From the NCBI GenBank assembly GCA_020429915.1, contig JAGQKV010000008.1, positions 3,338 through 67,337 of the forward strand: a DNA stretch of 64,000 nucleotides, given 5' to 3'. Shown piece by piece: positions 1-64,000 of this stretch; within the stretch, counting starts at the first letter, position 1, and each line of letters opens with the position of its first letter. The position numbers and the translations under genes are program-made. The notes beneath the pieces were generated by a model, which worked only from the letters and a program-made list of their open reading frames with translations, was not told the origin of the DNA and made no database searches. This DNA comes from Candidatus Omnitrophota bacterium. GTDB taxonomy: Bacteria; Omnitrophota; Gorgyraeia; Zapsychrales; Zapsychraceae.

Positions 1-79
1 CGCCCTGGAACACGAAAGTGCCCCGGCACAGGGACGGCCGGAGGCCGGCACGGTCATTTACGCGCGCCGGGGAGACAGC

Positions 80-421
80 GTGGTGATTACCTTGAGGATA
101 CCGGGAATCGGGGGACTGCTCAACGGGGCCAACATCTTTCTCAACGGTTACCGCCGCGACGTGCCCTTCGGCGATATGCCGAAGTACCGTATTCATGTGC
201 GCCGCGGGGGAACGGCCAAGGTCTATAACCGCCACAATCCGGTGATGGTCGAAGGTGTCACTGTTACGCGTCAGGGAAATGATCTCACGGTGACGGTGCC
301 GCTGGACATCCTGGAGCGGCCGGAATATATCCTGGCGTGTGTGCGCGGGGGACGGACCGACGGGCCCGACACGGCCACGGCCTGGCGCGTATTGGAGATT
401 CCCGATCATGAACGCCGGTGA
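80..421 (+). CDS. hypothetical protein; start uncertain, may extend upstream of the window
   Basis: 113-aa ORF in a high-GC region. Overlaps the start of the next gene by 14 nt. No recognisable motifs. Confidence 0.3.
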   Translation: MVITLRIPGIGGLLNGANIFLNGYRRDVPFGDMPKYRIHVRRGGTAKVYNRHNPVMVEGVTVTRQGNDLTVTVPLDILERPEYILACVRGGRTDGPDTATAWRVLEIPDHERR

Positions 422-1067
422 GGATATCAAGGTCCGCGCCTACGCGCCGGGCGACCGTGACACGGTGCGGCGCATCAGCCGGGACACCGCGTTCGCCGGA
501 CTGGCGCCGCACGGCATGGGCAAGGAGGAATGGCTGGCCGACGCGCTGACGCTGTATTTTACGGATTTCGAACCGCACTGCAGCTTTGTCGCGGTCCGGG
601 GGGAGGAAGTGCTGGGCTACGTGACGGGTGCCGTGGACGGCCGCCGAATGCGCCGGGTGACGCGGCGGCACATCGTGCCCCGGTTGATCGGGAGATTTAT
701 CACGTCCGGTTTTCTCTTCGATGCCTCCCGCCGCCACTTTGTTGGCGAAGGCCTGCGGTGTTGGGTCAAAGGCGAATTCCGGCGTCCGGGTTTCCGCCGC
801 GCGTATCCCGCGGAACTGCACATCAATCTCGACGCAGGGGCGCGCCGCCGGGGAGCAGGGCGCAAGTTAATCACGGCCTTCACCGAATACGCCCGGGCGC
901 AGGGGGTGATCGGCGTTCAGGTGAGCGTGCTGTCGGACCCCGCCCGCGACTTTTTCAAAGCGCAGGGTTTTGAAGTCCTGTATCAGACCGAACGCACCTT
1001 TCTGCAAAAGACCCGGGACGAGAAGTCCCCGTGGTATATAATGGGAAAGAAACTCACAGCCGAGTGA
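408..1067 (+). CDS. GNAT family N-acetyltransferase
   Basis: Internal ATG at 408 (MNAGEDIKVRAYAPGDRD...). Acetyl-CoA-binding-like motif HINLDAGARRRGAGRKL, followed by the typical GNAT C-terminal beta strands (QGVIGVQVSVL...FFKAQGFE). Confidence 0.65.
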   Translation: MNAGEDIKVRAYAPGDRDTVRRISRDTAFAGLAPHGMGKEEWLADALTLYFTDFEPHCSFVAVRGEEVLGYVTGAVDGRRMRRVTRRHIVPRLIGRFITSGFLFDASRRHFVGEGLRCWVKGEFRRPGFRRAYPAELHINLDAGARRRGAGRKLITAFTEYARAQGVIGVQVSVLSDPARDFFKAQGFEVLYQTERTFLQKTRDEKSPWYIMGKKLTAE

Positions 1068-1152
1068 CAATATTCGACGATGTCCATTAAGCCGTATAAG
1101 ATCTTCATCTGCTCCTGATCAATGAAAAAGGGGTTATCAAGTCAGGTAAACC

Positions 1153-1695
1153 ATGCCTTTAATCGGATTTTTGCTGTTCTGCGGAGTTTGGTTCTTTTCG
1201 GTAATTATGTTTACGGTCGGAAGGCAGTCGAAGTCCTGGATAATAAAGGGATTGTTCGGCATTCCCCTGGCAGCGACGGCCATATTGACCGTTACGATAG
1301 TTATTCTTTCGGTAATCGGATTCGTTATACAATTGCATCCGCCATCAGCCTTCCGGCAAGTATTCGGGCAGTGGCCCTCCGATCGGATTACCGACATTCG
1401 TATCGAAGACAGTTGTTTTCTTGACAGTTGTCACACTTATTTGGCATTTAAGACTGACTATAGGGAATTTCAGGAACTAGTGCCCGAGGGCATGGTAAGA
1501 CTGAGTTACGAGGAATACAATGAGAATATGCCTGGATCCAATCTTCATTCACCACGGTGGTGGCTGGGTGTTAATCCTCAAACGGAGGATATCCGGTTTA
1601 TACGCAGTAATAAGAATTTTGCCTCTGAGGTGACGACTATGACGTATGATGCCGAGACGAATACCGCGCAATATTTCTATCTCGGATTGGAGTAG
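1153..1695 (+). CDS. hypothetical membrane protein (AT-rich gene, likely foreign origin)
   Basis: Two N-terminal hydrophobic helices. Codon usage and GC clearly lower than the flanking genes. Confidence 0.5.
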   Translation: MPLIGFLLFCGVWFFSVIMFTVGRQSKSWIIKGLFGIPLAATAILTVTIVILSVIGFVIQLHPPSAFRQVFGQWPSDRITDIRIEDSCFLDSCHTYLAFKTDYREFQELVPEGMVRLSYEEYNENMPGSNLHSPRWWLGVNPQTEDIRFIRSNKNFASEVTTMTYDAETNTAQYFYLGLE

Positions 1696-1722
1696 AAGAA
1701 GGCGTATTAGAAAGGAGATTTT

Positions 1723-2217
1723 ATGTACACTCCCGACGACCAGGACAAAGTGGAAATCTTGCACGACGCGCCGCAGCCGAAGTCGACGGCGACGGACCCG
1801 GTGATCATGGCACAGGAGGACAAGCTGATCCTCGCCTACTATGAGACCGGTCCGCAGGGGCCGAGTTTCGGGGCGGACGAGGTGGCGATGGTGTGGTTCA
1901 AGGGGGTCGTCTCGCACATGTTCGGCCTGCCCACCGACGAGGTGATCGGCGGCCATCCGCTGGCCGGGCGCGGGCTGGAAAAATACCACGTGCACCGGGT
2001 TGAGAATTCCTCATGGCTGCGCGCCATGGAGAAAGTCCATTCCGTGCATCCGAAACACGACAGCGAGCGGTTCCTCAAGGGGATGAACCATTACATCTTC
2101 ACCTTCCACAACTCCACCTTCGAGTGCCTCGCCGAGAGCTTCCGCTTCAAGACGCATGAGACGCATATGGAGGCGGTGAGGCCGCGCATGTTGGAGGAAT
2201 TGCAGGAGCGAGATTGA
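1723..2217 (+). CDS. hypothetical protein
   Basis: 164-aa ORF preceded by AGGAGA RBS-like sequence (GAAAGGAGATTTTATG). Confidence 0.5.
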   Translation: MYTPDDQDKVEILHDAPQPKSTATDPVIMAQEDKLILAYYETGPQGPSFGADEVAMVWFKGVVSHMFGLPTDEVIGGHPLAGRGLEKYHVHRVENSSWLRAMEKVHSVHPKHDSERFLKGMNHYIFTFHNSTFECLAESFRFKTHETHMEAVRPRMLEELQERD

Positions 2218-2225
2218 GTGCGAGG

Positions 2226-2360
2226 GTGGTGAGTGATGTGTGGTGAGTGATGATATAACAGGCGCAGGTCGTAATACGACCATCACTCAGCACTCACCAC
2301 TTCACGCGCGGCATGGAAACATCACCCACGCGCATCGTGAAAACATCACCCACGCGCACG
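2226..2360. repeat. heptamer-periodic hairpin element, copy 1 (GTGATG type)
   Basis: Left arm GGTGGTGAGTGATGTGTGGTGAGTGATGAT (2226-2255) faces right arm CATCACTCAGCACTCACCAC (2281-2300). Loop contains the perfect 7-1-7 palindrome GGTCGTAATACGACC. Two downstream direct copies of AACATCACCCACGCGCA precede the ATG at 2374. Confidence 0.7.
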
Positions 2361-2373
2361 GAGAAAGGCAAAC

Positions 2374-3135
2374 ATGACCAAATACCCACTCCAAATACTC
2401 ATCCAACTGCTATTCACCCTAGTGATGTACGCCATGGCAGTACTATTCTTCGGCATCTCGCTGATGCCGGGGCTTGCGATTCTACTGAAGACCTGGGACG
2501 CGGTACACACCGCGTCGCTGTGGCAGAAGACGATGTGCCTGGGCTTCGCGCTGTCCGCCGGGTTTTTCCTGTTCGGGATCACGCTGGTCCTTTTGGTGGG
2601 GACGTTCCGGATGGTGTCGGGCCTGAAGCTCAAGGAGGGCGAGTACAAGATGCACGAGCTCGAGGCGTTGAAGTGGAGTTTTCTGAGCTGTCTGTATTCG
2701 ATGATCCGTTATACCTTTATCGACTTTATCCTGCTGACGCCGTTTGCGAATCTGCTGTTCCGGATGCTCGGGGCGAAGATGGGCAAGAACGTGGCGATCA
2801 ATTCGTCGTTCGTGTTCGACCATTCGCTGCTGGAGATCGACGACGGCGCGGTGATCGGCGGCGGCGCGATCATCGACGCGCACATCTTCGAGCGCGGGAA
2901 GCTCATACTAAGGAAGGTCAAGATCGGCAAACAGGCCCTGCTGGGCTCGCACTGCACCCTGATGCCGGGCTGTGAAATAGGGGACAAGGCGATCATCTCG
3001 GCGAACGCCTTGTTGCTCAAAGATTCAAAGGTGGAGCCGAGGGATATTTGGGTTGGCATCCCGGCGGAGTCTCTGCGCGCTAAGAAGCGCGCGGAGAGAA
3101 ATAAGCGCAAAGAGCGGGAGGGTGATGATACTTGA
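2374..3135 (+). CDS. hexapeptide-repeat (left-handed beta-helix) acyltransferase with N-terminal membrane segment
   Basis: C-terminal imperfect hexapeptide repeats (NVAINSSFVFDHSLLEIDDGAVIGGGAIIDAHIFERG...IGKQALLGSHCTLMPGCEIGDKAIISANALL). N-terminal 100 aa hydrophobic. Confidence 0.6.
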   Translation: MTKYPLQILIQLLFTLVMYAMAVLFFGISLMPGLAILLKTWDAVHTASLWQKTMCLGFALSAGFFLFGITLVLLVGTFRMVSGLKLKEGEYKMHELEALKWSFLSCLYSMIRYTFIDFILLTPFANLLFRMLGAKMGKNVAINSSFVFDHSLLEIDDGAVIGGGAIIDAHIFERGKLILRKVKIGKQALLGSHCTLMPGCEIGDKAIISANALLLKDSKVEPRDIWVGIPAESLRAKKRAERNKRKEREGDDT

Positions 3136-3223
3136 GTGATGATTTGACAGGCACAGGTTGTAATACGACCATCACCCAGCACTCACCACTTCTTCCACTC
3201 CATAGAACCATCACCCACGCGAA
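3121..3223. repeat. heptamer-periodic hairpin element, copy 2 (GTGATG type)
   Basis: Left arm GGTGATGATACTTGAGTGATGAT, right arm ATCACCCAGCACTCACCAC. Loop ACAGGCACAGGTTGTAATACGACC is nearly identical to the copy-1 loop. Downstream ACCATCACCCACGCGA lies before the ATG at 3235. Confidence 0.7.
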
Positions 3224-3234
3224 ATATACGCACC

Positions 3235-3699
3235 ATGAGCGACCTGATACAAGCCAACGAAACCACTCTGAAAAAAGCCGATCTGTCCGTCCGCATACTC
3301 CAGTTTGCGATCATCTTGACCGGCATCGGCTTCACCTGTATGCTGGCTTTGATCGGGGCCGCGCAGAAGTGGCCGGCATTGCTCCTGGCGGCCGGTTACA
3401 TCGTTTATCTGGTCAACGAACGCTCCGCCTTTGATCGTATCCGGGATGATATCACCCGGGAACCCGCGGCGGCCTGCAAACTCCGGTGCGTCAAACGCAC
3501 ACTGACCCAGGCCCTGGTCGGCGGGCCGGTGGTCATCGCCTTTATCGCCCTGTTCGTGCACAGCGTCAGTGATATCCCGGCGTGGACCGTGGCGCTGCCG
3601 CTGGCCGTGATGTGCGCGGCGGACTTCACCGCGGCACAGGTCCTGTTCAGAAAATTTGACGACGGTACCATTCAACCCTATCAGCAAGAGGAATCATAA
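3235..3699 (+). CDS. hypothetical membrane protein
   Basis: 154 aa with three or four predicted transmembrane helices. Stop overlaps the next start (ATAATG). Confidence 0.5.
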   Translation: MSDLIQANETTLKKADLSVRILQFAIILTGIGFTCMLALIGAAQKWPALLLAAGYIVYLVNERSAFDRIRDDITREPAAACKLRCVKRTLTQALVGGPVVIAFIALFVHSVSDIPAWTVALPLAVMCAADFTAAQVLFRKFDDGTIQPYQQEES

Positions 3700-4445
3700 T
3701 GCACATCGGCCGCACCCGTTTTCGCCGGCAAATCCTGACCGAGTTCGCCGCACCCAAGGACAAAAAGTCCGGCAAGGTTGTGATCTTTTGCGCAGGCGTG
3801 CCGGGCGCACCGGAGAAGGACGAGGTCCTCGAATACTTTGCCAGGAAGGGCTACTGGGCGTTCTTTCCGCGCTACCGCGGCTGCTGGGAGAGCCACGGAA
3901 AGTTCCTCAAGCATTCGCTCGAGTACGATGTCTTTGCCGTGATCGACGCGATGCAAAAGCGATTTAAAGATTTCTGGACGGACAAAAGTTACCGGGTGAA
4001 ACCGGAACATATCACTGTGGTGGGTTCGAGCTTCGGCGGGCCGGCCGCGATTCTGGCCACGCTGGATGAACGCGTGGACAAAGCGGTGTGCATCTCGCCG
4101 GTGGTCGACTGGGTCGCCGAGGACAAGGACGATCCGCTGGAGAATCTCTACAAACTTATCCGCAAGGCCTTCGGCGGGGTGTACCGCATCGACAAGAAGA
4201 ACTGGAACCGGCTGAAAGACGGGGATTTTTACAATCCGCTGCCGCACATCGACAAATTCGATAAAGACAAGATCATGATCTTCCACGCCGAAGACGACAC
4301 CATCGTCAAATACAAACCCGTGGCCAAATTCGCCGACAAACTCGGCTGCAAGCTGACCACCTTCGAAAAGGGAGGCCACCTGTCGTCGTCATTATTATGC
4401 AGCGCGGCGAGTTTCCGTAAGGTGGAGCGATTTCTACACAAATAA
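3699..4445 (+). CDS. alpha/beta hydrolase fold protein
   Basis: Nucleophile-elbow GxSxG (VVGSSFGGPAA). Typical size and layout for a dienelactone-hydrolase or esterase-like enzyme. Confidence 0.6.
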   Translation: MHIGRTRFRRQILTEFAAPKDKKSGKVVIFCAGVPGAPEKDEVLEYFARKGYWAFFPRYRGCWESHGKFLKHSLEYDVFAVIDAMQKRFKDFWTDKSYRVKPEHITVVGSSFGGPAAILATLDERVDKAVCISPVVDWVAEDKDDPLENLYKLIRKAFGGVYRIDKKNWNRLKDGDFYNPLPHIDKFDKDKIMIFHAEDDTIVKYKPVAKFADKLGCKLTTFEKGGHLSSSLLCSAASFRKVERFLHK

Positions 4446-4483
4446 GGGCTCGCCCATCACAACCGACAGGACATAAGGAAACA

Positions 4484-5209
4484 ATGCGCCAAATTTACGT
4501 TTTTTCAGTCATGATCCTGGTCGCCAGCATGTGCCTGGCCCGCGCGGACACCGTCCACGCCCAGGAGAAGCGCCGGGTGTTTCAGCACCGGGGGGTGTGG
4601 GTGGAGAATATCGGCGTCTGTCCCACGGAGATGACCGACCGGATTATCGATCACTTCAAAGAAAAAGGCCGGCAGGTGCGGCTGATCAATATCAATCCAT
4701 ACAACCCCAACCCAAACAAAGACTGCAAACAGGATTCGCTCTTTTTGGTGCATTTGAAAAAACGGGGCACCGAGTTCCCTTACGAAGGGTACACGCGCTA
4801 TATCGAACGCAACGGCAGTTTTATTGAGCATTCGTGGGGGGAAGTCGAGGCCCTGCCGTTTCATCTCGATGATCCGCTGCAGCGTGTCTTTGAGGTTATC
4901 AAGGGCAGCACGTTTATGACGCAGTTGAATTCACACGGCGTCCTGCTGCAAGACGGAACCCGGATCGGCAAGAATGACATGAAGGCAATCATCGAGGAAA
5001 TCCACATGGCGTACCGGCCGGGCATCGAACGGCACATCGACGGGCCGGTCCGGCTCAAGGAAGACACCGGCGGTCTGGTGACCGCTTCCTTTATGACGGG
5101 GAAGGGCCGGCCGGTATGGTACAAACTGAGCAAGGAAGCGGGGTGGTGGAGCATCCTGGACAGCTCGGAGAGCCGCGGCCGGGTGCAGATGCCGTTGCCG
5201 GGAAGTTAG
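4484..5209 (+). CDS. hypothetical secreted protein
   Basis: N-terminal signal peptide (MRQIYVFSVMILVASMCLARADTVHA). Confidence 0.5.
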   Translation: MRQIYVFSVMILVASMCLARADTVHAQEKRRVFQHRGVWVENIGVCPTEMTDRIIDHFKEKGRQVRLININPYNPNPNKDCKQDSLFLVHLKKRGTEFPYEGYTRYIERNGSFIEHSWGEVEALPFHLDDPLQRVFEVIKGSTFMTQLNSHGVLLQDGTRIGKNDMKAIIEEIHMAYRPGIERHIDGPVRLKEDTGGLVTASFMTGKGRPVWYKLSKEAGWWSILDSSESRGRVQMPLPGS

Positions 5210-5232
5210 TCGAAGCGGATTCCGTCGACGTG

Positions 5233-5365
5233 TTTAGTGATGATACAGGATGCGAGGGCATAAGGACAGTCCTGCGAAGGTGCCAGTACATTTCAACCCG
5301 CACCTGATACGATCATCACTCAGCACACATCACTCCTCCCGCAGCCTGAAGACATCACCCGGAGG
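5233..5365. repeat. heptamer-periodic hairpin element, copy 3 (GTGATG type)
   Basis: Left arm TTTAGTGATGATACAGG, right arm CCTGATACGATCATCACTCAGCACACATCAC. Inner palindrome AGGACAGTCCT. Downstream GACATCACCCGGAGG. Confidence 0.65.
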
Positions 5366-5371
5366 CAATTC

Positions 5372-5402
5372 TTGACTTTTTCCGATCCCCGGGGGCTATT
5401 AG
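5372..5402 (+). promoter_or_regulatory. candidate promoter (TTGACT - 19 nt - TATTAG) with embedded palindrome CCCCCGGGGG
   Basis: Read directly. Spacer is longer than optimal. Lies between hairpin copy 3 and the ATG at 5418. Confidence 0.25.
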
Positions 5403-5417
5403 TGCTATTCTAGTAGC

Positions 5418-5726
5418 ATGCGCATGTACCCATGCCCCTCCTGCCAACAAGACGGCATCACCTGGTTCGGCCGCCGGTATTCGGTCAAGCCGATGCCCAC
5501 CCAGTGCCGTCATTGCAAACGCCATTTCTATCCCAAGCGCCGCGCCGACAAATATCCCCGGGAACTGATCGTGATGGAAGTCCTGTTTTGGGCGGCGTTT
5601 TTGCTCGGTGTCGGATTCAAATTCATCGGCTTCTGGCGCGGCGCCCTCCTGCTGGCCGCCTACGCCTGGCTGAGCGGGGTGATTGCGGAGAAAGTGACGT
5701 ATATGGTGCCAGGTGGCGAGGAGTAG
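5418..5726 (+). CDS. small zinc-ribbon membrane protein, hypothetical
   Basis: Two CxxC pairs (CPSCQQ...CRHCKRH) followed by two hydrophobic helices. Confidence 0.45.
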   Translation: MRMYPCPSCQQDGITWFGRRYSVKPMPTQCRHCKRHFYPKRRADKYPRELIVMEVLFWAAFLLGVGFKFIGFWRGALLLAAYAWLSGVIAEKVTYMVPGGEE

Positions 5727-5735
5727 GGATCGGTG

Positions 5736-5846
5736 ATTTGTGATTTGAACAGTTTTCCAAAGTAAGTTGGGATTTCACTCATAAATTTTATCCTAATTCC
5801 AAATTGGCCCAACGGGAGTAATTCCCAATCACTAATCACCAATCCC
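5736..5846. repeat. heptamer-periodic hairpin element, copy 4 (GTGATT type)
   Basis: Left arm GGGATCGGTGATTTGTGATTTG, right arm ATTCCCAATCACTAATCACCAATCCC. Loop carries AGTTGGGATT and TTGGCCCAACGGG. Confidence 0.65.
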
Positions 5847-5902
5847 TAACAGGCCTCAAAGTCCGCTATATGCTATACTATATCCACACCAAGGAGCCTG
5901 AT

Positions 5903-6331
5903 ATGCGTTCATATTTGATATTACTCGCCGTAGTGAGCCTGTGCGCCGGCTGCGCGACGATGCATGAGCCGGAACTGACTGCGGACCAGGTCAGGCAGAT
6001 CGATCTGGCAACAGGCGACCAGACGGCCACGGTGCTGGTCAAGGCCCGGCCGGCCGGACAGCAGCAGCTGACGACGTTTTATCAGATCGATATTCCGGAC
6101 CTCGAACCGGTCCTCGTCTTTAAGGAAAGCAATACCGTGCTGCGGCTCGACGCGGGCACGGTCCCGGTGACGATCACGGCGGTGACCGGCAAGGACAAGT
6201 TCGCGGCCCGCGGTGACTTCTTCGGCAAACCCAGCCGCCGCGTTCTCAACCTCAAACCCGGCGACCGCGTTATCTTGGAGTACACGGGACCGTATTGGAT
6301 GGGGGATTCTGGCAGGCTATACGCGAAGTGA
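5903..6331 (+). CDS. hypothetical lipoprotein
   Basis: Strong RBS AAGGAG 6 nt before the ATG at 5903. Lipobox LCAGC. The upstream in-frame ATG at 5870 lacks an RBS. Confidence 0.5.
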   Translation: MRSYLILLAVVSLCAGCATMHEPELTADQVRQIDLATGDQTATVLVKARPAGQQQLTTFYQIDIPDLEPVLVFKESNTVLRLDAGTVPVTITAVTGKDKFAARGDFFGKPSRRVLNLKPGDRVILEYTGPYWMGDSGRLYAK

Positions 6332-6347
6332 GAGTCAGGGGGGTGAG

Positions 6348-6517
6348 TTGGGATTGGTGATTAGGGATTGGGGATTTGGAGATTGGACCGTTACTCAATG
6401 CAGCGATTTGGGGGCGGTCGCCATTCCGAATGCGGATTACAAGATTGTAATCTCCACACCCACGGCACATCCTGAAAGCAAACTGTTCAAATCCCCAATC
6501 ACAAATCACTAATCCCC
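6348..6517. repeat. heptamer-periodic hairpin element, copy 5 (GTGATT type)
   Basis: Left arm GTTGGGATTGGTGATTAGGGATTGGGGATTTGGAGATTGG (five 7-bp units), right arm CAAATCCCCAATCACAAATCACTAATCCCC. Loop contains the perfect palindrome GGATTACAAGATTGTAATCC. Confidence 0.7.
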
Positions 6518-6543
6518 AGTAAGCTCTATTCAAAACTATCCGC

Positions 6544-6978
6544 ATGACCCTACAGCTACATCCGACATTTCTACAATTCCTCCCCCACTTCTGGCAAAAC
6601 TACTATCTCGCCACCCCGCTGTTCGTGGTGCTCGACGCGATTTTCGGCATCAGTCTGCGGATTCCGTTTCTCGACAACGCGCCTGTGCTAAAATACATTT
6701 ACTACGCGATGATTTTTTGCTTCGGCCTCGTGATACGCCGCTGGCCGGACACGGCCAAGGGGATTTCGCTGGCCGAATGTTCGGTGTGCGTGACGCTGAC
6801 CTGCGTCGGCTTTTTGGTCCCGCTGTACTGTCACGACTGGAGCCTGGAGGCGATCGAGCACGCGCGGGATTATTACAACTGGAAAACGATTACCAACTTC
6901 GCGGTGACTGGCGGGTTGTTGTATTATTGGTTTTATCAGGCGCAGATTAGATTTAAAATTAACGGTACTGTGGAATGA
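6544..6978 (+). CDS. hypothetical membrane protein
   Basis: 144 aa with four predicted transmembrane helices. Moderately AT-rich. Confidence 0.45.
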   Translation: MTLQLHPTFLQFLPHFWQNYYLATPLFVVLDAIFGISLRIPFLDNAPVLKYIYYAMIFCFGLVIRRWPDTAKGISLAECSVCVTLTCVGFLVPLYCHDWSLEAIEHARDYYNWKTITNFAVTGGLLYYWFYQAQIRFKINGTVE

Positions 6979-7098
6979 ATGATGGTATGGCTTGCATGGG
7001 CGAATGTTAGGTACGATTTTCTCTCATTAAACTGAATTTATAATTGAACCGGTTGTTCTACTGTGACGCCTGGTTTAAATTCGACTCAGTAAGGCTTT

Positions 7099-7578
7099 AT
7101 GAACAATCAGGAGATTAAAAAGGAAATAAACGCGTTTGTGCTTTTGATTGAACACGGCGCCGGAAGTTCAGTCGAGAACTTCAAGGAACTGCTACGTGTG
7201 CTCGACGCTTTGGCATTGGCAATACATTATGTGAAATATACCTACGACGAAAATGAATTACCCGATCCACCCCGGAGGAGTTACGAGGATGACCGGAAGC
7301 TGGCGACTGAGCGATTTCCTGATTTTGGTCATTACAACCGTGTACTCAATGTCGTGGAAAAATTAGGGCACCCAGATTTCGGAATGGGTGACGCTTTCGA
7401 TGATATAACGGATATTTATGGAGAAATGAAAATGGTACAGTGGCGATGGGACCATAATGGTCCGGATGATGCCTTGTGGTGTTTTAGCGACATGTATGGT
7501 TTTCATTGGAAACGGCATTTAAGAAACTTACAGCTCTATTTGTGTGAATGGATGGACTCAGATGGCGACGGAAAGTAG
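7099..7578 (+). CDS. hypothetical protein (AT-rich, acidic, Trp-rich; immunity-protein-like)
   Basis: 159 aa. Visibly lower GC than its surroundings. No enzymatic motifs. Confidence 0.45.
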   Translation: MNNQEIKKEINAFVLLIEHGAGSSVENFKELLRVLDALALAIHYVKYTYDENELPDPPRRSYEDDRKLATERFPDFGHYNRVLNVVEKLGHPDFGMGDAFDDITDIYGEMKMVQWRWDHNGPDDALWCFSDMYGFHWKRHLRNLQLYLCEWMDSDGDGK

Positions 7579-7996
7579 ACTTTTGTTTGTCGATTTACAG
7601 AACGATGAAGACGCCATGCATATTGCCGTGTGGGCGGCCAACGGTAATTTTCAGGGGATGCAGGATATCTATATTTACCGGGAACAGCTGAATGACTGGG
7701 CCTGCGAGCTGACTGAATTCGGAAAGACACCCCAAGACAAGGCGGTCTTTGAATACGGCAGCGACGATCCCAACTTTTATGCCCGGCTGCGCCTGACCGC
7801 CTTCATCTACGAATCCCGGGGCGCCTCTGCGCTGGAGGTGTTGATCGACAATCATTCCGAAAGCCCGTACCAATGCCGGGTGGAATTCTGTATCTTCTGC
7901 GCCCCGGCCGAACTCAATGAATTAGGCGCGATGATTCTCGATTGGGACACCGGTAAGAACCTGATGATGGAATGGACCGTGGAGAATTCGGTGTGA
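7562..7996 (+). CDS. hypothetical protein (acidic; immunity-protein-like). Start is either 7544 or 7562
   Basis: ORF 7544-7996. Starting at the second ATG (7562) avoids most of the overlap with the upstream gene. Confidence 0.4.
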   Translation: MATESRLLFVDLQNDEDAMHIAVWAANGNFQGMQDIYIYREQLNDWACELTEFGKTPQDKAVFEYGSDDPNFYARLRLTAFIYESRGASALEVLIDNHSESPYQCRVEFCIFCAPAELNELGAMILDWDTGKNLMMEWTVENSV

Positions 7997-9387
7997 AGAG
8001 GGCCGTGATCATCATCTTGGGCGTGTGCATCCTGTTCGGGGCGCTGGCCGTTACGCGCAATCCGTACAACCGCGATTGGACGCGCGGTGAACTCAGTCAC
8101 GTGGTGGCTTACAATCTGTGCACCACCGGAAAAATGTTCCCCGACGCCCCGTACGTCGCGCGGCCGCCGGGCTACATTTATTTTATCGCCGCGGTGTTCT
8201 CCGCGTCCGAATTTCTAGCCCCGCAATTTTGCTTTATGGAGACGCCGGAAGGTCATGTCCCGGTGAAAACCAATTTGCTGGTCGCGCTCTTCATCGCGCA
8301 GATATTCGTCCACGCGGCGAACGCCGTCCTTCTTTATTTATGGGCAGGCAGGTTGATGGACCGGCGGATGGCGCTGGTGATCGCGTTGTGTTTCGGCACG
8401 AGCGTCTACTGGTTGTTGCAAATCGCGTCGGTCCATTATGCCGTATGGCATCTTTTCTGGGTGCTTGCGGCCGGATATACCTGGACGCTGGCCTGGCAGG
8501 AACGCGAGCGCTCCCTGATGATGGGGCTGAGCGGACTTCTGTGGGGAATCGCCACGCTGGTGCGTCCGGTGACGCTGTTGTTGCCGTTGTTCGCCGTCCC
8601 GGCGGCCGTGATCGCGGGCCGGGGGGACAAACACTGGGTGATCCGTTTCACCCTGCTGATCATTCTGGGCATGGCTGTGTTCATCGGGCCGAACACGCTG
8701 AGGAATTACCGGCTGACCGGCCGCTGGATTCCGGTCAACGCACAGGCCGCGGCGGCGCTGTGGGGCGGGACCGAACCGCATCCGGGAATCTCTCCCAAGC
8801 ACTATTTCTGGCCGCGGCTGCTGCCGGAATTCGAGCGGATCTATCGCGGCGTGACCGGCGACAATTATACCTATGCGGGTTATGTGCGGCACAACCTCGC
8901 TCTGGAAGATGCCTTCCGCCGTGAGGCGTGGCGCAATATCCGGGAACGGCCCGGTGTTTACGCCGGAAATGTCCTGACAAATTTAAAACTCTTCGCCGTG
9001 GGTGTCGACTCCGGAATCCTGAACGGGTATCTGGCCCGCAGACATGGGGAGGACAGAACGGCGACGACGCGGCCTTTCGACGCGCTAATGATTTTACTGA
9101 CGGTGCTGGCCGGACTGGCGGGGTACGCGGCGTTACGGGCTCGGGATACCCGGCTGCTGGTCCCGGCGGCGGTCCTGTTGTGCTACGGACTGGGCCATGC
9201 CCTGACTTATCTGGACATCAATTATTATTATTTCAAGCAGCCGTTCCTGTATCTGGGGGCGGGTTATCTGCTCAGCCGGTTGTGCTGTTCGTCCGACCGG
9301 CCGGGAGCGGGGTGGCGGATCGCGGGATACGTCATGACGGGCGCCGTGATTTGTGTAACGGCGATGTCCTGGAGGATATTCTTCTAG
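7993..9387 (+). CDS. polytopic membrane glycosyltransferase candidate (ArnT/PMT-like, GT39/GT83-type)
   Basis: About 12 transmembrane helices. PPGYIYFIAAVF-type motif near the first loop. GTG start at 7993 with GGAGA RBS; an alternative ATG start lies at 7972. Confidence 0.45.
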   Translation: MKRAVIIILGVCILFGALAVTRNPYNRDWTRGELSHVVAYNLCTTGKMFPDAPYVARPPGYIYFIAAVFSASEFLAPQFCFMETPEGHVPVKTNLLVALFIAQIFVHAANAVLLYLWAGRLMDRRMALVIALCFGTSVYWLLQIASVHYAVWHLFWVLAAGYTWTLAWQERERSLMMGLSGLLWGIATLVRPVTLLLPLFAVPAAVIAGRGDKHWVIRFTLLIILGMAVFIGPNTLRNYRLTGRWIPVNAQAAAALWGGTEPHPGISPKHYFWPRLLPEFERIYRGVTGDNYTYAGYVRHNLALEDAFRREAWRNIRERPGVYAGNVLTNLKLFAVGVDSGILNGYLARRHGEDRTATTRPFDALMILLTVLAGLAGYAALRARDTRLLVPAAVLLCYGLGHALTYLDINYYYFKQPFLYLGAGYLLSRLCCSSDRPGAGWRIAGYVMTGAVICVTAMSWRIFF

Positions 9388-9506
9388 GAGGTCCGGCGGA
9401 CGGACCGTTACCGTCCCATATAATTGCTGTCACTTTTCACCGGCATATCACTTCAAAGTATTTTTAAAACTTTCCTCACCCGGCGATATTTCAGGGCCAT
9501 CATCCG

Positions 9507-10442
9507 CTAGTCATCATCCTCTGTCGTACTGAATAAAGCCCAGATCGGCCGGTGATCCGACACTGCCAGTTTGGCGCGGTTGTCGTCGTTGCCGAACATG
9601 GTTTCGTCGAAATTCCACACGCCGACCTGGCCGGTGTACTCGCGGACGTAGCGGGTCTCGAACCAGAAATTGTCGTAGAGACTCGTATCGGTGACGGTGG
9701 TGCGGACCGGATCGTTCAGCAAGGCCGTCATCGTGGGCAGGCGGTTCAGGTTCGACCAGCCGCGGTCGTCGGGCCCGAAATTGAAGTCGCCTAACAGGAT
9801 GATATCCTGTTCGCCGGCATCGGCGTTTTGCGCGTATTCATAGACCTTGGCGAGGTGTTCCAGTTCGGGACGGCGCTCGGATTCGCTTTTACCGTAAAGC
9901 AGGTGAATGGTCAGCAGGGTGAAGTCAAAGGCCCCGGCGCGGAAGGAAGCGAAATAGGGTTCGCGGATGAACTCGTCGCGCTCATCCGGATACAGCTGTC
10001 CGGGCGTTGTCTGGGCGACCTTGTCGGCACGGTAGAGAAAGGCGTAGCGTTCCTTGACCCCGCGGCCGACCGGCGCGCTGATGTCGTAGGCGGCCGGATA
10101 ACCGCGGCGTTCAAGCAGGGCCACGGTGCGGCGCAGGACGTCTTCGTCGCGCAGTTCCTGGATGGCGGTTATGTCGCACGGTTCGAGCAGATTTGTGATA
10201 TAATCCAGCTCGTTGTCGTCGCGGCTCTTATTGGAGAAGACGCGGATGTTGAAGGAACACACCCGCAGGTCGTCGCCGCCCGCCATGGCGGTGACAGGCG
10301 CGGGCGCCGAAGCGGTCCGTTGTTCCAGAAAGCGCTCGATATCCGCGCGCGGCGCAAAGGCCAGACCGATGGCGGCAATCAGCGCCAACAGCAATAAGGC
10401 GTCGGTCAGTCGGGATGATTTCGGTTTGGGACGACGGGGCAT
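9507..10442 (-). CDS. secreted endonuclease/exonuclease/phosphatase (EEP, DNase I-like) family protein
   Basis: Signal peptide or TM at the N-terminus. EEP catalytic motifs include LRVCSFNIR, ILLGDFN and the C-terminal SDHRPIWA. Confidence 0.65.
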   Translation of the reverse strand: MPRRPKPKSSRLTDALLLLALIAAIGLAFAPRADIERFLEQRTASAPAPVTAMAGGDDLRVCSFNIRVFSNKSRDDNELDYITNLLEPCDITAIQELRDEDVLRRTVALLERRGYPAAYDISAPVGRGVKERYAFLYRADKVAQTTPGQLYPDERDEFIREPYFASFRAGAFDFTLLTIHLLYGKSESERRPELEHLAKVYEYAQNADAGEQDIILLGDFNFGPDDRGWSNLNRLPTMTALLNDPVRTTVTDTSLYDNFWFETRYVREYTGQVGVWNFDETMFGNDDNRAKLAVSDHRPIWALFSTTEDDD

Positions 10443-10512
10443 GGTGCTTTTTATTGTAAGTTACGTAAGGCATGAAGGAAGGAAAAAGGTGATTATTTTG
10501 ACTATCCGCTTG

Positions 10513-10659
10513 GGTGCTGAGTGATGTGTGATGAGTGCTGATCGCGGGGGACGAACTGACATATTTGCCGATACACCGAATACGACCATCACCCATCACC
10601 GCATGGACTGCTTGAGTACATCACTCATCACCCTTAAATCCAATCATCACACCCGGAGG
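10513..10659. repeat. heptamer-periodic hairpin element, copy 6 (GTGATG type)
   Basis: Left arm GGTGCTGAGTGATGTGTGATGAGTGCTGAT, right arm CCGAATACGACCATCACCCATCACC. Then ACATCACTCATCACCC and ATCATCACACCCGGAGG precede the ATG at 10665. Confidence 0.7.
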
Positions 10660-10664
10660 AAAAT

Positions 10665-11027
10665 ATGAAATACATCGACGGCTTTCTAATCCCCGTCCCC
10701 AAAAAGAAACTGGACGAATACAAAAAACTCGCTCGCAAGGCGGGGAAGATCTGGATGGAATATGGCGCGCTGGATTATGTGGAATGTGTTGCCGACGACG
10801 TGAAGAAGGGGAAATGGACGTCGTTCCCGCAGGCGGTCAAACAGAAGGACGGCGAGACCGTTGTCTTTTCCTATATCATCTACAAATCCCGCGCCCACCG
10901 TGACCGGGTTAATAAAAAGGTCATGGCCGACCCGCGCCTGATGGCGATGTGCGACCCCGGCAACATGCCCTTCGACGGCAAGCGAATGATGTGGGGGGGA
11001 TTTAAGTCGATGGTGGATATGGCGTGA
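10665..11027 (+). CDS. DUF1428-like small protein
   Basis: About 120 aa. N-terminus MKYIDGFLIPVPKKKLDEYKK resembles DUF1428 (YbaA-like) proteins. Assignment is from memory only. Confidence 0.45.
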   Translation: MKYIDGFLIPVPKKKLDEYKKLARKAGKIWMEYGALDYVECVADDVKKGKWTSFPQAVKQKDGETVVFSYIIYKSRAHRDRVNKKVMADPRLMAMCDPGNMPFDGKRMMWGGFKSMVDMA

Positions 11028-11030
11028 TAA

Positions 11031-11195
11031 GGGATGAGTGATGTGTGATGAGTGATGATCGCAGGAAGCGCTGGTCACAGGGAGTGTTGGTCGCAGGGAG
11101 TGTTGCTCGTGGGAAGTACTGGTCAAATGTACCGAATACGATCATCACTCACCACTTCATACACTTCCTGACGACATCACTCACCACCCGGGAGA
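11031..11195. repeat. heptamer-periodic hairpin element, copy 7 (GTGATG type)
   Basis: Left arm GGGATGAGTGATGTGTGATGAGTGATGAT, right arm ACCGAATACGATCATCACTCACCAC. Loop holds the 16-nt direct repeat GTC(A/G)CAGGGAGTGTTG. Downstream GACATCACTCACCACCCGGGAG precedes the ATG at 11200. Confidence 0.7.
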
Positions 11196-11199
11196 ATAA

Positions 11200-11763
11200 A
11201 TGAGAAAACCAATATTACCGATAACCGCTATCCTGATCCTCCTCGCGCACACGCACGCCCGCGCGCAAGTCGCCATTACAACAGTCCCCACCCAACCACC
11301 TTCCGGGCAAACCGACGGGCAGCATCAGGTGAAACGCAATTTCTCGCACCGCGACCTGCCGCCCTTGAATCTCGATATGTTCGCGCTGAGCACGCAGACC
11401 GGCGGAGAGTTTTACTTTTGGGGGGAAGGCGAGTTCGGTTCCGAGGCGGCGAGCAAGGTGATCGCCGAATCGGTCCTGTCGACACAGACGCTCCTCTATA
11501 AGTACGGGGATATCGACGGGACATGCGAGATCCCGTTTTACGTGGAGAAGTACAAGTACCACTTTACCTTCTTCACCGGTATTCAATCCAAAGACCGTAT
11601 CGAATTCATCCAACCCGACGGCAGGGTCCTCAAGGACGGCGAAGGCGTGATCGTTTATCCCTTTCAACGTATGCTCATCGCCACGGTCAACGCGCCGCAG
11701 GCGGGGGAGTGGACCATCCGACTGTCGGGCAGGGGGAAGTATTTGGTTTCAGTGAGAAAGTGA
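11200..11763 (+). CDS. hypothetical secreted protein
   Basis: Signal peptide MRKPILPITAILILLAHTHARA. Confidence 0.5.
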   Translation: MRKPILPITAILILLAHTHARAQVAITTVPTQPPSGQTDGQHQVKRNFSHRDLPPLNLDMFALSTQTGGEFYFWGEGEFGSEAASKVIAESVLSTQTLLYKYGDIDGTCEIPFYVEKYKYHFTFFTGIQSKDRIEFIQPDGRVLKDGEGVIVYPFQRMLIATVNAPQAGEWTIRLSGRGKYLVSVRK

Positions 11764-11777
11764 ACTTCAAGGGGCGA

Positions 11778-11887
11778 GAGTCGGGATACGTGATACGGGA
11801 TATGTGATACGAACAGTCTGCCGTCAGGAATATTTACGGAGTTTACCTAAGAACTTGGCCCAACGGGCCGTCAACGTATCCCGACTG
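11778..11887. repeat. heptamer-periodic hairpin element, copy 8 (GTGATAC type)
   Basis: Left arm GAGTCGGGATACGTGATACGGGATATGTGATACG (four 7-bp units), right arm CGTATCCCGACTG. Loop contains TTGGCCCAACGGGCC, shared with copy 4. Confidence 0.65.
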
Positions 11888-11918
11888 GCCATCCTATCGC
11901 TCCTGAAAGGTTTTAACA

Positions 11919-12923
11919 TTGGTGTTATTGATTGTTAATATTATCATCGCCCTCGTCCTCGCCGGCGGTTGGCTGTTCATGCTGCTGATCCCCGTCGGTA
12001 TCTGCGCGCAGACTGAGGAGCCGATGGATCTGAAAGATTTTAAGCCGCACGTCTTTCGTTGTCCGAAATGCGCCAAGGAATGGGCGCCGCTGCGGCTGCT
12101 CAAACACGTGACCTTTGATCACAAGGAACGCATTGAACGCAAGGTGATCCCGCGGATCGCGGACTGCAACGAATGCGGTGGCCGCGGGGTCGTCTCCGGC
12201 GGAATGACGTCCATGCCGCACGCGTTCGAGTTCGACCGGGAGATGCCCGTGCAAACCACGGTCGGCTGTTCGGTGTGCGGCGGGTCGGGCCGGGTGCCGC
12301 ATCCCGACGGCGATGAAGTGCGGGTGCGGAAGATCCGTTCCTGCAAACACCGCTATACCTATCAATGTCTGTCCTGCACCGGGAAGTTCGACAGTGAATA
12401 CCGGGTGAATTGGCACAAACCGAAACCGTCCAAGCCGCATGATTCGACTTACGACGGCGTCATTCAGATGGGCATGGCCCGGGGGATGGCCGGTGTTACG
12501 GCCCTGGTGTTCGGAGCGGCACTGTATACGGTTATCCGCACGGCGATGTCCACGTATCCGGAATATCCGTTGAAAGAAGATATGATGTGGGCCCTGAATC
12601 GGCTCCTGTTCAAGGGGGCGGGCGTGACGCTGTTGGCGATTCCCGGCGGAGCGCTGTTCGGATTGGTGTGCGGTGTGATCAATCTGCCGCTGGCCCGGTT
12701 TTTGAAACGCAAAGGATTGCCAAACGCGCTGGTCTGCGGTACAGTGGCGGGTACGGGATTGCTGGCCGCTGCCGATGCGTTTTTTCTCACTGGGCAGGTC
12801 CCGGTGTACGCTGCGGATCCCCAGGGCTGGGTGACTGCCTACGGAACCGCCGCCGCCCTGGCCGCGACGGCCTTGCTGTTGGGGCAGGGAGTGTGGGCTC
12901 TGGCGCAGAGATGGAATTTATAA
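11919..12923 (+). CDS. hypothetical membrane protein with three zinc-ribbon-like CxxC pairs
   Basis: TTG (11919) or GTG (11922) start. N-terminal TM, then CPKC/CNEC/CSVC/CLSC pairs, then about four C-terminal transmembrane helices. Confidence 0.45.
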   Translation: MVLLIVNIIIALVLAGGWLFMLLIPVGICAQTEEPMDLKDFKPHVFRCPKCAKEWAPLRLLKHVTFDHKERIERKVIPRIADCNECGGRGVVSGGMTSMPHAFEFDREMPVQTTVGCSVCGGSGRVPHPDGDEVRVRKIRSCKHRYTYQCLSCTGKFDSEYRVNWHKPKPSKPHDSTYDGVIQMGMARGMAGVTALVFGAALYTVIRTAMSTYPEYPLKEDMMWALNRLLFKGAGVTLLAIPGGALFGLVCGVINLPLARFLKRKGLPNALVCGTVAGTGLLAAADAFFLTGQVPVYAADPQGWVTAYGTAAALAATALLLGQGVWALAQRWNL

Positions 12924-12924
12924 G

Positions 12925-13028
12925 TGATGTGTGATGAGTGGTCCCTCGACTCCGCTCGGGATTGAACTTGCCGATCATTGCAGATGGTGAGCGAAGTCGA
13001 ACTATGAGGGGTGATCGTATTCGGTGCG
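12925..13028. repeat. heptamer-periodic hairpin element, copy 9 (GTGATG type, right arm inverted)
   Basis: Left arm GTGATGTGTGATGAGTGG. The distal arm GGTGATCGTATTCGGTG is the reverse complement of the CACCGAATACGATCACC motif seen in copies 6 and 7. Confidence 0.55.
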
Positions 13029-13048
13029 TCGGCTTCCTAAAAAGAACT

Positions 13049-13058
13049 TGTATAATTT
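13049..13058 (+). promoter_or_regulatory. candidate extended -10 element (TTGTATAAT) upstream of the hydrolase gene
   Basis: TG directly 5' of TATAAT. No good -35 element. Confidence 0.25.
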
Positions 13059-13110
13059 TCCAGCGAACAGCACTCAACCCTCACGCACGACTTGGCCGCA
13101 TCACCCCAGG

Positions 13111-13944
13111 ATGAAGATGAAGCAAACAGTATTCCCGATAAGCGTTATCCTATCCACCGCTATGCTTACCGGTTGCGCCTCACTCAATCCGGTTGCAAAC
13201 TTGGAGTACGGGCTGATCTATATTCCTTCCCGGGAGATGAAGGCGGATCCGCAGAGCGCGGGACTCGCGTACGAAGATGTCTATCTGAAGACGGCCGACG
13301 GGGTGCGGCTCAACGGCTGGTTTCTCAAGGGGCGCGGCGACACGGCGACCATGCTGTTTTTTCACGGCAATGCCGGAAATATCTCGCACCGGATGGAGCG
13401 GCTCGCGCTCTTTCGCGATATGGGTTTGAATGTGTTCATCATCGATTACCGCGGCTACGGCCGCAGCAAGGGCCGGCCAACCGAAGAGGGGCTGTATCTT
13501 GACGGATTCGCCGCCTATGATTACCTGCTCAAACGGGACGATGTCGATCCCGACCGGATCATCGTCTACGGCGCGTCACTGGGCGGGGCGGTGGCCGTGG
13601 AGGTCGCGGCCAAGCGGCCGGTGGCCGGACTGATCGTGGAGGCTTCGTTCACGTCCATCCCGGATGTGGCCAAGCTCCACGTGCCGTGGGTGCCGCGGTC
13701 GTGGATCGGGACACGGATGGATTCCCTCACCAAGATCCGCGCCATCGAGGCGCCGAAGCTGATCCTGCACAGCTCCGACGACGAGGTCATCCCGTACCGG
13801 ATGGCGGAAAGCCTGTTTCGCGCCGCGCCGGAACCGAAATCTTTTATCCCACTGAACGGCAATCACGCCTACGCCTGGCAAACGTCCGGCGACCGTTTTG
13901 TGAAGGGGATCGAAGCCTTTTTGATCTTTCACCGGTTTATGTAA
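13111..13944 (+). CDS. alpha/beta hydrolase (BAAT/ABHD-like) lipoprotein
   Basis: Start at MKMKQTV preceded by CATCACCCCAGG. Lipobox LTGC. HGNAGN oxyanion region and the GASLGG nucleophile elbow. Confidence 0.65.
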   Translation: MKMKQTVFPISVILSTAMLTGCASLNPVANLEYGLIYIPSREMKADPQSAGLAYEDVYLKTADGVRLNGWFLKGRGDTATMLFFHGNAGNISHRMERLALFRDMGLNVFIIDYRGYGRSKGRPTEEGLYLDGFAAYDYLLKRDDVDPDRIIVYGASLGGAVAVEVAAKRPVAGLIVEASFTSIPDVAKLHVPWVPRSWIGTRMDSLTKIRAIEAPKLILHSSDDEVIPYRMAESLFRAAPEPKSFIPLNGNHAYAWQTSGDRFVKGIEAFLIFHRFM

Positions 13945-13969
13945 ATCCGTTTAACGAAGCAGCAGACTT

Positions 13970-15118
13970 ATGCGCGTTGTCATTCTTACCACCATAGCCA
14001 ATCACGCGGTTTATTACGCGACGCTGGCCGATTATTTCAACGCGAACGGCGGCGCGGTCACCTTTCTGGGCCCGGCGCCCATGTTGACCACCATCCGCGG
14101 ACTGACCGGCGGCGGGGGGCACGCATTTGTCGAGGCCGACGAGGGCAGGCGGGTGCCGGAGATTATTCGCGGTCACCGGGATGAGATCGGCACGCACGAC
14201 GCGGCCTTTTTTGATGAGGGTTTCGGCCGGCCGGAACATTATTTCCGAGCGCTGCAAACCGTGTCGGCGCGCGTCCTCAAAATCCAGACCGTTCACAATG
14301 TGAATACCCAGCTGCAGCCGCGTTATTATTTGAATTGGGATAATTTCCGCGACAATACCTTTCGCAAACGCAGCATGGGAATGATGGGCGCGCTGTTGGT
14401 GTGCAGTCCGGTGCTGAAGGAATACATCCGTGCGCAGACAAACTACGGTGGCGCAGTGTTCAGCATTCCGTTTTTGCGGCCGCAGGAGGCCCCGGACGAG
14501 GAACCGGTCAACGGCCGCGTCACCTTTGCCGTACCCGGTGGCATCGATACCAAGCGCCGCCACTATAATCTGGTCCTCGACGCCTTTGTCGACTTGTGGC
14601 GAGATGACGTCCCGGCCAATCTCAAGTTCATCGGCCAGGCCGGCTCCGAGGAGTCGGACCGGCGGATAGTCACGCGATGCCGGGAGCTCGGCGCGCAATT
14701 CACCGACGGACGGCTGCGCTATTTCGAACGACGGCTGACCGACGCGGAATTCGATGCTGAGATGCGCTCCACCGACGTGATCCTCGCCAATCTGGAGGCC
14801 TCTTACGAGATGTCCGGGACCCGCGAGTTGTACGGGCGCACCAAGGAATCCGGCATCACTTATCACATGCTGAATTACGCCAAACCCGCGCTGGTGCCCC
14901 GCAACCTGGTGCTGATGCCCCGGCTGGAACGTCAGGTCGCCACGTATACGAATGTTGCCGATTTCACCGCGGCGGCCCGCGCGCTGACCGGCGGGAACGG
15001 CCGGCTGCGGGAACGGATCGCCTGCGCCCGCGAAAACGCGCAGTACTACCGGGAATACTTCGACGCCGAATTCGCCGCCTTGGCGCAATGGATGACGGAC
15101 GGTAACGGTCGCGCGTAA
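13970..15118 (+). CDS. hypothetical protein; GT-B (GT4-like) glycosyltransferase candidate
   Basis: C-terminal half has a GT4-like pattern (RVTFAVPGGIDTKRR...KFIGQAG...STDVILANLE). The antisense ORF 13937-15088 is low-complexity Arg/Gly-rich and was treated as a shadow ORF. Confidence 0.4.
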   Translation: MRVVILTTIANHAVYYATLADYFNANGGAVTFLGPAPMLTTIRGLTGGGGHAFVEADEGRRVPEIIRGHRDEIGTHDAAFFDEGFGRPEHYFRALQTVSARVLKIQTVHNVNTQLQPRYYLNWDNFRDNTFRKRSMGMMGALLVCSPVLKEYIRAQTNYGGAVFSIPFLRPQEAPDEEPVNGRVTFAVPGGIDTKRRHYNLVLDAFVDLWRDDVPANLKFIGQAGSEESDRRIVTRCRELGAQFTDGRLRYFERRLTDAEFDAEMRSTDVILANLEASYEMSGTRELYGRTKESGITYHMLNYAKPALVPRNLVLMPRLERQVATYTNVADFTAAARALTGGNGRLRERIACARENAQYYREYFDAEFAALAQWMTDGNGRA

Positions 15119-15351
15119 AGGGGTTACGGTTTTATGATTCTAACGTCAGAACCTGCTCATTACGAATTTTGATGCCGGAACTTCGCGATCACCTCACCGA
15201 CGCACACATAAGGAGAGCGTCCTGAAGAAAATCAAAACAATTATTATTATCCTACTGATCCTCGGATTTCTCCTTGTCCTGGGATCTCAACTGGTGATTA
15301 TTTGTCAGAATTTTGGTTTAATTAAAGTACTACGGAAAGAAACACGGACGA

Positions 15352-15912
15352 ATGAGTGAACGATTAACAGCTATCAGCAAATATCTCAGCTTCGTGCTCA
15401 GGCACAAGCCGCAGGCGATCGGACTTAAACTGGACGCCAACGGTTGGGCGCGGGTCGATGAATTGATCACCTGCGCGGCGCGGGACGGCCGGAAACTCAC
15501 CCCGGAGCTGATCGCCGCGGTGGTGGCGACCGACCCCAAGCAGCGCTACGCGTTCAGCGAAGACGGCGCGCGTATCCGCGCCAATCAGGGCCACTCGGTC
15601 GACGTGGATTTGCAGCTGAAAGAGGAGGAACCGCCCGCGGTCCTGTTTCACGGGACCGCGCGGGCTTCGCTTGAGGCGATTTTAGTGCACGGCTTAAAAC
15701 CGATGCAACGGCATCACGTTCATCTCTCCGTGGACGAATCCACGGCATACGCGGTCGGCCGGCGTTACGGAGAGCCGGTAATCCTGCGCGTCGACTGCGC
15801 GGCCATGCGCGCGGACGGTCACGTCTTTTTCAGGTCCGAAAACGGTGTTTGGCTGACGGATACGGTCCCGGCAAAATTTCTCGCGATTGCCGGGGACAGA
15901 ACGGGAAGCTAG
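15352..15912 (+). CDS. kptA: RNA 2'-phosphotransferase (Tpt1/KptA family)
   Basis: Collinear similarity to E. coli KptA: SKYLSFVLRHKP, HGT, RHHVHLS, ENGVWLT. Confidence 0.8.
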   Translation: MSERLTAISKYLSFVLRHKPQAIGLKLDANGWARVDELITCAARDGRKLTPELIAAVVATDPKQRYAFSEDGARIRANQGHSVDVDLQLKEEEPPAVLFHGTARASLEAILVHGLKPMQRHHVHLSVDESTAYAVGRRYGEPVILRVDCAAMRADGHVFFRSENGVWLTDTVPAKFLAIAGDRTGS

Positions 15913-15929
15913 CAGGAGAGCGGCGGCTT

Positions 15930-16349
15930 ATGATCATCCGGGTCCTTATCCGTGAGGCGTGGTGGAAAGTACTGCTGTTAACGTTGTTGTACGCGTGGTT
16001 AAGCGTGGTCAATCACTGGTTCGGCACGTCTTTTTTTATCGCGATCGCCTACGGGATCATCCTCGGACGGATCGTGCCGCGCGCCTTATATCAGGCACAG
16101 GTCCCGATCTCCCGAAGGTATCAGCTCACGGCAGTCGTGACGACGCTGATCGGCCTCTATTTTCATTTCGCCTTTTTCTGTTCCTTCAAGTATCTGGAAA
16201 CGCTGCTGTTTCCCTGGCAGATCTGGGTGGCGCTGCAGGCCATTGCGCAACAGGGAGCCGCCGCGAGCGGTTACTACACGCAGTGGCTCATCGAGTCCGC
16301 CGCGGCCGTAATCAGCACGGCTGTCACGGTCCAGCTGATAGATCACTGA
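15930..16349 (+). CDS. hypothetical membrane protein
   Basis: Start at MIIRVLI with AGGAGAG RBS. Three or four transmembrane helices. Confidence 0.45.
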   Translation: MIIRVLIREAWWKVLLLTLLYAWLSVVNHWFGTSFFIAIAYGIILGRIVPRALYQAQVPISRRYQLTAVVTTLIGLYFHFAFFCSFKYLETLLFPWQIWVALQAIAQQGAAASGYYTQWLIESAAAVISTAVTVQLIDH

Positions 16350-16381
16350 ACCGCTGTTCGTTCGGGGAGGCCGGTCGCGGT

Positions 16382-16410
16382 TTGCAATTCTCTGCCCGGA
16401 ACCCTATAAT
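16382..16410 (+). promoter_or_regulatory. sigma70-type promoter: TTGCAA (16382-16387), 17-nt spacer, TATAAT (16405-16410)
   Basis: Near-consensus hexamers with optimal spacing, read directly. The -10 overlaps the first ATG (16409). The second in-frame ATG (16418) sits at the expected transcription start, which would give a leaderless mRNA. Confidence 0.5.
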
Positions 16411-16999
16411 GACAATCATGCGATACAGCTCACAAAGGAATCCGTTGCGACTGCGAACCGCGCTCATCTTCATCACCGGCCTCTGTCTGCTCTGCCTCGG
16501 CGGCTGCGGGGGAAAGAAAGAAAAGGGACCGCCAACGGACGGCTGGAAGATCATCCTGAAGGACGGTAAACAATCCTTGGAATACCGGCTGTCGGTCATG
16601 AATGTCTATGTCACCGATCCGGTGGCGGCCGCAGAGTATCCGGAGGCGTTCGAGATCTTCGGGGAAAACGTGCATCTGCTGGGGACCTTTCCGCTGGAGA
16701 CCCGCATCGGATTCGATTCCAATATCGACGTCCTGTTAAATACACCGATCACCATCAAGATGCAGATGATGAACGCGCGGGACTACAAGATCGAGAACTC
16801 CTTTTCTTCAATCATCTTAGACGGCGCCGACCGGAAATACGTCAAAGGAGAAATAATTTTTCGCCAGCGCACCGGCAAGACCACCGGCCGCGACGGCGAT
16901 ATCACCCTCACCGGTGAAATCACCCTCGAAATCGGCACCGGCGCCGACCGCAAGACCCTCACCGGCACCATTAGTGTGCATCCTGTCGCCTGGGGATAG
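16409..16999 (+). CDS. hypothetical lipoprotein (alternative leaderless start at 16418)
   Basis: Signal peptide plus lipobox (LCLLCLGGCGG). Confidence 0.5.
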   Translation: MTIMRYSSQRNPLRLRTALIFITGLCLLCLGGCGGKKEKGPPTDGWKIILKDGKQSLEYRLSVMNVYVTDPVAAAEYPEAFEIFGENVHLLGTFPLETRIGFDSNIDVLLNTPITIKMQMMNARDYKIENSFSSIILDGADRKYVKGEIIFRQRTGKTTGRDGDITLTGEITLEIGTGADRKTLTGTISVHPVAWG

Positions 17000-17008
17000 G
17001 CGGCTCCC

Positions 17009-20000
17009 TTAATCTACCATTATAATCGCACCGCGCAATGGACCGCCCGTACGGACCTGCGGATAACGGTAGTAATGGATGGCATCACCGTCGTCCAGGA
17101 CCATCCGGAAGCAATAGTTGTTTCCGCTCGCGGCCCCGTTGTTTTGAACGACCCAGTCATATTCGAGACGTTGACCGACCGTAGCCGACAACGGGTTGGC
17201 GGCGGAATCGTTGGCTTCTTCATAAGAGGCGCGAATGTCGCTGAGTGAAAGCAGGTTTGCCGACAGAGTCGCGCCGTCCGCCGGGGATGCGTTGTCGAAG
17301 CCGCGCCAGATGCCGCTGCCGCCGGTTCCGTCCACATCTGTCCAGCTACCGTCGGCCTCGGCCGCGCAATTCGTACTCGCGACGTACTGCAGGGTAAAGG
17401 CCTGTTCGCTAGCGCTGAGATCGGTGCCGCCGACTTGGACCGCCATGCGCAGCCGGATGACCTGACCGTTGGTTACCTGTTCGGCCCGGGTATTCTCGGC
17501 GGCCAGCGCCGTCGTCGGCTGGACGGCATCGATATTCTCGTATATCCGGTAGTGGGTTTGATCGAAGATGGAGGCGTCGGTCAGGATGGTCCCGGAGCTG
17601 GCGTCGAAGGCGACAAGTGCGACACTTTCTGTGGTATGGGTACGGTCGGATCCGGTCCCGTCTTCGTCTGCCGATCCGTAATGCGTGGAGGCGGTGGTGG
17701 CCCGGCCGGTCGAGGTGACCGCGTAGCTGCCGTTCCCGCCGTCTTCACCCGACTGGCTGATGACCGTAACCTCCGGCGCGGAGGAGAAGGCGCTGGTGAA
17801 GGTGGTCTCGTACCCGTTGCCCGCGTCACAACAGGAGACCGTGTCCACCCCCAGCTGGGTATCAAACTCAACCGCATTGTTTGTTCCGTGTACGCCTTCC
17901 TCAAAAGCGATGTAGTCGATGTCCTCGGCGCCGTGGGGTGAGCCGGAGCAGGCATTCCAGCCCACATTGAGAGTCATGCGCATGGTCGAAGTCGTCGGGT
18001 CATTGTCCAGTGTCGTCCCGTCATCGATATGGGTTGAGGTCCACGCCGTATCGGAATTGGAGGCGACGGTCGTCAGCACGATCGGGGTCCCGCTGAAGGC
18101 CGGGTTGAAGGTCACCGTGGCGGGCGTACCCGAAATGGTATCCGTGTTGCAGAATGTCCCATCGGTGTTTTCCGATCCGGCTTGGACCAACAAGGTCCCT
18201 GAGCCGCTGTCCATGCCGAAGGTCCCGGACTCCATGACGATATAGTCGACGGTGGTGGTCGCGGTCAATGATCCGGCGCTGTTGTCGACTTTGACGTCGA
18301 ATTGTGTGGAAGTTTTGTTACGCACGCGCACTTCGCGCTGGGCATCAGTGTCCGGATCATAACGCGCGGATCCGACCACAACAGGGTTGGTGTAGGTGTT
18401 TGTGAAATTGACGGTTTCCCATGTGTTGTTAGTGAGGCTGACCGTGCCGAATTCCCCAATGCGATTGGAATTCACCGCATCAATCGTCAGTTCGGGATAG
18501 ACGCTGTAGGAATCCAGGGCGCTGCCCGCGGCGGCGTCGTACAGCCGGAAGCAGTAGCTTTGTCCGGTGACCGCGGTCTCGCCGGGAGTTATCGAGTATT
18601 CGAGTTCCACCATCTCGTCGGTATCCAATGGACCGCGGCTGCTGCTGGTATCGGCACTATCACGGCCTTCGCCGGTAATACGGCTGTAACTGCCCGGCAG
18701 CGTCAGGAAGCCGGTCGAGCTGCTCTCACCGTCCGGGCTGATATGGACCGAATCTACCATCTGGAATTCATCGGTCGTATCGTCGACTCCGGTCCAGGAA
18801 CTGACCGCGGCACAGGTGGTTACCTTGGGGGCGAATTCGAGTTCATACTGACGACCGGCATCCTCTGCGGCGGCGCCCAGATTGGCCACGGCGATACGGA
18901 TCCGCCGCGTAACGCCGCGGTCAATGCTGGCGATCGCGTTGGAGTCTTCCACGCCCAAGGTGCCGCTGAGCGTGTTGAGGTCCGAGGCATCGTCGCGCCA
19001 AATAAAATGCAGCTGCGTGGAGTCCTCCGCGGCCATCACCAGTGAAGGATAGGTGGCGTATCCGTCAAGTGGGGTGCCGGCGAGGGCGTCACGGACCCGG
19101 AAGCAGTAGCGGGTGGCGTCCGCCGCGGTGGCCGTCGGAGTTATGCTGAATTCGAGTTCCGTCACCGTCGATGCGTTGAGCGGTCCGAGGCTGGCGGTCG
19201 TGTCGGTGACGTCGCGGCCTTCACCGTTGGTAAAGCTGTACGCTTCGGTATTCGACAGCAGGGTGCCGGTTACTGTTTGACCGTCGGTGAGGTTGGTCGA
19301 TGCGGACATCGCAAATTCGTCGGCGCTGTCGGCCACACCAACATAGTTGCCGGACGGGATGGCGCCGCAGGTGGTGCTCGCCTCGGCCCACTGGATTTCG
19401 TACTGGCGCGCAGCGGACTCAACGGTGTCGCCGGCATTGGCCACGCTCAGGCGTACCCGATACGTGGAGGCGACCTGCGCGTCGGAGAGTTCCGTGCTTT
19501 CGGCGGCCAGAAATCCGCCTGAGGAATTCAGCGCCGTGGTATCGTCCCTCCAGCGGTACCGCAGTTGCCGCGTAAAGGGGGTTCCTCCGGGGATGAACAG
19601 AGTATCAAGGTTCACCCCTTGTAACGCCATCCGGTCGGCCTGATAAGTGGAATCACTGTTGGTGGCCTCGTTAATTTGGGTGAGTTGGATATACTGGGTA
19701 CTCGCGAGGCCCGGCATCAGGATTCCGGCAGAGGCGCCGCTGGTCAAGGTCGTCCCCCCGCTGGTCTCTACACCCCGGTTGTATTGACCGAAACCGCCGT
19801 AGAGATACAAACCGGATCCGTCGGTCCCCGCGGCGGAGCTGTCGCTGTTCTGCCATTCCCCGAAAAGGGTCTCCCGGGCATCGACCCCCGAACGCGACGC
19901 GTACAAGGCGCCGAAGAAAAGGTAGTCACCGTCCGCCTCAATGTTGATCCGTTCGGTGTTAGTGCCGTCGTGATCGAAAGCGGCGGTGTCCTCTTCATCC

Positions 20001-21043
20001 GCGGTATCCCAGGTGATGTTGGTGCGCGAGTTGCTGAGGTCTTGACCGCCGCCGGTCTCGGTGAGGCGGACGTAATGGGCGTCGTCCGGAAGCTTGGCAA
20101 TGGTTATCCCGGTCTCGGCGGCGACCACTTGCAGTCCCGTCGGTGTATTCACGCCTTCCCTGCGTATTTGGATCACCAGATCCTGACTGGTGGTGGTTGT
20201 CTCGATAATACCGGCATAGGTCGCCATCGAATCTTCGGTGTTATTCGTCCCGCGCTGATAGGCGGTGATCCGCGTGCCCGGGATCTCGGTACCGTCCAGG
20301 GTTAGGCGCGTTTCCAGGTTGCCGCGGTTGGTCGTGTCGTTTTGATTGAAGCTGACGTTGGACGTCACCAGATAGTGGCCTTGCGGCCCAAGGGTGATCG
20401 TCGCACCGCTGCGGCTAAATGTGCCGGCATCAATCTCATCGTCGGTGGCCAGGGTCAGATCGATGAACGTGCTGGAGGTGAAAGTCTGATTCGACGACGG
20501 GCGGGTCCTGATATAGTCCCAGCCGTCATCCAGCTTCAGGACGGAAATGCCAGACTTGTCCGCGCGGCGCCGCACCGTGGCGGAATTGCTGTCGGTGCGT
20601 TGCATCTGAATACGGATATCGTCTCCGGCGGAAACATCGATAATTGCCGCGCCCTGATTGTATCCTTCGTCGTTGTTGCCCGCTCGCCGAATATATCCCT
20701 GGCCGCGGCCATAGGGAAGATTGGAGCCCGTCGTTTGATTGCGGATCCAGCTTTGCATCTCCGAGCGATTGGTCCCTCCGGAGGTTTCGGTCGGGACGGA
20801 GTAGAGGACGAGATAGTGACCGCCCTCTTCGAGATCGATGTCCAGACTGCCCGTTATGGAGAAGCTTCCCGATACAGTCACTTCATCATCCCAGGTCAAG
20901 TTGGTGGCCGTCGTGGCGATGGTGTCCAGGCCGGTGATGTCCTTATAAATGGCATAATCACCGGGCGCACCCCAGGTTCGGCCGCTCATAGCCAGCACGG
21001 CCAGCAGCAGGGACAGTCCAAGTTGTCGAATGCGTTTAAGCAT
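17009..21043 (-). CDS. very large (1344 aa) secreted Thr/Ser/Gly/Asp-rich surface protein with internal domain repeats (adhesin or S-layer-like)
   Basis: Signal peptide MLKRIRQLGLSLLLAVLAMSGRTWG. Two tandem 175-aa repeats (LRYRWRDD...YPSLVMA and LHFIWRDD...YPELTID). Three copies of a GHYLV/GDYLF-containing module near the N-terminus. Confidence 0.6.
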   Translation of the reverse strand: MLKRIRQLGLSLLLAVLAMSGRTWGAPGDYAIYKDITGLDTIATTATNLTWDDEVTVSGSFSITGSLDIDLEEGGHYLVLYSVPTETSGGTNRSEMQSWIRNQTTGSNLPYGRGQGYIRRAGNNDEGYNQGAAIIDVSAGDDIRIQMQRTDSNSATVRRRADKSGISVLKLDDGWDYIRTRPSSNQTFTSSTFIDLTLATDDEIDAGTFSRSGATITLGPQGHYLVTSNVSFNQNDTTNRGNLETRLTLDGTEIPGTRITAYQRGTNNTEDSMATYAGIIETTTTSQDLVIQIRREGVNTPTGLQVVAAETGITIAKLPDDAHYVRLTETGGGQDLSNSRTNITWDTADEEDTAAFDHDGTNTERINIEADGDYLFFGALYASRSGVDARETLFGEWQNSDSSAAGTDGSGLYLYGGFGQYNRGVETSGGTTLTSGASAGILMPGLASTQYIQLTQINEATNSDSTYQADRMALQGVNLDTLFIPGGTPFTRQLRYRWRDDTTALNSSGGFLAAESTELSDAQVASTYRVRLSVANAGDTVESAARQYEIQWAEASTTCGAIPSGNYVGVADSADEFAMSASTNLTDGQTVTGTLLSNTEAYSFTNGEGRDVTDTTASLGPLNASTVTELEFSITPTATAADATRYCFRVRDALAGTPLDGYATYPSLVMAAEDSTQLHFIWRDDASDLNTLSGTLGVEDSNAIASIDRGVTRRIRIAVANLGAAAEDAGRQYELEFAPKVTTCAAVSSWTGVDDTTDEFQMVDSVHISPDGESSSTGFLTLPGSYSRITGEGRDSADTSSSRGPLDTDEMVELEYSITPGETAVTGQSYCFRLYDAAAGSALDSYSVYPELTIDAVNSNRIGEFGTVSLTNNTWETVNFTNTYTNPVVVGSARYDPDTDAQREVRVRNKTSTQFDVKVDNSAGSLTATTTVDYIVMESGTFGMDSGSGTLLVQAGSENTDGTFCNTDTISGTPATVTFNPAFSGTPIVLTTVASNSDTAWTSTHIDDGTTLDNDPTTSTMRMTLNVGWNACSGSPHGAEDIDYIAFEEGVHGTNNAVEFDTQLGVDTVSCCDAGNGYETTFTSAFSSAPEVTVISQSGEDGGNGSYAVTSTGRATTASTHYGSADEDGTGSDRTHTTESVALVAFDASSGTILTDASIFDQTHYRIYENIDAVQPTTALAAENTRAEQVTNGQVIRLRMAVQVGGTDLSASEQAFTLQYVASTNCAAEADGSWTDVDGTGGSGIWRGFDNASPADGATLSANLLSLSDIRASYEEANDSAANPLSATVGQRLEYDWVVQNNGAASGNNYCFRMVLDDGDAIHYYRYPQVRTGGPLRGAIIMVD
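18488..19564 (-). repeat. intragenic tandem duplication encoding two 175-aa domain repeats
   Basis: Protein-level repeat: aa 494-671 versus aa 678-852 of the 1344-aa product. Confidence 0.5.
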
Positions 21044-21151
21044 AATTTTTGTTCGATAGAGACCCTATCGGCAAATTTCTCCCGCACACAGAATGCACCC
21101 GAGGCACTCCTCCCGCGGGGAAATTAAAAAAACCGTGATGACTGCCGCAGC

Positions 21152-21337
21152 TTATTGCCGGGAGTCGGTCACGGTGTGGCCACTTTTTAACAGGACTTTG
21201 ATCTGGTCAACCAGCTCCGGCGGGAGCTTGCTGAGGTTGGCCAGGGTCCGTTTGCGTACTTTGCCGTCCACGCGATAGGACTCGCGGATCAGCACGCACG
21301 GTGGCGAATTCCGGTTTTTAACATACTCTACGTACAT
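21152..21337 (-). pseudogene. 61-codon N-terminal remnant of an IS1634/ISAs1-like transposase (truncated)
   Basis: MYVEYVKNRNSPPCVLIRESYRVDGKVRKRTLANLSKL resembles the conserved N-terminus of IS1634-family transposases. The reading frame ends after 61 codons. Recognition is from memory only. Confidence 0.4.
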
Positions 21338-21849
21338 GGCTACATTCTATACGTAAAATATTGTCTAATAAACATAAACTGGTACTAATACATGGCTACA
21401 TAAAAAGACACTGATTGAGCCGGGAGGAGGGAACTGAGATGAGACGCGGTGCGTCTATTATAGTTTAAGATGTTGCTAGTTAATAACTTGAGTAGATTTA
21501 GAAAGTCTTGCGGCCGTCCGCTGCGGGGCGGCCTGATCCCATGGGCGCTTGGAATAAACATGGGCCGGCCGGTCGATGGGGACATGTGGGGGAAATAAGG
21601 ATAAAAAAGAAGCGGCCGACGGTCCCAGGGGGATAAGGGTGGCTGATTCGCGATTCCTCCCCGGCCTCATCGGGGGGAGTGGACGCGCGGAGGTCGCGCG
21701 AACCATGACCGTCGGCCGCTTGGTACGGGACTTATATAACCCATCGGGCCTCCCCGATTATTCATTTCGGGAAAGCCCGGTGGATTTCCCTCTTGTGCGG
21801 AGGGGGGAACGGGAGGCAGCCGTTGGTACGGACGGGCCGCCGTCCCGGA

Positions 21850-22302
21850 TTATCGACAGTTATCGTGATATTCCCAGTGTCCGCCAAGCTCTTCTTTCAC
21901 GCGGATGTAATGACTTTCAACAATAACAGTACCGTATTTGGGGTGGGTTTCCTCATGTTCGGGCACGTGTTTTTTTATCCACCGGAATTCCGGCACCCAC
22001 ACACGTTGCTGATCGCAATGATAGTGTTTTACCACCTGTTGGTAGGGACGATGTCGGGTCGCCGGCCGGTAAGAGACCGGTTCCGGCTGGTAGTAGCCGG
22101 AGGTCGTACGGTTGGTATATTTATGGCCGGTGACGGCCTCGCCGAATCCACCGACCACGTCGATTTGTCCGCCGCTCACCAAGCGCAGGCCTTCAATAAT
22201 AGTTAATGCCTTGCCTGCCTTGTCCCATTCGCTGGCATGGCTGACAGAGGCGGTAGATCCGAGGAAAGTTGCGGTGATCAGGATGGTTATTAGTCTTTTC
22301 AT
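21850..22302 (-). CDS. hypothetical secreted protein
   Basis: Start at MKRLITIL with AAGGGGGA RBS. Signal peptide. His/Tyr-rich C-terminus. Confidence 0.5.
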   Translation of the reverse strand: MKRLITILITATFLGSTASVSHASEWDKAGKALTIIEGLRLVSGGQIDVVGGFGEAVTGHKYTNRTTSGYYQPEPVSYRPATRHRPYQQVVKHYHCDQQRVWVPEFRWIKKHVPEHEETHPKYGTVIVESHYIRVKEELGGHWEYHDNCR

Positions 22303-22507
22303 GAGTTCCCCCTTTCGTAGGAATGTGCGTTGTGCTGCTGTTCGACCTCTTAGACACGGCACGTCCGGGAAAAGTTCCCTGGACACCGGTAAAAATTTCG
22401 TGCAGCGAAATAAAACTAAAGTGTTGCGGTATGGACGGTTAAATCAGTTTGAACTGATACCGATTCTTTGCTAGACTGATGAAACCCTGCGGCCGGCAAA
22501 CATATCC

Positions 22508-23974
22508 TTGAGACCTATGTCACTTCCTCACGATATTATCAGAATATCCGATACCCTGTGGGAAATCCCCAAGTCCCATGATCCGGAAATGCGCGTTCCC
22601 GCCCGGATCTTCGCCACCGAAAAACTTCTGCAAAAAATGGACGAAGCCGTCTTTCAGCAGGCCGTTAACGTCGCCAAGCTGCCCGGCATTCTCAAATACT
22701 CTTACTGTATGCCGGACGGGCATTGGGGGTACGGTTTTCCGATCGGCGGGGTGGCGGCCATGGACCCGGAGGAGGGTGTGATTTCTCCGGGCGGCATCGG
22801 TTTTGACATCAATTGTGGGATGCGTTTGTGCCTGACCAACCTGACCTTTGATGAGGTCAAACCACACCTGAAGCGGCTGGTGGAGCGCCTGTTCGACCGT
22901 GTCCCGTGCGGGGTCGGCCGAAAGGGATTTGTCGAGATATCGAAAAAGGAATTTCCGCGGGTGGCGCGGGAGGGGTCGCGCTGGTGTTTGAACAAGGGAT
23001 ACGGAACTCAACACGATTTGGAGATGACCGAAGAGGGCGGCTGCATTGAGGACGCCGATCCGTCCCGCGTATCCCAGAAGGCGATCGAGCGCGGCTTTCA
23101 TCAGATCGGTACGCTCGGTTCGGGGAATCACTATCTCGAAATCCAGGTGGCAAAGCCGGAAAACATTTTTGATGAACAAACAGCGCGGGCCTACGGTATC
23201 ACCATCCCGAACCAGGTCGTGATTATGTTCCACTGCGGCAGCCGCGGGTTCGGGCATCAGATTGCCACCGATTATCTGGAAATTTTCCTGAAGGTCATGC
23301 AGAGCAAATACAAACTCAAGGTCAATGACAAGGAGCTAGCCTGCGCGCCGTTCCGTTCGCCGGAAGGGCAGGCCTATTTCGCGGCGATGAAGTGCGCGGT
23401 CAACATGGCCTTTGCCAATCGCCAGGTGATCCTCCACCGGGTGCGCGAGGTTTTTTCGGAGGTCTTTTGTAAGTCGCCGCAGGATTTGGGTCTCAGCCAG
23501 GTTTACGACGTGGCCCACAATATTGCCAAACTGGAAAAGCATATCGTGGACGGAAAGATGCGCACCGTTCTCGTCCACCGCAAAGGCTCCACGCGCGCCT
23601 TTGGGCCGGGTATGGACGGTATTCCGGATGCCTACCGCAAGGTCGGTCAGCCGGTGATCATCGGTGGGAGTATGGAGACGGGATCGTACTTGCTGGCCGG
23701 TGTAAAGGGCAACGAGGATGCCTTCTGCACCACCGCGCACGGCAGCGGCCGCACCATGAGCCGCCGGCAGGCGCGTAAACAGTTTCGGGGAGATGATCTG
23801 CAGCGGGCGATGGAGGAACGCGGCGTTTACGTTCGCTCGGCTTCCTTTGCCGGACTCGCCGAAGAGGCCGGACTGGCGTACAAGAATATCGACGACGTCA
23901 CTGAGGCCACCGAACTCTCCGGGATCAGCAAACGGATCGTGCGGCTGGTACCGGTCGGGAATATCAAGGGATAG
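22508..23974 (+). CDS. rtcB: RNA-splicing ligase RtcB (3'-phosphate/5'-hydroxyl RNA ligase)
   Basis: Hallmark motifs CMPDGHWGYGFPIGGVAA, GGIGFDINCG, GSGNHYLEIQ and HGSGR. 488 aa. Confidence 0.9.
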   Translation: MRPMSLPHDIIRISDTLWEIPKSHDPEMRVPARIFATEKLLQKMDEAVFQQAVNVAKLPGILKYSYCMPDGHWGYGFPIGGVAAMDPEEGVISPGGIGFDINCGMRLCLTNLTFDEVKPHLKRLVERLFDRVPCGVGRKGFVEISKKEFPRVAREGSRWCLNKGYGTQHDLEMTEEGGCIEDADPSRVSQKAIERGFHQIGTLGSGNHYLEIQVAKPENIFDEQTARAYGITIPNQVVIMFHCGSRGFGHQIATDYLEIFLKVMQSKYKLKVNDKELACAPFRSPEGQAYFAAMKCAVNMAFANRQVILHRVREVFSEVFCKSPQDLGLSQVYDVAHNIAKLEKHIVDGKMRTVLVHRKGSTRAFGPGMDGIPDAYRKVGQPVIIGGSMETGSYLLAGVKGNEDAFCTTAHGSGRTMSRRQARKQFRGDDLQRAMEERGVYVRSASFAGLAEEAGLAYKNIDDVTEATELSGISKRIVRLVPVGNIKG

Positions 23975-23979
23975 ACGCG

Positions 23980-24405
23980 ATGCCGTACCGGTTTCTGGAT
24001 GATGTCGCCACCGCAGATATTGCGTTTGAGGCCACAGGCAGGGACCTGAATGAAATCTTCCGGGCCGCCGCCGCCGCGACGCTGGCCGTTATGCTGGAAG
24101 ATATTCCCGGGCTCGAGGACCGGGTCGAGCGGACGGTCGTATTGGATGCCGACGATCCGCAGGAATTGCTCTTCCGGTTTCTCCAGGAGGTGATCTTTTA
24201 CAAAGATGCCGAATGCCTCCTGTTGCGTGTGCGGGAGCTCAACGTGACCGGCGACGGCCGGCAACTGCGGGCGGTCATGAGCGGTGAGGCTGTGGATATC
24301 GAACGCCATTGTTTGAACGTAGACATAAAAGCGGTCACGTATCACCTTTTTACTTTTAAAGAAACCGCCGAGGGCTATGTCACGACCGTTGTCCTCGACA
24401 TATAA
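23980..24405 (+). CDS. archease (RtcB activator)
   Basis: Collinear with archease (DDVATADIAFEA ... DIKAVTYH ... VVLDI). Immediately downstream of rtcB. Confidence 0.8.
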   Translation: MPYRFLDDVATADIAFEATGRDLNEIFRAAAAATLAVMLEDIPGLEDRVERTVVLDADDPQELLFRFLQEVIFYKDAECLLLRVRELNVTGDGRQLRAVMSGEAVDIERHCLNVDIKAVTYHLFTFKETAEGYVTTVVLDI

Positions 24406-24414
24406 GGTAGCGAA

Positions 24415-25041
24415 ATGAAATCGGCCAGGGCCAATTCGGAAGAGACGTTGCGGGGATGGATGCAGATTTCCGCAATCAGTCTGCTGATGTTCTCGATCAG
24501 TTTCGGACTGATCAAGATGATCGCCCAGAGTCCGTGGACCCAGGCGCGCTTTGAACAGGACCGGCTCATGCAAGAAAATACGGGGCTGCTCGATAAGGTG
24601 ATCGAAATCCGTCAGGCCGAGGGTCGTCTGGACCCCGACTCGGCGCGGCGGATGACAACGCTGCGGGAGGACTTAGAAAAGGTGAAGGATCGGTTGGCAA
24701 CCGCCCGGCGGGAGGAACGGCCGGTGGAAGAACGGGAGGCCTTGGCCGGTGAGAGGCAGACAATAAAAAAGGAATTGCGCGCGGTCAAGTTGGATATTGT
24801 TAGGAGTACGGCCGCACTTGACGATTCCGCGCACTATGTCACGCTCGCCCGCAAGTGTCTACGCAATATGGATCGGTTGGCGGAACTTGACGCCATGTCC
24901 GGGTTTTTCTACTCAACGGGAGGACAGATAATCTTAATACTCACCGGCTTTTTTTTATCGGTGGTGATGTGGCTGGGCATAGGCGGCATAGTCTTTCTCT
25001 CCATACTCGGCGGCATCAACACATTGTTGAGTTCGACGTGA
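24415..25041 (+). CDS. hypothetical membrane-anchored coiled-coil protein
   Basis: N-terminal TM, charged coiled-coil middle, C-terminal double TM. Confidence 0.45.
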   Translation: MKSARANSEETLRGWMQISAISLLMFSISFGLIKMIAQSPWTQARFEQDRLMQENTGLLDKVIEIRQAEGRLDPDSARRMTTLREDLEKVKDRLATARREERPVEEREALAGERQTIKKELRAVKLDIVRSTAALDDSAHYVTLARKCLRNMDRLAELDAMSGFFYSTGGQIILILTGFFLSVVMWLGIGGIVFLSILGGINTLLSST

Positions 25042-25086
25042 GACAGCCGTTGCCCGGAGGAATGGAACAACAGGAAAGGTGAGTGT

Positions 25087-26430
25087 ATGGTGTTAGGAAA
25101 GAAGGCGAAACAACTTCGCATGACACTGGTCGTCCCGGATACTCTAAGGGACAAGGTCGTGGTCTCCAAGGCGTATCAATCTTGTGATTCCGAAGGCAAG
25201 GTGACCGGATTCGGGGTCGACCTGACCTTCACGGAACTGCGTTTGGCCAAGGCCATCAAATCCGGAGATTTTGCGCTGCTGCAAGGGAAGATCGAAAATA
25301 CCCTGCGGGCATGGGAGAAGCGTTACGTCCGGCATTTGGACAAAGTGGCCCGGGAGCAGCGGTCCGCGTCCGTAGAGGAATTGACCCGCGAAGCCCAGCA
25401 GGCCGCCGTCGATCTGGAAGGTCTGCTGATCAATTCGTTGACCGAAGACGATGCCGTTGACTGGGAGGCCATAAAACGCCAGGATTCTTTCACCGTTGAT
25501 CCGCAGAACATCACAGGCCAGCAACCTCCGGCCTTTATCCGTTTTGCCGAAAACGGCAAACCGGCCTTGTTTACGCGGTTGTATGAGCCGAAGCAGCCGC
25601 AGTTGGCAAAGGTCAAGAAGGAGTTCAGTATTTTCAAACGGATTTTTAACGGCAAACTGATCCGCGCCGAGTTCGAACGTCGCCACAAGGATTGGGAGGT
25701 AAAGATCGAGGAAGCCCGCCGGGACAACCGGGAACGGGAAGAGGCGTATCACATCTATTTGCGTGCCTGGGAAGAACTCAAGACGCAGTTCGAGAAGGAA
25801 AAAGCCGACAGCAATGCTACGCTCGAAGACATTCGTTTGCGTTATCAAAACAAGAAGCCGCGCGCGATCGAAGAGTATTGTGATCTGGTGCTCAATCATT
25901 CCGCCTATCCAGACTTTTTTCCCCACAGCTGGCATCTGGAGTACCGGTCGGCAGAGGCGTTGCTGGTGGTCGACTACGATTTGCCGGTTTTAGACGATCT
26001 TCCATCGGTGGCGGCTTACGCCTATGTGAAGTCCGAAGACCAGGTTATTGTCCGGCGGCATCCGGCCGAGTACCTGCGCAAGTTATATGACAGCGTGTGC
26101 TATCAGGTGTGCCTGCGCACGATTCACGAGTTGTTCGAGTCGGATGTCATCGGTGCCGTCGATGCCGTGGCGTTCAACGGAATGGTGCGCGTATTCAAGT
26201 CCGATCAGAACATAAAAGAAATAAAGGTCATTATGTCGGTGCGCGCCGCCAGGGATCGTTTTCATGATTTCGATCTGACTATGGTCGATCCGCGGGCGAC
26301 ATTCAAGCTGTTGAAAGGCGTCTCCACCGATCATTTATACGAAAATGTTCCTGTCAGACCGGTCGTCACATTGGCCCGCGGGGACCGGCGGGAAATCAGC
26401 GAAAATCAACTCGAGCAGGACAGCGCCTAG
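25087..26430 (+). CDS. hypothetical 447-aa protein: charged coiled-coil N-half with a possible PD-(D/E)xK nuclease-like C-half
   Basis: C-terminal segment LLVVDYDLPVLDD...AYVKSED weakly resembles a restriction-endonuclease-like core. No confident family assignment. Confidence 0.4.
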   Translation: MVLGKKAKQLRMTLVVPDTLRDKVVVSKAYQSCDSEGKVTGFGVDLTFTELRLAKAIKSGDFALLQGKIENTLRAWEKRYVRHLDKVAREQRSASVEELTREAQQAAVDLEGLLINSLTEDDAVDWEAIKRQDSFTVDPQNITGQQPPAFIRFAENGKPALFTRLYEPKQPQLAKVKKEFSIFKRIFNGKLIRAEFERRHKDWEVKIEEARRDNREREEAYHIYLRAWEELKTQFEKEKADSNATLEDIRLRYQNKKPRAIEEYCDLVLNHSAYPDFFPHSWHLEYRSAEALLVVDYDLPVLDDLPSVAAYAYVKSEDQVIVRRHPAEYLRKLYDSVCYQVCLRTIHELFESDVIGAVDAVAFNGMVRVFKSDQNIKEIKVIMSVRAARDRFHDFDLTMVDPRATFKLLKGVSTDHLYENVPVRPVVTLARGDRREISENQLEQDSA

Positions 26431-26448
26431 GCGCATGAGGGAAAGATC

Positions 26449-27537
26449 ATGAGCAAAAGACGCATCGGCATTCTCACCGGTGGAGGGGATTGCGCCGGAC
26501 TCAACGCGGTTATCCGCGCCGTGACCAAGAAAGCCATCCTTGAGCAGGGCTACGAGGTATTCGGATATGAAGACGGATATGAAGGGGTCATTCACAATCG
26601 GTACCGTCCGCTGGCCTTTGACGATGTCTCCGGCATTTTGACTCTGGGCGGAACCATCCTCGGGACATCCAACAAGGCCAATCCTTTCAAGTATGCCGTC
26701 AAGGCCGACGGGAAAGTAACCTTTGAAGACCGCTCCCGGGACGCCGTGCACAACATACAAGACCTCGGACTGGAGTGTCTGGTGTGTATCGGCGGCGACG
26801 GTACGTTGACGATCGCCAACAAACTGTGCGAGATGGGTGTCCCCGTGGTCGGCGTTCCCAAGACCATCGACAACGACATCCGCGGTACGGATATCACCTT
26901 CGGATTTGATTCGGCGGTGGAGATCGTCACCGAAGGGATCGACCGCATTCACAGCACGGCTCAGTCCCATCATCGGGTCATGATCATTGAGGTGATGGGC
27001 CGCACCGCCGGGTGGATCGCCCTGCATTCCGGTGTGGCCGGAGGCGGAGACATTATCTTGCTGCCGGAGATACCGTATGACATCAACAAGGTCGCTGAAC
27101 GCGTTCTCAAACGCGGGAAGGAAGGCAAACGTTTCAGCATCATCGTCGTGGCCGAGGGGGCCAAACCGATCGGCGGAGAGGTCACGGTGAAGAAGATCGT
27201 TGAGGACAGTCATGAAAAGGTCCGGTTGGGCGGGATCAGTTTCCGGTTGGTGTCCGATGTCGAGGCGCTGACCGGCCTCGAGGCGCGGGCCGTGGTGATG
27301 GGACATCTGCAGCGCGGCGGCACGCCGTCGTCGTTCGACCGGGTGTTGGCCACGCGATTGGGAACGCGGGTCGTCGACATGATCGAGGCCGGGCAGTTCG
27401 GACACATGTGCGGCGTGCGCTGTGATGGACTGGTCAACGTCCCGTTGAGCGAAGTCGCCCGAGGGCCGCGACTGGTTGACCCGGCCGATCCGCTGATTCG
27501 ATCCGCCCGCTCGATCGGCGTTATTTTCGGAGATTGA
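26449..27537 (+). CDS. pfkA: 6-phosphofructokinase (ATP- or PPi-dependent)
   Basis: RIGILTGGGDCAGLNAVIR and GGDGT motifs. PFK architecture throughout. Confidence 0.85.
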   Translation: MSKRRIGILTGGGDCAGLNAVIRAVTKKAILEQGYEVFGYEDGYEGVIHNRYRPLAFDDVSGILTLGGTILGTSNKANPFKYAVKADGKVTFEDRSRDAVHNIQDLGLECLVCIGGDGTLTIANKLCEMGVPVVGVPKTIDNDIRGTDITFGFDSAVEIVTEGIDRIHSTAQSHHRVMIIEVMGRTAGWIALHSGVAGGGDIILLPEIPYDINKVAERVLKRGKEGKRFSIIVVAEGAKPIGGEVTVKKIVEDSHEKVRLGGISFRLVSDVEALTGLEARAVVMGHLQRGGTPSSFDRVLATRLGTRVVDMIEAGQFGHMCGVRCDGLVNVPLSEVARGPRLVDPADPLIRSARSIGVIFGD

Positions 27538-27613
27538 TGGCAAGTGCTGGCGCGCGACTTTACGTATTGACTTTGGCTTAGACACCCGACGATACACAAC
27601 CAGGAAAAATACT

Positions 27614-28195
27614 ATGGAAGAACTCGAAGAACTTTCTGAGAAGACCCCGGTCAAGCATGTCCGGGACGGATACAAAGGCTGGATTTGCGGAAGAACACGC
27701 ATGAAGGAATGTTTTACCGGCAACACCGACTGCGATTTTCAATACCGCGTGCAAATTCCCGGAGAGGACCGCCGACGTATCGCGCCGCGGGAGGATTTGG
27801 AGATCATACGCGAAGCCGGAGATTTTCCGGAGGTTATTTACGAACATGACCAGCACGATGAAAACGAAAGCTGGCTGCACGCGCTTGGTTACCAGATCAC
27901 GGGCATGGATTTTAACGAACGGATCACCATTTTGATGAATATCGCGATCCCGATGCGGGGCGAGCGATCCGTCGTGTACAAGCTGACCGGTTTTATGAAG
28001 GCGCGCGCCACCAGTCAGGATCGCACCCAACAGTATTATCACGCGTTGTCGGAGTGGAACCGGGACATCAATTTCATTATGAAGAAATTCGACGACAAAT
28101 GGATCAAGACACACGTAAAGTCGATCCGCAAGAAACTGGAACAGAACGGGTACCATTGGATCGAAGATGAGGAAGTCAAAGACCAATCCGCCTAA
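27614..28195 (+). CDS. hypothetical protein
   Basis: 193-aa ORF. No recognisable motifs. Confidence 0.45.
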   Translation: MEELEELSEKTPVKHVRDGYKGWICGRTRMKECFTGNTDCDFQYRVQIPGEDRRRIAPREDLEIIREAGDFPEVIYEHDQHDENESWLHALGYQITGMDFNERITILMNIAIPMRGERSVVYKLTGFMKARATSQDRTQQYYHALSEWNRDINFIMKKFDDKWIKTHVKSIRKKLEQNGYHWIEDEEVKDQSA

Positions 28196-28213
28196 TCCGC
28201 AAAGGGGAGATGC

Positions 28214-31200
28214 ATGCAAAAGATTCTGGTGATGATCGGCGTCCTGATGACAGTAACCGTAACGCAGGCCGCGGCTGAAAACTTGCGCGGGGCGCGCGCC
28301 TTGTTCGACATGGTGACGAAGTACGCAAATGTCGAGGAGGAGCCAGTCGAGCGACCGGTGGATGAATGGCGCGCGGCAGTGGCCGCGTACAAGGCGAATC
28401 CCCCCGCCGATGCCAGGCAGGCGGCGGCGGACTGGCAGGCCCTTTATTTTCGGTTGTGGGAAGTCCGTGAACCGCAGAACGAGGCGCTTTATGCACCGAA
28501 TCCGGCATTAAAAGCATTGATCGCGGCCATCCCCGGACCGGAGGCGTGGGGCCATTTGCTGGACCTCCCGGTCCCCGATGGACAACAGGACTCGGCGGCC
28601 GGTCAGGTGTGGTGGTACATCACCGGCGCATTGGCCGAGGATGAGGTCCGCATGAACGCGGCGTTGGACGCCCTGGAGACCGGCAGCCGTTCGGGACCGG
28701 AATGGCAACAGGAGTACGCGCGCGAGCTGATCCGTTCGATGCGCCGGGAGCTGATGATGGGCCACGGCTCCGCGCAGCCTCAGATCAAACTTTTTATGGA
28801 AGCGTTAGTCGCTGAACAAACCGAACGTTCCTTCCATGAGGTCGAGGTCCCGGATTTGGTCACGATTTTAGGTAAGACCGAGGCCAGGGAGCTGCTGATC
28901 AAGGCCTTAAAGACCGGGGGGGTGTTGCTTAAAGTTCCGGTCGGTGACGAAACCCGCGCGATGGCGATTAAAACGGCACTGGAAATGATCGACGACATCC
29001 GGGAACCGCAGTGGCTGTTGACTATGGAGGTGGGCCCGCAACCGCAGAAACTGTACGAGGCGCTGGAAAAGGAATTCGGCCCGCTGCCGGCCCAGTACCG
29101 GTCCGGGGCCGAGGTGGCGGACGGGTCCGATTCCGGGGAACCGCTGAGCATTGGCGAGATGCTGAGCGAGTTTATGGGAATCGACGACGAAGGGAGCGCC
29201 GATCCGCCTTACGGATCGCTATACTATTTTCAGGCCCAGGCACGTCCCTACTACATGGTCTCTCTCATGTTGGCCGGGCGGCAAGCGGAGGCGATGGACA
29301 TCGCTTTTGAGGTGGGACTGCACCGGGACGGCTTGTTGACCGGAGAGATAATGAACTTTATGCAGGAAACCGGTCACACCCGGGAGCTGGTCGGTTTCCT
29401 GAAAGAAGTACTTACCGTCCGTCCGCAGCTCGGTTGGTGGGACGTTTACATCGCCCTGGCGGCACAGATGGGTATGCGCGAGGAGCCTGAACAAATGATC
29501 AGCGCACGCCTGGCCGACTCAGGGATTGACCCCGATCGCCGGTTGGTTTACCAGGTGCATCTGCTGCGGCTGTACCTCGCCTTTGATGATATCCCCGCGG
29601 CTGAGAGTATTGTCGACGGAATCAGTCTGGACCTCACCCGGCGTCCGGTTCTCGATTTGTCCGACTATCAGCAAACAGCCGTGAAGTTGGCCAGGACGCT
29701 CACCCGCGCGGGAACGGCACTGGATAAACAGGAGTGGGTGGAACGGGGCCTGGAAATTCTGCGGAAGTTAGCCGGGCGCGGGGGGTTGAACCAATATTTT
29801 GACAGCAGCGCCGAACAGACACTGGTTCGCGAGCTCATCCAACTCGACCGGCTTGCCGAGGCCGAGGAAGTGCTGTTCGCGGGGCTGGAACGCTTTCTCA
29901 AGCGTCTGAATAACCCGTTGGCGATCGACGGTATGGCCGGATATTGGCAGTACGCCGAGTACCTTCCGCTGCTGGTGGTGGTTTATCACAAGTCAGGTCG
30001 CTACGCGGACATCGTGCGGCTGACCGAGCGTATTGCGTTTTGGCAGTACGGCGGTCTGTTCGCGACACTGGAAAAAGGTTTTGTCGATATCGATTTCGGA
30101 TATCATATCGCGCACGCGCTCTACAAAACCGGCCAGACGGAAAAAGCGGCGGAAATCCTCAAACACCTGATAATGCGCGACGGCGGTTATGACCCGGCTT
30201 ACGAGGGGTTGGTCAAGATTGTCGGTCCCGGAATCATTCCGTGGCTGGACGAAGTCTATGCGACCGATCATTTCGAAGAGCGTCCGCTTATTTGGAAGGC
30301 CCATCTATTGGCGCAGGAAAAACAGTGGGAGGCGGCCCGGTCCGTGATCGAGCAGGCCATAGCTATCGATCCTTCCGACGGAGAACAGGGACAGGGACGC
30401 CGGATGCGCGCCTACGCCGTGTTGGCCGTAATTCATCAGGCGTTGGGTGACGCCGAGCAGGCGGTTTTCTATGAAGACGTTGTCAAGGCCATCCGCCAGG
30501 CGGAGCAGGCAGATGAGTTGTATGCCGCCGGTTTGGTCACCCGGGCCGTGCGTGAGTACGAGGCCGCGCTGGACCGGTTCGCGGACGCTTACTGTATTCA
30601 ATCGCGCGCCGCAGTCTATCAGGAATCCCTGGGCAATACCGCAGCTGCCGAAAAACACCTGCGCCGGGCGTATGAACTGATGCCGTCAAGTTTCGGGCAA
30701 ATGGAAAGCCATTGTTTCGGCTGCGAAAAGGCCTTTGCCACGCTCAACCGGCAGCAAATTGCCGAGGAGGTCTTTCAGTCCTTATTGAAGCAGATGCCCG
30801 ACAATCCCCGGGTACAATACCTGATGGGATATCTCCGTCAGGAGCAGGGCAGGGCCGAGGCCAAAGATTATTTTTGGCAGGCCGTTCGCCTCGACCCCGA
30901 TTACATCAATGCCTGGAAGAATCTGCAGCGCCTGAGCGATCACGCCTATGTCCCGGCGGCCGAACAGCAGGAAATTGTCCTGAATCTGCTGCGGCTGGAT
31001 CCGTATGCCCGGCACAGTTCGCCCGAGTTGGGCCGGGTCCATAGCCTGCGGGCTTTGTGGAGTGTCTCCGCCGGGGCGCCCGCCTTGCCGGTCTCGGCGC
31101 AGGGCGAAGTCTATCCGTTTCCTGCCACTCAGGAGCGCCTGGACGGCATGGCCAACGAACAACGGATGATGTTTTACGGGACCGGGGATTCGGACGCGTC

Positions 31201-31288
31201 CACGGACGTCAGCGTGGATCCGGCACGCCGGCTCAGCGAACACAATGTGTTCGTTCCCCTGTATACACTGGTGAAATACCTGCAATGA
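28214..31288 (+). CDS. large secreted TPR-repeat protein (1024 aa)
   Basis: Signal peptide MQKILVMIGVLMTVTVTQAAA. Multiple TPR-like helical repeats in the C-terminal half (AIRQAEQADELYAAGLVTRAVREYEAALD...). Confidence 0.55.
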   Translation: MQKILVMIGVLMTVTVTQAAAENLRGARALFDMVTKYANVEEEPVERPVDEWRAAVAAYKANPPADARQAAADWQALYFRLWEVREPQNEALYAPNPALKALIAAIPGPEAWGHLLDLPVPDGQQDSAAGQVWWYITGALAEDEVRMNAALDALETGSRSGPEWQQEYARELIRSMRRELMMGHGSAQPQIKLFMEALVAEQTERSFHEVEVPDLVTILGKTEARELLIKALKTGGVLLKVPVGDETRAMAIKTALEMIDDIREPQWLLTMEVGPQPQKLYEALEKEFGPLPAQYRSGAEVADGSDSGEPLSIGEMLSEFMGIDDEGSADPPYGSLYYFQAQARPYYMVSLMLAGRQAEAMDIAFEVGLHRDGLLTGEIMNFMQETGHTRELVGFLKEVLTVRPQLGWWDVYIALAAQMGMREEPEQMISARLADSGIDPDRRLVYQVHLLRLYLAFDDIPAAESIVDGISLDLTRRPVLDLSDYQQTAVKLARTLTRAGTALDKQEWVERGLEILRKLAGRGGLNQYFDSSAEQTLVRELIQLDRLAEAEEVLFAGLERFLKRLNNPLAIDGMAGYWQYAEYLPLLVVVYHKSGRYADIVRLTERIAFWQYGGLFATLEKGFVDIDFGYHIAHALYKTGQTEKAAEILKHLIMRDGGYDPAYEGLVKIVGPGIIPWLDEVYATDHFEERPLIWKAHLLAQEKQWEAARSVIEQAIAIDPSDGEQGQGRRMRAYAVLAVIHQALGDAEQAVFYEDVVKAIRQAEQADELYAAGLVTRAVREYEAALDRFADAYCIQSRAAVYQESLGNTAAAEKHLRRAYELMPSSFGQMESHCFGCEKAFATLNRQQIAEEVFQSLLKQMPDNPRVQYLMGYLRQEQGRAEAKDYFWQAVRLDPDYINAWKNLQRLSDHAYVPAAEQQEIVLNLLRLDPYARHSSPELGRVHSLRALWSVSAGAPALPVSAQGEVYPFPATQERLDGMANEQRMMFYGTGDSDASTDVSVDPARRLSEHNVFVPLYTLVKYLQ

Positions 31289-31331
31289 GCCGGGACCGAT
31301 GGCGATCCGCGGCCGGTAAGGATACCGTCAT

Positions 31332-32714
31332 TTGAAACGAACCGTTTACCGACGCAGGCAATTCTTTTTCTTGGGACTGCTCTGTGCGTTCCTGATAACA
31401 CGTCTGCTGCTGCATCCGTGGGACCAGGAATTTCTCGAGGAATGTCTGGATATCCTGGGCATCGGACTCATCGCGCTGGGATTTATTATGCGCATCGCGG
31501 CCAGCGGGTATCTCTTGCAGCGGGCGCAGGGCGGAGAGAACCTGGTCACCGAAGGGCCGTACCGCTTCGTGCGTCACCCCAAGTTCCTGGGCACGTTATT
31601 CGTCGTGGCCGGGGTCGTCAGTCTGTTCCTGCATATTTCCTGGTGCCTGTTTTTTCTGTTGATATGGATGTCCGTCTTCATTCCCGATATCACAGCGGAA
31701 GAACAGCGTCTTGCCAAACGCTTCGATCAAAAATACGCCCGCTACACGCGGCGCGTTCCCCGGTTTGTACCGGTCCTGAGGTCGTGGCTGTGGCTGCCCG
31801 ATTACTTTCAAATCAGACTGTCCTGGTTTAAGCTCGAACGATTGTCACTGGTGTCGGCCGTAGCGGTCACTTTGGTGGTCGAGATCCTCATTGACGCCAA
31901 ACTGTTCGGTCATCAGGAATTACTGGGAGAATTTATTGAGCTGCTGGTTGTCACGGTGTCTTATGCGCTGGCCGGCGCGTGGTTTTTTCTCCCCGAAATC
32001 CGCGAGGCCAAGAGCCTGCGTCCGTTGATCGAAAAAGAATTTGATGCCAACGGCGAGAAGATCTTTGTCTCGCTCTGTTTTGTGACCTTGTTATTCTTCA
32101 CCGGGTTGGTGCTGCACATCAAGAGCTATCCGGTGTGGGCGCCGGATCTGTACATAACCCGGGGTTTTCAACACGAGACCTATTTCGCGTTCTGGTTGCA
32201 GTTGATGAAAATTGTGAGTTTCTTGGGAGACGCTCCGGTCCGGGTGATGTCGTTCGTGTTGGCGGCGCTGTTGTTTTACATCACTCATAACAGGCGGGAG
32301 GTGCTCTTTCTTTTTTTTGTCGCGGTGGCCAATGTCATGGCGGGCGCCATCAAATACGCGGTTGGACGTCCGCGGCCGACGGCGGACATGGTCGCGGTCT
32401 ACCAGAGTACGCATAATTCCAGCTTTCCCAGCGGACATACCGTCTTCTTCACAATTTTTTACGGGTTCATTATCCTGTCGATGTTCTATGCCCGCAATAT
32501 CCCTTTTCTGTTGCGTTGTGTGATCGCGTATGTTTCGATGCTGCTGATCCTCACCATCGGCCTGGCGCGGATTTATATCGGTGTGCATTTCGCTACAGAC
32601 GTGATCGGGGGGTACATGATCGGTTTTGCCTTCCTGTTGGTGATCATCTATTTGTACATCGGTGACAATATCCGTTACCAGCGGATCAAGCGGGGAGGGC
32701 CCGATTTGCGGTGA
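31332..32714 (+). CDS. fusion membrane protein: ICMT/PEMT-like methyltransferase N-domain plus PAP2 phosphatase C-domain
   Basis: ICMT-family motif (GPYRFVRHPKFLGTLF) in the N-terminal half. PAP2 motifs KYAVGRPRP, PSGHT and ARIYIGVHFATD in the C-terminal half. About 10 transmembrane helices. Confidence 0.6.
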   Translation: MKRTVYRRRQFFFLGLLCAFLITRLLLHPWDQEFLEECLDILGIGLIALGFIMRIAASGYLLQRAQGGENLVTEGPYRFVRHPKFLGTLFVVAGVVSLFLHISWCLFFLLIWMSVFIPDITAEEQRLAKRFDQKYARYTRRVPRFVPVLRSWLWLPDYFQIRLSWFKLERLSLVSAVAVTLVVEILIDAKLFGHQELLGEFIELLVVTVSYALAGAWFFLPEIREAKSLRPLIEKEFDANGEKIFVSLCFVTLLFFTGLVLHIKSYPVWAPDLYITRGFQHETYFAFWLQLMKIVSFLGDAPVRVMSFVLAALLFYITHNRREVLFLFFVAVANVMAGAIKYAVGRPRPTADMVAVYQSTHNSSFPSGHTVFFTIFYGFIILSMFYARNIPFLLRCVIAYVSMLLILTIGLARIYIGVHFATDVIGGYMIGFAFLLVIIYLYIGDNIRYQRIKRGGPDLR

Positions 32715-32890
32715 CAGCCGCCCCGTCATTCCGCGGACCGCTGTGTTTGATATATATGACTATTATGATATACTATTACTACTTAATCAGAACCAGTTGG
32801 TTTCCCGCCTAGTACATTCCCCAATCGACGCAGGACTTTAGTATTCTCAATATCATTTAGTTTACATAAGAATCTAAACTGCAAGGTTTT

Positions 32891-35800
32891 ATGCTCGTGT
32901 CCTCGATTTGCCAACAGCGAGTAAGTCCATGGCGCCGGGCCGTAAGCGGCCTCACCGCGATCCTTTTTGTGTTCACCGGGAGCCTGCCCGCGGGGGCTGT
33001 TCAGGGACTGCCGCGTCCGGGCCAAATGGTCCAGCCTTCCGCGACCTACCAATCACCCGGGCTGCGCGGGGTCCGCATCCATCCGGAAAATCCCCTGGAG
33101 TTTGACTTTATTATTAATAGCGGCGAAGCCGATCTGAATACCGACGCCCTCAAGGACGAGGCGGGGAAGCTGATCAAATACTTCTTGGCCGCGTTGACGA
33201 TCCCGGAAGATCACCTGTGGGTCAACCTGTCTCCTTACGAGGAAGGGCGGGTCATATCCTCCGGACTCGGTGCGACTGCGATGGGCCGGGACCTGCTGGA
33301 GCAGGATTATTTGCTGAAGCAGTTGTCGGCTTCCCTGATGTATCCCGAAGAGGAATTGGGACGAACATTCTGGCAACGGGTCCATGAGCGTACGTTGCGT
33401 ACGTACGGAACCACGGCCGTTCCCGGTCAGACATTCCATAAGGTTTGGATCGTCCCTGACAAGGCCGTTGTTTATGAGCGGGACGGGGGGGCTTACGTGG
33501 TGGAACGGCATCTGAAGGTGATGCTGGAAGCGGATTATCAGGCATCGGAGTATGCCAATCCGGATGCCGGCGCGGTCTCCTCCGGGGAATCCCAAAACGG
33601 GGATATCGCGGCGAAGATGGTCCGTGAAATCATTGTCCCCGAGATCGAACGCGAGGTGAATCACGGCCGCCACTTCGCGACGCTGCGCCAGATATATGAC
33701 GCCATGATCCTGGCCACCTGGTACAAACGTAAACTGCGCGACGGCCTGTTGAACCGGATCTACGTGGACCGCGAAAAGGTCCGCGGCGTGGATATCAATC
33801 ACCCGAAACAGGTGACGGAGGAAATTTATCAGCAGTACCTGGAAGCCTTTCGCAAAGGGGTGTACGACTTTGTGCGTGAGGACGTGGACCCGGTGAGCCG
33901 GGAGACCGTGCCGCGCCGGTATTTCTCAGGCGGTTTGATTTACCGGGGACGTACCGTGGAGGTGACCACTGACAAGGCGTTGTTGACCGACGAACAGCAA
34001 CGTCAATTACGGCGGGACGCGGGACGGGATCGCCTGGTAACCGCTATGCTTTTGGAGGTAGAGGCCAAGGCCGGCGATCAGGCGATGAACGCCAAGGAGC
34101 CGGCGCCTGACACGGAGGCGGGGCGGTTGGCGGCAGTGCAGCGCGCGCTTTACCCGGATGGGAGAGTTCAACCGGTGCGGCTCGCCGACAAACACGGAGA
34201 CGTCCATAATCTGGTCGTGTTGGACCCGGAAGGCCGAAACTTCGGACATGCCTCCACGTGGAAGGTCAACGGCGGTTCGAATATAGCGGCGCACAGTTTT
34301 GATTTGGCCGTCCCCACGGGAAACCGAAAGGTCTCTTTCAATATCGTCGCGCCTGAGGGCCGGTCTGCCGACGGTCGCGTCTTTACAGCCGCGTTAAACG
34401 ACATCGTCGGTTTGCCCGATATATCTGGCGAACAACTGTTCGCCCGCCCCGATTTATTGACCCGTGATGATCATTCTGTCTCCGGTAATGAATTTGTGAT
34501 CCGGCTGGACAATCTTGGTGGACTGAACTCACTCGTCATCTCCGACTTAAGATTCGGCAGCGGCAAATCAATTAAGGATGAGAAACGCAGCGGCCCCGCC
34601 GATCCGACGGCGGCCGCCTACACCAAGCAATTTGTGGATGAGGGACGCGACATCCGCGCAAGTCGTTGGTCCAGGAACGGGGAGCCGCGCTTTCGCGCCA
34701 CCGCCCAGCCGCGCACCGCCGACGGGCTGCACGACACGCACAACTATCTGGTGGAGATCGATTCGCATCAGACGGGATTCCGGCCGGGTTCGGTCACCAT
34801 CGCATTGAATGAAGGCAATGACGTTGTCATTCATAAAGACGCGGACGTGGATTATGTAATGCTACGGGTGCGGCTCTACTCGGATCATACGGATTTGGGC
34901 CATATGCGGTTGGAGGAATTGTACGACGTGTCCGTTTTGGAACACTACGTGGATTTGCAGCAGCGGGAAGAGGATTGGTTCGGCACCGCCACAGCGGAGC
35001 AACGCCGGCGTTACCAACGGCTGGTGAAGAGTCTGCGCAGGCACATGCTGGAGCGCAACGCCGGCGAGCGTCAACGCCGCCGGATCGCACTGCTACGCAG
35101 CCGTATCTCAACCTTGGCTGATCAAATCGGTCAGCGGGACGCCGACAAGCAGGCAGCCCTGAATCCGCTCCGTCAGTACGAAGACATCCCGTTCTTTGAG
35201 GCGGAACGGTTGCGGATCTTGTTGTATAACGGACAATTCTTGATAACGCGCAACGCCGCCATCCTCGCCGGGTCGCCGTATTATTTGACGCCATTCGGCG
35301 GAGACGTGATCATCATCCTGCGTGAACTGCTGGGTTATCTCCGGCCGGACGTCGTCCGTGCGCAGTTTTACCAGTTGCTGAAGCTGGTGCGCAATGGGCA
35401 GCTCGCGCATGAGGTCGACATCCGATTTCACAGCGACGATGAGCGTCATCTGGACGTCCGCCTGGAATCACCGCGCGTGGACACGGAACTGTTGCTGATG
35501 ATGTTTGCCGGGACCATGCTGAGCCACCCTGAGTACGATATCGACTGGCAGCAGACCGTCACGGGCGACATCACGGCCGCCGAAGCGATCACCGGCGTCG
35601 CCCGCTATGTGCTCGAACGCGCGCAGAGACTCGCTTCCGCTCAGGACCGCACCGGACTCCTCGGTCCGAAGGATACCGGGACCGCGTTCGAAGACCCGCG
35701 GCTGGATTGGGAGGATGCTTCGAATTCCAAGGCCTACGGACGCTACAGTCATTTGATCCAGTACCTCGTTCCGTTCGCGTTGCAGGCCATCAACAAGCTT

Positions 35801-37195
35801 AGTGAGAGTCACAAGACGGCGTCGGATATCCATGTCGACCCTGTGCTCATCGAAGATTGGGTGGGGACCCGCGATATTTTCAACACCCGCGTCGGCCGGG
35901 ATTACCGGATCGAAGCCTTGATGGAATGGTACCGTTGGCGCATCAAACGGACCGCGGACGGTCGGCGTTTCGTCTTGGCCATGCTGGCGGACGCGCTGGA
36001 GTACTACGGATCCGATTTCACTTTCAAGCAGGGGAGTGACGACGAACTGCTCGCCTCCATCCGGGAGTTCCTGGAGGCGCATGTCCCGCTGGGTGACTTC
36101 GTCTACCAGTCCAAAGTCCTCGACGCGGGCGGTGATCAGATCCGGGTGGCTGATACCAATCCGCTGATATTTGCCACGTCCACGGCGGACGGCGTACGCA
36201 CCGACGAGATAAAACACGGTCTGGATTTGGTTTTTACGCACGTCGCCCTGGGCGGTGTCGGTATGACGGAGGGATCGGTGCAGACCGGTATTCCGACCGT
36301 GAAGGGTGCCGACCGCGAAGTCCGGCATCCGGTCAGCATCGCCGGGATCATTCCGTCGACGGATCTATACGAAATCTATCACCGGAATTATCACGGCATG
36401 ATCATTTGGCTGTCGATGAACTACAAACGCCTCAACGGTTTGATCCGGCAGATCAATCATCGCCTGTCAAATGGGGAAGGATTCTCGCAGGACGTCCAAA
36501 TGATGTACGCGGCCGTGGAGCTGTTGCACAATGACATGAACCAGCTGGCCGAGCTTGTTACCGAGGAGACCCTGGAGCCGTATATGAACGGAAGCCAGCG
36601 GTTTCGCTGGCGGCCGTACGGCAGCAATGTGGAAGTTGACGATGCCGACGGTATTCAGTCCGGTTCGATGCAGGGATTCAATATGATGGCCATGCCTGCC
36701 ATCGTGAATTTACGCCGGCTGCGGGAACGGATCGAGGCCCTACCGCAATCCGGATTTATGTCGGCCGTCGGCATGCGCGCCGGCAACCTGCGGACAAGGA
36801 TCCAGGAGAAGCCGTACGCGGTACGCGCGCTGATCCGCGAATGGACGCAGCAGCAGCGGACGCCGCTGGCGGATGCCACTCCCCAGACCACCACCGATGA
36901 CCAGGCGTTGCTCAACACCGCAGCACGGACAACGAACGACAAGGATGTCGGGGGGATCGACTTGAGTTCGGGCTGGCTGGATTTGCAGATTAAACGCGAT
37001 CCGAACGGGGTCCCCTTGCCGGTCATCGAGCAACCGCTTGATACCATCCGCGCGGATTTTGAAGGCTTTTACCCGGTGATCATCAACGTAACGCCGGTCA
37101 ATATCCCGCTGATCCTGGGGATGTCGCCGGATGGACCGGACCCGGCGGAGGAACATTTTGTCCCACGGCCGGGGTCTCCATTGGCACGGCGGTAG
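32891..37195 (+). CDS. giant (1434 aa) hypothetical secreted protein
   Basis: N-terminal signal-like segment (LTAILFVFTGSLPAGAVQG). No recognisable catalytic motifs. Uninterrupted frame. Confidence 0.55.
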   Translation: MLVSSICQQRVSPWRRAVSGLTAILFVFTGSLPAGAVQGLPRPGQMVQPSATYQSPGLRGVRIHPENPLEFDFIINSGEADLNTDALKDEAGKLIKYFLAALTIPEDHLWVNLSPYEEGRVISSGLGATAMGRDLLEQDYLLKQLSASLMYPEEELGRTFWQRVHERTLRTYGTTAVPGQTFHKVWIVPDKAVVYERDGGAYVVERHLKVMLEADYQASEYANPDAGAVSSGESQNGDIAAKMVREIIVPEIEREVNHGRHFATLRQIYDAMILATWYKRKLRDGLLNRIYVDREKVRGVDINHPKQVTEEIYQQYLEAFRKGVYDFVREDVDPVSRETVPRRYFSGGLIYRGRTVEVTTDKALLTDEQQRQLRRDAGRDRLVTAMLLEVEAKAGDQAMNAKEPAPDTEAGRLAAVQRALYPDGRVQPVRLADKHGDVHNLVVLDPEGRNFGHASTWKVNGGSNIAAHSFDLAVPTGNRKVSFNIVAPEGRSADGRVFTAALNDIVGLPDISGEQLFARPDLLTRDDHSVSGNEFVIRLDNLGGLNSLVISDLRFGSGKSIKDEKRSGPADPTAAAYTKQFVDEGRDIRASRWSRNGEPRFRATAQPRTADGLHDTHNYLVEIDSHQTGFRPGSVTIALNEGNDVVIHKDADVDYVMLRVRLYSDHTDLGHMRLEELYDVSVLEHYVDLQQREEDWFGTATAEQRRRYQRLVKSLRRHMLERNAGERQRRRIALLRSRISTLADQIGQRDADKQAALNPLRQYEDIPFFEAERLRILLYNGQFLITRNAAILAGSPYYLTPFGGDVIIILRELLGYLRPDVVRAQFYQLLKLVRNGQLAHEVDIRFHSDDERHLDVRLESPRVDTELLLMMFAGTMLSHPEYDIDWQQTVTGDITAAEAITGVARYVLERAQRLASAQDRTGLLGPKDTGTAFEDPRLDWEDASNSKAYGRYSHLIQYLVPFALQAINKLSESHKTASDIHVDPVLIEDWVGTRDIFNTRVGRDYRIEALMEWYRWRIKRTADGRRFVLAMLADALEYYGSDFTFKQGSDDELLASIREFLEAHVPLGDFVYQSKVLDAGGDQIRVADTNPLIFATSTADGVRTDEIKHGLDLVFTHVALGGVGMTEGSVQTGIPTVKGADREVRHPVSIAGIIPSTDLYEIYHRNYHGMIIWLSMNYKRLNGLIRQINHRLSNGEGFSQDVQMMYAAVELLHNDMNQLAELVTEETLEPYMNGSQRFRWRPYGSNVEVDDADGIQSGSMQGFNMMAMPAIVNLRRLRERIEALPQSGFMSAVGMRAGNLRTRIQEKPYAVRALIREWTQQQRTPLADATPQTTTDDQALLNTAARTTNDKDVGGIDLSSGWLDLQIKRDPNGVPLPVIEQPLDTIRADFEGFYPVIINVTPVNIPLILGMSPDGPDPAEEHFVPRPGSPLARR

Positions 37196-37206
37196 CTTCG
37201 TCGTAT

Positions 37207-38319
37207 TTACCTTCCGAAATTATATTCGATGACAATCAGGCCGATGCCCAGAAACAGCGCCGGCGGGAGCCAGGCGGCCATCGGCGGGGGCAAGAGACCG
37301 CCTTTGCCGAAGGCGAAAAAGACGGCGGTCAGGACGTAGTAGGCAAACGATACGGCCATGGCGATAAAGACCGAAAAGAAGGTCATGCCTTTGCGGCTCT
37401 TGGTCATCAGAGCGAAGGGCAGGCCGAGGAAAATGACCACGAAATTCTGCCACGGGAAGGCCATCTTTTGATGCAGATCGACCCGCAGGTTGTTGATCGC
37501 GCGGGTGGCACCGCTCGAGGAAAAACGGTCGATGTATTCACTGAGTTCCCGCATGTTCATCGAGGACACCTTCACCCGCTGACGTAAAAAGTCTTCGGGA
37601 TCTTCCTTAATATCCATCAACTTTTCTTTATAGACCTTGACCTTGAGCGGCTGGGATATGCCGGCCTCGCCGTAGGTGGTGATGTTGCAGGTGTAGAATT
37701 TCCAGACCGGATTCGCCCATTTGCCTTCCAGAGCGACAATCTTTTGCCGGATGCGGGCGTTGTCATCATATTCAATGATGGTGATCCCGAACAGCTCGTT
37801 GGTGCTGGGATTCATGCGGCTGACGTAAAACAATCGGTTGTTCAGACCGTAGAAGGTAAGGTTTTTTACGCTTTCCTGTTTGCGGCGGCGTACGTCCGAC
37901 TCGATCATCATATTTTCCTGTTTGATTTCACGGGTCGTCTGGTAGGATTCGGGCACGAAGCGCTCATTGATCCAGAAGACCAGCATCGAGATCATCAGTC
38001 CGAAGCACAGGGCCGGGCGGGTAATTTGCCAAAAGCTCAGACCGCTCGCCCGCATCGCGATCAATTCGTTCGAATTCGTCATCCCGCCGAACGCGACCAT
38101 GACCGAAATCAGGCAGGCGATATAAGACGTTTCGACCAGGATCATCGGGATGTACGCCAGATAATAGCGGAGGATGATTTGTATCGAGACTTCATGCTCG
38201 ATAAATTCGTCCAACTTACTGGTGCTGTCGATCAGGATGAACAACAGCGTGAAGATGATGAACATCAGGGCGAAGTTCCGCAGGATCGATTTCAGGATGT
38301 AGGATTCTAGGATACGCAT
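37207..38319 (-). CDS. LptF/LptG family permease (YjgP/YjgQ)
   Basis: Start at MRILESYILKSILRNF, as in the paralog. Six transmembrane helices with a large periplasmic loop. 13-nt overlap with the upstream paralog. Confidence 0.7.
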   Translation of the reverse strand: MRILESYILKSILRNFALMFIIFTLLFILIDSTSKLDEFIEHEVSIQIILRYYLAYIPMILVETSYIACLISVMVAFGGMTNSNELIAMRASGLSFWQITRPALCFGLMISMLVFWINERFVPESYQTTREIKQENMMIESDVRRRKQESVKNLTFYGLNNRLFYVSRMNPSTNELFGITIIEYDDNARIRQKIVALEGKWANPVWKFYTCNITTYGEAGISQPLKVKVYKEKLMDIKEDPEDFLRQRVKVSSMNMRELSEYIDRFSSSGATRAINNLRVDLHQKMAFPWQNFVVIFLGLPFALMTKSRKGMTFFSVFIAMAVSFAYYVLTAVFFAFGKGGLLPPPMAAWLPPALFLGIGLIVIEYNFGR

Positions 38320-39392
38320 CGGTAATTCAGGATCAAGGCGGCCAAACCGGCCACGATATCCGGCATCCACATGATCCATGCCGGGTCCATGCCTCCCTTG
38401 GATGCGAGCGCCTCGCAGCCGAGGGTCAGTAAATAATAAATCACCACACACATCACGGCCAGCAGAATATTGGCCGACTTTTCCCGCCGGTGAGTGATTA
38501 CCGCGATCGGAAATCCGAGCACCATAAAGAAGAAGGGGGCAAAGGACCAGGTGATCTTTCTGTAGAACTCGGTCCGGATCCGGGAGTCTTCGATCATCAA
38601 TCGTTCCAGCCGTTCCTGCTCGGCCCGAAGCTCCTTGAGCGACATGCTTTTGGGTTTCTTTTTGATTTTATCGTCTTTCTTGGAGAAATCCAGCGTCATG
38701 AAGTAAGTGTCAAAGTTGAGCTTGTAAAAGCTGTTGGAATTCTCGCCGCCCGGCTCGTCACTGGTCCCGTCGATCAACTTGAGCTTGATCTTGTCGGTTC
38801 CGGGGATCGGTGTGAATTCGCCCTGCCGCGCGATAATTGTTCGCGTCGGACCGTCCTCCTGCGGTTGGTAGATGGTGATATTGTAAAACTTGTTACCGTC
38901 GATCTTATGGATGAAGAGGATCTGTCCCTCAAAGGCATCCACGAACATGCCGGGTTCCAACAGGGCCGTAGGATTCTTGACCCCCAGCTGTTTGAGCAGG
39001 ACCCGCTGTCGGTGATGCGCGTGCGGAACGATCCGGTCGTTAAAGATAAAGGCCACCAGGCTCATGAGCACCCCCAAGACGCAGATGGCAAAGAGGATCC
39101 GTCCCAGATGCACACCGCTGGCGCGAATGGCGATAATTTCATTGTCCGCCGACATGCGGCTGAAGGCGATGATGATGCTGATCATGCAGGCGATCGGCAG
39201 GGTGTAGCCGACCAGCATCGGAATATACCAGAGAAAGGCCTCGCCGATCGTGGAGAGGGCCACGCCTTTATTGATGACGAGATTGGTCAACCGGACGAGG
39301 CTGCCCAGCAGGAACACGCTGTTGAGCAGCAACATGGAGACGATAAAGGGGACCAGGCACTCTTTGAGGATATAATTTCTCAGAATTCTCAT
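38307..39392 (-). CDS. LptF/LptG family permease (YjgP/YjgQ)
   Basis: MRILRNYILKECLVPFIVSMLLL N-terminus typical of LptF/LptG. Confidence 0.7.
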   Translation of the reverse strand: MRILRNYILKECLVPFIVSMLLLNSVFLLGSLVRLTNLVINKGVALSTIGEAFLWYIPMLVGYTLPIACMISIIIAFSRMSADNEIIAIRASGVHLGRILFAICVLGVLMSLVAFIFNDRIVPHAHHRQRVLLKQLGVKNPTALLEPGMFVDAFEGQILFIHKIDGNKFYNITIYQPQEDGPTRTIIARQGEFTPIPGTDKIKLKLIDGTSDEPGGENSNSFYKLNFDTYFMTLDFSKKDDKIKKKPKSMSLKELRAEQERLERLMIEDSRIRTEFYRKITWSFAPFFFMVLGFPIAVITHRREKSANILLAVMCVVIYYLLTLGCEALASKGGMDPAWIMWMPDIVAGLAALILNYRCVS

Positions 39393-39406
39393 CGGATCGG
39401 ACAGCC

Positions 39407-40132
39407 TCAGGCTATGGCAAGGGTTAAGACGGCAACGGTACCAGCTCCGGCTGATTTGGCGGCGTGCGCGGCGGAGGCGGCCGTGGCTCCGGTTGTCAGC
39501 AGATCGTCGATGATCAGAATGTTTGCCCCGGAAATTCTTTCGGAAGGATTTATTCTAAAAGCCCCCCTGACATTTGTAAAGCGTTCTTTTCGGCCCAGAC
39601 TGGACTGGGGTGCGGTCATACGTGATTTCACAATAACTTTGCGCCACAAGGGTTTACCGAAGCGGCGGGCCAAAGGCTCAGCCAGGAGCAGTGCCTGGTT
39701 GTAGCCGCGTTCCCGCTGCCGGGCCGGAGCCAGCGGCATGGGGACGACGGCGTCAAACTGGTCGATGTCGAGATTGTAGTGCGCCGCATAGTCCAGCATG
39801 CGTGCGACAAAGGCGTGCCTCAGGTAGGTCCGTTGCCGGAATTTAAACTGGTGCAGCAGGCCGCGTACATACGGGGTAAAGCGGCAGGCCCCCCAGGCAA
39901 AATCGAAGGCCGGCGGCTGCTCGCGGCAATGGCGGCAGCGGGGCGGAGGATAGGTTTCATCCTGATGGCGGCCGCATGTCACACAAAAGGGCGGATTGTT
40001 CAACGGGATGCGACGGATACAGTCCGGGCACAGCCCGGCGAACGGGCGGTCGTCGAGGGGGGATGAGCGGCATTGGATACATAACGGGGGATAAACCAGG
40101 TCCTGAAATCCGTGTAACAGCGACCTGAGCAT
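39407..40132 (-). CDS. comF: ComF family protein (double zinc ribbon plus phosphoribosyltransferase domain)
   Basis: N-terminal Cys clusters (CIQC...CPDC...CVTCGRH). C-terminal PRTase motif ILIIDDLLTTGATA. Confidence 0.7.
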   Translation of the reverse strand: MLRSLLHGFQDLVYPPLCIQCRSSPLDDRPFAGLCPDCIRRIPLNNPPFCVTCGRHQDETYPPPRCRHCREQPPAFDFAWGACRFTPYVRGLLHQFKFRQRTYLRHAFVARMLDYAAHYNLDIDQFDAVVPMPLAPARQRERGYNQALLLAEPLARRFGKPLWRKVIVKSRMTAPQSSLGRKERFTNVRGAFRINPSERISGANILIIDDLLTTGATAASAAHAAKSAGAGTVAVLTLAIA

Positions 40133-40188
40133 GGCGGTATTCTAGCATCCGTCCCCGGGGGTGTCAAAGTTTCCGGATCAATGATTGC

Positions 40189-40217
40189 TTGAACAGCCCA
40201 AATCTTACCGATATAAT
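40189..40217 (+). promoter_or_regulatory. sigma70-type promoter: TTGAAC (40189-40194), 17-nt spacer, TATAAT (40212-40217)
   Basis: Read directly. Followed by RBS AAAGGA and the ATG at 40239. Confidence 0.5.
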
Positions 40218-40238
40218 AGCATCCAACAAAGGATCTTT

Positions 40239-40547
40239 ATGAAACGAATGGCAGTACTCCTGTTATTGCTCCTGTGCTGGACCGGCCCGTGCGAGGCGTT
40301 CCTGTATAATCTCAGGATGCTCTCGGAAGTGGAAGTCAGTGCCTTGTCGGACGAGGATCTGAAGAGCACGTTTCTCGAGGCCAAAATTGAAGAGAAAGCC
40401 AGCGCTGAATTTCATCGGGGGGCGGGGTTTTCCAACGCCAAAGAATACGAAAAACGCAAGCAGCTGCTGCGCTTCATTATTTATCTCCACCGGGAGATGG
40501 ACAAACGCGGCATTACCCCGGATCCTATCGACAGCTGGTTGAAGTGA
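40239..40547 (+). CDS. small secreted hypothetical protein
   Basis: Signal peptide MKRMAVLLLLLLCWTGPCEA. Confidence 0.5.
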   Translation: MKRMAVLLLLLLCWTGPCEAFLYNLRMLSEVEVSALSDEDLKSTFLEAKIEEKASAEFHRGAGFSNAKEYEKRKQLLRFIIYLHREMDKRGITPDPIDSWLK

Positions 40548-40721
40548 CCTGCACCAGAGTAATCAGGATGTATTAACAGACCATGCCCTCCGGGACATGG
40601 TCGTACCGTTGAACCTTCACCGCAACCCGGACCGGCATCGATCCTGCCCGACCTGTGGATGCCACCTGCATGAACGGGGCCACTTCTGTCCGGAAATCAA
40701 TCCCAGAAAGGACGGTCACCT

Positions 40722-41291
40722 GTGATGACGCAAGATGCGACCCTCGCAGAGGAGCGACAACAACTCCTCGATCTTATTACCAACGAAGCCTACTTCCGTA
40801 AGAAAATCACGCTGTCCAGCGGCAAGGAGAGCGACTATTACATCGATGCCCGGCTGATTACCCTGCAACCGCTGGGGGCGTATCTCTGCGCCCGCCAGAT
40901 GCTGGACATCATCGGTGACGAACGGCTGGATGCCATCGGCGGACCGACCCTCGGGGCTGATCCGCTCATCGGGGCGATCGGGGTGGTCAGCCTGCAACAG
41001 CAACGTCCGGTGCCGAATTTTATAATCCGTAAAGAAGCCAAGGCGCACGGCATGGGCAAACAGATTGAAGGCCCCGTGTTGTCATCAGGCGATCGGGTGG
41101 TCGTCATTGACGACGTAGCCACTACGGGCAAGGCCTTCCTGCATTCTCTGGACGTGCTGCAGGCCATGGATGTCGAGGTGGTCAAATGCGTTTGCGTCGT
41201 CGACCGTGAGGAGGGTGCCGCCGAGGCTGTGGCGGCGAAAGGCTCCACGCTGGCGGCGATCTTCCGCGCCTCGGAAATTCATAAACCCTGA
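40722..41291 (+). CDS. pyrE: orotate phosphoribosyltransferase
   Basis: PRTase motif VVVIDDVATTGKA. SGKESDYYID N-terminal region typical of PyrE. Confidence 0.8.
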   Translation: MMTQDATLAEERQQLLDLITNEAYFRKKITLSSGKESDYYIDARLITLQPLGAYLCARQMLDIIGDERLDAIGGPTLGADPLIGAIGVVSLQQQRPVPNFIIRKEAKAHGMGKQIEGPVLSSGDRVVVIDDVATTGKAFLHSLDVLQAMDVEVVKCVCVVDREEGAAEAVAAKGSTLAAIFRASEIHKP

Positions 41292-41311
41292 TCCCGGAGA
41301 ACTCAGCCCCG

Positions 41312-42646
41312 ATGAAGAAAGTCATCCTCGCATCCGGCTCGGCCCAGCGTAAGAATCTCATGCAAGTGACGGGCATTCCCTTTGAAGTGCGGCCCAGTGC
41401 CGCTCCTGAAGCGGATGCCATCACCACGACCTGCGATGATTTGGTTAAACACAACGCCCTGGTTAAAGCGCGGGATATCGCGGCCGGGATCGACAGCGGC
41501 GTGGTGATCGGTGCTGACACGGTGGTGTATCTCGGAGACAACCGTCTGGTGCTCAAACCGAAGGACTTGCAGGAGGCCAAGGAGAAACTGCAGGAGCTGA
41601 TGGCGTCGCCGCAGTGGGTGTACACCGGTGTGGCGGTTATCGACGTCGAGACCGGCACGGAACAGTGTGAGGTCGAGAAGACCAAGGTCTACATGGACCC
41701 GCTCACCGATGCGGAGATCGACCGGTATCATCAGCGTGTCCCGCCGCTCGACAAGGCCGGCGGGTTTGATATCGAAGGTTTGGGCAGTCTGTTCATTCAT
41801 CGTATCGAAGGCTGCTATACCAATGTGATCGGACTGCCGATGGCCCGGCTGCGGGTGATGCTCAAAAACGCCGGTATCACACTGATCGGACTGGTGATGA
41901 TGTTGTCGGTCGGCGGCTGCACCACCGAATACAATGTGGCTACCCGCAAGCAGGAATACTATCTGCACTCCACCGATAAGGAAGTCAATATCGGACAGCG
42001 GGTGGCGGCTCAGATCGAAAAAAACTTCGATATGGTCGAGGGTGTCGAAGAAAACCGGCGCGTCCAGGAGATCCTCGACAAATTGGTCGCCGTGTGCGAC
42101 CGGAAGGATATCGTCTATTCCATCCGTATCATCGACCGCGAAGATATTAATGCCACCGCGCTGCCCGGCGGGTTTATCTTCCTATTTAAGGGGGTTTTGG
42201 ATTACGCTACCTCCGACGATCAGGTCGCGGGCGTGATCGCTCACGAAATCGGTCATATCACGGCAAAGCATGGTTTGAAGAGGATGCAGGCTTCTTACGG
42301 CGCCTTGTTGCTGCAGATCGCCGCGTTGGAAGCCAACGGCAATGTGGCCGGCGGGGTCAATCTCGCCACGACATCGCTGTTCATGGAATATTCGCAGGAC
42401 CATGAATTGGAGGCCGACGAACTTGGCATCAAATATATGAAAAAGGCCGGTTACGATCCCCAGGAAATGATCGGTTTTCTGGAGACCATGGGAGAAGAAA
42501 CGGACAAGGAAATCCGGCGCTTTTCCTACTGGCGGACTCACCCCCACATTCCCGAACGCATCGCCAATATCAGCCGGTTGATCAAGGGACAAATGGATTT
42601 CCGGGATTACATCAGACTTATAGACAGGGTCCATGACGACTACTAG
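41312..42646 (+). CDS. maf: in-frame Maf-like NTP pyrophosphatase domain, TM or lipoprotein-signal segment, and M48 (HExxH) metallopeptidase domain. Either a fusion or two genes with an internal start near 41860
   Basis: N-terminus MKKVILASGSAQRKNLM...(Maf). Internal MLKNAGITLIGLVMMLSVGGC signal or lipobox-like segment. Then HEIGH, as in BepA/YfgC-type M48 peptidases. No stop codon separates the parts. Confidence 0.55.
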   Translation: MKKVILASGSAQRKNLMQVTGIPFEVRPSAAPEADAITTTCDDLVKHNALVKARDIAAGIDSGVVIGADTVVYLGDNRLVLKPKDLQEAKEKLQELMASPQWVYTGVAVIDVETGTEQCEVEKTKVYMDPLTDAEIDRYHQRVPPLDKAGGFDIEGLGSLFIHRIEGCYTNVIGLPMARLRVMLKNAGITLIGLVMMLSVGGCTTEYNVATRKQEYYLHSTDKEVNIGQRVAAQIEKNFDMVEGVEENRRVQEILDKLVAVCDRKDIVYSIRIIDREDINATALPGGFIFLFKGVLDYATSDDQVAGVIAHEIGHITAKHGLKRMQASYGALLLQIAALEANGNVAGGVNLATTSLFMEYSQDHELEADELGIKYMKKAGYDPQEMIGFLETMGEETDKEIRRFSYWRTHPHIPERIANISRLIKGQMDFRDYIRLIDRVHDDY

Positions 42647-43085
42647 AAAAATGATAGTCTTTCTCGCCGTCCTGGTCATGACGGCTTGCGCGGGATCGCC
42701 GGCCGACGACCGGGTATGCTTTGACGGGACCTGTTTTCAGGTGGAGGTAGCGACGACCGAGGCCCAGCGCACGCAGGGGCTGATGCACCGGGCGGCGTTG
42801 CCGGCGGATACCGGGATGCTTTTTATCTTCGGTGCCGAGCGACCGTATTCGTTCTGGATGAAGAACTGTTTGATCTCTCTGGATATTATCTGGATGGATT
42901 ACTCGCGGCGGATTGTCCATATTGAACAGGATGTCCCGCCTTGTCAGGAGGAACCCTGCCCGAGCTACCGGCCGGCCGGCAGCGCCTTGTATGTCCTGGA
43001 AGTCAACGCGGGCACAACCGCGCAACTGGGTATTGCCGTCGGAGATCTGGCCGAATTCCGTCTGAAATCACTGTCTACACCATGA
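42633..43085 (+). CDS. DUF192 family lipoprotein
   Basis: Lipobox MTAC. DUF192-like core (MLFIFGAERPYSFWMKNCLISLDIIWMD). Confidence 0.55.
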   Translation: MTTTRKMIVFLAVLVMTACAGSPADDRVCFDGTCFQVEVATTEAQRTQGLMHRAALPADTGMLFIFGAERPYSFWMKNCLISLDIIWMDYSRRIVHIEQDVPPCQEEPCPSYRPAGSALYVLEVNAGTTAQLGIAVGDLAEFRLKSLSTP

Positions 43086-44716
43086 AGATATCGCAACGGA
43101 TAACATTACTGGTCGTCTTTCTGGTCATCGGAATGATCGTCAATACCTTTACCGGCTTGAGCCAGTTGAAGAAGGTCGGTAATGAATTTCGGCAGGTGGC
43201 GGAAGGGGACATGGCGATTACGGAGATTGTGACCGCCGTCGCGCAGCATCAACTGGAAAAGGCCATTCTGTTTGAGCGCCTGCAGCGGGTGGCGGAAGAG
43301 ATCGCCTTTGAGACCATCACCCCGGCCCGTAAACTCCATCTCTTTGATCATATCGAGGTGACCAAGCGCGGATTCGACTATCTTTCTCAAAAAGTCGGCC
43401 GGTTGATTATCGAAGGACGTAATCTGATTTCCGACTTGCTGCAAAAGGATTTTCCGGAGCGCAAGCAATCAGAATTGTTGAAAGTGCAGCAGAATCTCGA
43501 GGCCATCGAGAAGGCGCACATCAGTTACGACAAGTCCGTCGCCGAGATGATCGAGCGTGTCAAATCGGAGAAGTTGCAAATCTCCTTTGAGGACTTGTCG
43601 ACTTTGAGGCGGGATGAATTGCGGTTGTCCAAGGCGATTAAGGAACTTTTAACGCAGGTCCAGGGATTCACACGCAACTCGGTCAGCAAGGCCAAGGAGG
43701 CCGAGAATGTGGCCGCCGAAATCCTGATCTACACCCTGATGTTCACCATCATGATCGGTGCGATCGTAGCGGGCTATCTTATTGTCAGTATCTCCCGGCC
43801 GTTGAAGCGCCTTGTCAACGCGGCCAACGCAATCGGTTCCGGACAGCTCGATATTAAGGTCGCTACCTCAGGGAATGTTGAGATCGACGAGGTATCCACG
43901 GCTTTCAATACGATGACCGAACAGTTGTCGGCCGCCCAGACGGAACTGGAAAAGAAGAATCAGGCCTTGGCCAGCAATCTTAAGCTGGTTGAAGAGCAGA
44001 AACATGACCTGGAAAAAGTCAATCGTGAGCTCGACAACTTCGTCGGCACGGTGAGTCATGACATCCGTTCCCCGTTGACCGGGATCAGCGGTTATGCCAC
44101 GATTCTCGATAATCAGTATCACGACAGTTTCGACAAGCGCGGGCAGCGCTGCCTGACCGGGATTAAAAACGGCATCGAACGAATGAACAACATGATTATC
44201 GACCTGCTGGAATTGACAAAGATATCGCGGGTGCGGAATCCTTATGAGGAAACGGATATGGACAATCTCATCGATTCCATTATCGCCCGTCTGGAGTACC
44301 GGATCGCCGAGAAAAACGTCGAGGTTAATATACAGGACAGTATGCCGACCGTTTTTTGCGACCGGATCAAGATCGGCGAAGTTTTCCACAATTTGATCAG
44401 CAACGCGTTGAAGTTTTCTTCCAAAGTCGACCGACCGCCGGTGATCGATATCGGTTTTCATGAAAACAAGGAGGATTACGAATTCTGGGTCAAAGACAAC
44501 GGCATCGGGATCGCTCCGGAGGACCAGGACAAAGTCTTCGGGATCTTTAAACGGTTGGAAAGCGCCAAAGAATATGAAGGAACCGGTGCGGGTCTCAGCA
44601 TCGTAAAGGGAATCATTGAGGAGCACAAGGGAAGAATCTGGATCAATTCGGAATTGGAGAAGTACACCGCGTTTCACTTTACCGTTTCCAAACATTTGGT
44701 CAACGAAAGTCGTTAG
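43082..44716 (+). CDS. sensor histidine kinase (TM - HAMP - coiled coil - HisKA - HATPase)
   Basis: Start at MKISQRITLLVVFL, overlapping the upstream stop (ATGA). H-box VSHDIRSPLT. G-boxes GIGI and GTGAGLSI. Confidence 0.7.
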   Translation: MKISQRITLLVVFLVIGMIVNTFTGLSQLKKVGNEFRQVAEGDMAITEIVTAVAQHQLEKAILFERLQRVAEEIAFETITPARKLHLFDHIEVTKRGFDYLSQKVGRLIIEGRNLISDLLQKDFPERKQSELLKVQQNLEAIEKAHISYDKSVAEMIERVKSEKLQISFEDLSTLRRDELRLSKAIKELLTQVQGFTRNSVSKAKEAENVAAEILIYTLMFTIMIGAIVAGYLIVSISRPLKRLVNAANAIGSGQLDIKVATSGNVEIDEVSTAFNTMTEQLSAAQTELEKKNQALASNLKLVEEQKHDLEKVNRELDNFVGTVSHDIRSPLTGISGYATILDNQYHDSFDKRGQRCLTGIKNGIERMNNMIIDLLELTKISRVRNPYEETDMDNLIDSIIARLEYRIAEKNVEVNIQDSMPTVFCDRIKIGEVFHNLISNALKFSSKVDRPPVIDIGFHENKEDYEFWVKDNGIGIAPEDQDKVFGIFKRLESAKEYEGTGAGLSIVKGIIEEHKGRIWINSELEKYTAFHFTVSKHLVNESR

Positions 44717-44747
44717 CAGCTATGATTAACCAAAAGGAGAGTATCGA

Positions 44748-46391
44748 ATGAAAGCAGCAGATTTGTTTGTCAGAGCCCTGGAAAAGGAGGGCGTTGAATA
44801 TATATTTGGAATCCCCGGTGAAGAAAATCTGGATTTGCTTGAGGCCATACGAAAATCACGTATCAAACTGGTCATTACCCGTCACGAGCAGGCCGCAGGG
44901 TTTATGGCGGCCACGTACGGGCGTCTGACCGGCAAGGCCGGCGTTTGTCTGTCAACCCTGGGCCCCGGCGCCACTAATCTCGTGACCGCCGCGGCTTATG
45001 CGCAACTGGGCGCGATGCCGATGCTGATGATCACCGGACAAAAGCCGATCAAGACCTCCAAGCAAGGGCAGTTTCAGATTGTGGACGTGGTGGACATGAT
45101 GGGCCCGTTGACCAAGTTTACCAAACAGATTGTCGACGGGAATAATATCCCCTCACGCGTCCGCGAGGCCTTTCGTCTGGCCGAAGAGGAGCGCCCCGGC
45201 GCAGTCCATTTGGAACTGCCGGAGGACATTGCGATGGAGCAGACCAATGCCACGTTATTTTCCGAAAGTATTGTCCGCCGACCGGTCCCGGAGAAAAAGG
45301 TGATCCGCCATGCCGTAGAATTGATTGAGGAGGCCCGTTCACCGATCGTGTTAATCGGGGCCGGTGCCAATCGTAAATTGACCTCCCGGGTGCTGACCAA
45401 ATTTGTCGAGGAATTCGGAATCCCGTTTGTGTCTACACAGATGGGAAAAGGGGTTATCGACGAACGGTCGCCGCTTTATCTCGGCAATGCCGCGCTGTCG
45501 GATAATGATTACGTCCACTGCATGATCGATCGCGCCGATCTTATCATCAATGTCGGGCACGATGTCGTTGAGAAACCGCCCTTTTTTATGCATGCCGAGG
45601 ACAACCGTAAAGTGATCCATGTCAACTTTATGACCGCCTCGGTCGACCCCGTTTATTTCCCGCAGGTCGAGGTTGTCGGAGATATTGCCAGCAGCATTTC
45701 CCAAATCGGCAAGGGGTTGACCAAGCAGGCGCATTGGGATTTCGGCGCGATCATGCGCATGCGCAAGGCGGCGGAACAACACATCAAGGGGTCTTTCGAT
45801 GATCCCCGCTATCCGATCATACCGCAGCGCTTGGTGGCGGATATCCGTGAGGTGATGCCCGAAGATGGAATCATTGCGCTCGACAACGGTATCTACAAAA
45901 TATGGTTCGCCCGTAATTATCCGGCGTACAAGCCGAACACCGTGTTGCTCGACAACGCCCTGGCATCGATGGGGGCGGGGTTGCCGTCGGCAATGGCCGC
46001 CAGCATCGTGTTTCCCCAGCGGAGTGTCCTGGCCATCTGCGGAGACGGCGGGTTCATGATGAATTCCCAGGAAATGGAGACCGCGGTTCGATTGAATCTC
46101 AATATCAATGTCCTGATTCTGCGTGACGACGCCTATGGGATGATCAAATGGAAACAATCCGCGATGCGCTTCGACAGCTTCGGGTTGGATTTCGGCAATC
46201 CGGATTTTGTCAAGTATGCGCAAAGTTACGGGGCCCGCGGGCACCGCTTGGAAAAGACGGAGGATTTTACCGGGTTGCTTAAAAAATGTATGGATACCCC
46301 CGGCGTCGACCTGATCGACATCCCGGTGGACTATTCGGAAAACGAACGGGTGCTCATCAAGGAGTTGCTCGAGAAAACGTGCCAGTTATAA
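44748..46391 (+). CDS. acetolactate synthase-like thiamine-pyrophosphate enzyme
   Basis: TPP-enzyme N-terminal, central and C-terminal domains. GDGGF TPP-binding motif. Confidence 0.75.
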   Translation: MKAADLFVRALEKEGVEYIFGIPGEENLDLLEAIRKSRIKLVITRHEQAAGFMAATYGRLTGKAGVCLSTLGPGATNLVTAAAYAQLGAMPMLMITGQKPIKTSKQGQFQIVDVVDMMGPLTKFTKQIVDGNNIPSRVREAFRLAEEERPGAVHLELPEDIAMEQTNATLFSESIVRRPVPEKKVIRHAVELIEEARSPIVLIGAGANRKLTSRVLTKFVEEFGIPFVSTQMGKGVIDERSPLYLGNAALSDNDYVHCMIDRADLIINVGHDVVEKPPFFMHAEDNRKVIHVNFMTASVDPVYFPQVEVVGDIASSISQIGKGLTKQAHWDFGAIMRMRKAAEQHIKGSFDDPRYPIIPQRLVADIREVMPEDGIIALDNGIYKIWFARNYPAYKPNTVLLDNALASMGAGLPSAMAASIVFPQRSVLAICGDGGFMMNSQEMETAVRLNLNINVLILRDDAYGMIKWKQSAMRFDSFGLDFGNPDFVKYAQSYGARGHRLEKTEDFTGLLKKCMDTPGVDLIDIPVDYSENERVLIKELLEKTCQL

Positions 46392-46406
46392 GGAAGGCGG
46401 TGAACG

Positions 46407-47801
46407 ATGGCGGAGAGACTTGTTGTCAAAGCCCCCTATGATCAGGCGGCGATAAAAGAATTTCCCTTGGATGATTGGGCGGCGATCGAAGGGAAACTGC
46501 AAACGGCTGCTCTGCTGGCGGCTGACAGGAGGAAGGCCTTGCCCGTGCCGGACCGGATCGCCATTTTGGAACGGTGCGCCGACATCGTGCAGGAACGCAG
46601 TGAGCAATTCGCCTTCGAGGCGGCCCGGGAAGGCGGGAAGCCCCTGGTGGATTCGCGGGTCGAGCTGGTGCGGGCCGTCAACGGGATCCGCGAAGCGGCG
46701 CGCAGTATCGGGCAGTTGACCGGTGAGCAGATTCCGATGAAGCTCAACGCCGCATCCCAAAACCGGATGGCTTTTACTTTTCGGGAGCCGATCGGGGTGG
46801 TGGTCGCCATCAGCGCGTTTAATCATCCGTTTAATCTGATCGTTCACCAAGTGGTTCCCGCGGTGGCCGTCGGTGCGCCGGTCATTGTCAAACCGGCGGG
46901 TGCCACGCCGATTTCATGTATCAATCTGCTTGAATGTCTGTACGAAGCAGGGCTGCCCCGGGAATGGGCGCAATTGACGCTGTGTCCGATTCCACTCGCT
47001 GAGAAGCTGGTGACGGACGTTCGGGTCGCGTTTATGAGCTTTATCGGTTCAGGTCGGGTCGGATGGATGTTGCGGTCCAAATTACATCCGGGCGCGCGCT
47101 GCGCGCTGGAACACGGCGGCGCCGCACCGGTGATCGTCGAACCGGATGCCGACATCGAGGATATGCTCCCGCTACTGGCCAAGGGAGGGATGTATCATGC
47201 TGGTCAGGTGTGCGTCAGTGTCCAACGGGTTTTCGTCCACCGGAATATCCTGGAATCAGTACGCGACGGTCTGGTCAGGCTGGCGGAACGGTTTGTGGTC
47301 GGAGATCCCACGGACGAAAAGACGGATATCGGGCCGTTGATCCGTGAGGCCGAAGTCGACCGGGTGGATCAATGGGTCCGGGAAGCGGTAGACGGGGGAG
47401 CGAAGGTGCTGACGGGCGGCAAGAAGCTGTCCGGCAGTTGCTATGCGCCGACCGTCCTTTTGGACCCTCCGGCGGATGCGAAGGTGTCGCGGGAAGAGAT
47501 TTTCGGACCGGTAATCTGTCTGTATACTTATACTGAACTGGACGACGCCATTCGGCGCGCCAATGACGTGCCGTTTTCTTTCCAGTCGGCGGTATTCACC
47601 AAGAATATTGATACGGCTTTCGACGTAGTCAACCGTCTGGAGGCGCTGGTAGTCCTGATCAACGATCATACGGCCTTTCGGGTGGACTGGATGCCGTTCG
47701 GGGGGCGCAAGCAGTCGGGGCTCGGGATCGGCGGCATTCTCCCGACCATGCGGGAGATGACGGAGGAAAAAATGTTCGTTTTGCGTTCCCCGCGGCTTTA
47801 G
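46407..47801 (+). CDS. aldehyde dehydrogenase family protein
   Basis: ALDH catalytic region EHGGAAPVIV...GQVCVSVQRV (catalytic Cys). Confidence 0.75.
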   Translation: MAERLVVKAPYDQAAIKEFPLDDWAAIEGKLQTAALLAADRRKALPVPDRIAILERCADIVQERSEQFAFEAAREGGKPLVDSRVELVRAVNGIREAARSIGQLTGEQIPMKLNAASQNRMAFTFREPIGVVVAISAFNHPFNLIVHQVVPAVAVGAPVIVKPAGATPISCINLLECLYEAGLPREWAQLTLCPIPLAEKLVTDVRVAFMSFIGSGRVGWMLRSKLHPGARCALEHGGAAPVIVEPDADIEDMLPLLAKGGMYHAGQVCVSVQRVFVHRNILESVRDGLVRLAERFVVGDPTDEKTDIGPLIREAEVDRVDQWVREAVDGGAKVLTGGKKLSGSCYAPTVLLDPPADAKVSREEIFGPVICLYTYTELDDAIRRANDVPFSFQSAVFTKNIDTAFDVVNRLEALVVLINDHTAFRVDWMPFGGRKQSGLGIGGILPTMREMTEEKMFVLRSPRL

Positions 47802-47916
47802 GTTCGTAAGTCGCTAATATATAATAAATTAGAGGATTATCCTGATTCGGACTTAACGGAACTTTTGGGCTAGCTCCTTTGTCTAACGGGCGAATCGATT
47901 AACAAAGGAGACCATC

Positions 47917-48528
47917 ATGAGACTGACCCGTATCATTACCGCTTTGATCATTCCGACCGCCATCGGCGTCGGATTTGCTCCGGCCCCCGCGGAAGCCAGC
48001 TTTTCCATTTCCTACTCATCAGGGGGGGATTGGGCCTATTATGGGCACAAGCACCGCAGACGGTATGCCGATAAACGCCCCCGGTACTCGGGTTATTATC
48101 GGAATAAAGGATATGGTTTTCCCCGCTACGCCCGTCCTTACGCCTACCGCAACTATCCCTATTATTCGACTTCGTATCGGCGCGTTTATGATTTGCCGCG
48201 CACGGCCAAATTCGTATGGATCGACGGTTACAAGTATTACACGTATGGCGGTAATTATTACCGGAGAAGTGACTGCGGCACTTACTACATTGTCGTGGAT
48301 AATCCGCATACCTATCGAGAGCCTCCTCAGGATGAAATTACTCACTACTATGAGGACACCGTATACGAGAGTAATCAGAAAGAATTTGTCGTCCATGTCC
48401 GTGGTAAGGACGGCAAGCTGGTCACGGTCCGTTTAACCAAGGAAGATGACGGTTATGTGGGGCCGCAAGGGGAGTTCTATCCTGAATTTCCGAAAGTTGC
48501 GCAATTGCGGGAAATGTATGCGGATTAA
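47917..48528 (+). CDS. secreted Tyr/Arg-rich hypothetical protein
   Basis: Signal peptide. Low-complexity Y/R/G-rich segment (YYRNKGYGFPRYARPYAYRNYPYY). Confidence 0.5.
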   Translation: MRLTRIITALIIPTAIGVGFAPAPAEASFSISYSSGGDWAYYGHKHRRRYADKRPRYSGYYRNKGYGFPRYARPYAYRNYPYYSTSYRRVYDLPRTAKFVWIDGYKYYTYGGNYYRRSDCGTYYIVVDNPHTYREPPQDEITHYYEDTVYESNQKEFVVHVRGKDGKLVTVRLTKEDDGYVGPQGEFYPEFPKVAQLREMYAD

Positions 48529-48578
48529 AGAATCTTCTTCGGGGGAATTAGCAACGACAGCTTGCTCTTAGACAGCTT

Positions 48579-49139
48579 ATGCAGGAAATAGAACGCGAAA
48601 TATTGGAACGAGCCGCAGCCGGCGATGTGAATGCCTTTGAAGAGGTTTATAAGGCCTACAGCCGATTTGTGTACAATGTGGCCCTGCGCATGTGCCGGAA
48701 TAACGAGATAGCCCAGGATGTGACCCAAGATGTCTTTATTACGGTATATGACAAATTTGACAAGTTCCGGTTTGAGTCATCATTTAAGACTTGGGTGTAC
48801 CGGATTACCGTTAATACCTCAATCAACACCTTGAAAAAGGGAAGTAAAATGCGGGACAAAAGTGTCAGCTTTGATGATCAATATGATTACGGACAAGCGG
48901 CCGACAGCATGCCGGAGAAGATCCAGCGTGAAGAACAGGCTGCCTTGATCGATCGTTTGTTAGGGTACTTGAACACGGATCAACGAACCTGTATGGTTCT
49001 GCGGAATATCGAAGGACTGAGTTATGAGGAGATTGCCGAGGCTTTAAAAATCCCGATCAATACCGTCCGCAGCCGGTTGAAACGAGCGCGTGAGAAACTA
49101 CTGCAAATTCGAAATGAGGTGATTCCCAATGAAGTGTGA
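48579..49139 (+). CDS. ECF-type RNA polymerase sigma-70 factor
   Basis: Sigma region 2 (FEEVYKAYSRFVYNVALRMCRN...DVFI) and region 4 HTH (LSYEEIAEALKIPINTVRSRLKRAR). Confidence 0.75.
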   Translation: MQEIEREILERAAAGDVNAFEEVYKAYSRFVYNVALRMCRNNEIAQDVTQDVFITVYDKFDKFRFESSFKTWVYRITVNTSINTLKKGSKMRDKSVSFDDQYDYGQAADSMPEKIQREEQAALIDRLLGYLNTDQRTCMVLRNIEGLSYEEIAEALKIPINTVRSRLKRAREKLLQIRNEVIPNEV

Positions 49140-49671
49140 AAAGGTTAAAGAGCTCGTGTTGACAGACTACGTGGATGGACAGCTTGAGATGGCTGAAAAG
49201 GCCCGGTTGGAAGAGCATTTGAAGACCTGTGCCGGCTGTCATGAGTTTGCCCAATCCGTCGAGAAAGAATTGGTGGCACCGTTTGCCGGTTTGGAAAGAC
49301 CCGAGGTTCCGCCGGTCGTTTGGCAGAATATCCGAACGGCCATCGTCCCCGAGGAGGAACCCAAACAAGCCTGGACGGCAGTCATCCGATTCTTGGAATA
49401 TCTGAAATCCTTGCGCCCCGCGTTGTTGATATTGGCGGGGGTAGTTTTTGTCTTTATGTTGTCGACACTCTTCACTAAACCGGCCGGGACCCCGGAACAG
49501 ATCGCCCAGCCGCCGGTGGTTCAACAGCAGTTGGCGGTGCAGGAGAGCCCGTCGTCCACGGATGAACTAACGGTCGAAACGTACCTTGCGTCTCTAGACG
49601 ATGATTACGACGATGTGTACGACTTGGCGGAGAACGGGTACGGAACGGCCATTGAAGAGTATTTTCTATGA
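49129..49671 (+). CDS. anti-sigma factor (zinc-finger type) cognate to the ECF sigma
   Basis: Overlaps the sigma stop. N-terminal HxxxCxxC-like motif (HLKTCAGCHEF). Central TM. Confidence 0.55.
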   Translation: MKCEKVKELVLTDYVDGQLEMAEKARLEEHLKTCAGCHEFAQSVEKELVAPFAGLERPEVPPVVWQNIRTAIVPEEEPKQAWTAVIRFLEYLKSLRPALLILAGVVFVFMLSTLFTKPAGTPEQIAQPPVVQQQLAVQESPSSTDELTVETYLASLDDDYDDVYDLAENGYGTAIEEYFL

Positions 49672-49750
49672 GGGAACTTTACTAAGGCCGCGTTGTCTAA
49701 ATCTCGGATGGCAGGGAGATTTCAATAATCAGGAGTCAAGGAGACCAATT

Positions 49751-50305
49751 ATGAACAGGAAGCACAAAAACCAATGGATATGGGCGCTGGCAGGAGTGCT
49801 CATACTGATTCACACGGTACCAGCGGTGGCTCAAGATGACACGGCACGCGAAGACCGCCGGGCCCGTTTCAAGGCCCGCATGGAAGAAAAGATTGAGCAG
49901 ATGCATGCAGAGCTTGGTCTGAGTCAGGAACAGCAAGAAAAGCTCAAGACGCACCGTGACGCCAAGATGGAGAAGCGCCAAGCCTTTCGCGAGAACATGC
50001 GGAACAAACGCCGCGCACTCCGCGAGGAACTGCAGAAACCCGATTTTGACCGCCAGCGCGTTAAGAGCTTGCATGAGGACATCAAGAAGTTGATGAATGA
50101 AAGTGCCGATCAGCGCCTGGAGGACATCATGTACGTCCGGGAAATCCTGACACCGCAACAGTACAAGGCTTTCATGGAAAAGAAAGAGGAGTTTAAGAGG
50201 CGGCACGGATCCTGGCGTGAGAAAGGATCACACGGCGATTCCCCGAAGGGATTCGGAGGGCCGCCTCCCGATCCGGAATTCGATATGCCTCCTGAAGACA
50301 GATAG
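49751..50305 (+). CDS. periplasmic Spy/CpxP (LTXXQ) family stress protein
   Basis: ATG at 49751 with AGGAG RBS. Signal peptide. Helical charged repeats with an LTPQQ motif. Confidence 0.6.
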   Translation: MNRKHKNQWIWALAGVLILIHTVPAVAQDDTAREDRRARFKARMEEKIEQMHAELGLSQEQQEKLKTHRDAKMEKRQAFRENMRNKRRALREELQKPDFDRQRVKSLHEDIKKLMNESADQRLEDIMYVREILTPQQYKAFMEKKEEFKRRHGSWREKGSHGDSPKGFGGPPPDPEFDMPPEDR

Positions 50306-50335
50306 TTGTCAGGCAGGATAAAACTGAAACGAAAG

Positions 50336-50368
50336 GGACGGGTGAACGTCACGCCCGTCCTTTTTTGT
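50336..50368 (+). terminator. rho-independent terminator
   Basis: GGACGGG - loop - CCCGTCC stem followed by TTTTTTGTTT. Read directly. Confidence 0.6.
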
Positions 50369-50422
50369 TTCCCGGAGGTTATCATGTTCAAAGGCCTATT
50401 TTGTTGTTAAAATAATTTCGCT

Positions 50423-50815
50423 ATGTCCCAGGTCACATCCATTCTATGCCAATTTTTGGGGGTAATCAGTTTCCAGATCTTCTGCCAATTGCCGTTCGAA
50501 TGGATATATTTTCCAAAAGGGGAAGAAAGGCGGTTGAAAACTGAGCAACGGGAGATGCTGATTTTTCTGTTTTGTGTCCTGCTTGGCGTTTGCGTGGGTT
50601 CGCTTACGCTTTTGATTCTGAAGTACCCGATTATCCAAGGCCGGGCTCTGAATTTCCTGAATTTATTCCTGACACCCTTTGTCGTCGGCAGGTCCATCAA
50701 CTGGCTCCACAATCGCCGGCCTTCCGTACGCGAAGCGTATTATCTTTTCGAGAACGTATGGAATGCCTACATATTTGCCTTTTGCATTACTGCCATGCGC
50801 TATATACTCATATAA
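50423..50815 (+). CDS. hypothetical membrane protein
   Basis: 130 aa with four transmembrane helices. Confidence 0.4.
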   Translation: MSQVTSILCQFLGVISFQIFCQLPFEWIYFPKGEERRLKTEQREMLIFLFCVLLGVCVGSLTLLILKYPIIQGRALNFLNLFLTPFVVGRSINWLHNRRPSVREAYYLFENVWNAYIFAFCITAMRYILI

Positions 50816-50818
50816 GTT

Positions 50819-51313
50819 ATGGACGAAAATCTGACACCTACTGAAATATTCTATAAAATGCGCAATCAGGCCCTGAACCTGGAGCCTGAGGATATCGGAG
50901 TCCATCCCTCCAAGGACCTTAAGCACGTTTATGGTATTCTCATGGAAATCGGCCATCCCGATGGGGTCGTGACCCTGATTGTGTTGGCCGATGGCACGGT
51001 CAGTCTCTATTACGAAAACGGCGGCGGCCTGATCGGGGCGGGGGGGGAAGCTGAGGTGCATAAAGCGGCGGAAGAGTTTCTGAAAGTGGTCGAAGGACAT
51101 CACCGGCATTTTCAGGAGGCGCACGTGGGCAAGCTTCCGGAAGACGGGCAGGTCTTGTTTTATGTGTTGACTTACCGCCGGGGGATTCTGACCGGAGAAG
51201 CCAGTGAAACCAAGCTGGGAGACAAGACTCACGGCCTGACCGAGGTTTTCTTCGCCGGACATAATGTCATCAGCGAATTGCGAAAGATCGAAGAGTTTCG
51301 CGAGGCCGAATGA
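50819..51313 (+). CDS. hypothetical protein
   Basis: 164-aa ORF. Stop overlaps the next start (ATGATGG). Confidence 0.45.
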   Translation: MDENLTPTEIFYKMRNQALNLEPEDIGVHPSKDLKHVYGILMEIGHPDGVVTLIVLADGTVSLYYENGGGLIGAGGEAEVHKAAEEFLKVVEGHHRHFQEAHVGKLPEDGQVLFYVLTYRRGILTGEASETKLGDKTHGLTEVFFAGHNVISELRKIEEFREAE

Positions 51314-51999
51314 TGGCGGCCCCTAAGGTCCGCATCCTGATTCCTCCGTCCGAAGGCAAGCAACCGGGGGGAGACCGCCCGTCGTTGAAAGATTGGCCGG
51401 AAGGATCCGAGGAAATGCTCACGCGGCTGGCTAAAGTCAAATCCGCGGAATGGGAAAAACTCCTCGGTGTGAAAGGCAAGGCCCTCGCTCAGGCGGTGGC
51501 CGCCAATCGCAAAATTCGCACCGCCCCGACCCTGCCGGCAATCGAACGTTATTCCGGAGTGGTCTACGCCGCGCTGGATTATCCAAGCCTAAAAGAAAGC
51601 GAGCAGGACTTTCTTAACCGGCACATCCGTATCGTCTCCGCCGTCTTTGGCCTGGTTCGTCCGGACCAGTTGATTCCCGACTACAAATTGAAAATCGATA
51701 AGCTGGGCGCTGATAAGCTCTGGTCCGTCCGGACCGCAGCCGAACTGGAAAAAATGTATGTGATCGATCTGCTTCCGAAAGCGCACCGCAAGGCGGTGGC
51801 TTATTCGTCGGGATGCGCACCGGAATTTCTCTTTGTCAAAGACGGAAAACCCAAGCCGGCGGGGCACAGCGGCAAACACATTAAAGGCCGTTTTATTCGG
51901 TTTCTGGCCCAGCAACAGATTGCCGATCCATCCGAATTTCACAAATTCCGTGAAGACGGTTTCCGTTTTGTCGACGGTTATTTCGTCAAGAATATATAA
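51310..51999 (+). CDS. yaaA: YaaA/DUF328 family peroxide-stress protein
   Basis: Collinear with E. coli YaaA (IERYSGVVYAAL; IVSAVFGLVRPDQLIPDYKLKI). Confidence 0.65.
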   Translation: MMAAPKVRILIPPSEGKQPGGDRPSLKDWPEGSEEMLTRLAKVKSAEWEKLLGVKGKALAQAVAANRKIRTAPTLPAIERYSGVVYAALDYPSLKESEQDFLNRHIRIVSAVFGLVRPDQLIPDYKLKIDKLGADKLWSVRTAAELEKMYVIDLLPKAHRKAVAYSSGCAPEFLFVKDGKPKPAGHSGKHIKGRFIRFLAQQQIADPSEFHKFREDGFRFVDGYFVKNI

Positions 52000-52018
52000 A
52001 TCCCCCGCTTGCCCGCTC

Positions 52019-53101
52019 ATGAATATCAAACGATTGGTGTTGCGTATTGCCATTGTCATTGCCATTGCGGGCAGTTACGCATTCTATCTCCGATGGCAGA
52101 TGCGCCCGCGTATACGGGAAGTGGTTCGTCTCTATGACAAGGATCGAAAATTATTGGTCCGGCGATTTATGCGATACGGTAATCACGGAGAATTCAGTCT
52201 GCATTATGCCCCATCGGGCGAGCTGGTCACCGGAGACTGCGTGGATTTCCTGATCCGCGCCGACATTGCTCTGCAGGGGACCTGTCAGGAAGGTAAGTTC
52301 GAAGGTCCCATCCGCGGATATGATCATCTAAACCGTATCGCTCTGGAGGGCACATACCGCGACGGTCTCAAGCATGGTGAATTCAGGAGTTATCGTGACG
52401 GTCGCTTGAACCGCATCCAAAATTTTGACACGGGACAGCTGTCCGGGCGGCAGGAGGACTACTACGCCAACGGAAGCATCAACTGCACGGCCACATACGA
52501 GCATCATCGCCGCAGCGGGGTTTATAAATGCTTTTATCCGGACGGCACGCCGAGGCTAGAGGACTACTTCAGCAACGGTCGTCGGAACGGCTTGCACCGG
52601 CGCTGGGATCCCGACGGGAATCTGGTTTGGGAGATGCCATTTGAAAACGGCCGTGAGGTTTTGCACAGTGAAGTTTACCGGGTCCGCTCGGTCATCAGCG
52701 GCGACACCATCTTGTTGGATAATGACCGCCGGGTTACGTTGCGCGGGATTCGGGAAATTCCCGGCACGACTGCCGATAATAAATCAAAGCCGCGGGAGGT
52801 CCTCAAAGGAGTTCTGCGGGAGGGCAGCCGTTTCGCGGACGTCCGGCTGGAATTCTTGGAACCGCCTGCCGGTGACGGAGATTGGGAGGCCTATGTTTTC
52901 GTGGATACCGGATATACACTAGATCAACTGAAAAAGTTGGAAAACTTTGAGGCCCCGGACGACGGGTACTATGATTTCTATCCGGTACGGCTCAGTCAAT
53001 TCATCAATGCCACGTTGCTTAAGAAAGGCGTCGTCCGCATTGCCGACATGTCGGCAGATGATCGCTACTATAATCTGTTCCGGTCACTGGAGCGCAAGTG
53101 A
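52019..53101 (+). CDS. MORN/YwqK-like repeat protein with C-terminal SNase (thermonuclease-like) domain, membrane anchored
   Basis: Start MNIKRLVLRIAIVIAIAG (TM). Repeated G-[EK]-x-x-x-Y-x-x-G MORN-like units. C-terminus VYRVRSVISGDTILLDNDRRVTLRGI is SNase-like. Confidence 0.5.
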   Translation: MNIKRLVLRIAIVIAIAGSYAFYLRWQMRPRIREVVRLYDKDRKLLVRRFMRYGNHGEFSLHYAPSGELVTGDCVDFLIRADIALQGTCQEGKFEGPIRGYDHLNRIALEGTYRDGLKHGEFRSYRDGRLNRIQNFDTGQLSGRQEDYYANGSINCTATYEHHRRSGVYKCFYPDGTPRLEDYFSNGRRNGLHRRWDPDGNLVWEMPFENGREVLHSEVYRVRSVISGDTILLDNDRRVTLRGIREIPGTTADNKSKPREVLKGVLREGSRFADVRLEFLEPPAGDGDWEAYVFVDTGYTLDQLKKLENFEAPDDGYYDFYPVRLSQFINATLLKKGVVRIADMSADDRYYNLFRSLERK

Positions 53102-53111
53102 TCCCGGCATC

Positions 53112-53552
53112 CTACCAGCTTCCGGTATTTCCCATGGAAGCCCACGGTTCCTGCGGTGGTAGGGCATCACCCTGTTGCAGCAATTCGATCGAAATGCCAT
53201 CGGGAGATTTGATGAAGGCCATGTGCCCGTCACGCGGCGGCCGGTTGATCGTCACCCCCGCGTCTTTCAGTTTCTGACAGGTTTCGTAAATATTCTCTAC
53301 GCGATAGGCCAGATGGCCGAAGTTCCGCCCGCCGCTGTAAACTTCCGGGTCCCAGTTATAGGTCAATTCCAACAACGGCGCCTTGTCCTGCTTGGCGCGA
53401 TCAAGATCCCCCGGCGCGGCGAGAAAGATCAGCGTGAATCGCCCTTTTTCGGATTCGTAGCGGCGGGTTTCGACGAGCCCGAGTTTTCCGCAGTAAAAGG
53501 CGAGTGAGTCTTCGATATCGGCAATACGGACCATCGTATGCAGGTATTGCAT
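53112..53552 (-). CDS. gloA: lactoylglutathione lyase (glyoxalase I)
   Basis: [27 protein letters not shown]-terminus typical of GloA. VOC fold. Confidence 0.7.
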
Positions 53553-53691
53553 GTCATTCCTCCTGTTTGGCGGTTATCGCGAAGCCTCACTATAGCATAA
53601 ATCCCGTGGACGCGAAAATTTGCACCACGACCGTTGTTTTAGTACAATACAAATCCCCCCACCGTGATCCCCTCCCAAGAAAGGATTTCGA

Positions 53692-54396
53692 ATGAAGAAA
53701 GAAGGTATGTATTCCACGGCCATTGATCAGTGGCCGCGCGAAGACCGTCCCCGGGAGAAACTGGTGCGCTACGGGGAGCGGGCTTTGAGCAACTCCGAAC
53801 TGCTGGCCATCCTGATCGGCAGCGGCGTACGCGGCTGCAACGCGGTTGACCTGGCCCGGGAGATCCTCGCCGCGTTCAAGACATTCCGCCGGATGGGAGA
53901 CAGTGAGGCGGGGGAATGGCAGCGATTCCACGGTTTGGGGCCGGCCAAGACCGCGCAAATCAGGGCGGCGCTCGAGATCGGCCGCCGTTTCCGTGAGGAT
54001 GAGCGACGCGCCCGGGGCGCCAAGATTCGGTCCTCCGCGGACGCGGTAGCGGTCCTGATGCCCCAGATGCGGGACCTGCCCAAGGAAATATTTAAGACGA
54101 TCTATCTGAACGCTTCCCACCATGTTTTGCAGATTGTGGATGAGGCCCGCGGGACGGTCAACTACACCACCCCGATTGTTCGGGAAATATTTCATAAAGC
54201 CTTGCAAGTACATGCAGTCTCGGTCATCTGTGCGCATAATCATCCGTCCGGGGACACTGCACCCAGCCGGGAAGACCGGGAATTCACCCGGCGGTTGGCG
54301 GAGGCCGGCCGGATTATGCAGATCAAGGTCCTCGATCACGTGATTATCGGCGATAATACCTATTTCAGTTTTGCCGATGAGGGATATTTGACGTAG
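53692..54396 (+). CDS. radC: RadC-like JAB domain protein
   Basis: HhH N-terminal region. JAMM motif HNHPSGDTAPSREDREFT. Confidence 0.8.
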   Translation: MKKEGMYSTAIDQWPREDRPREKLVRYGERALSNSELLAILIGSGVRGCNAVDLAREILAAFKTFRRMGDSEAGEWQRFHGLGPAKTAQIRAALEIGRRFREDERRARGAKIRSSADAVAVLMPQMRDLPKEIFKTIYLNASHHVLQIVDEARGTVNYTTPIVREIFHKALQVHAVSVICAHNHPSGDTAPSREDREFTRRLAEAGRIMQIKVLDHVIIGDNTYFSFADEGYLT

Positions 54397-54451
54397 CCGT
54401 AAAAGGTGATATGATAACAATTTAAAGATTAACCGCAAGGGAGGGAAAGTC

Positions 54452-55075
54452 ATGACACGGAGCGGAATGCGGCTGTTGGCCGGGATGGCCCTGACAGTAA
54501 TGTTGGCGGCATGTGGGCAACAATCCGGCGAGAAATACAGCAAGAGCCTGTTGATCGATTCATATGACCGGCCGCTCGGCAGCCGGCAAGTCGATTTCGG
54601 TTCATCCAGCGGTACCCGGATCGAGGTCGCCGGATACCTGGGCGCGAAAAAATGCGGGACCAAATCGCTGCGGATCAAATATAATCTATTGGAAGGCGGC
54701 TATATGTACTGCGCGCGTGGATATCGGCTGGATGCCCCGGGCGCTCTCTGGGACGGACCCCATCCTGAGAAGATCGACTGGAGCGCATACAGCGGGTTCA
54801 GCGTACAGGTTTACGGTTCGCGGCGCGGGCCGATTGCTTTTGACGTTAAGGACAATGACGGCGAACTGCACCGTTTTCTGATAGACGACAACTTTAACGG
54901 CTGGAAAGAAATCTATATTCCGTTCAGCAGCTTGGTATCACGCACGGACTGGCAACCGCAAAACATCACGGTCAACAAGGTCATAGATTTTCCCATCTGG
55001 TCCTATCAATACGAGCCGAAGAATCCGGGAGAGGGGCAGGTTTACTTTGATTGCCTGCAGCTGGTCAAGGAGTAA
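54452..55075 (+). CDS. hypothetical lipoprotein
   Basis: Signal peptide plus lipobox (LAACGQ). Confidence 0.5.
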   Translation: MTRSGMRLLAGMALTVMLAACGQQSGEKYSKSLLIDSYDRPLGSRQVDFGSSSGTRIEVAGYLGAKKCGTKSLRIKYNLLEGGYMYCARGYRLDAPGALWDGPHPEKIDWSAYSGFSVQVYGSRRGPIAFDVKDNDGELHRFLIDDNFNGWKEIYIPFSSLVSRTDWQPQNITVNKVIDFPIWSYQYEPKNPGEGQVYFDCLQLVKE

Positions 55076-55107
55076 TTAACGTCAACGGCGGCACAAGGAC
55101 CGGAATA

Positions 55108-55476
55108 ATGAATGTCATACGAAAAATCCTGGGCGCAATCATCCTTTTCGTCGACGGATTGACACGCCCCCGACAGATGCAGCGGACCGATGAGGAACGC
55201 GTCAAACTTGACGAACAGACACGGAAAATGCAGATTTTTGAATTCCGCACTTGTCCGTTCTGCGTCAAAGTCCGGCGCAACATTCACCGGTTGAATATCA
55301 ACATCCCGCTACGTGATGCCCGCAACGATCCGGATGCGGCCCGTGAATTAATCGAGGGCGGCGGCAAACGGCAGGTCCCGTGCCTGCGGATCGAAGAGGA
55401 CGGCCTGGTGAGCTGGATGTATGAATCAAACGATATCAACGCGTTCCTCAACGAACGGTTTGAGAACGTCACATGA
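55108..55476 (+). CDS. glutaredoxin-family protein
   Basis: RBS AAGGA 8 nt before the ATG. CPFC active site. Glutaredoxin-like fold signature (QVPCLRI). Confidence 0.55.
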   Translation: MNVIRKILGAIILFVDGLTRPRQMQRTDEERVKLDEQTRKMQIFEFRTCPFCVKVRRNIHRLNINIPLRDARNDPDAARELIEGGGKRQVPCLRIEEDGLVSWMYESNDINAFLNERFENVT

Positions 55477-55499
55477 ACAGTATGCCACGGAGGACAACC

Positions 55500-55889
55500 A
55501 TGAAACGACTGATCACCATCGGATTGATTGTAGCGGCGGTTCAAGCGGCCGGCACGACAGAGGCGGCCAGTATGAAAGACAAATACGTAGCCAATTGCGT
55601 CAAGTTTTCCAAGCGGGTTAACCGGCAGATGCGGGCGGACGACAAGCGTCAGAAGCAGGCTTGCGACTGCATCTGTGAAAAAGTCCAGTCCCTCGGCGCC
55701 GACGACCAAGCTCTTAAAACGATCATGGAGTATACCCGCGAATACGATTTTACCGTGATACCCAAACAGCCCACGTTTCAACAGATTCTGCAGGCCCATG
55801 TCGATGTTCATCGCGATATCATCAAGACCCAGGCCGATCTGGAGGAGTTTGTCAAAGGGATGATGAGCTGTTCGTTCGAGGCCGATTAA
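55500..55889 (+). CDS. hypothetical secreted Cys-containing protein
   Basis: GGAGGA RBS 5 nt before the ATG. Signal peptide MKRLITIGLIVAAVQAAG. Confidence 0.5.
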   Translation: MKRLITIGLIVAAVQAAGTTEAASMKDKYVANCVKFSKRVNRQMRADDKRQKQACDCICEKVQSLGADDQALKTIMEYTREYDFTVIPKQPTFQQILQAHVDVHRDIIKTQADLEEFVKGMMSCSFEAD

Positions 55890-56011
55890 TTCCTCGTTGG
55901 CCGGAATCCGTACCGCAACCATCACGATCTGTTAACAATTAAGGCCCATGCATTTCCCGCGGACTCTCGGGAAATTGACGGCGAAGTGTTTCATCAGAAA
56001 AGAGGTGCGCC

Positions 56012-58123
56012 ATGTCGGGGAGTCTCTATATTACCTCTACCGAAGACAACAGCGGCAAATCGGTCATCACCCTGGGGGTGATGGATATGCTGCTGCGTAA
56101 AACCAACCGGGTCGGATTTTTCCGCCCGGTCGTGGATATCCCGGAGGGCGGCCGCGACCGGGATATCGATTTGATCGCGACCTATTTCGGCCTGGAAGCC
56201 CACCACGACGATATGTACGGATTGACGGCGAAGAAACTCGGTGAATTGATGGTGAAGGGAGAAGAGCAGGCGGCGGTCGAATGCATCATCGACAAGTATG
56301 ACCGGCTCCGGGAGCGTTATGAGTTTATTCTTTGTGAGGGAACCGATTTTAACAGCTCCACTGCCTCTTATGCCTTCGACATCAACGCCGAGATTTGCAA
56401 TCATCTCGGTTGTCCGGTCTTGCTGGTGGCCGGGGCTTTTGGGAAGACCACCGAGGAAGTGATCCATTCCACGCAGCTCGCCCTGGAATCGTTGAAGGAA
56501 AAGAAATGCCAGACCGTTGCCACGATTATCAACCGGGTGACACCGGAAAACCGCGAACAGGTGCTCAGCGGCATCGGTGCCGCCGAGATCTTTAAGGGCC
56601 AAAGTGTTTACACCATTCCCGATCAACCGTTTCTCACTTATCCGACGGTAGGCGCGGTCGCTGAGTTTATGAATGCCGGGATCCTCTACGGTCATGATCA
56701 GTTGCATCGTCATGTCAACGGGATGACGGTGGCGGCCATGCAGCTGCGTAATTTTCTGTCCCGCTTCAAACACGGATCGCTGGTGATCGTTCCCGGCGAC
56801 CGGGCCGACGTCATTGTTGCCAGCCTGGCCGTGGTCTGCTCGAGCAGCGCCGAGAAGATTTCCGGACTGCTGCTCACCGGCGGTCTCAAACCCGAGCCGG
56901 CCATTGACGATCTGCTCAAGGGCTTCCCGCGCATGGTGCCGATCCTGAGTGTGGCGACCAATACCTTTGAGACGGCCACCACCCTGAACCATATGCCCAC
57001 CAAGATCAGTCCGCATGACAAGCGGAAGATCTCCAGCGCTTTATCCGTTTTCGAAGATTACGTCGATGTGGAGGACTTGCAGAGTCACATTGTCACTTCA
57101 CGGGCGGCGATCGTTACCCCGCGAATGTTCGAGTACCGGATCATTCAACGCGCGCGCGGCAACAAACGGCACATTGTCCTGCCGGAAGGTGAAGAGGACC
57201 GCATTCTGTGGGCGGCTGAGAATCTGCGCCAGCGGGATATCGTCGATCTGACACTGCTGGGCGACGAGCGCATTATCCGCGACAAGATCTCCCAGCTCGG
57301 AATTCACCTCGATGATATCAACATCGTCAATCCGCATACGTCCCCGTTGCTGAACGATTATATCCAAACCTTCTATGAATTGCGCAAACACAAGAACATC
57401 AATATGGATATCGCCACCGACTGGATGCATGACGTCAGCTACTACGGGACCATGATGGTCTACAAAGGGCATGCCGATGCGATGGTCTCGGGTGCCGTCC
57501 ACAGCACACGTTCGACAATCCGACCGGCCCTGGAAATTATCAAGACCATGCCGGGATCGACGATCGTCTCCAGCATATTTTTTATGTGTTTCGATGACCG
57601 CGTGCTCGTGTACGGGGACTGCGCGGTCAACGCCAACCCGGACGCGTCCCAATTGGCGGAAATCGCGATCAGTTCCGCGCAGACCGCCAGGGACTTCGGC
57701 ATCGAACCCGTCGTGGCGATGCTGTCCTATTCCACCGGCGACTCCGGCCAGGGCGAGGATGTGGAGAGGGTGCGCGAGGCCACGGAACTGGCCCGCGAGC
57801 GCGCGAAGACACAGTATCCGGGACTGAAGATCGAAGGGCCTTTGCAGTATGACGCCGCAATCGAGCCGTCGATCGCTCAGACCAAACTTCCGGGCAGCGA
57901 CGTAGCCGGCAAGGCGACTGTCTTTATCTTCCCGGACCTGAATACCGGCAACAATACTTACAAAGCGGTCCAGCGCTCCGCCGGCATCATTGCGGTCGGA
58001 CCGGTTTTGCAAGGGCTGAATCATCCGGTGAATGACCTCAGCCGGGGATGCACCATCCCGGACATCATCAATACCGTGGCCATTACCGCCGTTCAAGCGC
58101 AGGTGCGAAAGGCGTCTGCATGA
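56012..58123 (+). CDS. pta: phosphate acetyltransferase (long form with N-terminal DRTGG/AAA-like domain)
   Basis: 703 aa. C-terminal PTA domain motifs. Typical long Pta architecture. Confidence 0.85.
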   Translation: MSGSLYITSTEDNSGKSVITLGVMDMLLRKTNRVGFFRPVVDIPEGGRDRDIDLIATYFGLEAHHDDMYGLTAKKLGELMVKGEEQAAVECIIDKYDRLRERYEFILCEGTDFNSSTASYAFDINAEICNHLGCPVLLVAGAFGKTTEEVIHSTQLALESLKEKKCQTVATIINRVTPENREQVLSGIGAAEIFKGQSVYTIPDQPFLTYPTVGAVAEFMNAGILYGHDQLHRHVNGMTVAAMQLRNFLSRFKHGSLVIVPGDRADVIVASLAVVCSSSAEKISGLLLTGGLKPEPAIDDLLKGFPRMVPILSVATNTFETATTLNHMPTKISPHDKRKISSALSVFEDYVDVEDLQSHIVTSRAAIVTPRMFEYRIIQRARGNKRHIVLPEGEEDRILWAAENLRQRDIVDLTLLGDERIIRDKISQLGIHLDDINIVNPHTSPLLNDYIQTFYELRKHKNINMDIATDWMHDVSYYGTMMVYKGHADAMVSGAVHSTRSTIRPALEIIKTMPGSTIVSSIFFMCFDDRVLVYGDCAVNANPDASQLAEIAISSAQTARDFGIEPVVAMLSYSTGDSGQGEDVERVREATELARERAKTQYPGLKIEGPLQYDAAIEPSIAQTKLPGSDVAGKATVFIFPDLNTGNNTYKAVQRSAGIIAVGPVLQGLNHPVNDLSRGCTIPDIINTVAITAVQAQVRKASA

Positions 58124-59265
58124 TTGTCCTGGTCATCAATACAGGCAGTTCCTCCATCAAGTATGAAGTTTTCGACATGGTAGCGGATTGCCGCATCGGC
58201 GGGGGAGCGATCGAAGGCATCGGACAAGGGAAGATTGCCGACCACCGTGCCGGTCTGCGCAGGCTGATCGACGATCTGCTGAATGCCGAGAACGGGATGG
58301 TCGCGGACCCTGCGCAAATCTCGGCGGTCGGCCACCGCGTGGTCCACGGCGGAGAAAGTCTCGCCGACCCGGTCGTGGTGGATGACGCCGTCGAGCAAAA
58401 GATCGAGGAGAATGTCCCGCTGGCTCCGCTGCATAATCCGGCTAATTTGTTGGGGATTCGCACCGCTCGTGAGATGTTCCCGGCGGTGCCGCAGGTGGCC
58501 GTTTTTGACACCGCCTTCCATCGAACCATGCCGCCGCGGGCCTATTTGTACGCACTGCCGTATCATTTGTATGAAGACCTTCGTCTGCGGCGGTACGGTT
58601 TTCACGGGACCTCGCATGCCTATGTGACCGAACAGGCCGCCCGGTTGATGGAATGCCCGGTGTCGGCGGTGAATCTGATCACCCTGCACTTGGGAAACGG
58701 CGCGAGTGCCGCGGCCGTTCGTGCCGGACAGTGCATTGATACTTCAATGGGCATGACGCCGCTGGAAGGTTTGGTGATGGGGACCCGGTGCGGGGATCTC
58801 GATCCTTCCGTACCTTTCTTTCTCGGCGAGCAGACCGGCATGACACCCGCCGATATCAACGCGTTACTCAATAAGGAAAGCGGTCTGAAAGGATTATGCG
58901 GGGAGGCGGATATGCGGGAGGTAATCGCCCGGCGCGACGGAGGTGACGCCCGGGCGACGGCCGCCCTGGAAGTTTACGTGTACCGGCTTCAGAAATATAT
59001 CGGTGCCTACACCGCGGCGCTGGGGGGCGTGGACGGATTGGTTTTTACCGGCGGAGTCGGTGAACGTTCGGCGCTTATCCGGCAGGAAATCCTCACCGGT
59101 CTGGAACACATCGGCTTGCGGCTGGATACGGACCGCAATGCCGTCGCGTCCGAACAGGCACGGTTTATTCACCACGACGACGGCGCCGTCAAGATCATGG
59201 TCATCCCGACAGACGAAGAACGCCATATCGCGCGCCAGGTTATGAACGTGCTTTCCTCTCGATAG
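58120..59265 (+). CDS. ackA: acetate kinase
   Basis: Start MIVLVINTGSSSIKYEVF overlaps the pta stop (ATGA). Acetokinase signature regions. Confidence 0.85.
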   Translation: MIVLVINTGSSSIKYEVFDMVADCRIGGGAIEGIGQGKIADHRAGLRRLIDDLLNAENGMVADPAQISAVGHRVVHGGESLADPVVVDDAVEQKIEENVPLAPLHNPANLLGIRTAREMFPAVPQVAVFDTAFHRTMPPRAYLYALPYHLYEDLRLRRYGFHGTSHAYVTEQAARLMECPVSAVNLITLHLGNGASAAAVRAGQCIDTSMGMTPLEGLVMGTRCGDLDPSVPFFLGEQTGMTPADINALLNKESGLKGLCGEADMREVIARRDGGDARATAALEVYVYRLQKYIGAYTAALGGVDGLVFTGGVGERSALIRQEILTGLEHIGLRLDTDRNAVASEQARFIHHDDGAVKIMVIPTDEERHIARQVMNVLSSR

Positions 59266-59347
59266 TCCTCCACCGCTTAATGCGGGAAACTCCTCCCAAC
59301 CATCCAAAGATACAAAACTTATTCCGGAGCATGCGGCACTGGGCACT

Positions 59348-60325
59348 CTATAGTGACGCGATGTACTGGATCATCATCCGGCGTTCGCCTTCATCCGGTA
59401 GGCGTCCTTCCAGCGCACCCATGTTTTCGATCATGTGATCCACCCGTGAGGTGGCCGGGATAGCACACGTCACCGCCGGATGCGAGACGATGAATTTCAG
59501 AAAGAACTGCGCCCAGTTGCGGCAGTCGAATGTTTTGGCAAAGGCGGGCAGCGGAAGTTTTTCAAAACGGGGAAACAACTGACCGCCTTGGAACGGCCGG
59601 TTGATGATAACACCCAGTTCCCGTTCGCGCGCGATCGGCAGCAACCGGTCCTCGGCCGCGCGGTCGACGATATTATAGGTGAATTGGACAAAGTCGATAG
59701 GCGCGGTGGTCATCACCTTTTCAAACAGGTCGTGCCGGCGGCCGTGGGAGGTGGTAATGCCGACATAACGGGTCAGTCCGAGGCTTTTCCATTCCAGCAG
59801 GGTCTCCAGGTGCTTTTCCCAATTCAGCAGGTTGTGGACCTGCAGGAGATCGAACTGTTCCAGGCCCCAATATTCATGTGAATCCATGATTTGGCTGATG
59901 CCCTGACCGGTAAAGGGAGTCCATATTTTGGTTGCTGAGAACAGGGAAGAGGAATCGTCGATCCGCTCGAGCGTGTATCCGAGGACTTGCTCGGCCGAAC
60001 CGTACATCGGCGACGAGTCGACCATGCCTCCGCCCATTTTTAGAAACGTCCGCAGCACATCGGTGCGGGCGTCCCGCAACCGGGTGTCGCTGCCGACGTG
60101 AAAGGTTTGCCAGGTGCCCATGCCGATGACCGGAAGGTGCTCGTCGGTCCGTGGGATGCGCCGGGTGATTATGGTCCGCGGGGCGCAGAAGACGGGGCGC
60201 GGCAGAAACGGCGCAGACAGCGCGGCGCCGACGGTGAGCAGGAGGTATTTTAGGAAAGCCCGCCGCGTGATCACGGCACGCGTCGCTTCCGGTTTTTCGT
60301 CGTGGGCCTCGCGGGATTCGGGCAT
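59348..60325 (-). CDS. aldo/keto reductase with Tat-type signal
   Basis: Tat-like RRAFLKYLLLTVGAALSA N-terminus. AKR core (VIGMGTW...). Confidence 0.65.
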   Translation of the reverse strand: MPESREAHDEKPEATRAVITRRAFLKYLLLTVGAALSAPFLPRPVFCAPRTIITRRIPRTDEHLPVIGMGTWQTFHVGSDTRLRDARTDVLRTFLKMGGGMVDSSPMYGSAEQVLGYTLERIDDSSSLFSATKIWTPFTGQGISQIMDSHEYWGLEQFDLLQVHNLLNWEKHLETLLEWKSLGLTRYVGITTSHGRRHDLFEKVMTTAPIDFVQFTYNIVDRAAEDRLLPIARERELGVIINRPFQGGQLFPRFEKLPLPAFAKTFDCRNWAQFFLKFIVSHPAVTCAIPATSRVDHMIENMGALEGRLPDEGERRMMIQYIASL

Positions 60326-60334
60326 AGGCGTCTT

Positions 60335-61732
<1,398 letters not shown>

Positions 61733-61785
61733 TTATATCCGGACATTATGTTGACTTCACCAAGGGGTTTGTTAGAATTCAGTGT

Positions 61786-62460
61786 ATGACTCTAAATTAT
61801 TCCGATCAAAATTCTGACAAACGCAAGCACCCACGGATTTCCGGATCGATTATCGAATATTCCTACCTGAGTACGCCGTCTTTTCAATTAACGGCGTTTC
61901 TCAAGGATCTCAGCATGGGCGGGGTATGCATTTATACGCATGATGAAATCCCGCCGGTGACCAATTTGTCCCTGCTGATCCACCACTTCAGCGATGAAGC
62001 CCCCATCGAAGCACGCGGTGAAGTCATTTGGCAGCGGCCGTCCAAGGTGGCCGGATGTTTCGACACCGGCATCCGCTTCATCAAACTGGAACCGGCTGAA
62101 GAGGAGAAGTTGATAAATTTTATCGAGACCTTCCTGGAAGGCCACCCCGAGGGCGTGGCCGTGTCACAAGTGGAGATGTCCACACCCGAAGGGGTTTACA
62201 AACAATTGTACAGTTCGGGAGAGTTGTTGAGTGAGGTCAATGTGATCAACGGAAAAATGCAGGGCCTCAAACGCTACTACTACCGGTCCGGACAGGTCCT
62301 CGAGGAACTGAACTGGGTCGACGGTGTGCGCCACGGTCCCCGGCGGTGCTATTATCCCAACGGGCAGCTGTATCTCGAGCAGGAATTCCGCAACGGAAGG
62401 AGTGTCTTCGTGCGCTGGTATTCCCGCGAAGGCCGTCTGATCAAGGAAGTTGCCGAGTAA
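61786..62460 (+). CDS. PilZ domain protein with C-terminal MORN/YwqK-like repeats
   Basis: PilZ motifs (KRKHPRISG...DLSMGGVCIYT). C-terminal YYRSGQ...YYPNGQLY repeats. Confidence 0.55.
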   Translation: MTLNYSDQNSDKRKHPRISGSIIEYSYLSTPSFQLTAFLKDLSMGGVCIYTHDEIPPVTNLSLLIHHFSDEAPIEARGEVIWQRPSKVAGCFDTGIRFIKLEPAEEEKLINFIETFLEGHPEGVAVSQVEMSTPEGVYKQLYSSGELLSEVNVINGKMQGLKRYYYRSGQVLEELNWVDGVRHGPRRCYYPNGQLYLEQEFRNGRSVFVRWYSREGRLIKEVAE

Positions 62461-62484
62461 CCGACCGCTTACGGGATAGTGCCG

Positions 62485-64000
62485 ATGGATAACGCGTCCG
62501 TCTCGTCAGGGCCGCCTCCGTCCAAAACGTATGTCATCGCCCGCCAGCTGTTTTTACGGCTGATGGGAGGGATATACTTTCTCGCCTTTTTATCGCTTAC
62601 TTATCAGACCAGAGGATTGTGGGGGAAGGAAGGGATTCTCCCCGCCGCGGATTATCTGAATGTCGCGCGTCAATTCTACGCCGGCAGCCATGTGTGGCAG
62701 CACCCGACGATCTTCTGGCTGGGCAGCGGGGATGGTGTTCTGCTCGCCGCGTGCTGGGCTGGAATGGGCCTCGGACTGCTGCTGATGTGCGGCCTCGTCC
62801 CGGCGGTGACCTGCGCGCTGTTATGGATGTTGTATGTGTCGTTCATTTATATCGGTCAGGACTTTCTCAGTTTTCAATGGGATATTCTGCTGGTCGAGGT
62901 CGGATTCCTCTGCATTTTCTTCAGCCCGTGGCGGTGGACGCTGTCGTCGCGGCGTGAACCCGTCCCGCGGGTCATCCTGCTGCTGCTGTACGTCGTCCTG
63001 TTTAAGGTGATGATGCAATCGGGCCTGGTCAAGCTGCACAGCAAGGATCCCGCCTGGGCCGACCTCACGGCGTTGACCTATCACTATTGGACGCAACCCA
63101 TACCCAATCCGGTCAGCTGGTACGTGCATCAACTGCCTTTGTGGCTCCAGAAGTTTTCGTGTTTGATGATGTTCATCATTGAACTCTTCGTACCCTGCTG
63201 GATATTTCTCGGCCGTTGGATGCGGCGGGCCGCCTTTCTCCCCCTGGTCGGATTGCAGGTGTTGATCCTGTCGACGGGGAATTACTGTTTTTTCAATCTG
63301 CTGATGATCGTGTTATGCGTCCTGTTGCTGGATGATCAGGTCTGGCGCCGGTTGCTGCCGGGGAACCTGACGGATTTGCTCGACACGACCGCGGATACCG
63401 ACGCTGCGCCCGGGTGGTTCGGCTGGACCAAATACGGGATATGTATCGGTGTGGCGATTGTCATTACCGTTTTGAATATCGGATTGGGCCTCCGCATGTC
63501 TTACGGGACAAAATCGGTGCCGCGCCCACTGGCGGCCTTAAACAAGGCATTGTCGCCGTGGTTGCTGACCAACAGCTACGGCCTGTTCGCGGTGATGACC
63601 AAGACCCGTCCGGAGATCGAGATCCAGGGCAGCACCGACGGTCAGACCTGGAAGACGTATCCGTTTCGGTACAAGGCGGGCCGCCTGGATCGGCGGCCTC
63701 CGCAGGTCGCGCCTTATCAGCCGCGGGTGGACTGGCAGATGTGGTTTGCCGGTTTAAGCGGACGGTTGGAGCGGAGTCCGTGGTTTCTGCGCATGATGGA
63801 AAGGATCGCCGAAGGAAGTCCGGCGGTCCTCGATCTGCTCGGCGAGAATCCGTTTCCGGACAAACCGCCCAAATACTTCCGGGCCAAATTGTATCATTAC
63901 GAATTTACCACGCCCGCGGAACGCGCGGCCACGGGCAACTGGTGGAAGAGGAGTTATCAACGCATGTATATGCCGGAAGTGTATCTCAAGAAAGCCGGGA
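62485..64000 (+). CDS. polytopic membrane protein, HTTM / lipase-maturation-factor-like (3' end beyond window)
   Basis: ORF is open to the window end. Many transmembrane helices. Family resemblance is from memory only. Confidence 0.4.
   Translation, partial: MDNASVSSGPPPSKTYVIARQLFLRLMGGIYFLAFLSLTYQTRGLWGKEGILPAADYLNVARQFYAGSHVWQHPTIFWLGSGDGVLLAACWAGMGLGLLLMCGLVPAVTCALLWMLYVSFIYIGQDFLSFQWDILLVEVGFLCIFFSPWRWTLSSRREPVPRVILLLLYVVLFKVMMQSGLVKLHSKDPAWADLTALTYHYWTQPIPNPVSWYVHQLPLWLQKFSCLMMFIIELFVPCWIFLGRWMRRAAFLPLVGLQVLILSTGNYCFFNLLMIVLCVLLLDDQVWRRLLPGNLTDLLDTTADTDAAPGWFGWTKYGICIGVAIVITVLNIGLGLRMSYGTKSVPRPLAALNKALSPWLLTNSYGLFAVMTKTRPEIEIQGSTDGQTWKTYPFRYKAGRLDRRPPQVAPYQPRVDWQMWFAGLSGRLERSPWFLRMMERIAEGSPAVLDLLGENPFPDKPPKYFRAKLYHYEFTTPAERAATGNWWKRSYQRMYMPEVYLKKAG

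What the first reader, a model, noticed from the sequence alone, without database searches (positions are those of the whole stretch)
1100..13100. Cassette-array-like accessory region: about 18 small, co-oriented, unrelated genes of mixed GC separated by recurring hairpin elements
Nearly all genes here are short and on the + strand. The one exception is a secreted EEP nuclease. Functions are unrelated: GNAT and hexapeptide acyltransferases, two alpha/beta hydrolases, DUF1428, a GT39-like membrane protein, and many secreted or membrane hypotheticals. Several genes (1153-1695, 6544-6978, 7099-7996) are clearly AT-richer than their neighbours. At least nine copies of a related imperfect-palindrome element sit in the intergenic gaps. 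This is the layout of a sedentary chromosomal integron or CALIN cassette array, or of a REPIN/MITE-punctuated hypervariable island. No integrase, Xer or transposase gene is visible in the window, and the repeats do not match the canonical attC consensus. A cassette-type system with non-canonical recombination sites is therefore possible.
Basis: partly seen in the sequence, partly recalled or inferred. Interest (0 to 1): 0.8.

Follow-up and report, generated by a model that had tools for sequence, protein, structure and literature searches.

The report
Gene island punctuated by IVS-like hairpins
A 12-kb stretch of small envelope-type genes in an uncultured Omnitrophota bacterium is punctuated by nine long hairpins built from 7-base repeats, which look like gene-less relatives of the "intervening sequence" elements known from ribosomal RNA genes, not integron recombination sites.

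Summary
Seventeen short genes lie between 1153 and 13944, 16 of them on the + strand. Nine imperfect palindromes sit in 9 of the 12 intergenic gaps here, against 0 of 13 gaps in the remaining 51 kb (Fisher p=1e-4).

Each arm is 3-4 tandem heptamers (GKGATNN), and the other arm carries the complement.

The integron reading is not supported:
- No attC R-boxes are present.
- No integrase lies within -3.4 to +51 kb; only an IS30 transposase gene end lies upstream.
- Most genes have native GC3.
- Relatives at 50-80% protein identity keep gene adjacencies across hairpins. Only one of about four rearrangement breakpoints coincides with a hairpin.

In Omnitrophota MAG HK-STAS-OMNI-4, arms of the same types flank 23S_rRNA_IVP (S23p, four-helix-bundle) genes inserted in core operons. 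One arm is 97.5% identical to the E8 arm over 40 nt. A second species carries such elements at orthologous sites, with the heptamer changed in both arms.

This matches the anatomy of the Coxiella 23S rRNA intervening sequence: an inverted-repeat stem containing tandem heptamers, an S23p ORF in the loop, and RNase III excision.

Best reading: ORF-less IVS-like palindromes that probably form RNase III-type stems between transcription units. That function is inferred, not shown.

The parts
2222..2354 (.). Hairpin E1 (type I, GTGATGA/GTGGTGA heptamers). Left arm 2222-2256, loop with ATACGACC box, proximal right arm 2274-2305, distal ACATCACCC boxes 2318-2354.
   Evidence: I5, I6, D1, D2; MFE -61.7, z -4.3. 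It starts 5 nt after the stop codon of 1723-2217.
3117..3221 (.). Hairpin E2 (type I), a whole-element paralogue of E1. The left arm overlaps the stop codon of 2374-3135.
   Evidence: D2: 105 nt are 81% identical to 2228-2332; weak fold, z -1.3.
5228..5360 (.). Hairpin E3 (type I, degenerate). It has a short left arm, a right arm with the ATACGATCATCAC box and a distal ACATCACCC box.
   Evidence: (D1, I1, I11).
5722..5850 (.). Hairpin E4 (type II, GGGATYG/GTGATTT heptamers). The left arm overlaps the stop codon of 5418-5726. The loop carries GAACAGTT and TTGGCCCAACGGG boxes.
   Evidence: I2, I6; z -4.7.
6344..6520 (.). Hairpin E5 (type II), with 29-nt arms 90% complementary and a 109-nt loop.
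   Evidence: I5; I1; MFE -75, z -5.2. An orthologous gap in relative L056 holds a hairpin of a different type.
10508..10640 (.). Hairpin E6 (type I, bipartite stem), lying between the divergent genes EEP(-) and DUF1428(+).
   Evidence: (D3, D5, D6, I10). The whole-gap fold is not significant.
11029..11192 (.). Hairpin E7 (type I, bipartite stem). The loop contains three 16-nt tandem repeats.
   Evidence: I23; I2, I11; z -3.8.
11776..11892 (.). Hairpin E8 (type III, GGGATAC/GTGATAC heptamers). The left arm is complete and the right arm truncated.
   Evidence: z -3.2; 40 nt of the arm are 97.5% identical to an arm flanking an IVP gene in HK-STAS-OMNI-4..
12918..13112 (.). Hairpin E9 (type I, degenerate, partly inverted). 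It carries the module CCCTCGACTCCGCTCGGGAT...GTGAGCGAAGTCGAAC. The left arm overlaps the stop codon of 11922-12923.
   Evidence: (D3, I7, I19, I21). An orthologous copy sits upstream of the alpha/beta hydrolase in relative L052.
1153..2217 (+). Two genes (180 aa, AT-rich, membrane; 164 aa, no family) that follow the GNAT gene with no hairpin between them.
2374..3135 (+). Membrane-anchored hexapeptide-repeat acyltransferase, a single gene between E1 and E2.
3235..5209 (+). Three-gene unit: 154-aa membrane protein, alpha/beta hydrolase (Peptidase_S9) and 241-aa secreted protein.
5418..5726 (+). 102-aa zinc-ribbon/membrane protein, between E3 and E4.
5870..6331 (+). 153-aa lipoprotein (lip153), between E4 and E5.
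   Evidence: A homologue at 63% identity precedes a hairpin in L056.
6544..10442 (.). Five-gene unit without internal hairpins: 144-aa membrane protein, DUF5063-like (AT-rich), 144 aa, GT39 glycosyltransferase and EEP nuclease/phosphatase (- strand).
   Evidence: The block DUF5063-like/142 aa/GT39/EEP(-) is conserved in relative L055.
10665..11027 (+). DUF1428 gene, between E6 and E7.
11200..11763 (+). 187-aa secreted protein, between E7 and E8.
11922..12923 (+). 333-aa zinc-ribbon/membrane protein, between E8 and E9.
13117..13944 (+). Alpha/beta hydrolase lipoprotein, the first gene to the right of E9. Its pairing with the following 382-aa gene is conserved in a relative.

Best explanation
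The region is a chromosomal stretch of small, mostly envelope-associated genes in a Candidatus Omnitrophota bacterium. Its intergenic gaps have been colonised by a lineage-specific family of long imperfect palindromes.

Anatomy of the elements (shown): each arm is 3-4 tandem heptamers of the form G-K-G-A-T-N-N, and the partner arm carries the complement. The two variable positions define subtypes:
- type I, GA/GT
- type II, TT/TG/TA
- type III, AC/AT
- type IV, TCGAATA-like, seen just upstream of the window

Relationship to IVS elements: these are ORF-less relatives of IVS-type elements. In Omnitrophota MAG HK-STAS-OMNI-4 and in a second species, the same kinds of arms enclose a 23S_rRNA_IVP (S23p, four-helix-bundle, bAvd-like) gene. 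Those elements sit inside or between core operons at positions conserved between species.

Inferred mechanism: when transcribed, each element folds into a 20-30-bp imperfect stem directly after the upstream stop codon. As in 23S rRNA intervening sequences, such a stem would be an RNase III substrate or a 3'-end stabiliser. It would then separate or insulate neighbouring transcription units. An element landing in a gene's 3' end can also supply the stop codon, because TGA/TAA/TAG occur in the heptamers.

The local pile-up most likely reflects local duplication or conversion of elements in a region of short, loosely packed units that tolerates them. Neighbouring elements share a type, and E1 and E2 are 81% identical over 105 nt.

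Shown: anatomy, clustering, arm covariation, kinship with IVP-flanking arms, partial synteny in relatives, absence of integron hallmarks.

Inferred: RNA-level function, RNase III processing, and the mode of spread.
For: Anatomy and clustering.

Position: eight of nine left arms start between -18 and +21 nt of the upstream stop codon. None is followed by a T-tract.

Link to IVP genes:
- In L021/L108 (HK-STAS-OMNI-4), GGGATAC arms enclose an IVP gene. The arm is 97.5% identical over 40 nt to the E8 arm.
- GTGATGA arms with the same CCAATACGATCATCAC box as E1-E3, E6 and E7 also enclose an IVP gene.
- So do TCGAATA arms like the element upstream of the window (Pfam E=1e-39, 9e-37).
- A solo type II hairpin with the E9 module follows nadA in the same locus.

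Second species (L102): it has IVP elements and the nadA solo hairpin at the same sites, but with GTGATCA and GGGATAA heptamers in both arms.

Covariation over 7 elements: 86% of cells are paired against 73% in shuffles. Ten of 21 pairs have a change on both sides against 5.3 +/- 1.5. Heptamer position 6 shows all four Watson-Crick types. The duplex-energy matrix groups arms by subtype.

Orthologous gaps keep a hairpin while its sequence changes: E5 vs L056, and E9 vs L052.

Published precedent:
- The Coxiella IVS has a 28-bp terminal inverted-repeat stem, tandem heptamers in the stem, an S23p ORF in the loop and RNase III excision (PMC4990558).
- Xanthomonas has 70-75 convergent pairs of GGGAATC heptamer repeats in intergenic regions, lying closer to the neighbouring 5' ORF (average 28 nt) than to the downstream ORF (PMC4692102).
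Against: No IVP gene or remnant is detectable in the window's loops (tblastn), so derivation from IVP-bearing elements rests on arm and sub-terminal box similarity only.

Four of the nine elements do not fold better than shuffled sequence.

E6 lies between divergent gene starts, where a 3'-end role makes no sense.

Stem mismatches in the window are A.C rather than G.U on the sense strand (13 vs 3). This is not what selection on the sense RNA predicts; the stems would be better on the opposite strand.

The extreme local density (9 in 11 kb against 0 in 51 kb) is not explained by gap availability, and its cause is only guessed.

No transcript data were available.

Whether HK-STAS-OMNI-4 is the same organism as the window is unresolved.
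Confidence: 0.6

Rival explanations
1. A cassette system with non-canonical sites. The hairpins would be recombination sites used by an unseen recombinase to insert and excise gene-plus-hairpin cassettes, as attC sites are used by IntI.
For: The layout fits: short, co-oriented, unrelated genes each followed by an imperfect palindrome of 80-180 nt.

Single genes are flanked by same-type elements: Hexa by E1/E2 (81% identical over 105 nt), lip153 by E4/E5, and DUF1428 by E6/E7. E4-left and E5-right are 83% complementary over 36 nt, as if lip153 sat inside one older palindrome (I2).

Stems are better on the strand opposite to the genes, as for attC bottom strands.

One replaced segment in L055 starts at a hairpin.
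Against: There are no R''/R' boxes.

No recombinase lies in -3.4 to +51 kb.

The same arm types occur singly in core operons around IVP genes, at positions stable between species.

Gene adjacency across hairpins is conserved at 50-80% protein identity. Three of about four breakpoints do not fall at hairpins.

Several units hold 3-5 genes, including a conserved operon.

GC3 is native for 14 of 16 genes.
Confidence: 0.08
2. REP/REPIN-type elements mobilised in trans by a Y1 HUH transposase (RAYT) encoded elsewhere in the genome.
For: The elements are intergenic palindromes with several subfamilies, present in clusters and as singletons. A Y1_Tnp (PF01797) gene lies 3.5 kb from an IVP element in three other Omnitrophota contigs. 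Many IVP genes sit on very short contigs, as repeats do.
Against: No Y1_Tnp gene is present in the window or in the 20-kb HK-STAS-OMNI-4 locus.

The arms are tandem heptamers with element-specific variants, not one conserved REP sequence with a GTAG-like head.

Elements are stable at orthologous sites across species.

The Y1_Tnp neighbourhood may be coincidence; it was not tested.
Confidence: 0.1
3. Neutral by-products. Heptamer microsatellites expand by slippage and are copied in inverted orientation by template switching. The palindromes would have no function and simply persist where selection on spacing is weak.
For: Arms are tandem repeats with variable copy number. Heptamers are homogenised within an element. 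Four of nine copies are decayed. Heptameric SSRs are over-represented in intergenic DNA of other bacteria (PMC4692102).
Against: Complementarity is kept while the heptamer changes at orthologous sites in two species. The position relative to stop codons is consistent. Sub-terminal boxes (ATACGAYCATCAC, GAACAGTT, the E9 module) are conserved between loci and species.
Confidence: 0.15
4. Protein-binding arrays. The heptamers would be iteron-like binding sites, for example for the pentameric IVP/S23p protein or a regulator, acting on DNA as operators or insulators rather than through RNA structure.
For: The G-K-G-A-T core is invariant while flanking positions vary. The arms are associated with a gene for a nucleic-acid-binding-type four-helix-bundle protein (bAvd-like). 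E6 sits in a divergent promoter region.
Against: A binding-site model does not require the two arms to covary, yet they do. No IVP gene was found in the window. No binding data exist for this family.
Confidence: 0.07

Closest known systems
23S rRNA intervening sequences (IVS) carrying an S23p/23S_rRNA_IVP ORF (Coxiella, Leptospira; PMC4990558)
   Same: Terminal inverted repeats form a stem of roughly 20-30 bp, and the stem contains tandem heptamers. In the related Omnitrophota loci the loop holds a PF05635 gene of 115-121 aa, giving the same overall size (about 450-650 nt).
   Different: The nine window copies have no ORF (loops of 22-110 nt) and lie between protein-coding genes, not in 23S rRNA helix 25 or 45. 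The heptamer sequence is different (GKGATNN vs GACAGAT). RNase III cleavage is untested here.
Convergent pairs of intergenic heptamer repeats (GGGAATC in Xanthomonas, GGGGA(C/T)T / STRR in Nostoc; PMC4692102)
   Same: Tandem heptamers, G-rich on the 5' side of either strand. They are almost exclusively intergenic, close to the end of the upstream ORF, and often occur as inverted pairs able to form stem-loops. They sit in conserved genomic locations.
   Different: The phylum and heptamer differ. Here several subtypes coexist, with conserved sub-terminal boxes, and the copies are clustered at 1 per 1.3 kb. G-quadruplex potential exists only for type II.
REP/BIME and REPIN elements of Proteobacteria
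   Same: Extragenic imperfect palindromes between co-directional genes. They are thought to stabilise upstream mRNA or act as processing sites, and they are clustered in places.
   Different: REPs are about 35 nt with one conserved sequence per family and are tied to RAYT genes. These elements are 80-180 nt, built from heptamers and tied to IVP genes. No RAYT was seen nearby.
Integron attC sites / CALIN arrays
   Same: An imperfect palindrome of variable length follows each short, mostly co-oriented, promoter-poor gene.
   Different: There are no R''/R' core sites and no IntI. Elements also occur singly in core operons, units often hold several genes, and gene order is partly conserved across species.

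Membership tests
Integron / CALIN cassette array | attC sites with inverse core RYYYAAC and core GTTRRRY at the base of the stem | tested here: not met
   No RYYYAAC...GTTRRRY pair lies in any of the 11 array gaps. Only 2 such pairs exist in the whole 64 kb, and neither lies in an array gap.
Integron / CALIN cassette array | intI tyrosine recombinase next to the array (complete integron only) | tested here: not met
   None was found among called genes from 3.4 kb upstream to 51 kb downstream. The upstream contig end is an IS30 transposase tail. Sequence beyond that could not be read.
Integron / CALIN cassette array | attC secondary-structure model (L boxes, extrahelical bases) as scored by IntegronFinder | not testable with these tools
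   No attC covariance model is available. Rfam has none and gave no hit.
Integron / CALIN cassette array | Cassette turnover between relatives, with breakpoints at the sites | tested here: inconclusive
   Only three short contigs from relatives were available (L052, L055, L056). Adjacencies are kept across hairpins, and 1 of about 4 breakpoints falls at a hairpin. All contigs of the same strain are 100% identical.
IVS-type element (23S_rRNA_IVP/S23p gene within an inverted-repeat stem) | Terminal inverted repeats forming a long stem | tested here: met
   Arms are 20-39 nt, with duplex energies of -19 to -45 kcal/mol.
IVS-type element (23S_rRNA_IVP/S23p gene within an inverted-repeat stem) | Tandem heptamers in the stem region (as in Coxiella) | tested here: met
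   The published feature was read.
IVS-type element (23S_rRNA_IVP/S23p gene within an inverted-repeat stem) | PF05635 ORF in the loop | tested here: not met
   There is no IVP gene or remnant in the window. The feature is met for the sister elements in L021/L108 and L102.
IVS-type element (23S_rRNA_IVP/S23p gene within an inverted-repeat stem) | Insertion in 23S rRNA and excision by RNase III | tested here: not met
   No rRNA is present in the window; the elements lie between protein-coding genes. RNase III cleavage itself cannot be tested here.
Intergenic heptamer-repeat inverted pairs (Xanthomonas/Nostoc type) | Tandem heptamers, intergenic, near the upstream ORF end, in convergent pairs | tested here: met
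   Eight of nine start within -18 to +21 nt of a stop codon. Compared with PMC4692102.
REP/REPIN-RAYT | RAYT (Y1_Tnp) gene flanked by the repeats, and one conserved REP sequence at high genome-wide copy number | tested here: inconclusive
   No Y1_Tnp is present in the window or in L108. One lies near an IVP gene in L104-L106. The genome-wide count was not obtainable.
Intrinsic terminator | GC-rich stem followed by a T-tract | tested here: not met
   None of the 27 terminator-like sites coincides with a hairpin element, and no T-run follows the arms.

The most novel reading that the evidence does not exclude
The heptamer-arm palindromes could be the ends of a previously undescribed gene-carrying element. 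Whatever lies between a G-arm and a C-arm (usually the IVP gene, here ordinary cargo such as lip153 between E4-left and E5-right) would be moved or copied as a unit. The IVP four-helix-bundle protein, or a partner enzyme, would recognise the heptamers on one DNA strand. The array would then be a pile-up of such captures, that is, a cassette system unrelated to integrons.
Probability: 0.07. Interest if true: 0.8.

Novelty: new member of a known kind. Interest (0 to 1): 0.35.

Why it matters
The result removes a tempting but unsupported "new integron-like system" call.

It also gives a concrete identity to a repeat family in Omnitrophota, an uncultured phylum. The same heptamer-built stems that define rRNA intervening sequences, and that enclose S23p/IVP genes, occur here as ORF-less copies between ordinary genes, and as ORF-bearing copies inside core operons at positions conserved between species.

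The function of the very large 23S_rRNA_IVP family is unknown: 6,954 proteins had E <= 1e-20 among the 8,000 candidates scored. A lineage where the gene, its stems and stem-only derivatives coexist would be a useful place to test two questions:
- Are these selfish RNA-level elements processed by RNase III?
- Does the protein recognise the heptamers?

Tried and rejected
- Rfam, at gathering and at E<=1: no match to any hairpin. No tRNA or tmRNA was found.
- Genome-collection scan with ATACGAYCATCACYCANCAC: 19 hits, about the number expected by my own calculation (~17). Only one is a real element (L021). The window itself was not returned, so its genome is not readable in that collection.
- Two viral-contig scans: they hit only a phage coding motif and unrelated GGGATAC microsatellites.
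- Metagenome scan anchored on the EEP gene: 45 loci at 33-62% identity (best segment). None showed synteny or heptamer hairpins, so it was uninformative for locus comparison.
- tblastn of IVP proteins against the window: no remnant.
- Contig extension to the left: it stops after 3.4 kb at an IS30 tail in every assembly shown. The 2.0-Mb NCBI contig carrying this locus could not be displayed.
- Intrinsic-terminator and sigma-70 scans: nothing coincides with the elements.
- The L007 'deletion' at 39.6 kb is a scaffold gap of Ns.
- Whole-gap fold z-scores do not separate array gaps from core gaps as a class (Mann-Whitney p=0.18). The signal lies in the arm sequences and in five strong folds.

Full report
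WHAT IS THERE

Between 1153 and 13944 the window carries 17 genes of 102-464 aa (median 172 aa). All are on the + strand except the Exo_endo_phos gene at 9507-10442.
- GNAT (408-1067)
- hexapeptide acyltransferase (2374-3135)
- two alpha/beta hydrolases (3699-4445 and 13117-13944)
- DUF1428 (10665-11027)
- GT39 (7993-9387)

Nine proteins match nothing in Pfam or NCBIfam. From their sequences many have signal peptides, lipoprotein boxes or membrane segments; this is my reading.

The rest of the window is ordinary chromosome: KptA, RtcB/archease, PFK, LptF/G, Maf, a histidine kinase, an ECF sigma/anti-sigma pair, RadC and Pta.

The organism is a Candidatus Omnitrophica/Omnitrophota MAG. The 382-aa and GT39 proteins are 100% identical to NCBI MAG proteins on a 2.0-Mb contig.

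THE HAIRPINS

Nine imperfect palindromes (E1-E9; coordinates under 'parts') occupy 9 of the 12 intergenic gaps of at least 80 nt in the array. None of 13 such gaps in 13.9-58 kb has one (Fisher p=1.1e-4). A periodic-heptamer regex and a window-wide inverted-repeat search find them only at 2.2-13.1 kb.

Each arm is 3-4 tandem heptamers G-K-G-A-T-N-N. The other arm is the complement, N-N-A-T-C-M-C. The last two positions define subtypes:
- type I, GTGATGA/GTGGTGA: E1, E2, E3, E6, E7, E9
- type II, GGGATTG/GTGATTA: E4, E5
- type III, GGGATAC/GTGATAC: E8
- type IV, TCGAATA-like: a tenth element just upstream of the window (L001:127-430)

Loops are 22-110 nt. Conserved sub-terminal boxes exist:
- ATACGAYCATCAC inside the right arm of E1, E2, E3, E6 and E7, and inverted in E9
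- GAACAGTT next to type II/III arms
- TTGGCCCAACGGG in E4 and E8
- a 55-nt module, CCCTCGACTCCGCTCGGGAT...GTGAGCGAAGTCGAAC, in E9 and inverted in the upstream element

Eight of the nine left arms begin between -18 and +21 nt of the upstream stop codon. Three overlap the stop codon. The heptamers contain TGA/TAA/TAG in most frames. E6 is the exception: it lies between divergent gene starts.

Five gaps fold far better than shuffles (z -2.7 to -5.1). E2, E3, E6 and E9 are decayed copies. None has a T-tract, so they are not canonical intrinsic terminators. Rfam has nothing.

IS IT AN INTEGRON-LIKE ARRAY?

The defining features that could be tested are not met.
- No gap has an RYYYAAC...GTTRRRY pair.
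- No tyrosine recombinase, Xer or HUH gene is among the called genes from 3.4 kb upstream to 51 kb downstream.
- Upstream lies an APH/inositol-monophosphatase/PIG-L/GNAT operon, preceded by the type IV hairpin.
- At the end of every contig shown are the last 43 codons of an IS30-family transposase. These match the end of NF033563 at E=0.001, a fragment below cut-off.
- By GC3, 14 of 16 array genes are indistinguishable from core genes (0.68-0.85 against 0.72 +/- 0.03). Only 1153-1695 (0.52) and 7099-7578 (0.48) look foreign, and neither is bounded by hairpins on both sides.

RELATIVES

All contigs carrying identical proteins are 100% identical in DNA, so there is no strain variation to read. 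Three short contigs from relatives were found.

L052 (382-aa protein at 72% identity) keeps the alpha/beta hydrolase plus 382-aa gene pair. It begins inside an E9-like element at the orthologous place, with a differently composed but still paired inner stem. Downstream genes differ.

L055 (GT39 at 59%) reads: hairpin, 161 aa, DUF2339, DUF5063-like, 142 aa, GT39, EEP(-). The last four genes are therefore a conserved block, not independent cassettes.

L056 (GT39 at 51%) reads: lip153 homologue (63%), hairpin, m144 homologue (80%), 45 aa, CPCC protein, GT39, DUF5063-like. The lip153/hairpin/m144 adjacency is kept. However, the hairpin there is type I with the E9 module, whereas the window has type II.

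Of roughly four rearrangement breakpoints visible, only one coincides with a hairpin. A metagenome scan anchored on the EEP gene returned 45 loci at 33-62% identity (best segment), with no synteny and no such hairpins. The elements are therefore lineage-specific.

WHAT THE HAIRPINS ARE RELATED TO

A 20-nt pattern from the type I right arm, scanned over one genome per species, gave 19 hits. This is about the number expected by my own calculation (~17). Only one hit is a real element, in Omnitrophota MAG HK-STAS-OMNI-4.

In 20 kb of that genome (L108) there are four elements:
- type IV arms enclosing a 121-aa gene
- type I arms with the same CCAATACGATCATCAC box enclosing a 118-aa gene
- type III arms enclosing a 117-aa gene
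- a solo type II hairpin with the E9 module directly after nadA

The type III arm is 97.5% identical over 40 nt to the E8 arm.

Two of the enclosed genes (117 and 118 aa) were scanned here and are 23S_rRNA_IVP (PF05635, E=1e-39 and 9e-37), with weaker bAvd-like matches. The 121-aa gene carries a precomputed PF05635 hit. These elements sit between or inside NAD-biosynthesis and suf/nifU genes.

A second species (L102, GC 0.47) has IVP elements at two of the same positions and the solo hairpin after nadA. There the heptamers are GTGATCA and GGGATAA instead of GTGATGA and GGGATAC, and the change appears in both arms. A third lineage has an IVP gene between carB and pyrG, with GTAAG-type arms.

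Formal pair counting used seven hand-registered stems. It gives 86% paired cells against 73% in shuffles, 10 of 21 pairs changed on both sides against 5.3 +/- 1.5, and all four Watson-Crick pairs at heptamer position 6. Slid registers drop to 29-47% paired. The caveats are that the set is small and the arms were chosen by eye.

An RNAduplex matrix shows that arms are interchangeable within a subtype and poor across subtypes. It also shows that IVP-bearing copies are better paired than most window copies.

COMPARISON WITH THE LITERATURE

The Coxiella burnetii IVS is described as a 428-nt selfish element. It has terminal inverted repeats forming a 28-bp stem, and tandem heptamers (GACAGAT, copy number varying between strains) at the 5' stem. 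An S23p ORF sits in the loop, and RNase III excises the element by cutting within the stem (PMC4990558).

Xanthomonas genomes carry GGGAATC heptamer repeats, 89-93% of them intergenic. They lie closer to the neighbouring 5' ORF (average 28 nt) than to the downstream ORF, and 70-75 occur as convergent pairs able to form stem-loops. Nostoc has GGGGA(C/T)T repeats (PMC4692102).

The window elements match these anatomies. They are ORF-less and sit outside rRNA. I found no paper describing IVP-type elements in Omnitrophota or ORF-less arrays of them, but the searchable library is incomplete.

HOW IT MOST LIKELY WORKS

Shown: this is a family of heptamer-built palindromes with subtype-specific, covarying arms. 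Some members enclose IVP genes, and others, including all nine here, are empty. Positions can be conserved across species while the sequence turns over. The copies are strongly piled up locally in this gene island.

Inferred: on transcription each element forms a long imperfect stem just past the upstream stop codon. By analogy with IVS it is cut by RNase III or blocks 3' exonucleases. This would separate or insulate neighbouring units without a canonical terminator. The pile-up arose by local duplication or conversion. Supporting this, neighbouring elements share a type, and E1 and E2 are 81% identical over 105 nt.

Points that do not fit well:
- E6 lies in a divergent promoter region.
- Four copies are decayed.
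- Stem mismatches in the window are A.C rather than G.U on the sense strand (13 vs 3), so the stems are better on the opposite strand.

For these reasons the identity claim is fairly firm, and the RNA-processing function is only the leading guess.

UNRESOLVED

It is unclear whether HK-STAS-OMNI-4 is the window's own genome. In favour, protein accession numbers for the two loci are close in two MAG batches, and all four arm types plus the module are shared. Against, the genome scan did not return the window, and strain identity patterns differ. Either way the elements are not confined to the array.

The cassette reading is kept as a low-probability rival because same-type elements flank single genes (Hexa, lip153, DUF1428). 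In addition, E4-left pairs with E5-right over 36 nt (I2).

VERDICT

This is a variable but largely native gene region punctuated by ORF-less IVS-like heptamer palindromes: a new member of a known kind, of moderate interest.

Noticed in passing
L108:3815-4470, 9908-10390, 13205-13697 (HK-STAS-OMNI-4); L102:6588-7062, 9934-10396: 23S_rRNA_IVP (four-helix-bundle, bAvd-like) genes enclosed by heptamer inverted repeats sit inside NAD and suf/nifU gene clusters. Two of the positions are the same in two Omnitrophota species. The heptamer is changed in concert in both arms (GTGATGA vs GTGATCA; GGGATAC vs GGGATAA).
   Followed up: partly
L001:1-132 (3.3-3.45 kb upstream of window position 1): Every assembly shown ends in the C-terminal 43 codons of an IS30-family transposase, directly followed by a 300-nt type IV heptamer palindrome. 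The IS probably causes the assembly break and marks the left edge of what could be read.
   Followed up: partly
window 2222-13112 (stems of E1-E7): Mismatches in the stems are A.C far more often than G.T on the gene-sense strand (13 vs 3). The palindromes would therefore pair better on the opposite strand. This may be a register effect of alternating GTGATGA/GTGGTGA heptamers.
   Followed up: partly
window 21338-21849: A 512-nt GC-rich intergenic region folds clearly better than shuffles (z -3.1) and has no Rfam match (best E 0.12, to miRNA models, i.e. noise). It could be an undescribed structured RNA or a long leader.
   Followed up: partly
L104:13864-14523, L105:8140-8799, L106:7031-7690: A Y1_Tnp (IS200/RAYT-type, PF01797) gene lies about 3.5 kb from an IVP gene in three contigs of another Omnitrophota lineage, next to AbiEii genes. 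Any link to the palindromes is untested.
   Followed up: no
L107 vs L108, positions 1-2520: Two assemblies of the HK-STAS-OMNI-4-type organism are 98.9% identical over 17.8 kb. Upstream of a MiaB-like gene they differ completely (Fic/AHSA1 versus DJ-1/hexapeptide transferase), which is a strain-level replacement. A 45-nt sequence (CAAATCCCGCCTTGTTTAAATCCGGTG...) occurs twice near the boundary in L108.
   Followed up: no
window ~7639 (L054 position 1): One sample's 62-kb contig ends inside the 144-aa gene at the AT-rich/GC-rich transition within the array, not at a hairpin. This may reflect a strain variant or low coverage.
   Followed up: no
one search hit table: Many of the closest IVP homologues sit on contigs of only 0.5-2 kb, which suggests that these elements routinely break short-read assemblies.
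   Followed up: no
window 11062-11130: The loop of E7 contains three 16-nt tandem repeats (GGTCACAGGGAGTGTT, GGTCGCAGGGAGTGTT, GCTCGTGGGAAGTACT) of unknown meaning.
   Followed up: no

What the first reader, a model, noticed from the sequence alone, without database searches (positions are those of the whole stretch)
2226..13028. Novel repeat family: hairpins whose arms are tandem heptamers (G-N-GAT-N-N)n facing (CATCAC-type)n
All nine elements share one plan. The left arm has two to five tandem 7-bp units, for example GTGATGT-GTGGTGA-GTGATGA, GGTGATT-AGGGATT-GGGGATT or GGGATAC-GTGATAC-GGGATAT-GTGATAC. After a 25-90 nt loop comes the reverse-complement arm (T-CATCAC, T-CAGCAC, T-CACCAC units, or CAAATC / AATCAC / AATCACC units). 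Three sub-families (GTGATG, GTGATT, GTGATAC) share the GNGAT core. A 7-bp periodicity in both arms of a hairpin is not a feature of classic REP/BIME, Correia, ERIC or attC elements. It suggests repeated binding of a protein with a 7-bp footprint on DNA, or an RNA structure with phased motifs.
Basis: seen in the sequence. Interest (0 to 1): 0.75.

Follow-up and report, generated by a model that had tools for sequence, protein, structure and literature searches.

The report
Heptamer-armed intergenic hairpin repeats
Nine real hairpin-forming repeats, with arms made of 7-base units, separate the genes of a variable region in an uncultured Omnitrophota bacterium; they are local families of a widespread bacterial repeat class that has been noticed before but never explained, not a wholly new kind of element.

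Summary
All 12 period-7 arrays of the 64-kb window lie between 2.2 and 12.9 kb. They form nine intergenic hairpins, each with a G-rich heptamer arm first and its complement second.

They fall into two repeat families:
- Type 1 (E1, E2, E3, E6, E7, E9) has GTGATGA arms, conserved inner motifs, an exactly 19-nt spacer splitting the 3' arm, and a distal CATCACCC unit next to the downstream start codon.
- Type 2 (E4, E5, E8) has a conserved core (GAACAGT…GGCCCAACGG). Its arms use different heptamers in different copies, always matched between the two arms.

Related Omnitrophota contigs show empty and filled sites, flipped loops, 7-nt indels, and gene gains or losses next to elements.

The class is not new. 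Intergenic heptamer repeats, including convergent inverted pairs just after stop codons, are published for Xanthomonas, cyanobacteria and Beggiatoaceae. A scan of one genome per species found (GTGANNN)n hairpins in at least ten phyla, always G-arm first (36:0; 63:5 for any heptamer).

They are not attC sites, REPs, intrinsic terminators or Rfam families.

Best reading: copied, slippage-prone DNA hairpin repeats that are tolerated, or used as mRNA punctuation, between co-oriented genes. Their function is inferred, not shown.

The parts
2224..2356 (+). E1, type 1. G-arm 2224-2253 (GTGGTGA GTGATGT GTGGTGA GTGATGA), loop with the inner motif TAATACGAC, C-arm 2280-2300 (3 units), 19-nt spacer 2301-2319, and distal CATCACCCACGCG at 2320-2332, duplicated at 2344-2356. 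Lies between the stop codon at 2215-2217 and the ATG at 2374.
3120..3221 (+). E2, type 1. G-arm 3120-3142 overlaps the upstream stop codon (3133-3135). C-arm 3169-3189 (3 units), spacer 3190-3208, distal unit 3209-3221. It is 85% identical to E1.
5230..5365 (+). E3, type 1 with a short G-arm. G-arm 5230-5243 (2 units), C-arm 5313-5333 (3 units), spacer 5334-5352, distal CATCACCCGGAGG at 5353-5365.
5726..5849 (+). E4, type 2. G-arm 5726-5747 (GGTGATT TGTGATT) starts at the upstream stop codon. The core runs GAACAGT…TTGGCCCAACGGG. C-arm 5824-5849 (AATCACT AATCACC AATCCCT).
   Evidence: (z -4.1)
6338..6517 (+). E5, type 2 with its core in the flipped orientation. G-arm 6338-6386 (GGGATTG GTGATTA GGGATTG GGGATTT), C-arm 6488-6517.
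10512..10659 (+). E6, type 1, between divergent genes (the EEP gene on the minus strand and DUF1428 on the plus strand). G-arm 10512-10541 (4 units), C-arm 10586-10599 (2 units), spacer 10600-10618, distal 2 units 10619-10633, and a third CATCACACCC abutting the GGAGG ribosome-binding site at 10645-10659. Orthologous copies occur in L116 and L118.
11031..11189 (+). E7, type 1. G-arm 11031-11058 starts 3 nt after the DUF1428 stop codon. The loop carries a 16-nt tandem repeat. C-arm 11142-11155 (2 units), spacer 11156-11174, distal 2 units 11175-11189 abutting the ribosome-binding site.
11780..11885 (+). E8, type 2. G-arm 11780-11810 (GGGATAC GTGATAC GGGATAT GTGATAC), core GAACAGT…TTGGCCCAACGGG, and a C-arm reduced to one unit (GTATCCC, 11876-11885). 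The orthologue in L118 is inverted and keeps four units in each arm.
   Evidence: (z -3.6)
12924..13107 (+). E9, a composite or degenerate type 1. G-arm 12924-12942 directly follows the stop codon. The inner motif is flipped (13008-13026). Degenerate C-arm 13068-13084, distal CATCACCCC at 13099-13107 before the ATG at 13111.
4453..4464 (+). A solo CCCATCAC motif about 20 nt upstream of the ATG at 4484, with no hairpin. It may be a remnant of a distal unit.

Best explanation
The nine elements are non-coding DNA repeats of an uncultured Omnitrophota bacterium. Each is an imperfect palindrome of 100-185 bp. Its arms are short tandem arrays of 7-bp units, with G-rich GTGANNN or GGGATNN units on the 5' arm and their complements on the 3' arm.

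**Shown**
- They belong to two families of homologous copies with conserved cores, so they spread by copying rather than arising independently at each site.
- Arms change in 7-nt steps.
- Loops are found inverted between orthologous copies.
- Both arms of a copy always carry the same heptamer type, even where homologous cores carry different heptamers.
- Sites are empty or filled in relatives, and several gene gains or losses lie next to elements.
- The elements sit between co-oriented genes, starting 0-23 nt after the upstream stop codon.
- They have no U-tract.
- Type 1 is asymmetric and always points its split arm at the downstream start codon.

**Inferred**
- Arrays grow and shrink by replication slippage.
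- The two arms are homogenised by recombination or template switching within the element, which would also flip the loop.
- Only the G-arm-first arrangement persists. One reason may be that it presents stop codons in all reading frames to ribosomes arriving from either side. Another may be that the C-rich arm is never left unpaired in the transcript.
- In the polycistronic mRNA the elements fold into long hairpins. These would act, at most, as REP/BIME-like punctuation: protecting the 3' end of the upstream cistron and insulating or coupling translation of the next one. They would not act as terminators.

They are a lineage-specific elaboration of the widespread class of convergent intergenic heptamer-repeat pairs.
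For: **Clustering and periodicity.**

**Hairpins and matched arms.**

**Type-1 homology.** The alignment shows an invariant inner motif, 2 or 3 C-arm units differing by a 7-nt indel, an exactly 19-nt spacer in every aligned copy, and a distal CATCACCC unit. Full-length profile hits occur only in the window island, L116 and L118. The two-tier stem is 93.5% paired.

**Type-2 core with switching arm heptamers.** The arms are GTGATTT, GGGATTG, GGGATAC, GGGTGTA and GTAAGAA in different copies.

**Relatives.**
- L116 has a type-1 element where the window has type-2 E5.
- L116 has two elements plus an extra 916-aa gene where the window has none.
- L118 lacks DUF1428 with E7 and g11919 with E9, and has inverted copies of E6 and E8.
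- L119 and L120 have no elements at these sites.
- E1/E2 (85%) and E6/E7 (80%) flank single genes and are each other's closest copies.

**Class-wide features.**
- 107 loci in at least ten phyla carry the motif.
- The G-arm comes first in 36 loci against 0, and in 63 adjacent array pairs against 5.
- 75% of hairpins lie between co-oriented ORFs, and the array starts around the upstream stop codon.
- All three frames carry stops on 226 of 334 G strands against 29 of 334 C strands.

**Stops in the window.** Stops cover all three frames within 32 nt of the upstream stop in 5 of 9 elements. A frameshifted DUF1428 allele ends at the first TGA of E7.

**Not terminators.** No stem plus T-run occurs at any element. 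Another Omnitrophota genome carries heptamer hairpins between infA and rpmJ.

**Literature.** PMC4692102 and PMC4679880.
Against: - No expression data exist, so every functional step is inference.
- Only 64 kb of a genome of about 2 Mb was seen. The clustering in the island may not represent the whole genome.
- No transposase or recombinase was found that could copy the elements.
- No target-site duplication could be defined.
- The stop-codon explanation of polarity cannot be general. Xanthomonas GGGAATC pairs have the same polarity without stop codons (PMC4692102). E2, E5 and E8 do not cover all frames quickly.
- The exact 19-nt spacer and the constant orientation of type 1 towards the downstream gene suggest a specific function that a purely selfish repeat would not need.
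- Fold z-scores of type 1 are modest.
- In some genomes the two arrays are not complementary at all (L019).
Confidence: 0.5

Rival explanations
1. The elements are primarily cis-acting RNA structures. The hairpin closes the whole intergenic region and brings the upstream stop codon next to the downstream ribosome-binding site. A ribosome terminating 0-15 nt before the G-arm melts the outer stem (GGGUGAUG with CAUCACCC). This frees the region next to the Shine-Dalgarno sequence and couples translation of the two genes. Alternatively, the long stem with its 19-nt bulge is an RNase III-type processing site that separates cistrons.
For: - The type-1 asymmetry is always co-oriented with the downstream gene.
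- The distal CATCACCC unit abuts GGAGG or GGGAG in E3, E6 and E7.
- The G-arm begins at or within a few nt of the stop codon.
- The two-tier stem with a bulge of fixed length is conserved.
- 75% of such hairpins lie between co-oriented genes.
Against: - There is no excess of G·U-compatible mismatches on the sense strand (49 against 67).
- Thermodynamic z-scores of type-1 copies are modest.
- The structure is strand-symmetric, and loops are found flipped. Both fit DNA-level dynamics.
- E2 and E5 precede genes with no recognisable Shine-Dalgarno sequence.
- No expression data exist.
Confidence: 0.17
2. The heptamers are phased binding sites for a protein or machine that reads GTGA/GUGA every 7 nt on DNA or RNA. 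One candidate is a ring-shaped RNA-binding protein in the manner of HutP, which reads (UAG N4)3. Another is the 3' tail of 16S rRNA, since GAUCAC is complementary to GUGAUC.
For: - Across at least ten phyla the conserved part of the unit is GTGA and the other three positions vary.
- Polarity is strict relative to incoming transcription and translation.
- In some loci the two arrays are not complementary yet are still phased (L019). This argues that the motif, not the pairing, is what is kept.
Against: - No candidate binding protein was found in the window.
- Type-2 elements keep their core while swapping heptamers that lack GTGA, such as GGGATAC, GGGTGTA and GTAAGAA. A single reader of GTGA is therefore unlikely.
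- The set of genomes was selected with a GTGATG pattern, which biases the motif census.
Confidence: 0.1
3. The hairpins are recombination sites of a gene-cassette system analogous to an integron. In this reading, single genes together with their downstream hairpin are inserted or excised at resident hairpins.
For: - The region is a co-oriented array of small unrelated genes, each followed by a hairpin.
- DUF1428 with E7 and g11919 with E9 are present in the window but absent in L118.
- L116 has an extra 916-aa gene preceded by two elements.
- Elements flanking single genes are each other's closest copies.
- The closest outside relatives of DUF1428 are Burkholderiales proteins, which suggests acquisition.
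Against: - No integrase or other recombinase was found in the window, and none is listed in the gene-call Pfam entries for the 3.4 kb upstream.
- No RYYYAAC…GTTRRRY core pairs exist in the elements.
- The PMT_2 gene presence/absence difference is not flanked by elements in the window.
- g11919 sits next to the same hydrolase in a more distant relative, so loss by recombination between repeats explains the pattern as well as insertion does.
- Burkholderiales DUF1428 genes carry no such elements.
- In other phyla the hairpins sit next to housekeeping genes.
Confidence: 0.1
4. The elements are bidirectional transcription terminators or attenuators that work without a U-tract.
For: - They are long hairpins directly after stop codons.
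- The architecture is symmetric and reads the same on both strands.
Against: - No T-run follows any element, and loops are 27-125 nt.
- Only 11% of such hairpins lie between convergent genes, and 75% lie between co-oriented genes.
- In another Omnitrophota genome they lie inside the infA-rpmJ ribosomal-protein gene cluster.
Confidence: 0.05
5. The pattern is chance, or is ordinary neutral simple-sequence repeats that arose independently at each site.
For: Heptamer repeats are common in bacteria and prone to slippage (PMC4679880, citing Mrazek 2007).
Against: - Twelve arrays were observed against 1.7 expected, and all lie in 17% of the window.
- The non-repetitive cores and the 19-nt spacer are conserved between copies.
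Confidence: 0.02

Closest known systems
Convergent inverted pairs of heptameric repeats in Xanthomonas, (GGGAATC)n / (GGGANTN)n (Rehm et al. 2015, PMC4692102)
   Same: - Tandem 7-nt G-rich units, usually about 4.
- Intergenic, mostly between co-oriented ORFs.
- The G-rich strand is on the sense strand within 50 bp of, or overlapping, the stop codon.
- 70-75 sites per genome occur as two arrays in convergent orientation that can form stem-loops.
- Length varies between related strains.
   Different: - The Xanthomonas units have GGG tracts and form G-quadruplexes. GTGATGA cannot.
- No conserved non-repetitive core, 19-nt spacer or distal unit was described there.
- The Xanthomonas units contain no stop codons.
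Cyanobacterial STRR heptamers (cited in PMC4692102 for Calothrix PCC 7601; named from my own knowledge of Mazel et al. 1990) and long simple sequence repeats with 7-nt units (Mrazek 2007, as summarised in PMC4679880)
   Same: - Tandem heptanucleotides.
- Intergenic and lineage-specific.
- Slippage-prone, with function unknown.
   Different: They are mostly described as direct arrays, not as matched arms of one element with a conserved core.
TAACTGA direct repeats of Beggiatoaceae, cyanobacteria and Bacteroidetes (MacGregor 2015, PMC4679880)
   Same: - Intergenic heptamers with a cross-phylum distribution.
- Indels in 7-nt steps.
- Stop codons in all frames in the forward orientation, which limits where they can sit.
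   Different: - They are almost always direct repeats just upstream of start codons. Only one inverted set was found among 170.
- They are not predicted to form a hairpin.
REP / BIME / REPIN elements of proteobacteria
   Same: - Extragenic hairpin-forming repeats between co-transcribed genes.
- They are copied within a genome.
- By my own knowledge, they are proposed to stabilise upstream mRNA and, when within about 15 nt of a stop codon, to interfere with termination of translation.
   Different: - REPs are single imperfect palindromes of 20-40 nt with no internal 7-nt periodicity.
- REPs are mobilised by RAYT transposases. None was seen here.
Integron attC sites and cassette arrays
   Same: - Imperfect inverted repeats that follow each of a series of small, unrelated, co-oriented genes.
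- Gene content differs between relatives at these sites.
   Different: - There are no R''/R' core sites.
- There is no integrase nearby.
- The arms are periodic.
- The same class occurs next to housekeeping genes in other phyla.
HutP / TRAP-type recognition of phased RNA triplets (from my own knowledge)
   Same: A 7-nt spacing of a short conserved core, (UAG N4)3 for HutP. This is the only well-studied precedent for reading RNA with a 7-nt period.
   Different: - No such protein was identified here.
- The conserved core differs.
- Arm heptamers change between homologous copies.

Membership tests
Intergenic heptanucleotide repeat pairs (long simple sequence repeats / STRR / Xanthomonas type) | Tandem units of 7 nt, at least 2-3 copies | tested here: met
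   There are 12 arrays, and none for periods 8-12.
Intergenic heptanucleotide repeat pairs (long simple sequence repeats / STRR / Xanthomonas type) | Intergenic, with the G-rich strand on the sense strand at or just after the upstream stop codon | tested here: met
   In the window the G-arm starts 0-23 nt after, or overlaps, the stop codon. Across phyla the distances centre on 0.
Intergenic heptanucleotide repeat pairs (long simple sequence repeats / STRR / Xanthomonas type) | Two arrays in convergent (G-first) orientation able to form a stem-loop | tested here: met
   for the window. Searches (36:0; 63:5) for 107 loci.
Intergenic heptanucleotide repeat pairs (long simple sequence repeats / STRR / Xanthomonas type) | Copy number varies in 7-nt steps between copies or relatives | tested here: met
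   C-arms of 2 or 3 units differ by a 7-column gap in A1. Nitrospira L031 has one extra unit compared with L013.
Intergenic heptanucleotide repeat pairs (long simple sequence repeats / STRR / Xanthomonas type) | G-quadruplex-forming G tracts (specific to the Xanthomonas/Nostoc subclass) | tested here: not met
   Type-1 units (GTGATGA) have no GGG runs. Only E5 has several.
REP / BIME / REPIN | Unit is a 20-40-nt imperfect palindrome with a conserved terminal tetranucleotide and no internal tandem periodicity | tested here: not met
   The arms are tandem heptamers and the elements are 100-185 bp with long loops.
REP / BIME / REPIN | Cognate RAYT (Y1 transposase) gene in the genome | not testable with these tools
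   None was found among the window ORFs scanned. The rest of the roughly 2-Mb genome could not be read.
Integron attC / cassette array | Inverse core RYYYAAC and core GTTRRRY at the two ends | tested here: not met
   No such pair exists in any of the nine elements.
Integron attC / cassette array | Integron integrase next to the array | tested here: not met
   No tyrosine recombinase was found in the window. None is listed in the gene-call Pfam entries for the 3.4 kb upstream.
Integron attC / cassette array | Co-oriented, unrelated small genes, each followed by a site, with cassette content differing between relatives | tested here: met
   The same pattern is also explained by deletion between repeats.
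MITE | Presence/absence polymorphism at orthologous sites | tested here: met
   The site between the EEP gene and g11200 is empty in L119 and filled in L118 and the window. Window 6979-7098 is empty where L116 is filled.
MITE | Target-site duplication flanking terminal inverted repeats | tested here: inconclusive
   The empty and filled sites come from genomes too diverged (77-84% amino-acid identity in the flanking gene) to align the junctions.
MITE | Autonomous partner element with the same terminal repeats | not testable with these tools
   The whole genome is not available. The JGI metagenome scan gave only chance hits.
Intrinsic (Rho-independent) terminator | GC-rich stem, loop of 3-8 nt, followed by a U-tract | tested here: not met
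   None of the 27 terminator-like sites coincides with an element. Element loops are 27-125 nt and no T-run follows.
Any Rfam RNA family | Match to a curated covariance model | tested here: not met
   There were no matches at gathering score over the window, and none at E<=1 over 2000-13300.

The most novel reading that the evidence does not exclude
The heptamer-armed hairpins are the recombination sites of a gene-capture system with no integrase nearby, and so far undescribed. In this reading, a hairpin-specific enzyme encoded elsewhere in the genome recognises the conserved cores: the type-1 inner motifs with the 19-nt bulge, and the type-2 GAACAGT…GGCCCAACGG core. That enzyme inserts and excises single genes together with their downstream hairpin. 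This would explain why the elements concentrate in a variable island, why elements flanking single genes are each other's closest copies, and why loops flip.
Probability: 0.1. Interest if true: 0.85.

Novelty: new variant of a known kind. Interest (0 to 1): 0.5.

Why it matters
Heptanucleotide repeats are the commonest long simple repeats in many bacterial genomes. They have had no accepted explanation since they were first seen in cyanobacteria.

This window adds three things that make the question more tractable:
- **A defined element.** The element has recognisable parts: matched heptamer arms, conserved cores, an exact 19-nt bulge and a distal unit beside the start codon. These parts can be mutated one at a time.
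- **A recurring configuration.** The same GTGA-based, G-arm-first, stop-codon-hugging arrangement recurs in at least ten phyla with essentially no exceptions. This points to a general constraint from translation, Rho or DNA repair, not to lineage history.
- **Dynamics in relatives.** Comparative snapshots show these hairpins turning over, flipping and sitting at points of gene gain or loss.

If the constraint were identified, it would explain a widespread feature of bacterial intergenic DNA. It would also improve annotation of gene ends in uncultured phyla, where such repeats also break assemblies.

Tried and rejected
- **Rfam.** Gathering threshold over the window and E<=1 over the region gave no match.
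- **Integron attC sites.** No core pairs and no integrase.
- **Intrinsic terminators.** None coincide with the elements.
- **JGI metagenome scan** with the type-1 motif ATACGAYCATCACYCANCAC. The 18 hits all sit in sequence with no heptamer-hairpin context, so I read them as chance matches. This lineage is not in that collection.
- **Viral contig scan** with the G-arm pattern. Of the 23 hits, 22 fall in what looks like one conserved phage ORF and none is in a hairpin.
- **Cassette travelling across phyla with its hairpins.** The closest Burkholderiales DUF1428 genes have intergenic gaps of 25-60 nt and no elements.
- **Strain-level variation.** All contigs of the same strain are 99.9-100% identical, with no indels in the elements. 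Heptamer copy-number polymorphism within the population could therefore not be measured.
- **Test for RNA-level selection** through sense-strand G·U bias. No bias was found.
- **Gene-as-unit model** (a C-array, a gene, then a G-array acting as terminal repeats). Heptamer types match within each intergenic element in 9 of 9 cases, but across a gene only sometimes.
- **Resemblance of TAATACGAC to the T7 promoter.** The match is 9 nt, occurs only in E1 and E2, and is expected by chance at roughly 0.1.
- **Target-site duplications.** The junctions are too diverged to call.

Full report

Yes. Tandem Repeats Finder lists period-7 or period-14 arrays at 2226-2252, 5733-5747, 5827-5849, 6342-6386, 6488-6514, 10514-10541, 10586-10600, 11024-11058 and 11782-11811. 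Elsewhere in the 64 kb it lists only two trivial 2.1-copy rows. A simple period scan (at least 80% self-match at lag 7 over 21 nt) finds 12 arrays, all between 2233 and 12940. It finds none for periods 8 to 12. Fifty locally shuffled windows give a mean of 1.7 arrays and a maximum of 5.

Each of the nine intergenic regions folds into a long hairpin joining a G-rich arm to a C-rich arm. Against dinucleotide shuffles the z-scores are -4.1 (E4), -3.6 (E8), -2.9 (E1), -1.9 (E2) and -0.9 (E3). The sixth slice in that call, E6, was cut inside its distal arm and is not informative.

Cross-pairing every left arm with every right arm gives three compatibility groups, and every element is matched within its group. 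With group sizes 6, 2 and 1, my own arithmetic puts the chance of that at about 0.004.

- E3, E8 and E9 are periodic in only one arm.
- Loops reach about 125 nt.
- E9 ends near 13107.

**2. Context**

The window comes from an uncultured 'Candidatus Omnitrophica bacterium'. The same proteins occur on an NCBI contig of 2.0 Mb.

The elements lie between small, co-oriented, functionally unrelated genes: a hexapeptide transferase, two alpha/beta hydrolases, DUF1428 and several hypothetical membrane or lipoproteins. E6 is the exception and lies between divergent genes.

The remaining 51 kb holds housekeeping genes (RtcB, PFK, LptF/G, Maf, Pta-AckA and others) and no period-7 array. No integrase, transposase or other recombinase was found in any ORF scanned. 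None is listed in the gene-call Pfam entries for the 3.4 kb upstream of the window.

**3. Anatomy: two element families**

*Type 1 (E1, E2, E3, E6, E7; E9 is a degenerate or composite copy).*
- The 5' arm has up to four units of GTG[A/G/C]TG[A/T].
- The loop is bordered by conserved motifs: GATGAT-ACAGGnGCGCrGG on the left and CCGAATACGAyCATCAC on the right.
- The 3' arm is split. Two or three CAC-units are followed by a spacer of exactly 19 nt. The spacer has variable, pyrimidine-rich sequence and is 19 nt in all nine aligned copies from the window and L116. By my count from the printed sequence, the tenth copy, L118a, has the same spacer.
- After the spacer come one or two further units ending in CATCACCC.
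- In most copies, 3 proximal units go with 1 distal unit, and 2 with 2, so the total matches the four units of the left arm.
- With the loops trimmed, most copies fold into the same two-tier stem with the 19-nt stretch bulged on the 3' side.
- The consensus has 17 pairs and 93.5% of cells are paired. Slid controls give 27-64%. Covariation is weak: 0.111 against 0.063 ± 0.017, with 10 of 500 shuffles as high. It comes mainly from the variable fourth position of the unit (AU, GC, CG and GU pairs).
- The distal unit lies 5-40 nt before the downstream start codon. In E3, E6 and E7 it abuts GGAGG or GGGAG.
- A sequence profile of the right half finds full-length matches only in the window island (5 copies), L116 (4) and L118 (1), always pointing at the downstream gene. 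In other phyla only the heptamer part matches.

*Type 2 (E4, E5 flipped, E8).* These copies share GAACAGTyTGC at one loop border and TTGGCCCAACGGG at the other. Their arms differ: GTGATTT in E4, GGGATTG/GTGATTA in E5 and GGGATAC/GTGATAC in E8. Related contigs carry similar loop-border motifs with GGGATAC (L118), GGGTGTA (L116) and GTAAGAA (L168) arms. In every copy both arms carry the same unit.

**4. Behaviour in relatives**

Contigs of the same strain from many samples are identical. More distant relatives, at 77-89% amino-acid identity in the EEP gene, are informative:
- The site after the orthologue of 5870-6331 holds type-2 E5 in the window but a type-1 element in L116.
- After the orthologue of 6544-6978 the window has an AT-rich spacer. 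L116 has a type-1 element, a type-2 element and an extra 916-aa DUF2339 gene.
- L118 has one type-1 element between the EEP gene and the 11200 orthologue. The window and L116 have E6, then DUF1428, and then a further element (E7 in the window; an E9-like left end in L116).
- L118 has one type-2 element between the 11200 orthologue and the hydrolase. The window has E8, g11919 and E9.
- L119 and L120 have no elements at these sites.
- The L118 copies of E6 and E8 have their loops inverted relative to the window.

E1/E2 (85%) and E6/E7 (80%) each flank a single gene and are each other's most similar copies. In a more distant relative (L168), g11919 is again next to the hydrolase, separated by a type-2 element with GTAAGAA arms. 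Loss by recombination between repeats is therefore as good an explanation as insertion. The PMT_2 gene presence/absence difference is not flanked by elements in the window.

**5. The wider class**

A scan of one genome per species for AGTGATGTGTGRTGAGTG returned 107 loci. They come from Nitrospira, Pyrinomonadaceae and other Acidobacteriota, Bacteroidales, Chloroflexota, Calditrichota, Cloacimonadota, Omnitrophota, Verrucomicrobiota, Latescibacterota and others. Many of them are (GTGANNN)n – loop – (NNNTCAC)n hairpins between genes.

- **Polarity.** Of 93 loci with enough flank, 36 have a phased C-arm within 260 nt downstream of the G-arm and none has one upstream. Counting all period-7 arrays of any sequence, adjacent pairs are G-then-C 63 times and C-then-G 5 times. 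In at least two of the five exceptions a short ORF lies between the two arrays.
- **Neighbours.** Of 56 hairpins with ORFs on both sides, 42 lie between co-oriented genes, 8 between divergent genes and 6 between convergent genes. The G-array starts between about -21 and +24 nt of the upstream stop codon in most cases.
- **Unit sequence.** The conserved part of the unit is GTGA.
- **Stop codons.** All three frames carry stops on the G strand of 226 of 334 arrays, against 29 of 334 on the C strand.
- **Pairing quality.** Mismatches between arms show no excess of sense-strand G·U (49 against 67).
- **Slippage.** Orthologous Nitrospira hairpins differ by single 7-nt units. In one species the two arrays are different heptamers that cannot pair (L019).
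- **Location in an essential gene cluster.** Another Omnitrophota genome (L047) has 12 arrays of many different heptamers in 8 kb. By my reading of the sequence, one nested hairpin lies between infA and rpmJ.

**6. Literature**

Heptanucleotide units are the most abundant long simple repeats in many prokaryotes, and slippage was the proposed cause (Mrazek 2007, as summarised in PMC4679880).

In Xanthomonas, 183-186 (GGGAATC)n/(GGGANTN)n sites per genome are intergenic and mostly between aligned ORFs. [quoted passage not shown] In 70-75 cases they occur as two arrays in convergent orientation that can form stem-loops. That paper interprets them as quadruplex-forming sequences (PMC4692102).

TAACTGA repeats of Beggiatoaceae, cyanobacteria and Bacteroidetes were noted to put stop codons in all frames (PMC4679880).

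I found no paper on GTGATGA-type heptamers, on Nitrospira or Omnitrophota repeats, or on the universal G-first polarity. The library does not cover subscription journals.

**7. What it most likely is and does**

*Shown.* The elements are homologous copies of two families. Their arms change by whole heptamers. Arms within a copy stay matched. Loops flip. Sites turn over. The elements hug stop codons. Type 1 is polar towards the downstream gene. They lack terminator features.

*Inferred.* Slippage changes copy number. Recombination or template switching between the inverted arms keeps them alike and flips the loop. The G-first arrangement survives for one or both of two reasons. First, it stops any incoming reading frame within a few codons; an example is the frameshifted DUF1428 allele that ends at the first TGA of E7. 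Second, the C-rich, G-free arm is paired as soon as it is transcribed, so it offers no loading site to Rho. Rho's preference for C-rich, G-poor unstructured RNA is established knowledge that I state from memory. The stop-codon argument cannot be the whole story, because the Xanthomonas units have the same polarity without stops.

As RNA the elements would be long intercistronic hairpins. By analogy with REP/BIME elements they could protect the upstream message and modulate termination or re-initiation of translation. This analogy comes from my own knowledge, not a test here. I put 0.5 on this composite reading.

The rival readings, each with its confidence, are:
- a dedicated RNA device for translational coupling or processing (0.17);
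- a phased binding array (0.10);
- cassette recombination sites (0.10);
- U-tract-less terminators (0.05);
- chance (0.02).

**8. Novelty and verdict**

The kind is known but unexplained. The Omnitrophota families are, as far as I could find, undescribed. So are the split arm with its exact 19-nt bulge, the conserved cores with swapping heptamers, and the cross-phylum GTGA, G-first rule.

I rate this a new variant of a known kind, with interest 0.5. The most novel reading still open is a hairpin-based gene-capture system without a nearby integrase (probability about 0.1).

Noticed in passing
window 11050-11109: The loop of E7 contains a 16-nt tandem repeat, GAGTGTTGGTCGCAGG, in 3.8 copies. No other copy of the family has this repeat.
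   Followed up: no
window 2303-2366: The distal unit of E1 (AAACATCACCCACGCGCA…) is duplicated as a 24-nt tandem repeat. E1 therefore has two CATCACCCACGCG motifs before the start codon.
   Followed up: partly
window 2265-2273 and 3154-3162: The inner motif of E1 and E2 reads TAATACGAC, identical to the first nine bases of the phage T7 promoter, and is followed by CATCACTCAG. By my rough estimate a match of this kind is expected by chance at about 0.1, and the other copies read GAATACGA(C/T).
   Followed up: partly
L167 4480-4560 (= window 10960-11040): A contig from run SRR23924734 has a 1-nt deletion in the G7 run near the end of DUF1428. The shifted frame runs into E7 and stops at the first TGA of the G-arm, giving a 123-aa product. 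This could be an assembly error.
   Followed up: yes
window 10665-11027: Outside this lineage, the closest named relatives of the DUF1428 protein are Burkholderiales proteins (75% amino-acid identity for the closest named hit). L118 and L119 have no DUF1428 gene between the EEP gene and g11200. Together this suggests horizontal acquisition.
   Followed up: partly
L047 1860-2810: In another Omnitrophota genome (JACPQZ010000076.1), heptamer arrays of several unrelated sequences form nested hairpins. The arrays include CGTGAAT, CGTATCT, CGACGAA and GCACTCT. By my reading of the sequence, the hairpins lie between infA and rpmJ and next to rpsM, inside the ribosomal-protein gene cluster.
   Followed up: partly
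L019, L039, L092 (Nitrospira): Three Nitrospira species have a heptamer hairpin at what looks like the same site, upstream of a conserved gene that I take from its opening codons to be purD (not checked). The C-arms differ: (CCCCTTA)4, mixed TCAC units, and (CCATCAC)4. In L019 the two arms are not complementary.
   Followed up: no
window 4453-4464: A solo CCCATCAC motif lies about 20 nt upstream of the start of the 241-aa gene, with no hairpin. It may be the remnant of a type-1 distal unit.
   Followed up: no
window 6979-7098 and 6001-8000: The one long intergenic spacer of the island without an element is AT-rich. The surrounding 2 kb has the second-lowest G+C of the window's 2-kb bins (0.509, against 0.55-0.61 for most other bins).
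   Followed up: no
window 15352-15912, 22508-23974, 17009-21043, 32891-37195: Just outside the island lie an RNA 2'-phosphotransferase gene (Tpt1/KptA) and an RtcB RNA ligase gene. There are also two very large ORFs (1344 and 1434 aa) with no Pfam match.
   Followed up: no
L144-L166 (viral contigs): In 22 of the 23 viral hits, the 18-nt G-arm pattern lies in what looks like one conserved phage ORF (my translation of the region reads …YGGRGIVMCDEW…). This is coincidental and unrelated to the hairpins.
   Followed up: yes

What the first reader, a model, noticed from the sequence alone, without database searches (positions are those of the whole stretch)
2256..3170. Hairpin copies 1 and 2 have near-identical loops, implying recent duplication or transposition
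The copy-1 loop ATAACAGGCGCAGGTCGTAATACGACC and the copy-2 loop TTGACAGGCACAGGTTGTAATACGACC differ at only a few positions. Both contain the 7-1-7 palindrome GGTCGTA-A-TACGACC (perfect in copy 1, one mismatch in copy 2). Other copies keep only the right half (AATACGA(C/T)CATCAC). The inner palindrome could be a recombinase or nuclease recognition core.
Basis: seen in the sequence. Interest (0 to 1): 0.5.

Follow-up and report, generated by a model that had tools for sequence, protein, structure and literature searches.

The report
Twin intergenic hairpin repeats flanking a gene
The two look-alike hairpins are real copies of a lineage-specific family of intergenic hairpin repeats in an uncultured Omnitrophota bacterium, but the small palindrome inside them shows no sign of being a recombinase site.

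Summary
The two 27-nt loops (2255-2281, 3144-3170) differ at 4 positions. E1 and E2 are by far the most similar hairpin pair in the window (76/89 identical; local score 113, next best 58, shuffles at most 25).

E1 and E2 are paralogous copies of a 105-125-nt intergenic module. Its 5' arm is made of heptad repeats (GTGATGA type), its 3' arm is the complement, and a CATCACCC box lies further downstream. The copies are not recent: both already exist, with the same paralog-specific differences, in a relative 94% identical in DNA.

The 7-1-7 palindrome occurs at chance frequency (6 in the window, 4.7 expected). It is broken in a divergent E1 allele and in a third E1-like copy in another relative. 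No rearrangement breakpoint falls on it.

attC core motifs, an integrase and any Rfam match are absent. Relatives show fast hairpin turnover at orthologous gene junctions. One 1.9-kb indel has both ends inside the heptad arms.

Most likely this is a REP/MITE-like hairpin repeat family reshuffled by recombination between arms, and probably gene-end punctuation in the mRNA. Similar heptad-armed hairpins, always G-rich arm first, occur in many phyla.

The parts
2212..2358 (.). E1 module, the whole intergenic hairpin repeat after the 164-aa ORF. Left heptad arm 2224-2254, loop 2255-2281, right arm 2282-2300, distal CATCACCC boxes 2319-2334 and 2343-2358.
   Evidence: Fold z -3.5 to -4.6. TRF finds period 14 at 2226-2252.
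2267..2281 (.). Inner 7-1-7 palindrome GGTCGTA-A-TACGACC, which forms the apical mini-stem of E1.
   Evidence: perfect. (chance frequency). (not conserved in homologous copies).
2303..2358 (.). 24-nt tandem duplication (2.3 copies) of the distal box. It is specific to this lineage; L116 and L117 have one copy.
2374..3135 (+). Hexapeptide-repeat acyltransferase gene bracketed by E1 and E2. Its last codons and its stop codon lie in the E2 left arm.
3112..3224 (.). E2 module. Left arm pieces 3120-3129 and 3133-3143, loop 3144-3170, right arm 3171-3189, distal box 3208-3223.
3156..3170 (.). Inner palindrome copy 2, GGTTGTA-A-TACGACC, with one T.G position.
5228..5362 (.). E3, same family. The left arm is truncated and the right arm is complete. 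A 4.47-kb block present in L116 abuts its left arm.
5720..5848 (.). E4, a hairpin with GTGATTT/GGGATCG heptad arms.
   Evidence: z -4.1; z -4.8.
6338..6518 (.). E5, a hairpin with GGGATTG heptad arms and the twin of E4. In L126 an E1/E7-type hairpin occupies this site.
10510..10650 (.). E6, GTGATGA family with CCGAATACGACC at the loop edge. It is conserved in L126.
11028..11192 (.). E7, the twin of E6. Its loop holds a 16-nt tandem repeat. Its left arm is one breakpoint of the 1.9-kb indel against L126.
11778..11905 (.). E8, a hairpin with CGTGATA/CGGGATA heptad arms.
   Evidence: z -3.6.
12920..13107 (.). E9/E10. Left arm 12920-12940 (the second breakpoint of the 1.9-kb indel), a 64-nt core hairpin at 12941-13002, and an inverted degenerate copy of the AATACGA right half at 13004-13033.

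Best explanation
E1 and E2 are two paralogous copies of a lineage-specific extragenic hairpin repeat in a Candidatus Omnitrophota chromosome.

Each copy fills the space between the stop codon of one gene and the ribosome-binding region of the next. It has these parts:
- a G/T-rich 5' arm built from 7-nt repeats (GTGATGA-like);
- a variable loop whose edges are conserved (ACAGG... on the left, ...AATACGAYC on the right);
- a C/A-rich 3' arm complementary to the first;
- a further CATCACCC box about 20-25 nt downstream.

The family is gained, lost and swapped at gene junctions between related genomes. Its repeated arms serve as substrates for recombination that deletes or inserts gene blocks. 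The E1/E2 likeness is common descent, by local duplication or conversion, that is older than the split from the nearest sequenced relative.

The inner palindrome is a by-product. It is a local inverted copy of the conserved right loop edge, which became the tip of a shortened loop.

Inferred and not shown: in the transcript the 5' arm stops ribosomes in all three frames. The long stem-loop then marks the end of the cistron, acting as a 3' end barrier, a processing site or a termination site.
For: Module anatomy and homology.

Heptad periodicity: TRF periods 7 and 14 in the arms. Period-7 clusters occur only at 2284-11810 in the 64 kb.

Folding beats shuffles for E1, E4, E6, E7, E8 and L126b.

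Age: E1 and E2 orthologues in L116 keep the paralog-specific differences.

Turnover between relatives:
- L125 keeps the gene order but has no such hairpins.
- In L126 an E1/E7-type hairpin sits where the window has E5.
- L126 has an E1-like copy where the window has none.
- L126 has an E2-like copy in place of a gene.

Arms as recombination substrates: window 11043-12930 is absent in L126, with the crossover inside the shared GTGATGAGTG of E7L and E9L. The right edge of the 4.47-kb L116 block lies in the E3 left arm.

Twin bracketing: 8 of 11 hairpin regions have an immediate neighbour as their best match. Four reciprocal pairs each bracket a single gene (permutation P about 0.004).

Stop codons in all three frames occur in 11 of 18 entry arms, against 0.8% of random 35-mers.

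The same architecture after stop codons is seen in many phyla. It is described for GGGAATC heptamers in Xanthomonas (PMC4692102).
Against: No transposase or recombinase that could move the copies lies in the 64 kb. The only one nearby is an IS30 fragment at the contig end.

Only one contig of the genome is available. The genome-wide copy number and distribution are therefore unknown.

No target-site duplication or clean single-copy insertion was found.

Loops vary much more than in typical MITEs.

The RNA role rests on sequence features only:
- E2, E3 and E10 fold no better, or barely better, than shuffles.
- The bottom strand folds better for E2, E3 and E6, and E7 has the stronger z-score on that strand. 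This does not favour a sense-strand RNA.
- No U-tract terminators are present.
- Strains 99.9% identical show no change in the hairpins, so the dynamics are slow.
Confidence: 0.6

Rival explanations
1. The hairpins are attC-like recombination sites of an integron-type or unknown hairpin-specific recombinase. The inner palindrome is its recognition core and cassettes are exchanged at that point.
For: Short, co-oriented and mostly uncharacterised ORFs are each followed by an imperfect hairpin with a variable loop. Gene content varies between relatives. The bottom strand folds better in several copies. One indel has both ends in hairpin arms.
Against: No complementary RYYYAAC...GTTRRRY pair occurs in the first 16 kb on either strand, and the window total is at chance level.

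No integrase was found in the ORFs scanned across the 64-kb window, and none is called in the 3.4 kb upstream.

The palindrome is not conserved and is not statistically unusual.

Breakpoints lie in left arms or outside hairpins, never at the palindrome.

Gene order is conserved down to 50-76% protein identity in a relative without hairpins.

The crossover lies within a 20-nt direct repeat. Ordinary homologous recombination explains that.
Confidence: 0.07
2. The copies are true miniature transposable elements (REPIN or MITE type). A transposase encoded elsewhere in the genome moves them in trans, and E1 and E2 are two insertions.
For: The elements are long imperfect hairpins in intergenic DNA. 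They show presence or absence at orthologous junctions. Copies with full-length homology lie at non-orthologous sites. An IS30-family element is inserted in one heptad array.
Against: No GTAG-type REP signature is visible in the E1-E3, E6 and E7 arms on reading them. No target-site duplications were seen. Loop lengths range from 27 to more than 100 nt. No Y1/RAYT or other transposase was found in the window's scanned ORFs. In the window the copies are confined to one 16-kb gene cluster. A metagenome scan for the family's right arm gave only chance-like hits.
Confidence: 0.2
3. The heptad arrays are functionless products of replication slippage and template switching in spacer DNA. The E1/E2 likeness is plain local duplication with no role.
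For: Heptanucleotide repeats are the commonest long simple repeats in bacteria (PMC4679880). Arms decay by indels: the E3 left arm is truncated in the window and the E3 right arm in L116. E2, E3 and E10 fold poorly. A relative does without the hairpins.
Against: The class has a strict polarity, G-rich array first in 37 cases and never the reverse. It is placed tightly at stop codons. It is conserved at an orthologous Nitrospira site, where the one-sided changes in the heptad arms are G.U-compatible. Entry arms are enriched for three-frame stops.
Confidence: 0.13

Closest known systems
Heptameric repeat pairs of Xanthomonas (GGGAATC) and Nostoc (GGGGA(C/T)T, the STRR type), Rehm et al. 2015, PMC4692102
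   Same: Both are tandem 7-nt units in intergenic DNA. The G-rich array lies on the coding strand within 0-50 nt of, or overlapping, the stop codon. The C-rich array lies just upstream of the next gene. Xanthomonas has 70-75 convergent pairs able to form stem-loops. The function is unknown.
   Different: The E1/E2 family units are GTGATGA-like and lack the four G-tracts needed for a quadruplex. Only E5 (GGGATTG) resembles the published units. The loops here carry conserved edge motifs and there is a distal box. The family is lineage-specific in Omnitrophota.
REP / BIME / REPIN elements (PMC3116915)
   Same: Both are extragenic imperfect palindromes forming long hairpins between genes. Both occur as families with within-genome evolution and are thought to act on mRNA ends.
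   Different: No GTAG-bearing REP unit was seen. The arms are heptad arrays, not palindromic REPs. No RAYT gene is in view. In the window the copies are clustered in one gene cluster.
Integron attC sites (PMC2727003)
   Same: Both are imperfect hairpins with a variable terminal part at the 3' end of co-oriented ORFs. Sites within one array resemble each other.
   Different: The R''/R' core motifs are absent. No integrase is present. There is no conserved pattern of extrahelical bases. Rearrangements between relatives do not occur at a fixed crossover point.
TAACTGA heptamer direct repeats of Beggiatoaceae and cyanobacteria (PMC4679880)
   Same: Both are intergenic heptamer arrays whose forward reading gives stop codons in all three frames, so they sit at gene ends.
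   Different: Those are direct repeats, mostly just upstream of start codons, with almost no inverted partner. Here the arrays come as inverted pairs.

Membership tests
Integron attC site | Complementary core motifs R'' (RYYYAAC) and R' (GTTRRRY) at the base of the stem | tested here: not met
   There are no such pairs in 1-16000 on either strand. The whole window has 4 against 3.1 +/- 2.8 in shuffles. E1 has no GTT at all.
Integron attC site | R and L boxes separated by an unpaired central spacer, with 2-3 conserved extrahelical bases on the R''-L'' arm (PMC2727003) | tested here: inconclusive
   Predicted folds show bulges and internal loops. Their positions differ from copy to copy, and no shared G/T extrahelical pattern is visible.
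Integron attC site | Integron integrase and attI nearby, or a cluster of bona fide attC sites | tested here: not met
   Pfam scans of ORFs across the window found no tyrosine recombinase. The upstream 3.4 kb holds APH, an inositol phosphatase, PIG-L and an IS30 fragment.
Integron attC site | Cassette gain and loss with the crossover at a fixed point of the site | tested here: not met
   Breakpoints against L116 and L126 fall as follows: two away from any hairpin, one in the E3 left arm, two in the E7 and E9 left arms, and none at the palindrome.
Integron attC site | Position directly after co-oriented, promoterless ORFs | tested here: met
REP/REPIN | A 20-40-nt palindromic REP unit with a conserved 5' tetranucleotide (GTAG in known groups), paired head to head | tested here: not met
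   The arms are tandem heptads. I saw no GTAG in the E1-E3, E6 or E7 arms when reading.
REP/REPIN | Tens to hundreds of copies across the genome and a cognate RAYT gene | not testable with these tools
   Only one contig of the genome is available. Within it the copies are confined to about 16 kb. No RAYT was found in the window's scanned ORFs.
MITE | Terminal inverted repeats, target-site duplication and a uniform internal sequence | tested here: not met
   Inverted arms are present. No duplication is seen at E3 compared with the hairpin-free junction in L125. Loops range from 27 to more than 100 nt with unrelated centres.
Heptameric inverted repeat pairs (Rehm 2015) | Tandem heptamers, with the G-rich array on the coding strand at the stop codon and a convergent partner array | tested here: met
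   Description.
Heptameric inverted repeat pairs (Rehm 2015) | Four or more G-tracts able to form a G-quadruplex | tested here: not met
   The E1 and E2 arms (GTGATGA, GGTGAGT) lack runs of GGG x 4. Only E5 has them.
Intrinsic terminator | Short G+C-rich stem followed by a T run | tested here: not met
   None of the terminator-like hits is one of the long hairpin stems.
Any Rfam RNA family | A match to a curated covariance model | tested here: not met
   Searches gave no match, even at E <= 1.

The most novel reading that the evidence does not exclude
The heptad-armed, G-arm-first hairpin is a general and still unnamed gene-boundary element of many bacterial phyla. In gene clusters like this one it would double as the working site of a non-integron way of shuffling genes. 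Recombination between hairpin arms would insert and delete single genes, leaving each newcomer bracketed by twin hairpins, as seen for APH, the hexapeptide transferase, a lipoprotein and DUF1428.
Probability: 0.15. Interest if true: 0.75.

Novelty: new variant of a known kind. Interest (0 to 1): 0.4.

Why it matters
The specific claim matters little. The palindrome is not a recombination core, and the two copies are ordinary paralogues of a repeat family.

The family itself is more interesting. It links three things that are usually treated apart: heptanucleotide simple repeats, extragenic hairpins, and gene-content change in an accessory gene cluster.

The same design turns up in Nitrospirota, Acidobacteriota, Bacteroidota, Chloroflexota and others. 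In each, the stop-codon-rich G/T arm comes first, then a loop, then the C/A arm, with strict polarity. I found no published function or name for it beyond the Xanthomonas GGGAATC description.

If these hairpins prove to set transcript ends or to guide gene gain and loss, they would be a widespread piece of bacterial genome punctuation that annotation pipelines currently ignore.

Tried and rejected
- Rfam, at gathering and at permissive thresholds: nothing.
- Sigma-70 promoter and U-tract terminator scans: nothing at the hairpins.
- attC core search: nothing.
- Metagenome scan for ATACGAYCATCACYCANCAC: 18 hits, almost all with no hairpin context, so judged chance matches.
- Full-text search for the heptad strings: only unrelated papers. 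Other literature searches returned only general papers on heptamer repeats, with no function or name for this hairpin design.
- Hexapeptide-transferase homologues at 77-85% identity (L118, L122, L123, L124). Their neighbours are unrelated and homology starts at the start codon, so the hairpins do not travel with the gene.
- Near-identical strains L127 and L128: no hairpin differences, so there is no phase-variation-like change in heptad number.
- The L117 E1 patch: 26 of 27 differences fall within 120 nt, including five synonymous changes. I read this as import from a divergent allele or a chimeric assembly, not hypermutation.
- Strand of action from G.U against A.C mismatches: the window and the Nitrospira set point in opposite directions, so I left it open.
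- E10 as a hairpin: rejected, z about 0.

Full report
**What is there**

The window comes from a Candidatus Omnitrophota chromosome. Close homologues of its proteins carry that name. The source contig, ena:ERZ27309210:k141_284232, ends 3.4 kb upstream of the window in an IS30-family transposase fragment.

Positions 2.2-13.1 kb hold short, mostly co-oriented genes: a GNAT, a hexapeptide acyltransferase, alpha/beta hydrolases, DUF1428 and many proteins without a family. Most of the gaps between them contain a long imperfect hairpin that starts at or within a few bases of the upstream stop codon. The other 50 kb is housekeeping: RtcB, PFK, LptF/G, Pta-AckA. It has no such hairpins.

**The observation**

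Both loops are as quoted and differ at 4 of 27 positions. The 15-nt palindrome is perfect in E1 and has one T.G position in E2.

E1/E2 is the best pair among nine hairpin regions by a wide margin. It scores 113 (76/89 identical). The next pairs score 58 and shuffles score at most 25.

The homology is not a loop feature, though. It runs over the whole intergenic module, 105 nt at 81%, from the inner heptads of the left arm to a CATCACCC box just before the next gene.

**Anatomy**

- The left arms are tandem 7-nt units. These are GTGATGA-like in E1, E2, E3, E6, E7 and E9; GTGATTT or GGGATTG in E4 and E5; and CGTGATA in E8 (TRF).
- The right arms are the complements of the left arms.
- In the GTGATGA family the loop edges are conserved (ACAGG... 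on the left, ...AATACGAYC on the right), while the loop centre varies from nothing to about 75 nt.
- In E7, CGATCATCAC pairs with the end of the left arm (GTGATGATCG). So the right half of the 'palindrome' is part of the family consensus.
- The left half, GGTCGTA, exists only in E1 and E2. There it makes a six-pair tip on a shortened loop.
- E1, E4, E6, E7 and E8 fold significantly better than shuffles on at least one strand. E2 and E3 fold only weakly better.

**Is the palindrome special?**

No. Perfect 7-1-7 palindromes occur 6 times in the window against 4.7 +/- 1.5 in shuffles.

In L117, a contig otherwise 99.9% identical to L116 outside a 120-nt patch around E1, the E1 allele reads GGGCGCA-A-TACGATC. 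That has two broken pairs and one wobble.

In L126 an E1-like copy aligns over its full length with E1 but carries insertions inside the palindrome. It folds very well without it (z -5.1).

**Age of the copies**

L116 is 94-96% identical in DNA and has both E1 and E2 with the same paralog-specific differences. E1 differs there by one base, plus a 24-nt tandem duplication in the window. E2 differs by five bases. The E1/E2 split (15% divergence) is therefore older than that lineage split. 'Recent' does not hold.

**Boundaries in relatives**

I mapped indels and junction replacements against L116 and L126.

Against L116:
- A 1368-nt acyltransferase gene is present in L116 only, with no hairpin at either edge.
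- A 4469-nt MMPL-DUF1329 block is present in L116 only. Its left edge is right after a stop codon and its right edge is inside the E3 left arm.

Against L126 (84-86% identical):
- Window 11043-12930 is absent. This block holds the E7 loop, the E7 right arm, two genes and E8. The crossover lies inside the GTGATGAGTG shared by the E7 and E9 left arms, a textbook recombination between direct repeats.
- The E5 junction carries a hairpin of the other family.
- There is an E1-like hairpin where the window has none.
- An E2-like hairpin replaces a gene.

L125 (about 77% identical in DNA, 50-76% in protein) keeps the gene order 164-aa gene, hexapeptide transferase, hydrolase, 239-aa gene, 101-aa gene. 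It has no heptad hairpins.

So the genes form a largely vertically inherited, if leaky, cluster. The hairpins turn over much faster than the genes. When rearrangements touch hairpins they do so in the arms, and none lies at GTAATAC.

**A pattern around E1/E2**

E1/E2 is one of four twin pairs. For 8 of 11 hairpin-bearing gaps the best match is an immediate neighbour. The four reciprocal pairs each bracket exactly one gene: APH, the hexapeptide transferase, a 153-aa lipoprotein, and DUF1428 (permutation P about 0.004).

Unlike hairpins also sit equally close together (E3/E4, E7/E8), so proximity alone does not explain the pairs. Three readings fit and I could not separate them:
- local duplication;
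- insertion of a gene by recombination with a resident hairpin;
- transfer of a gene together with both donor flanks.

Outside this clade the nearest DUF1428 homologues that carry a source name are Burkholderiales and other Proteobacteria, at about 75% identity. This suggests that at least this gene was acquired.

**Known families**

- Canonical attC membership fails on the core motifs, the integrase, and the crossover point.
- REP/REPIN and MITE membership fails on unit structure, target duplications and loop uniformity. Genome-wide copy number could not be tested.
- There is no Rfam match and no U-tract terminator.
- The closest published description is the heptameric GGGAATC repeat of Xanthomonas. 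It has 70-75 convergent pairs placed 0-50 nt after stop codons on the coding strand and has no known function (PMC4692102).
- TAACTGA repeats of Beggiatoaceae share the three-frame stop property (PMC4679880).

**A wider class**

The 18-mer AGTGATGTGTGATGAGTG from the left arms occurs in 95 DNA stretches from GTDB species-representative genomes of very different phyla. Its context is usually the same design.

Of 86 usable hits, 36 have a complementary arm within 200 nt downstream and 1 has one upstream. Across 611 kb, G-arrays followed by C-arrays outnumber the reverse order 37 to 0.

At one orthologous Nitrospira site the hairpin is conserved across five genomes. The one-sided changes in its heptad arms all keep pairing through G.U on the sense strand.

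In the window, 11 of 18 entry arms carry stop codons in all three frames, against 0.8% of random 35-mers.

**How it most likely works**

Shown:
- A repeat family sits at gene ends.
- Its copies are paralogous.
- The family turns over between relatives.
- Its arms recombine.

Inferred:
- In the mRNA, ribosomes entering from either side meet stops in every frame.
- The stem-loop can then form and mark the cistron end.

The strand of action is unresolved. For this family the bottom strand often folds better.

**Verdict**

The 'duplication' reading is right in kind but not in timing. The 'recombinase core' reading is not supported. This is a new variant of known extragenic hairpin and heptamer repeats. 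The broader class and the twin-bracketing pattern are worth a follow-up.

Noticed in passing
GTDB loci L003-L097: Heptad-armed hairpins with the same left-arm 18-mer occur after stop codons in Nitrospira, Pyrinomonadaceae, Bacteroidales, Chloroflexota, Calditrichota, Verrucomicrobiota and others. Their polarity is strict: the G-rich array comes first in 37 cases and never second.
   Followed up: partly
L001:131-556 and 1532-1715; window 2212-3224, 5720-6518, 10510-11192: Four single genes (APH, hexapeptide transferase, 153-aa lipoprotein, DUF1428) are each bracketed by two hairpins that are each other's best match (permutation P about 0.004).
   Followed up: partly
window 5720-5755 and 6480-6515: The E4 left arm pairs with the E5 right arm over 36 nt. 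This includes an 11-nt inner extension (TTGAACAGTTT/AAACTGTTCAA) that the E4 right and E5 left arms lack. It looks as if one hairpin had been split by the lipoprotein gene plus a second hairpin.
   Followed up: no
L001:194-255 and window 12941-13002: A 64-nt hairpin core (85% identical) sits in inverted orientation at both ends of the 16-kb hairpin-rich cluster. In L126 it directly follows DUF1428.
   Followed up: partly
L001:1-137 (upstream of the window): The contig ends in the C-terminus of an IS30-family transposase. Comparison with L116 shows the IS is inserted into a CGAATAT heptad array. All assemblies examined stop at this point.
   Followed up: partly
L117:182-301 against L116:5580-5689: 26 of the 27 differences between two otherwise identical 3.3-kb sequences fall in 120 nt around E1. 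They include five synonymous changes in the last seven codons of the upstream gene. This is a recombination patch from a divergent allele or a chimeric assembly.
   Followed up: partly
window 11050-11109: The E7 loop contains a 16-nt tandem repeat (GAGTGTTGGTCGCAGG, 3.8 copies).
   Followed up: no
window 5805-5817 and 11846-11858; L126 about 1640-1650: A second loop-edge motif, TTGGCCCAACGGG, sits just 5' of the right arm in E4 and E8. A related CGGCCCAACGG sits there in an L126 hairpin. It parallels AATACGAYC in the E1 family.
   Followed up: no
window 10665-11027: Outside this Omnitrophota clade the nearest DUF1428 homologues that carry a source name are Burkholderiales and other Proteobacteria at about 75% identity. 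This suggests horizontal acquisition.
   Followed up: no
window 17009-21043 (-) and 32891-37195 (+): Two very large ORFs (1344 and 1434 aa) have essentially no Pfam match. The first has only a sub-threshold H-type lectin hit.
   Followed up: no
L124:1322-1485: A hexapeptide-transferase homologue (85% identical) in another Omnitrophota contig is followed by a hairpin of a quite different heptad family (GTAGGAA/CTAAGAA/GTATGAA), which is again rich in stop codons. A second copy starts at the contig end.
   Followed up: no
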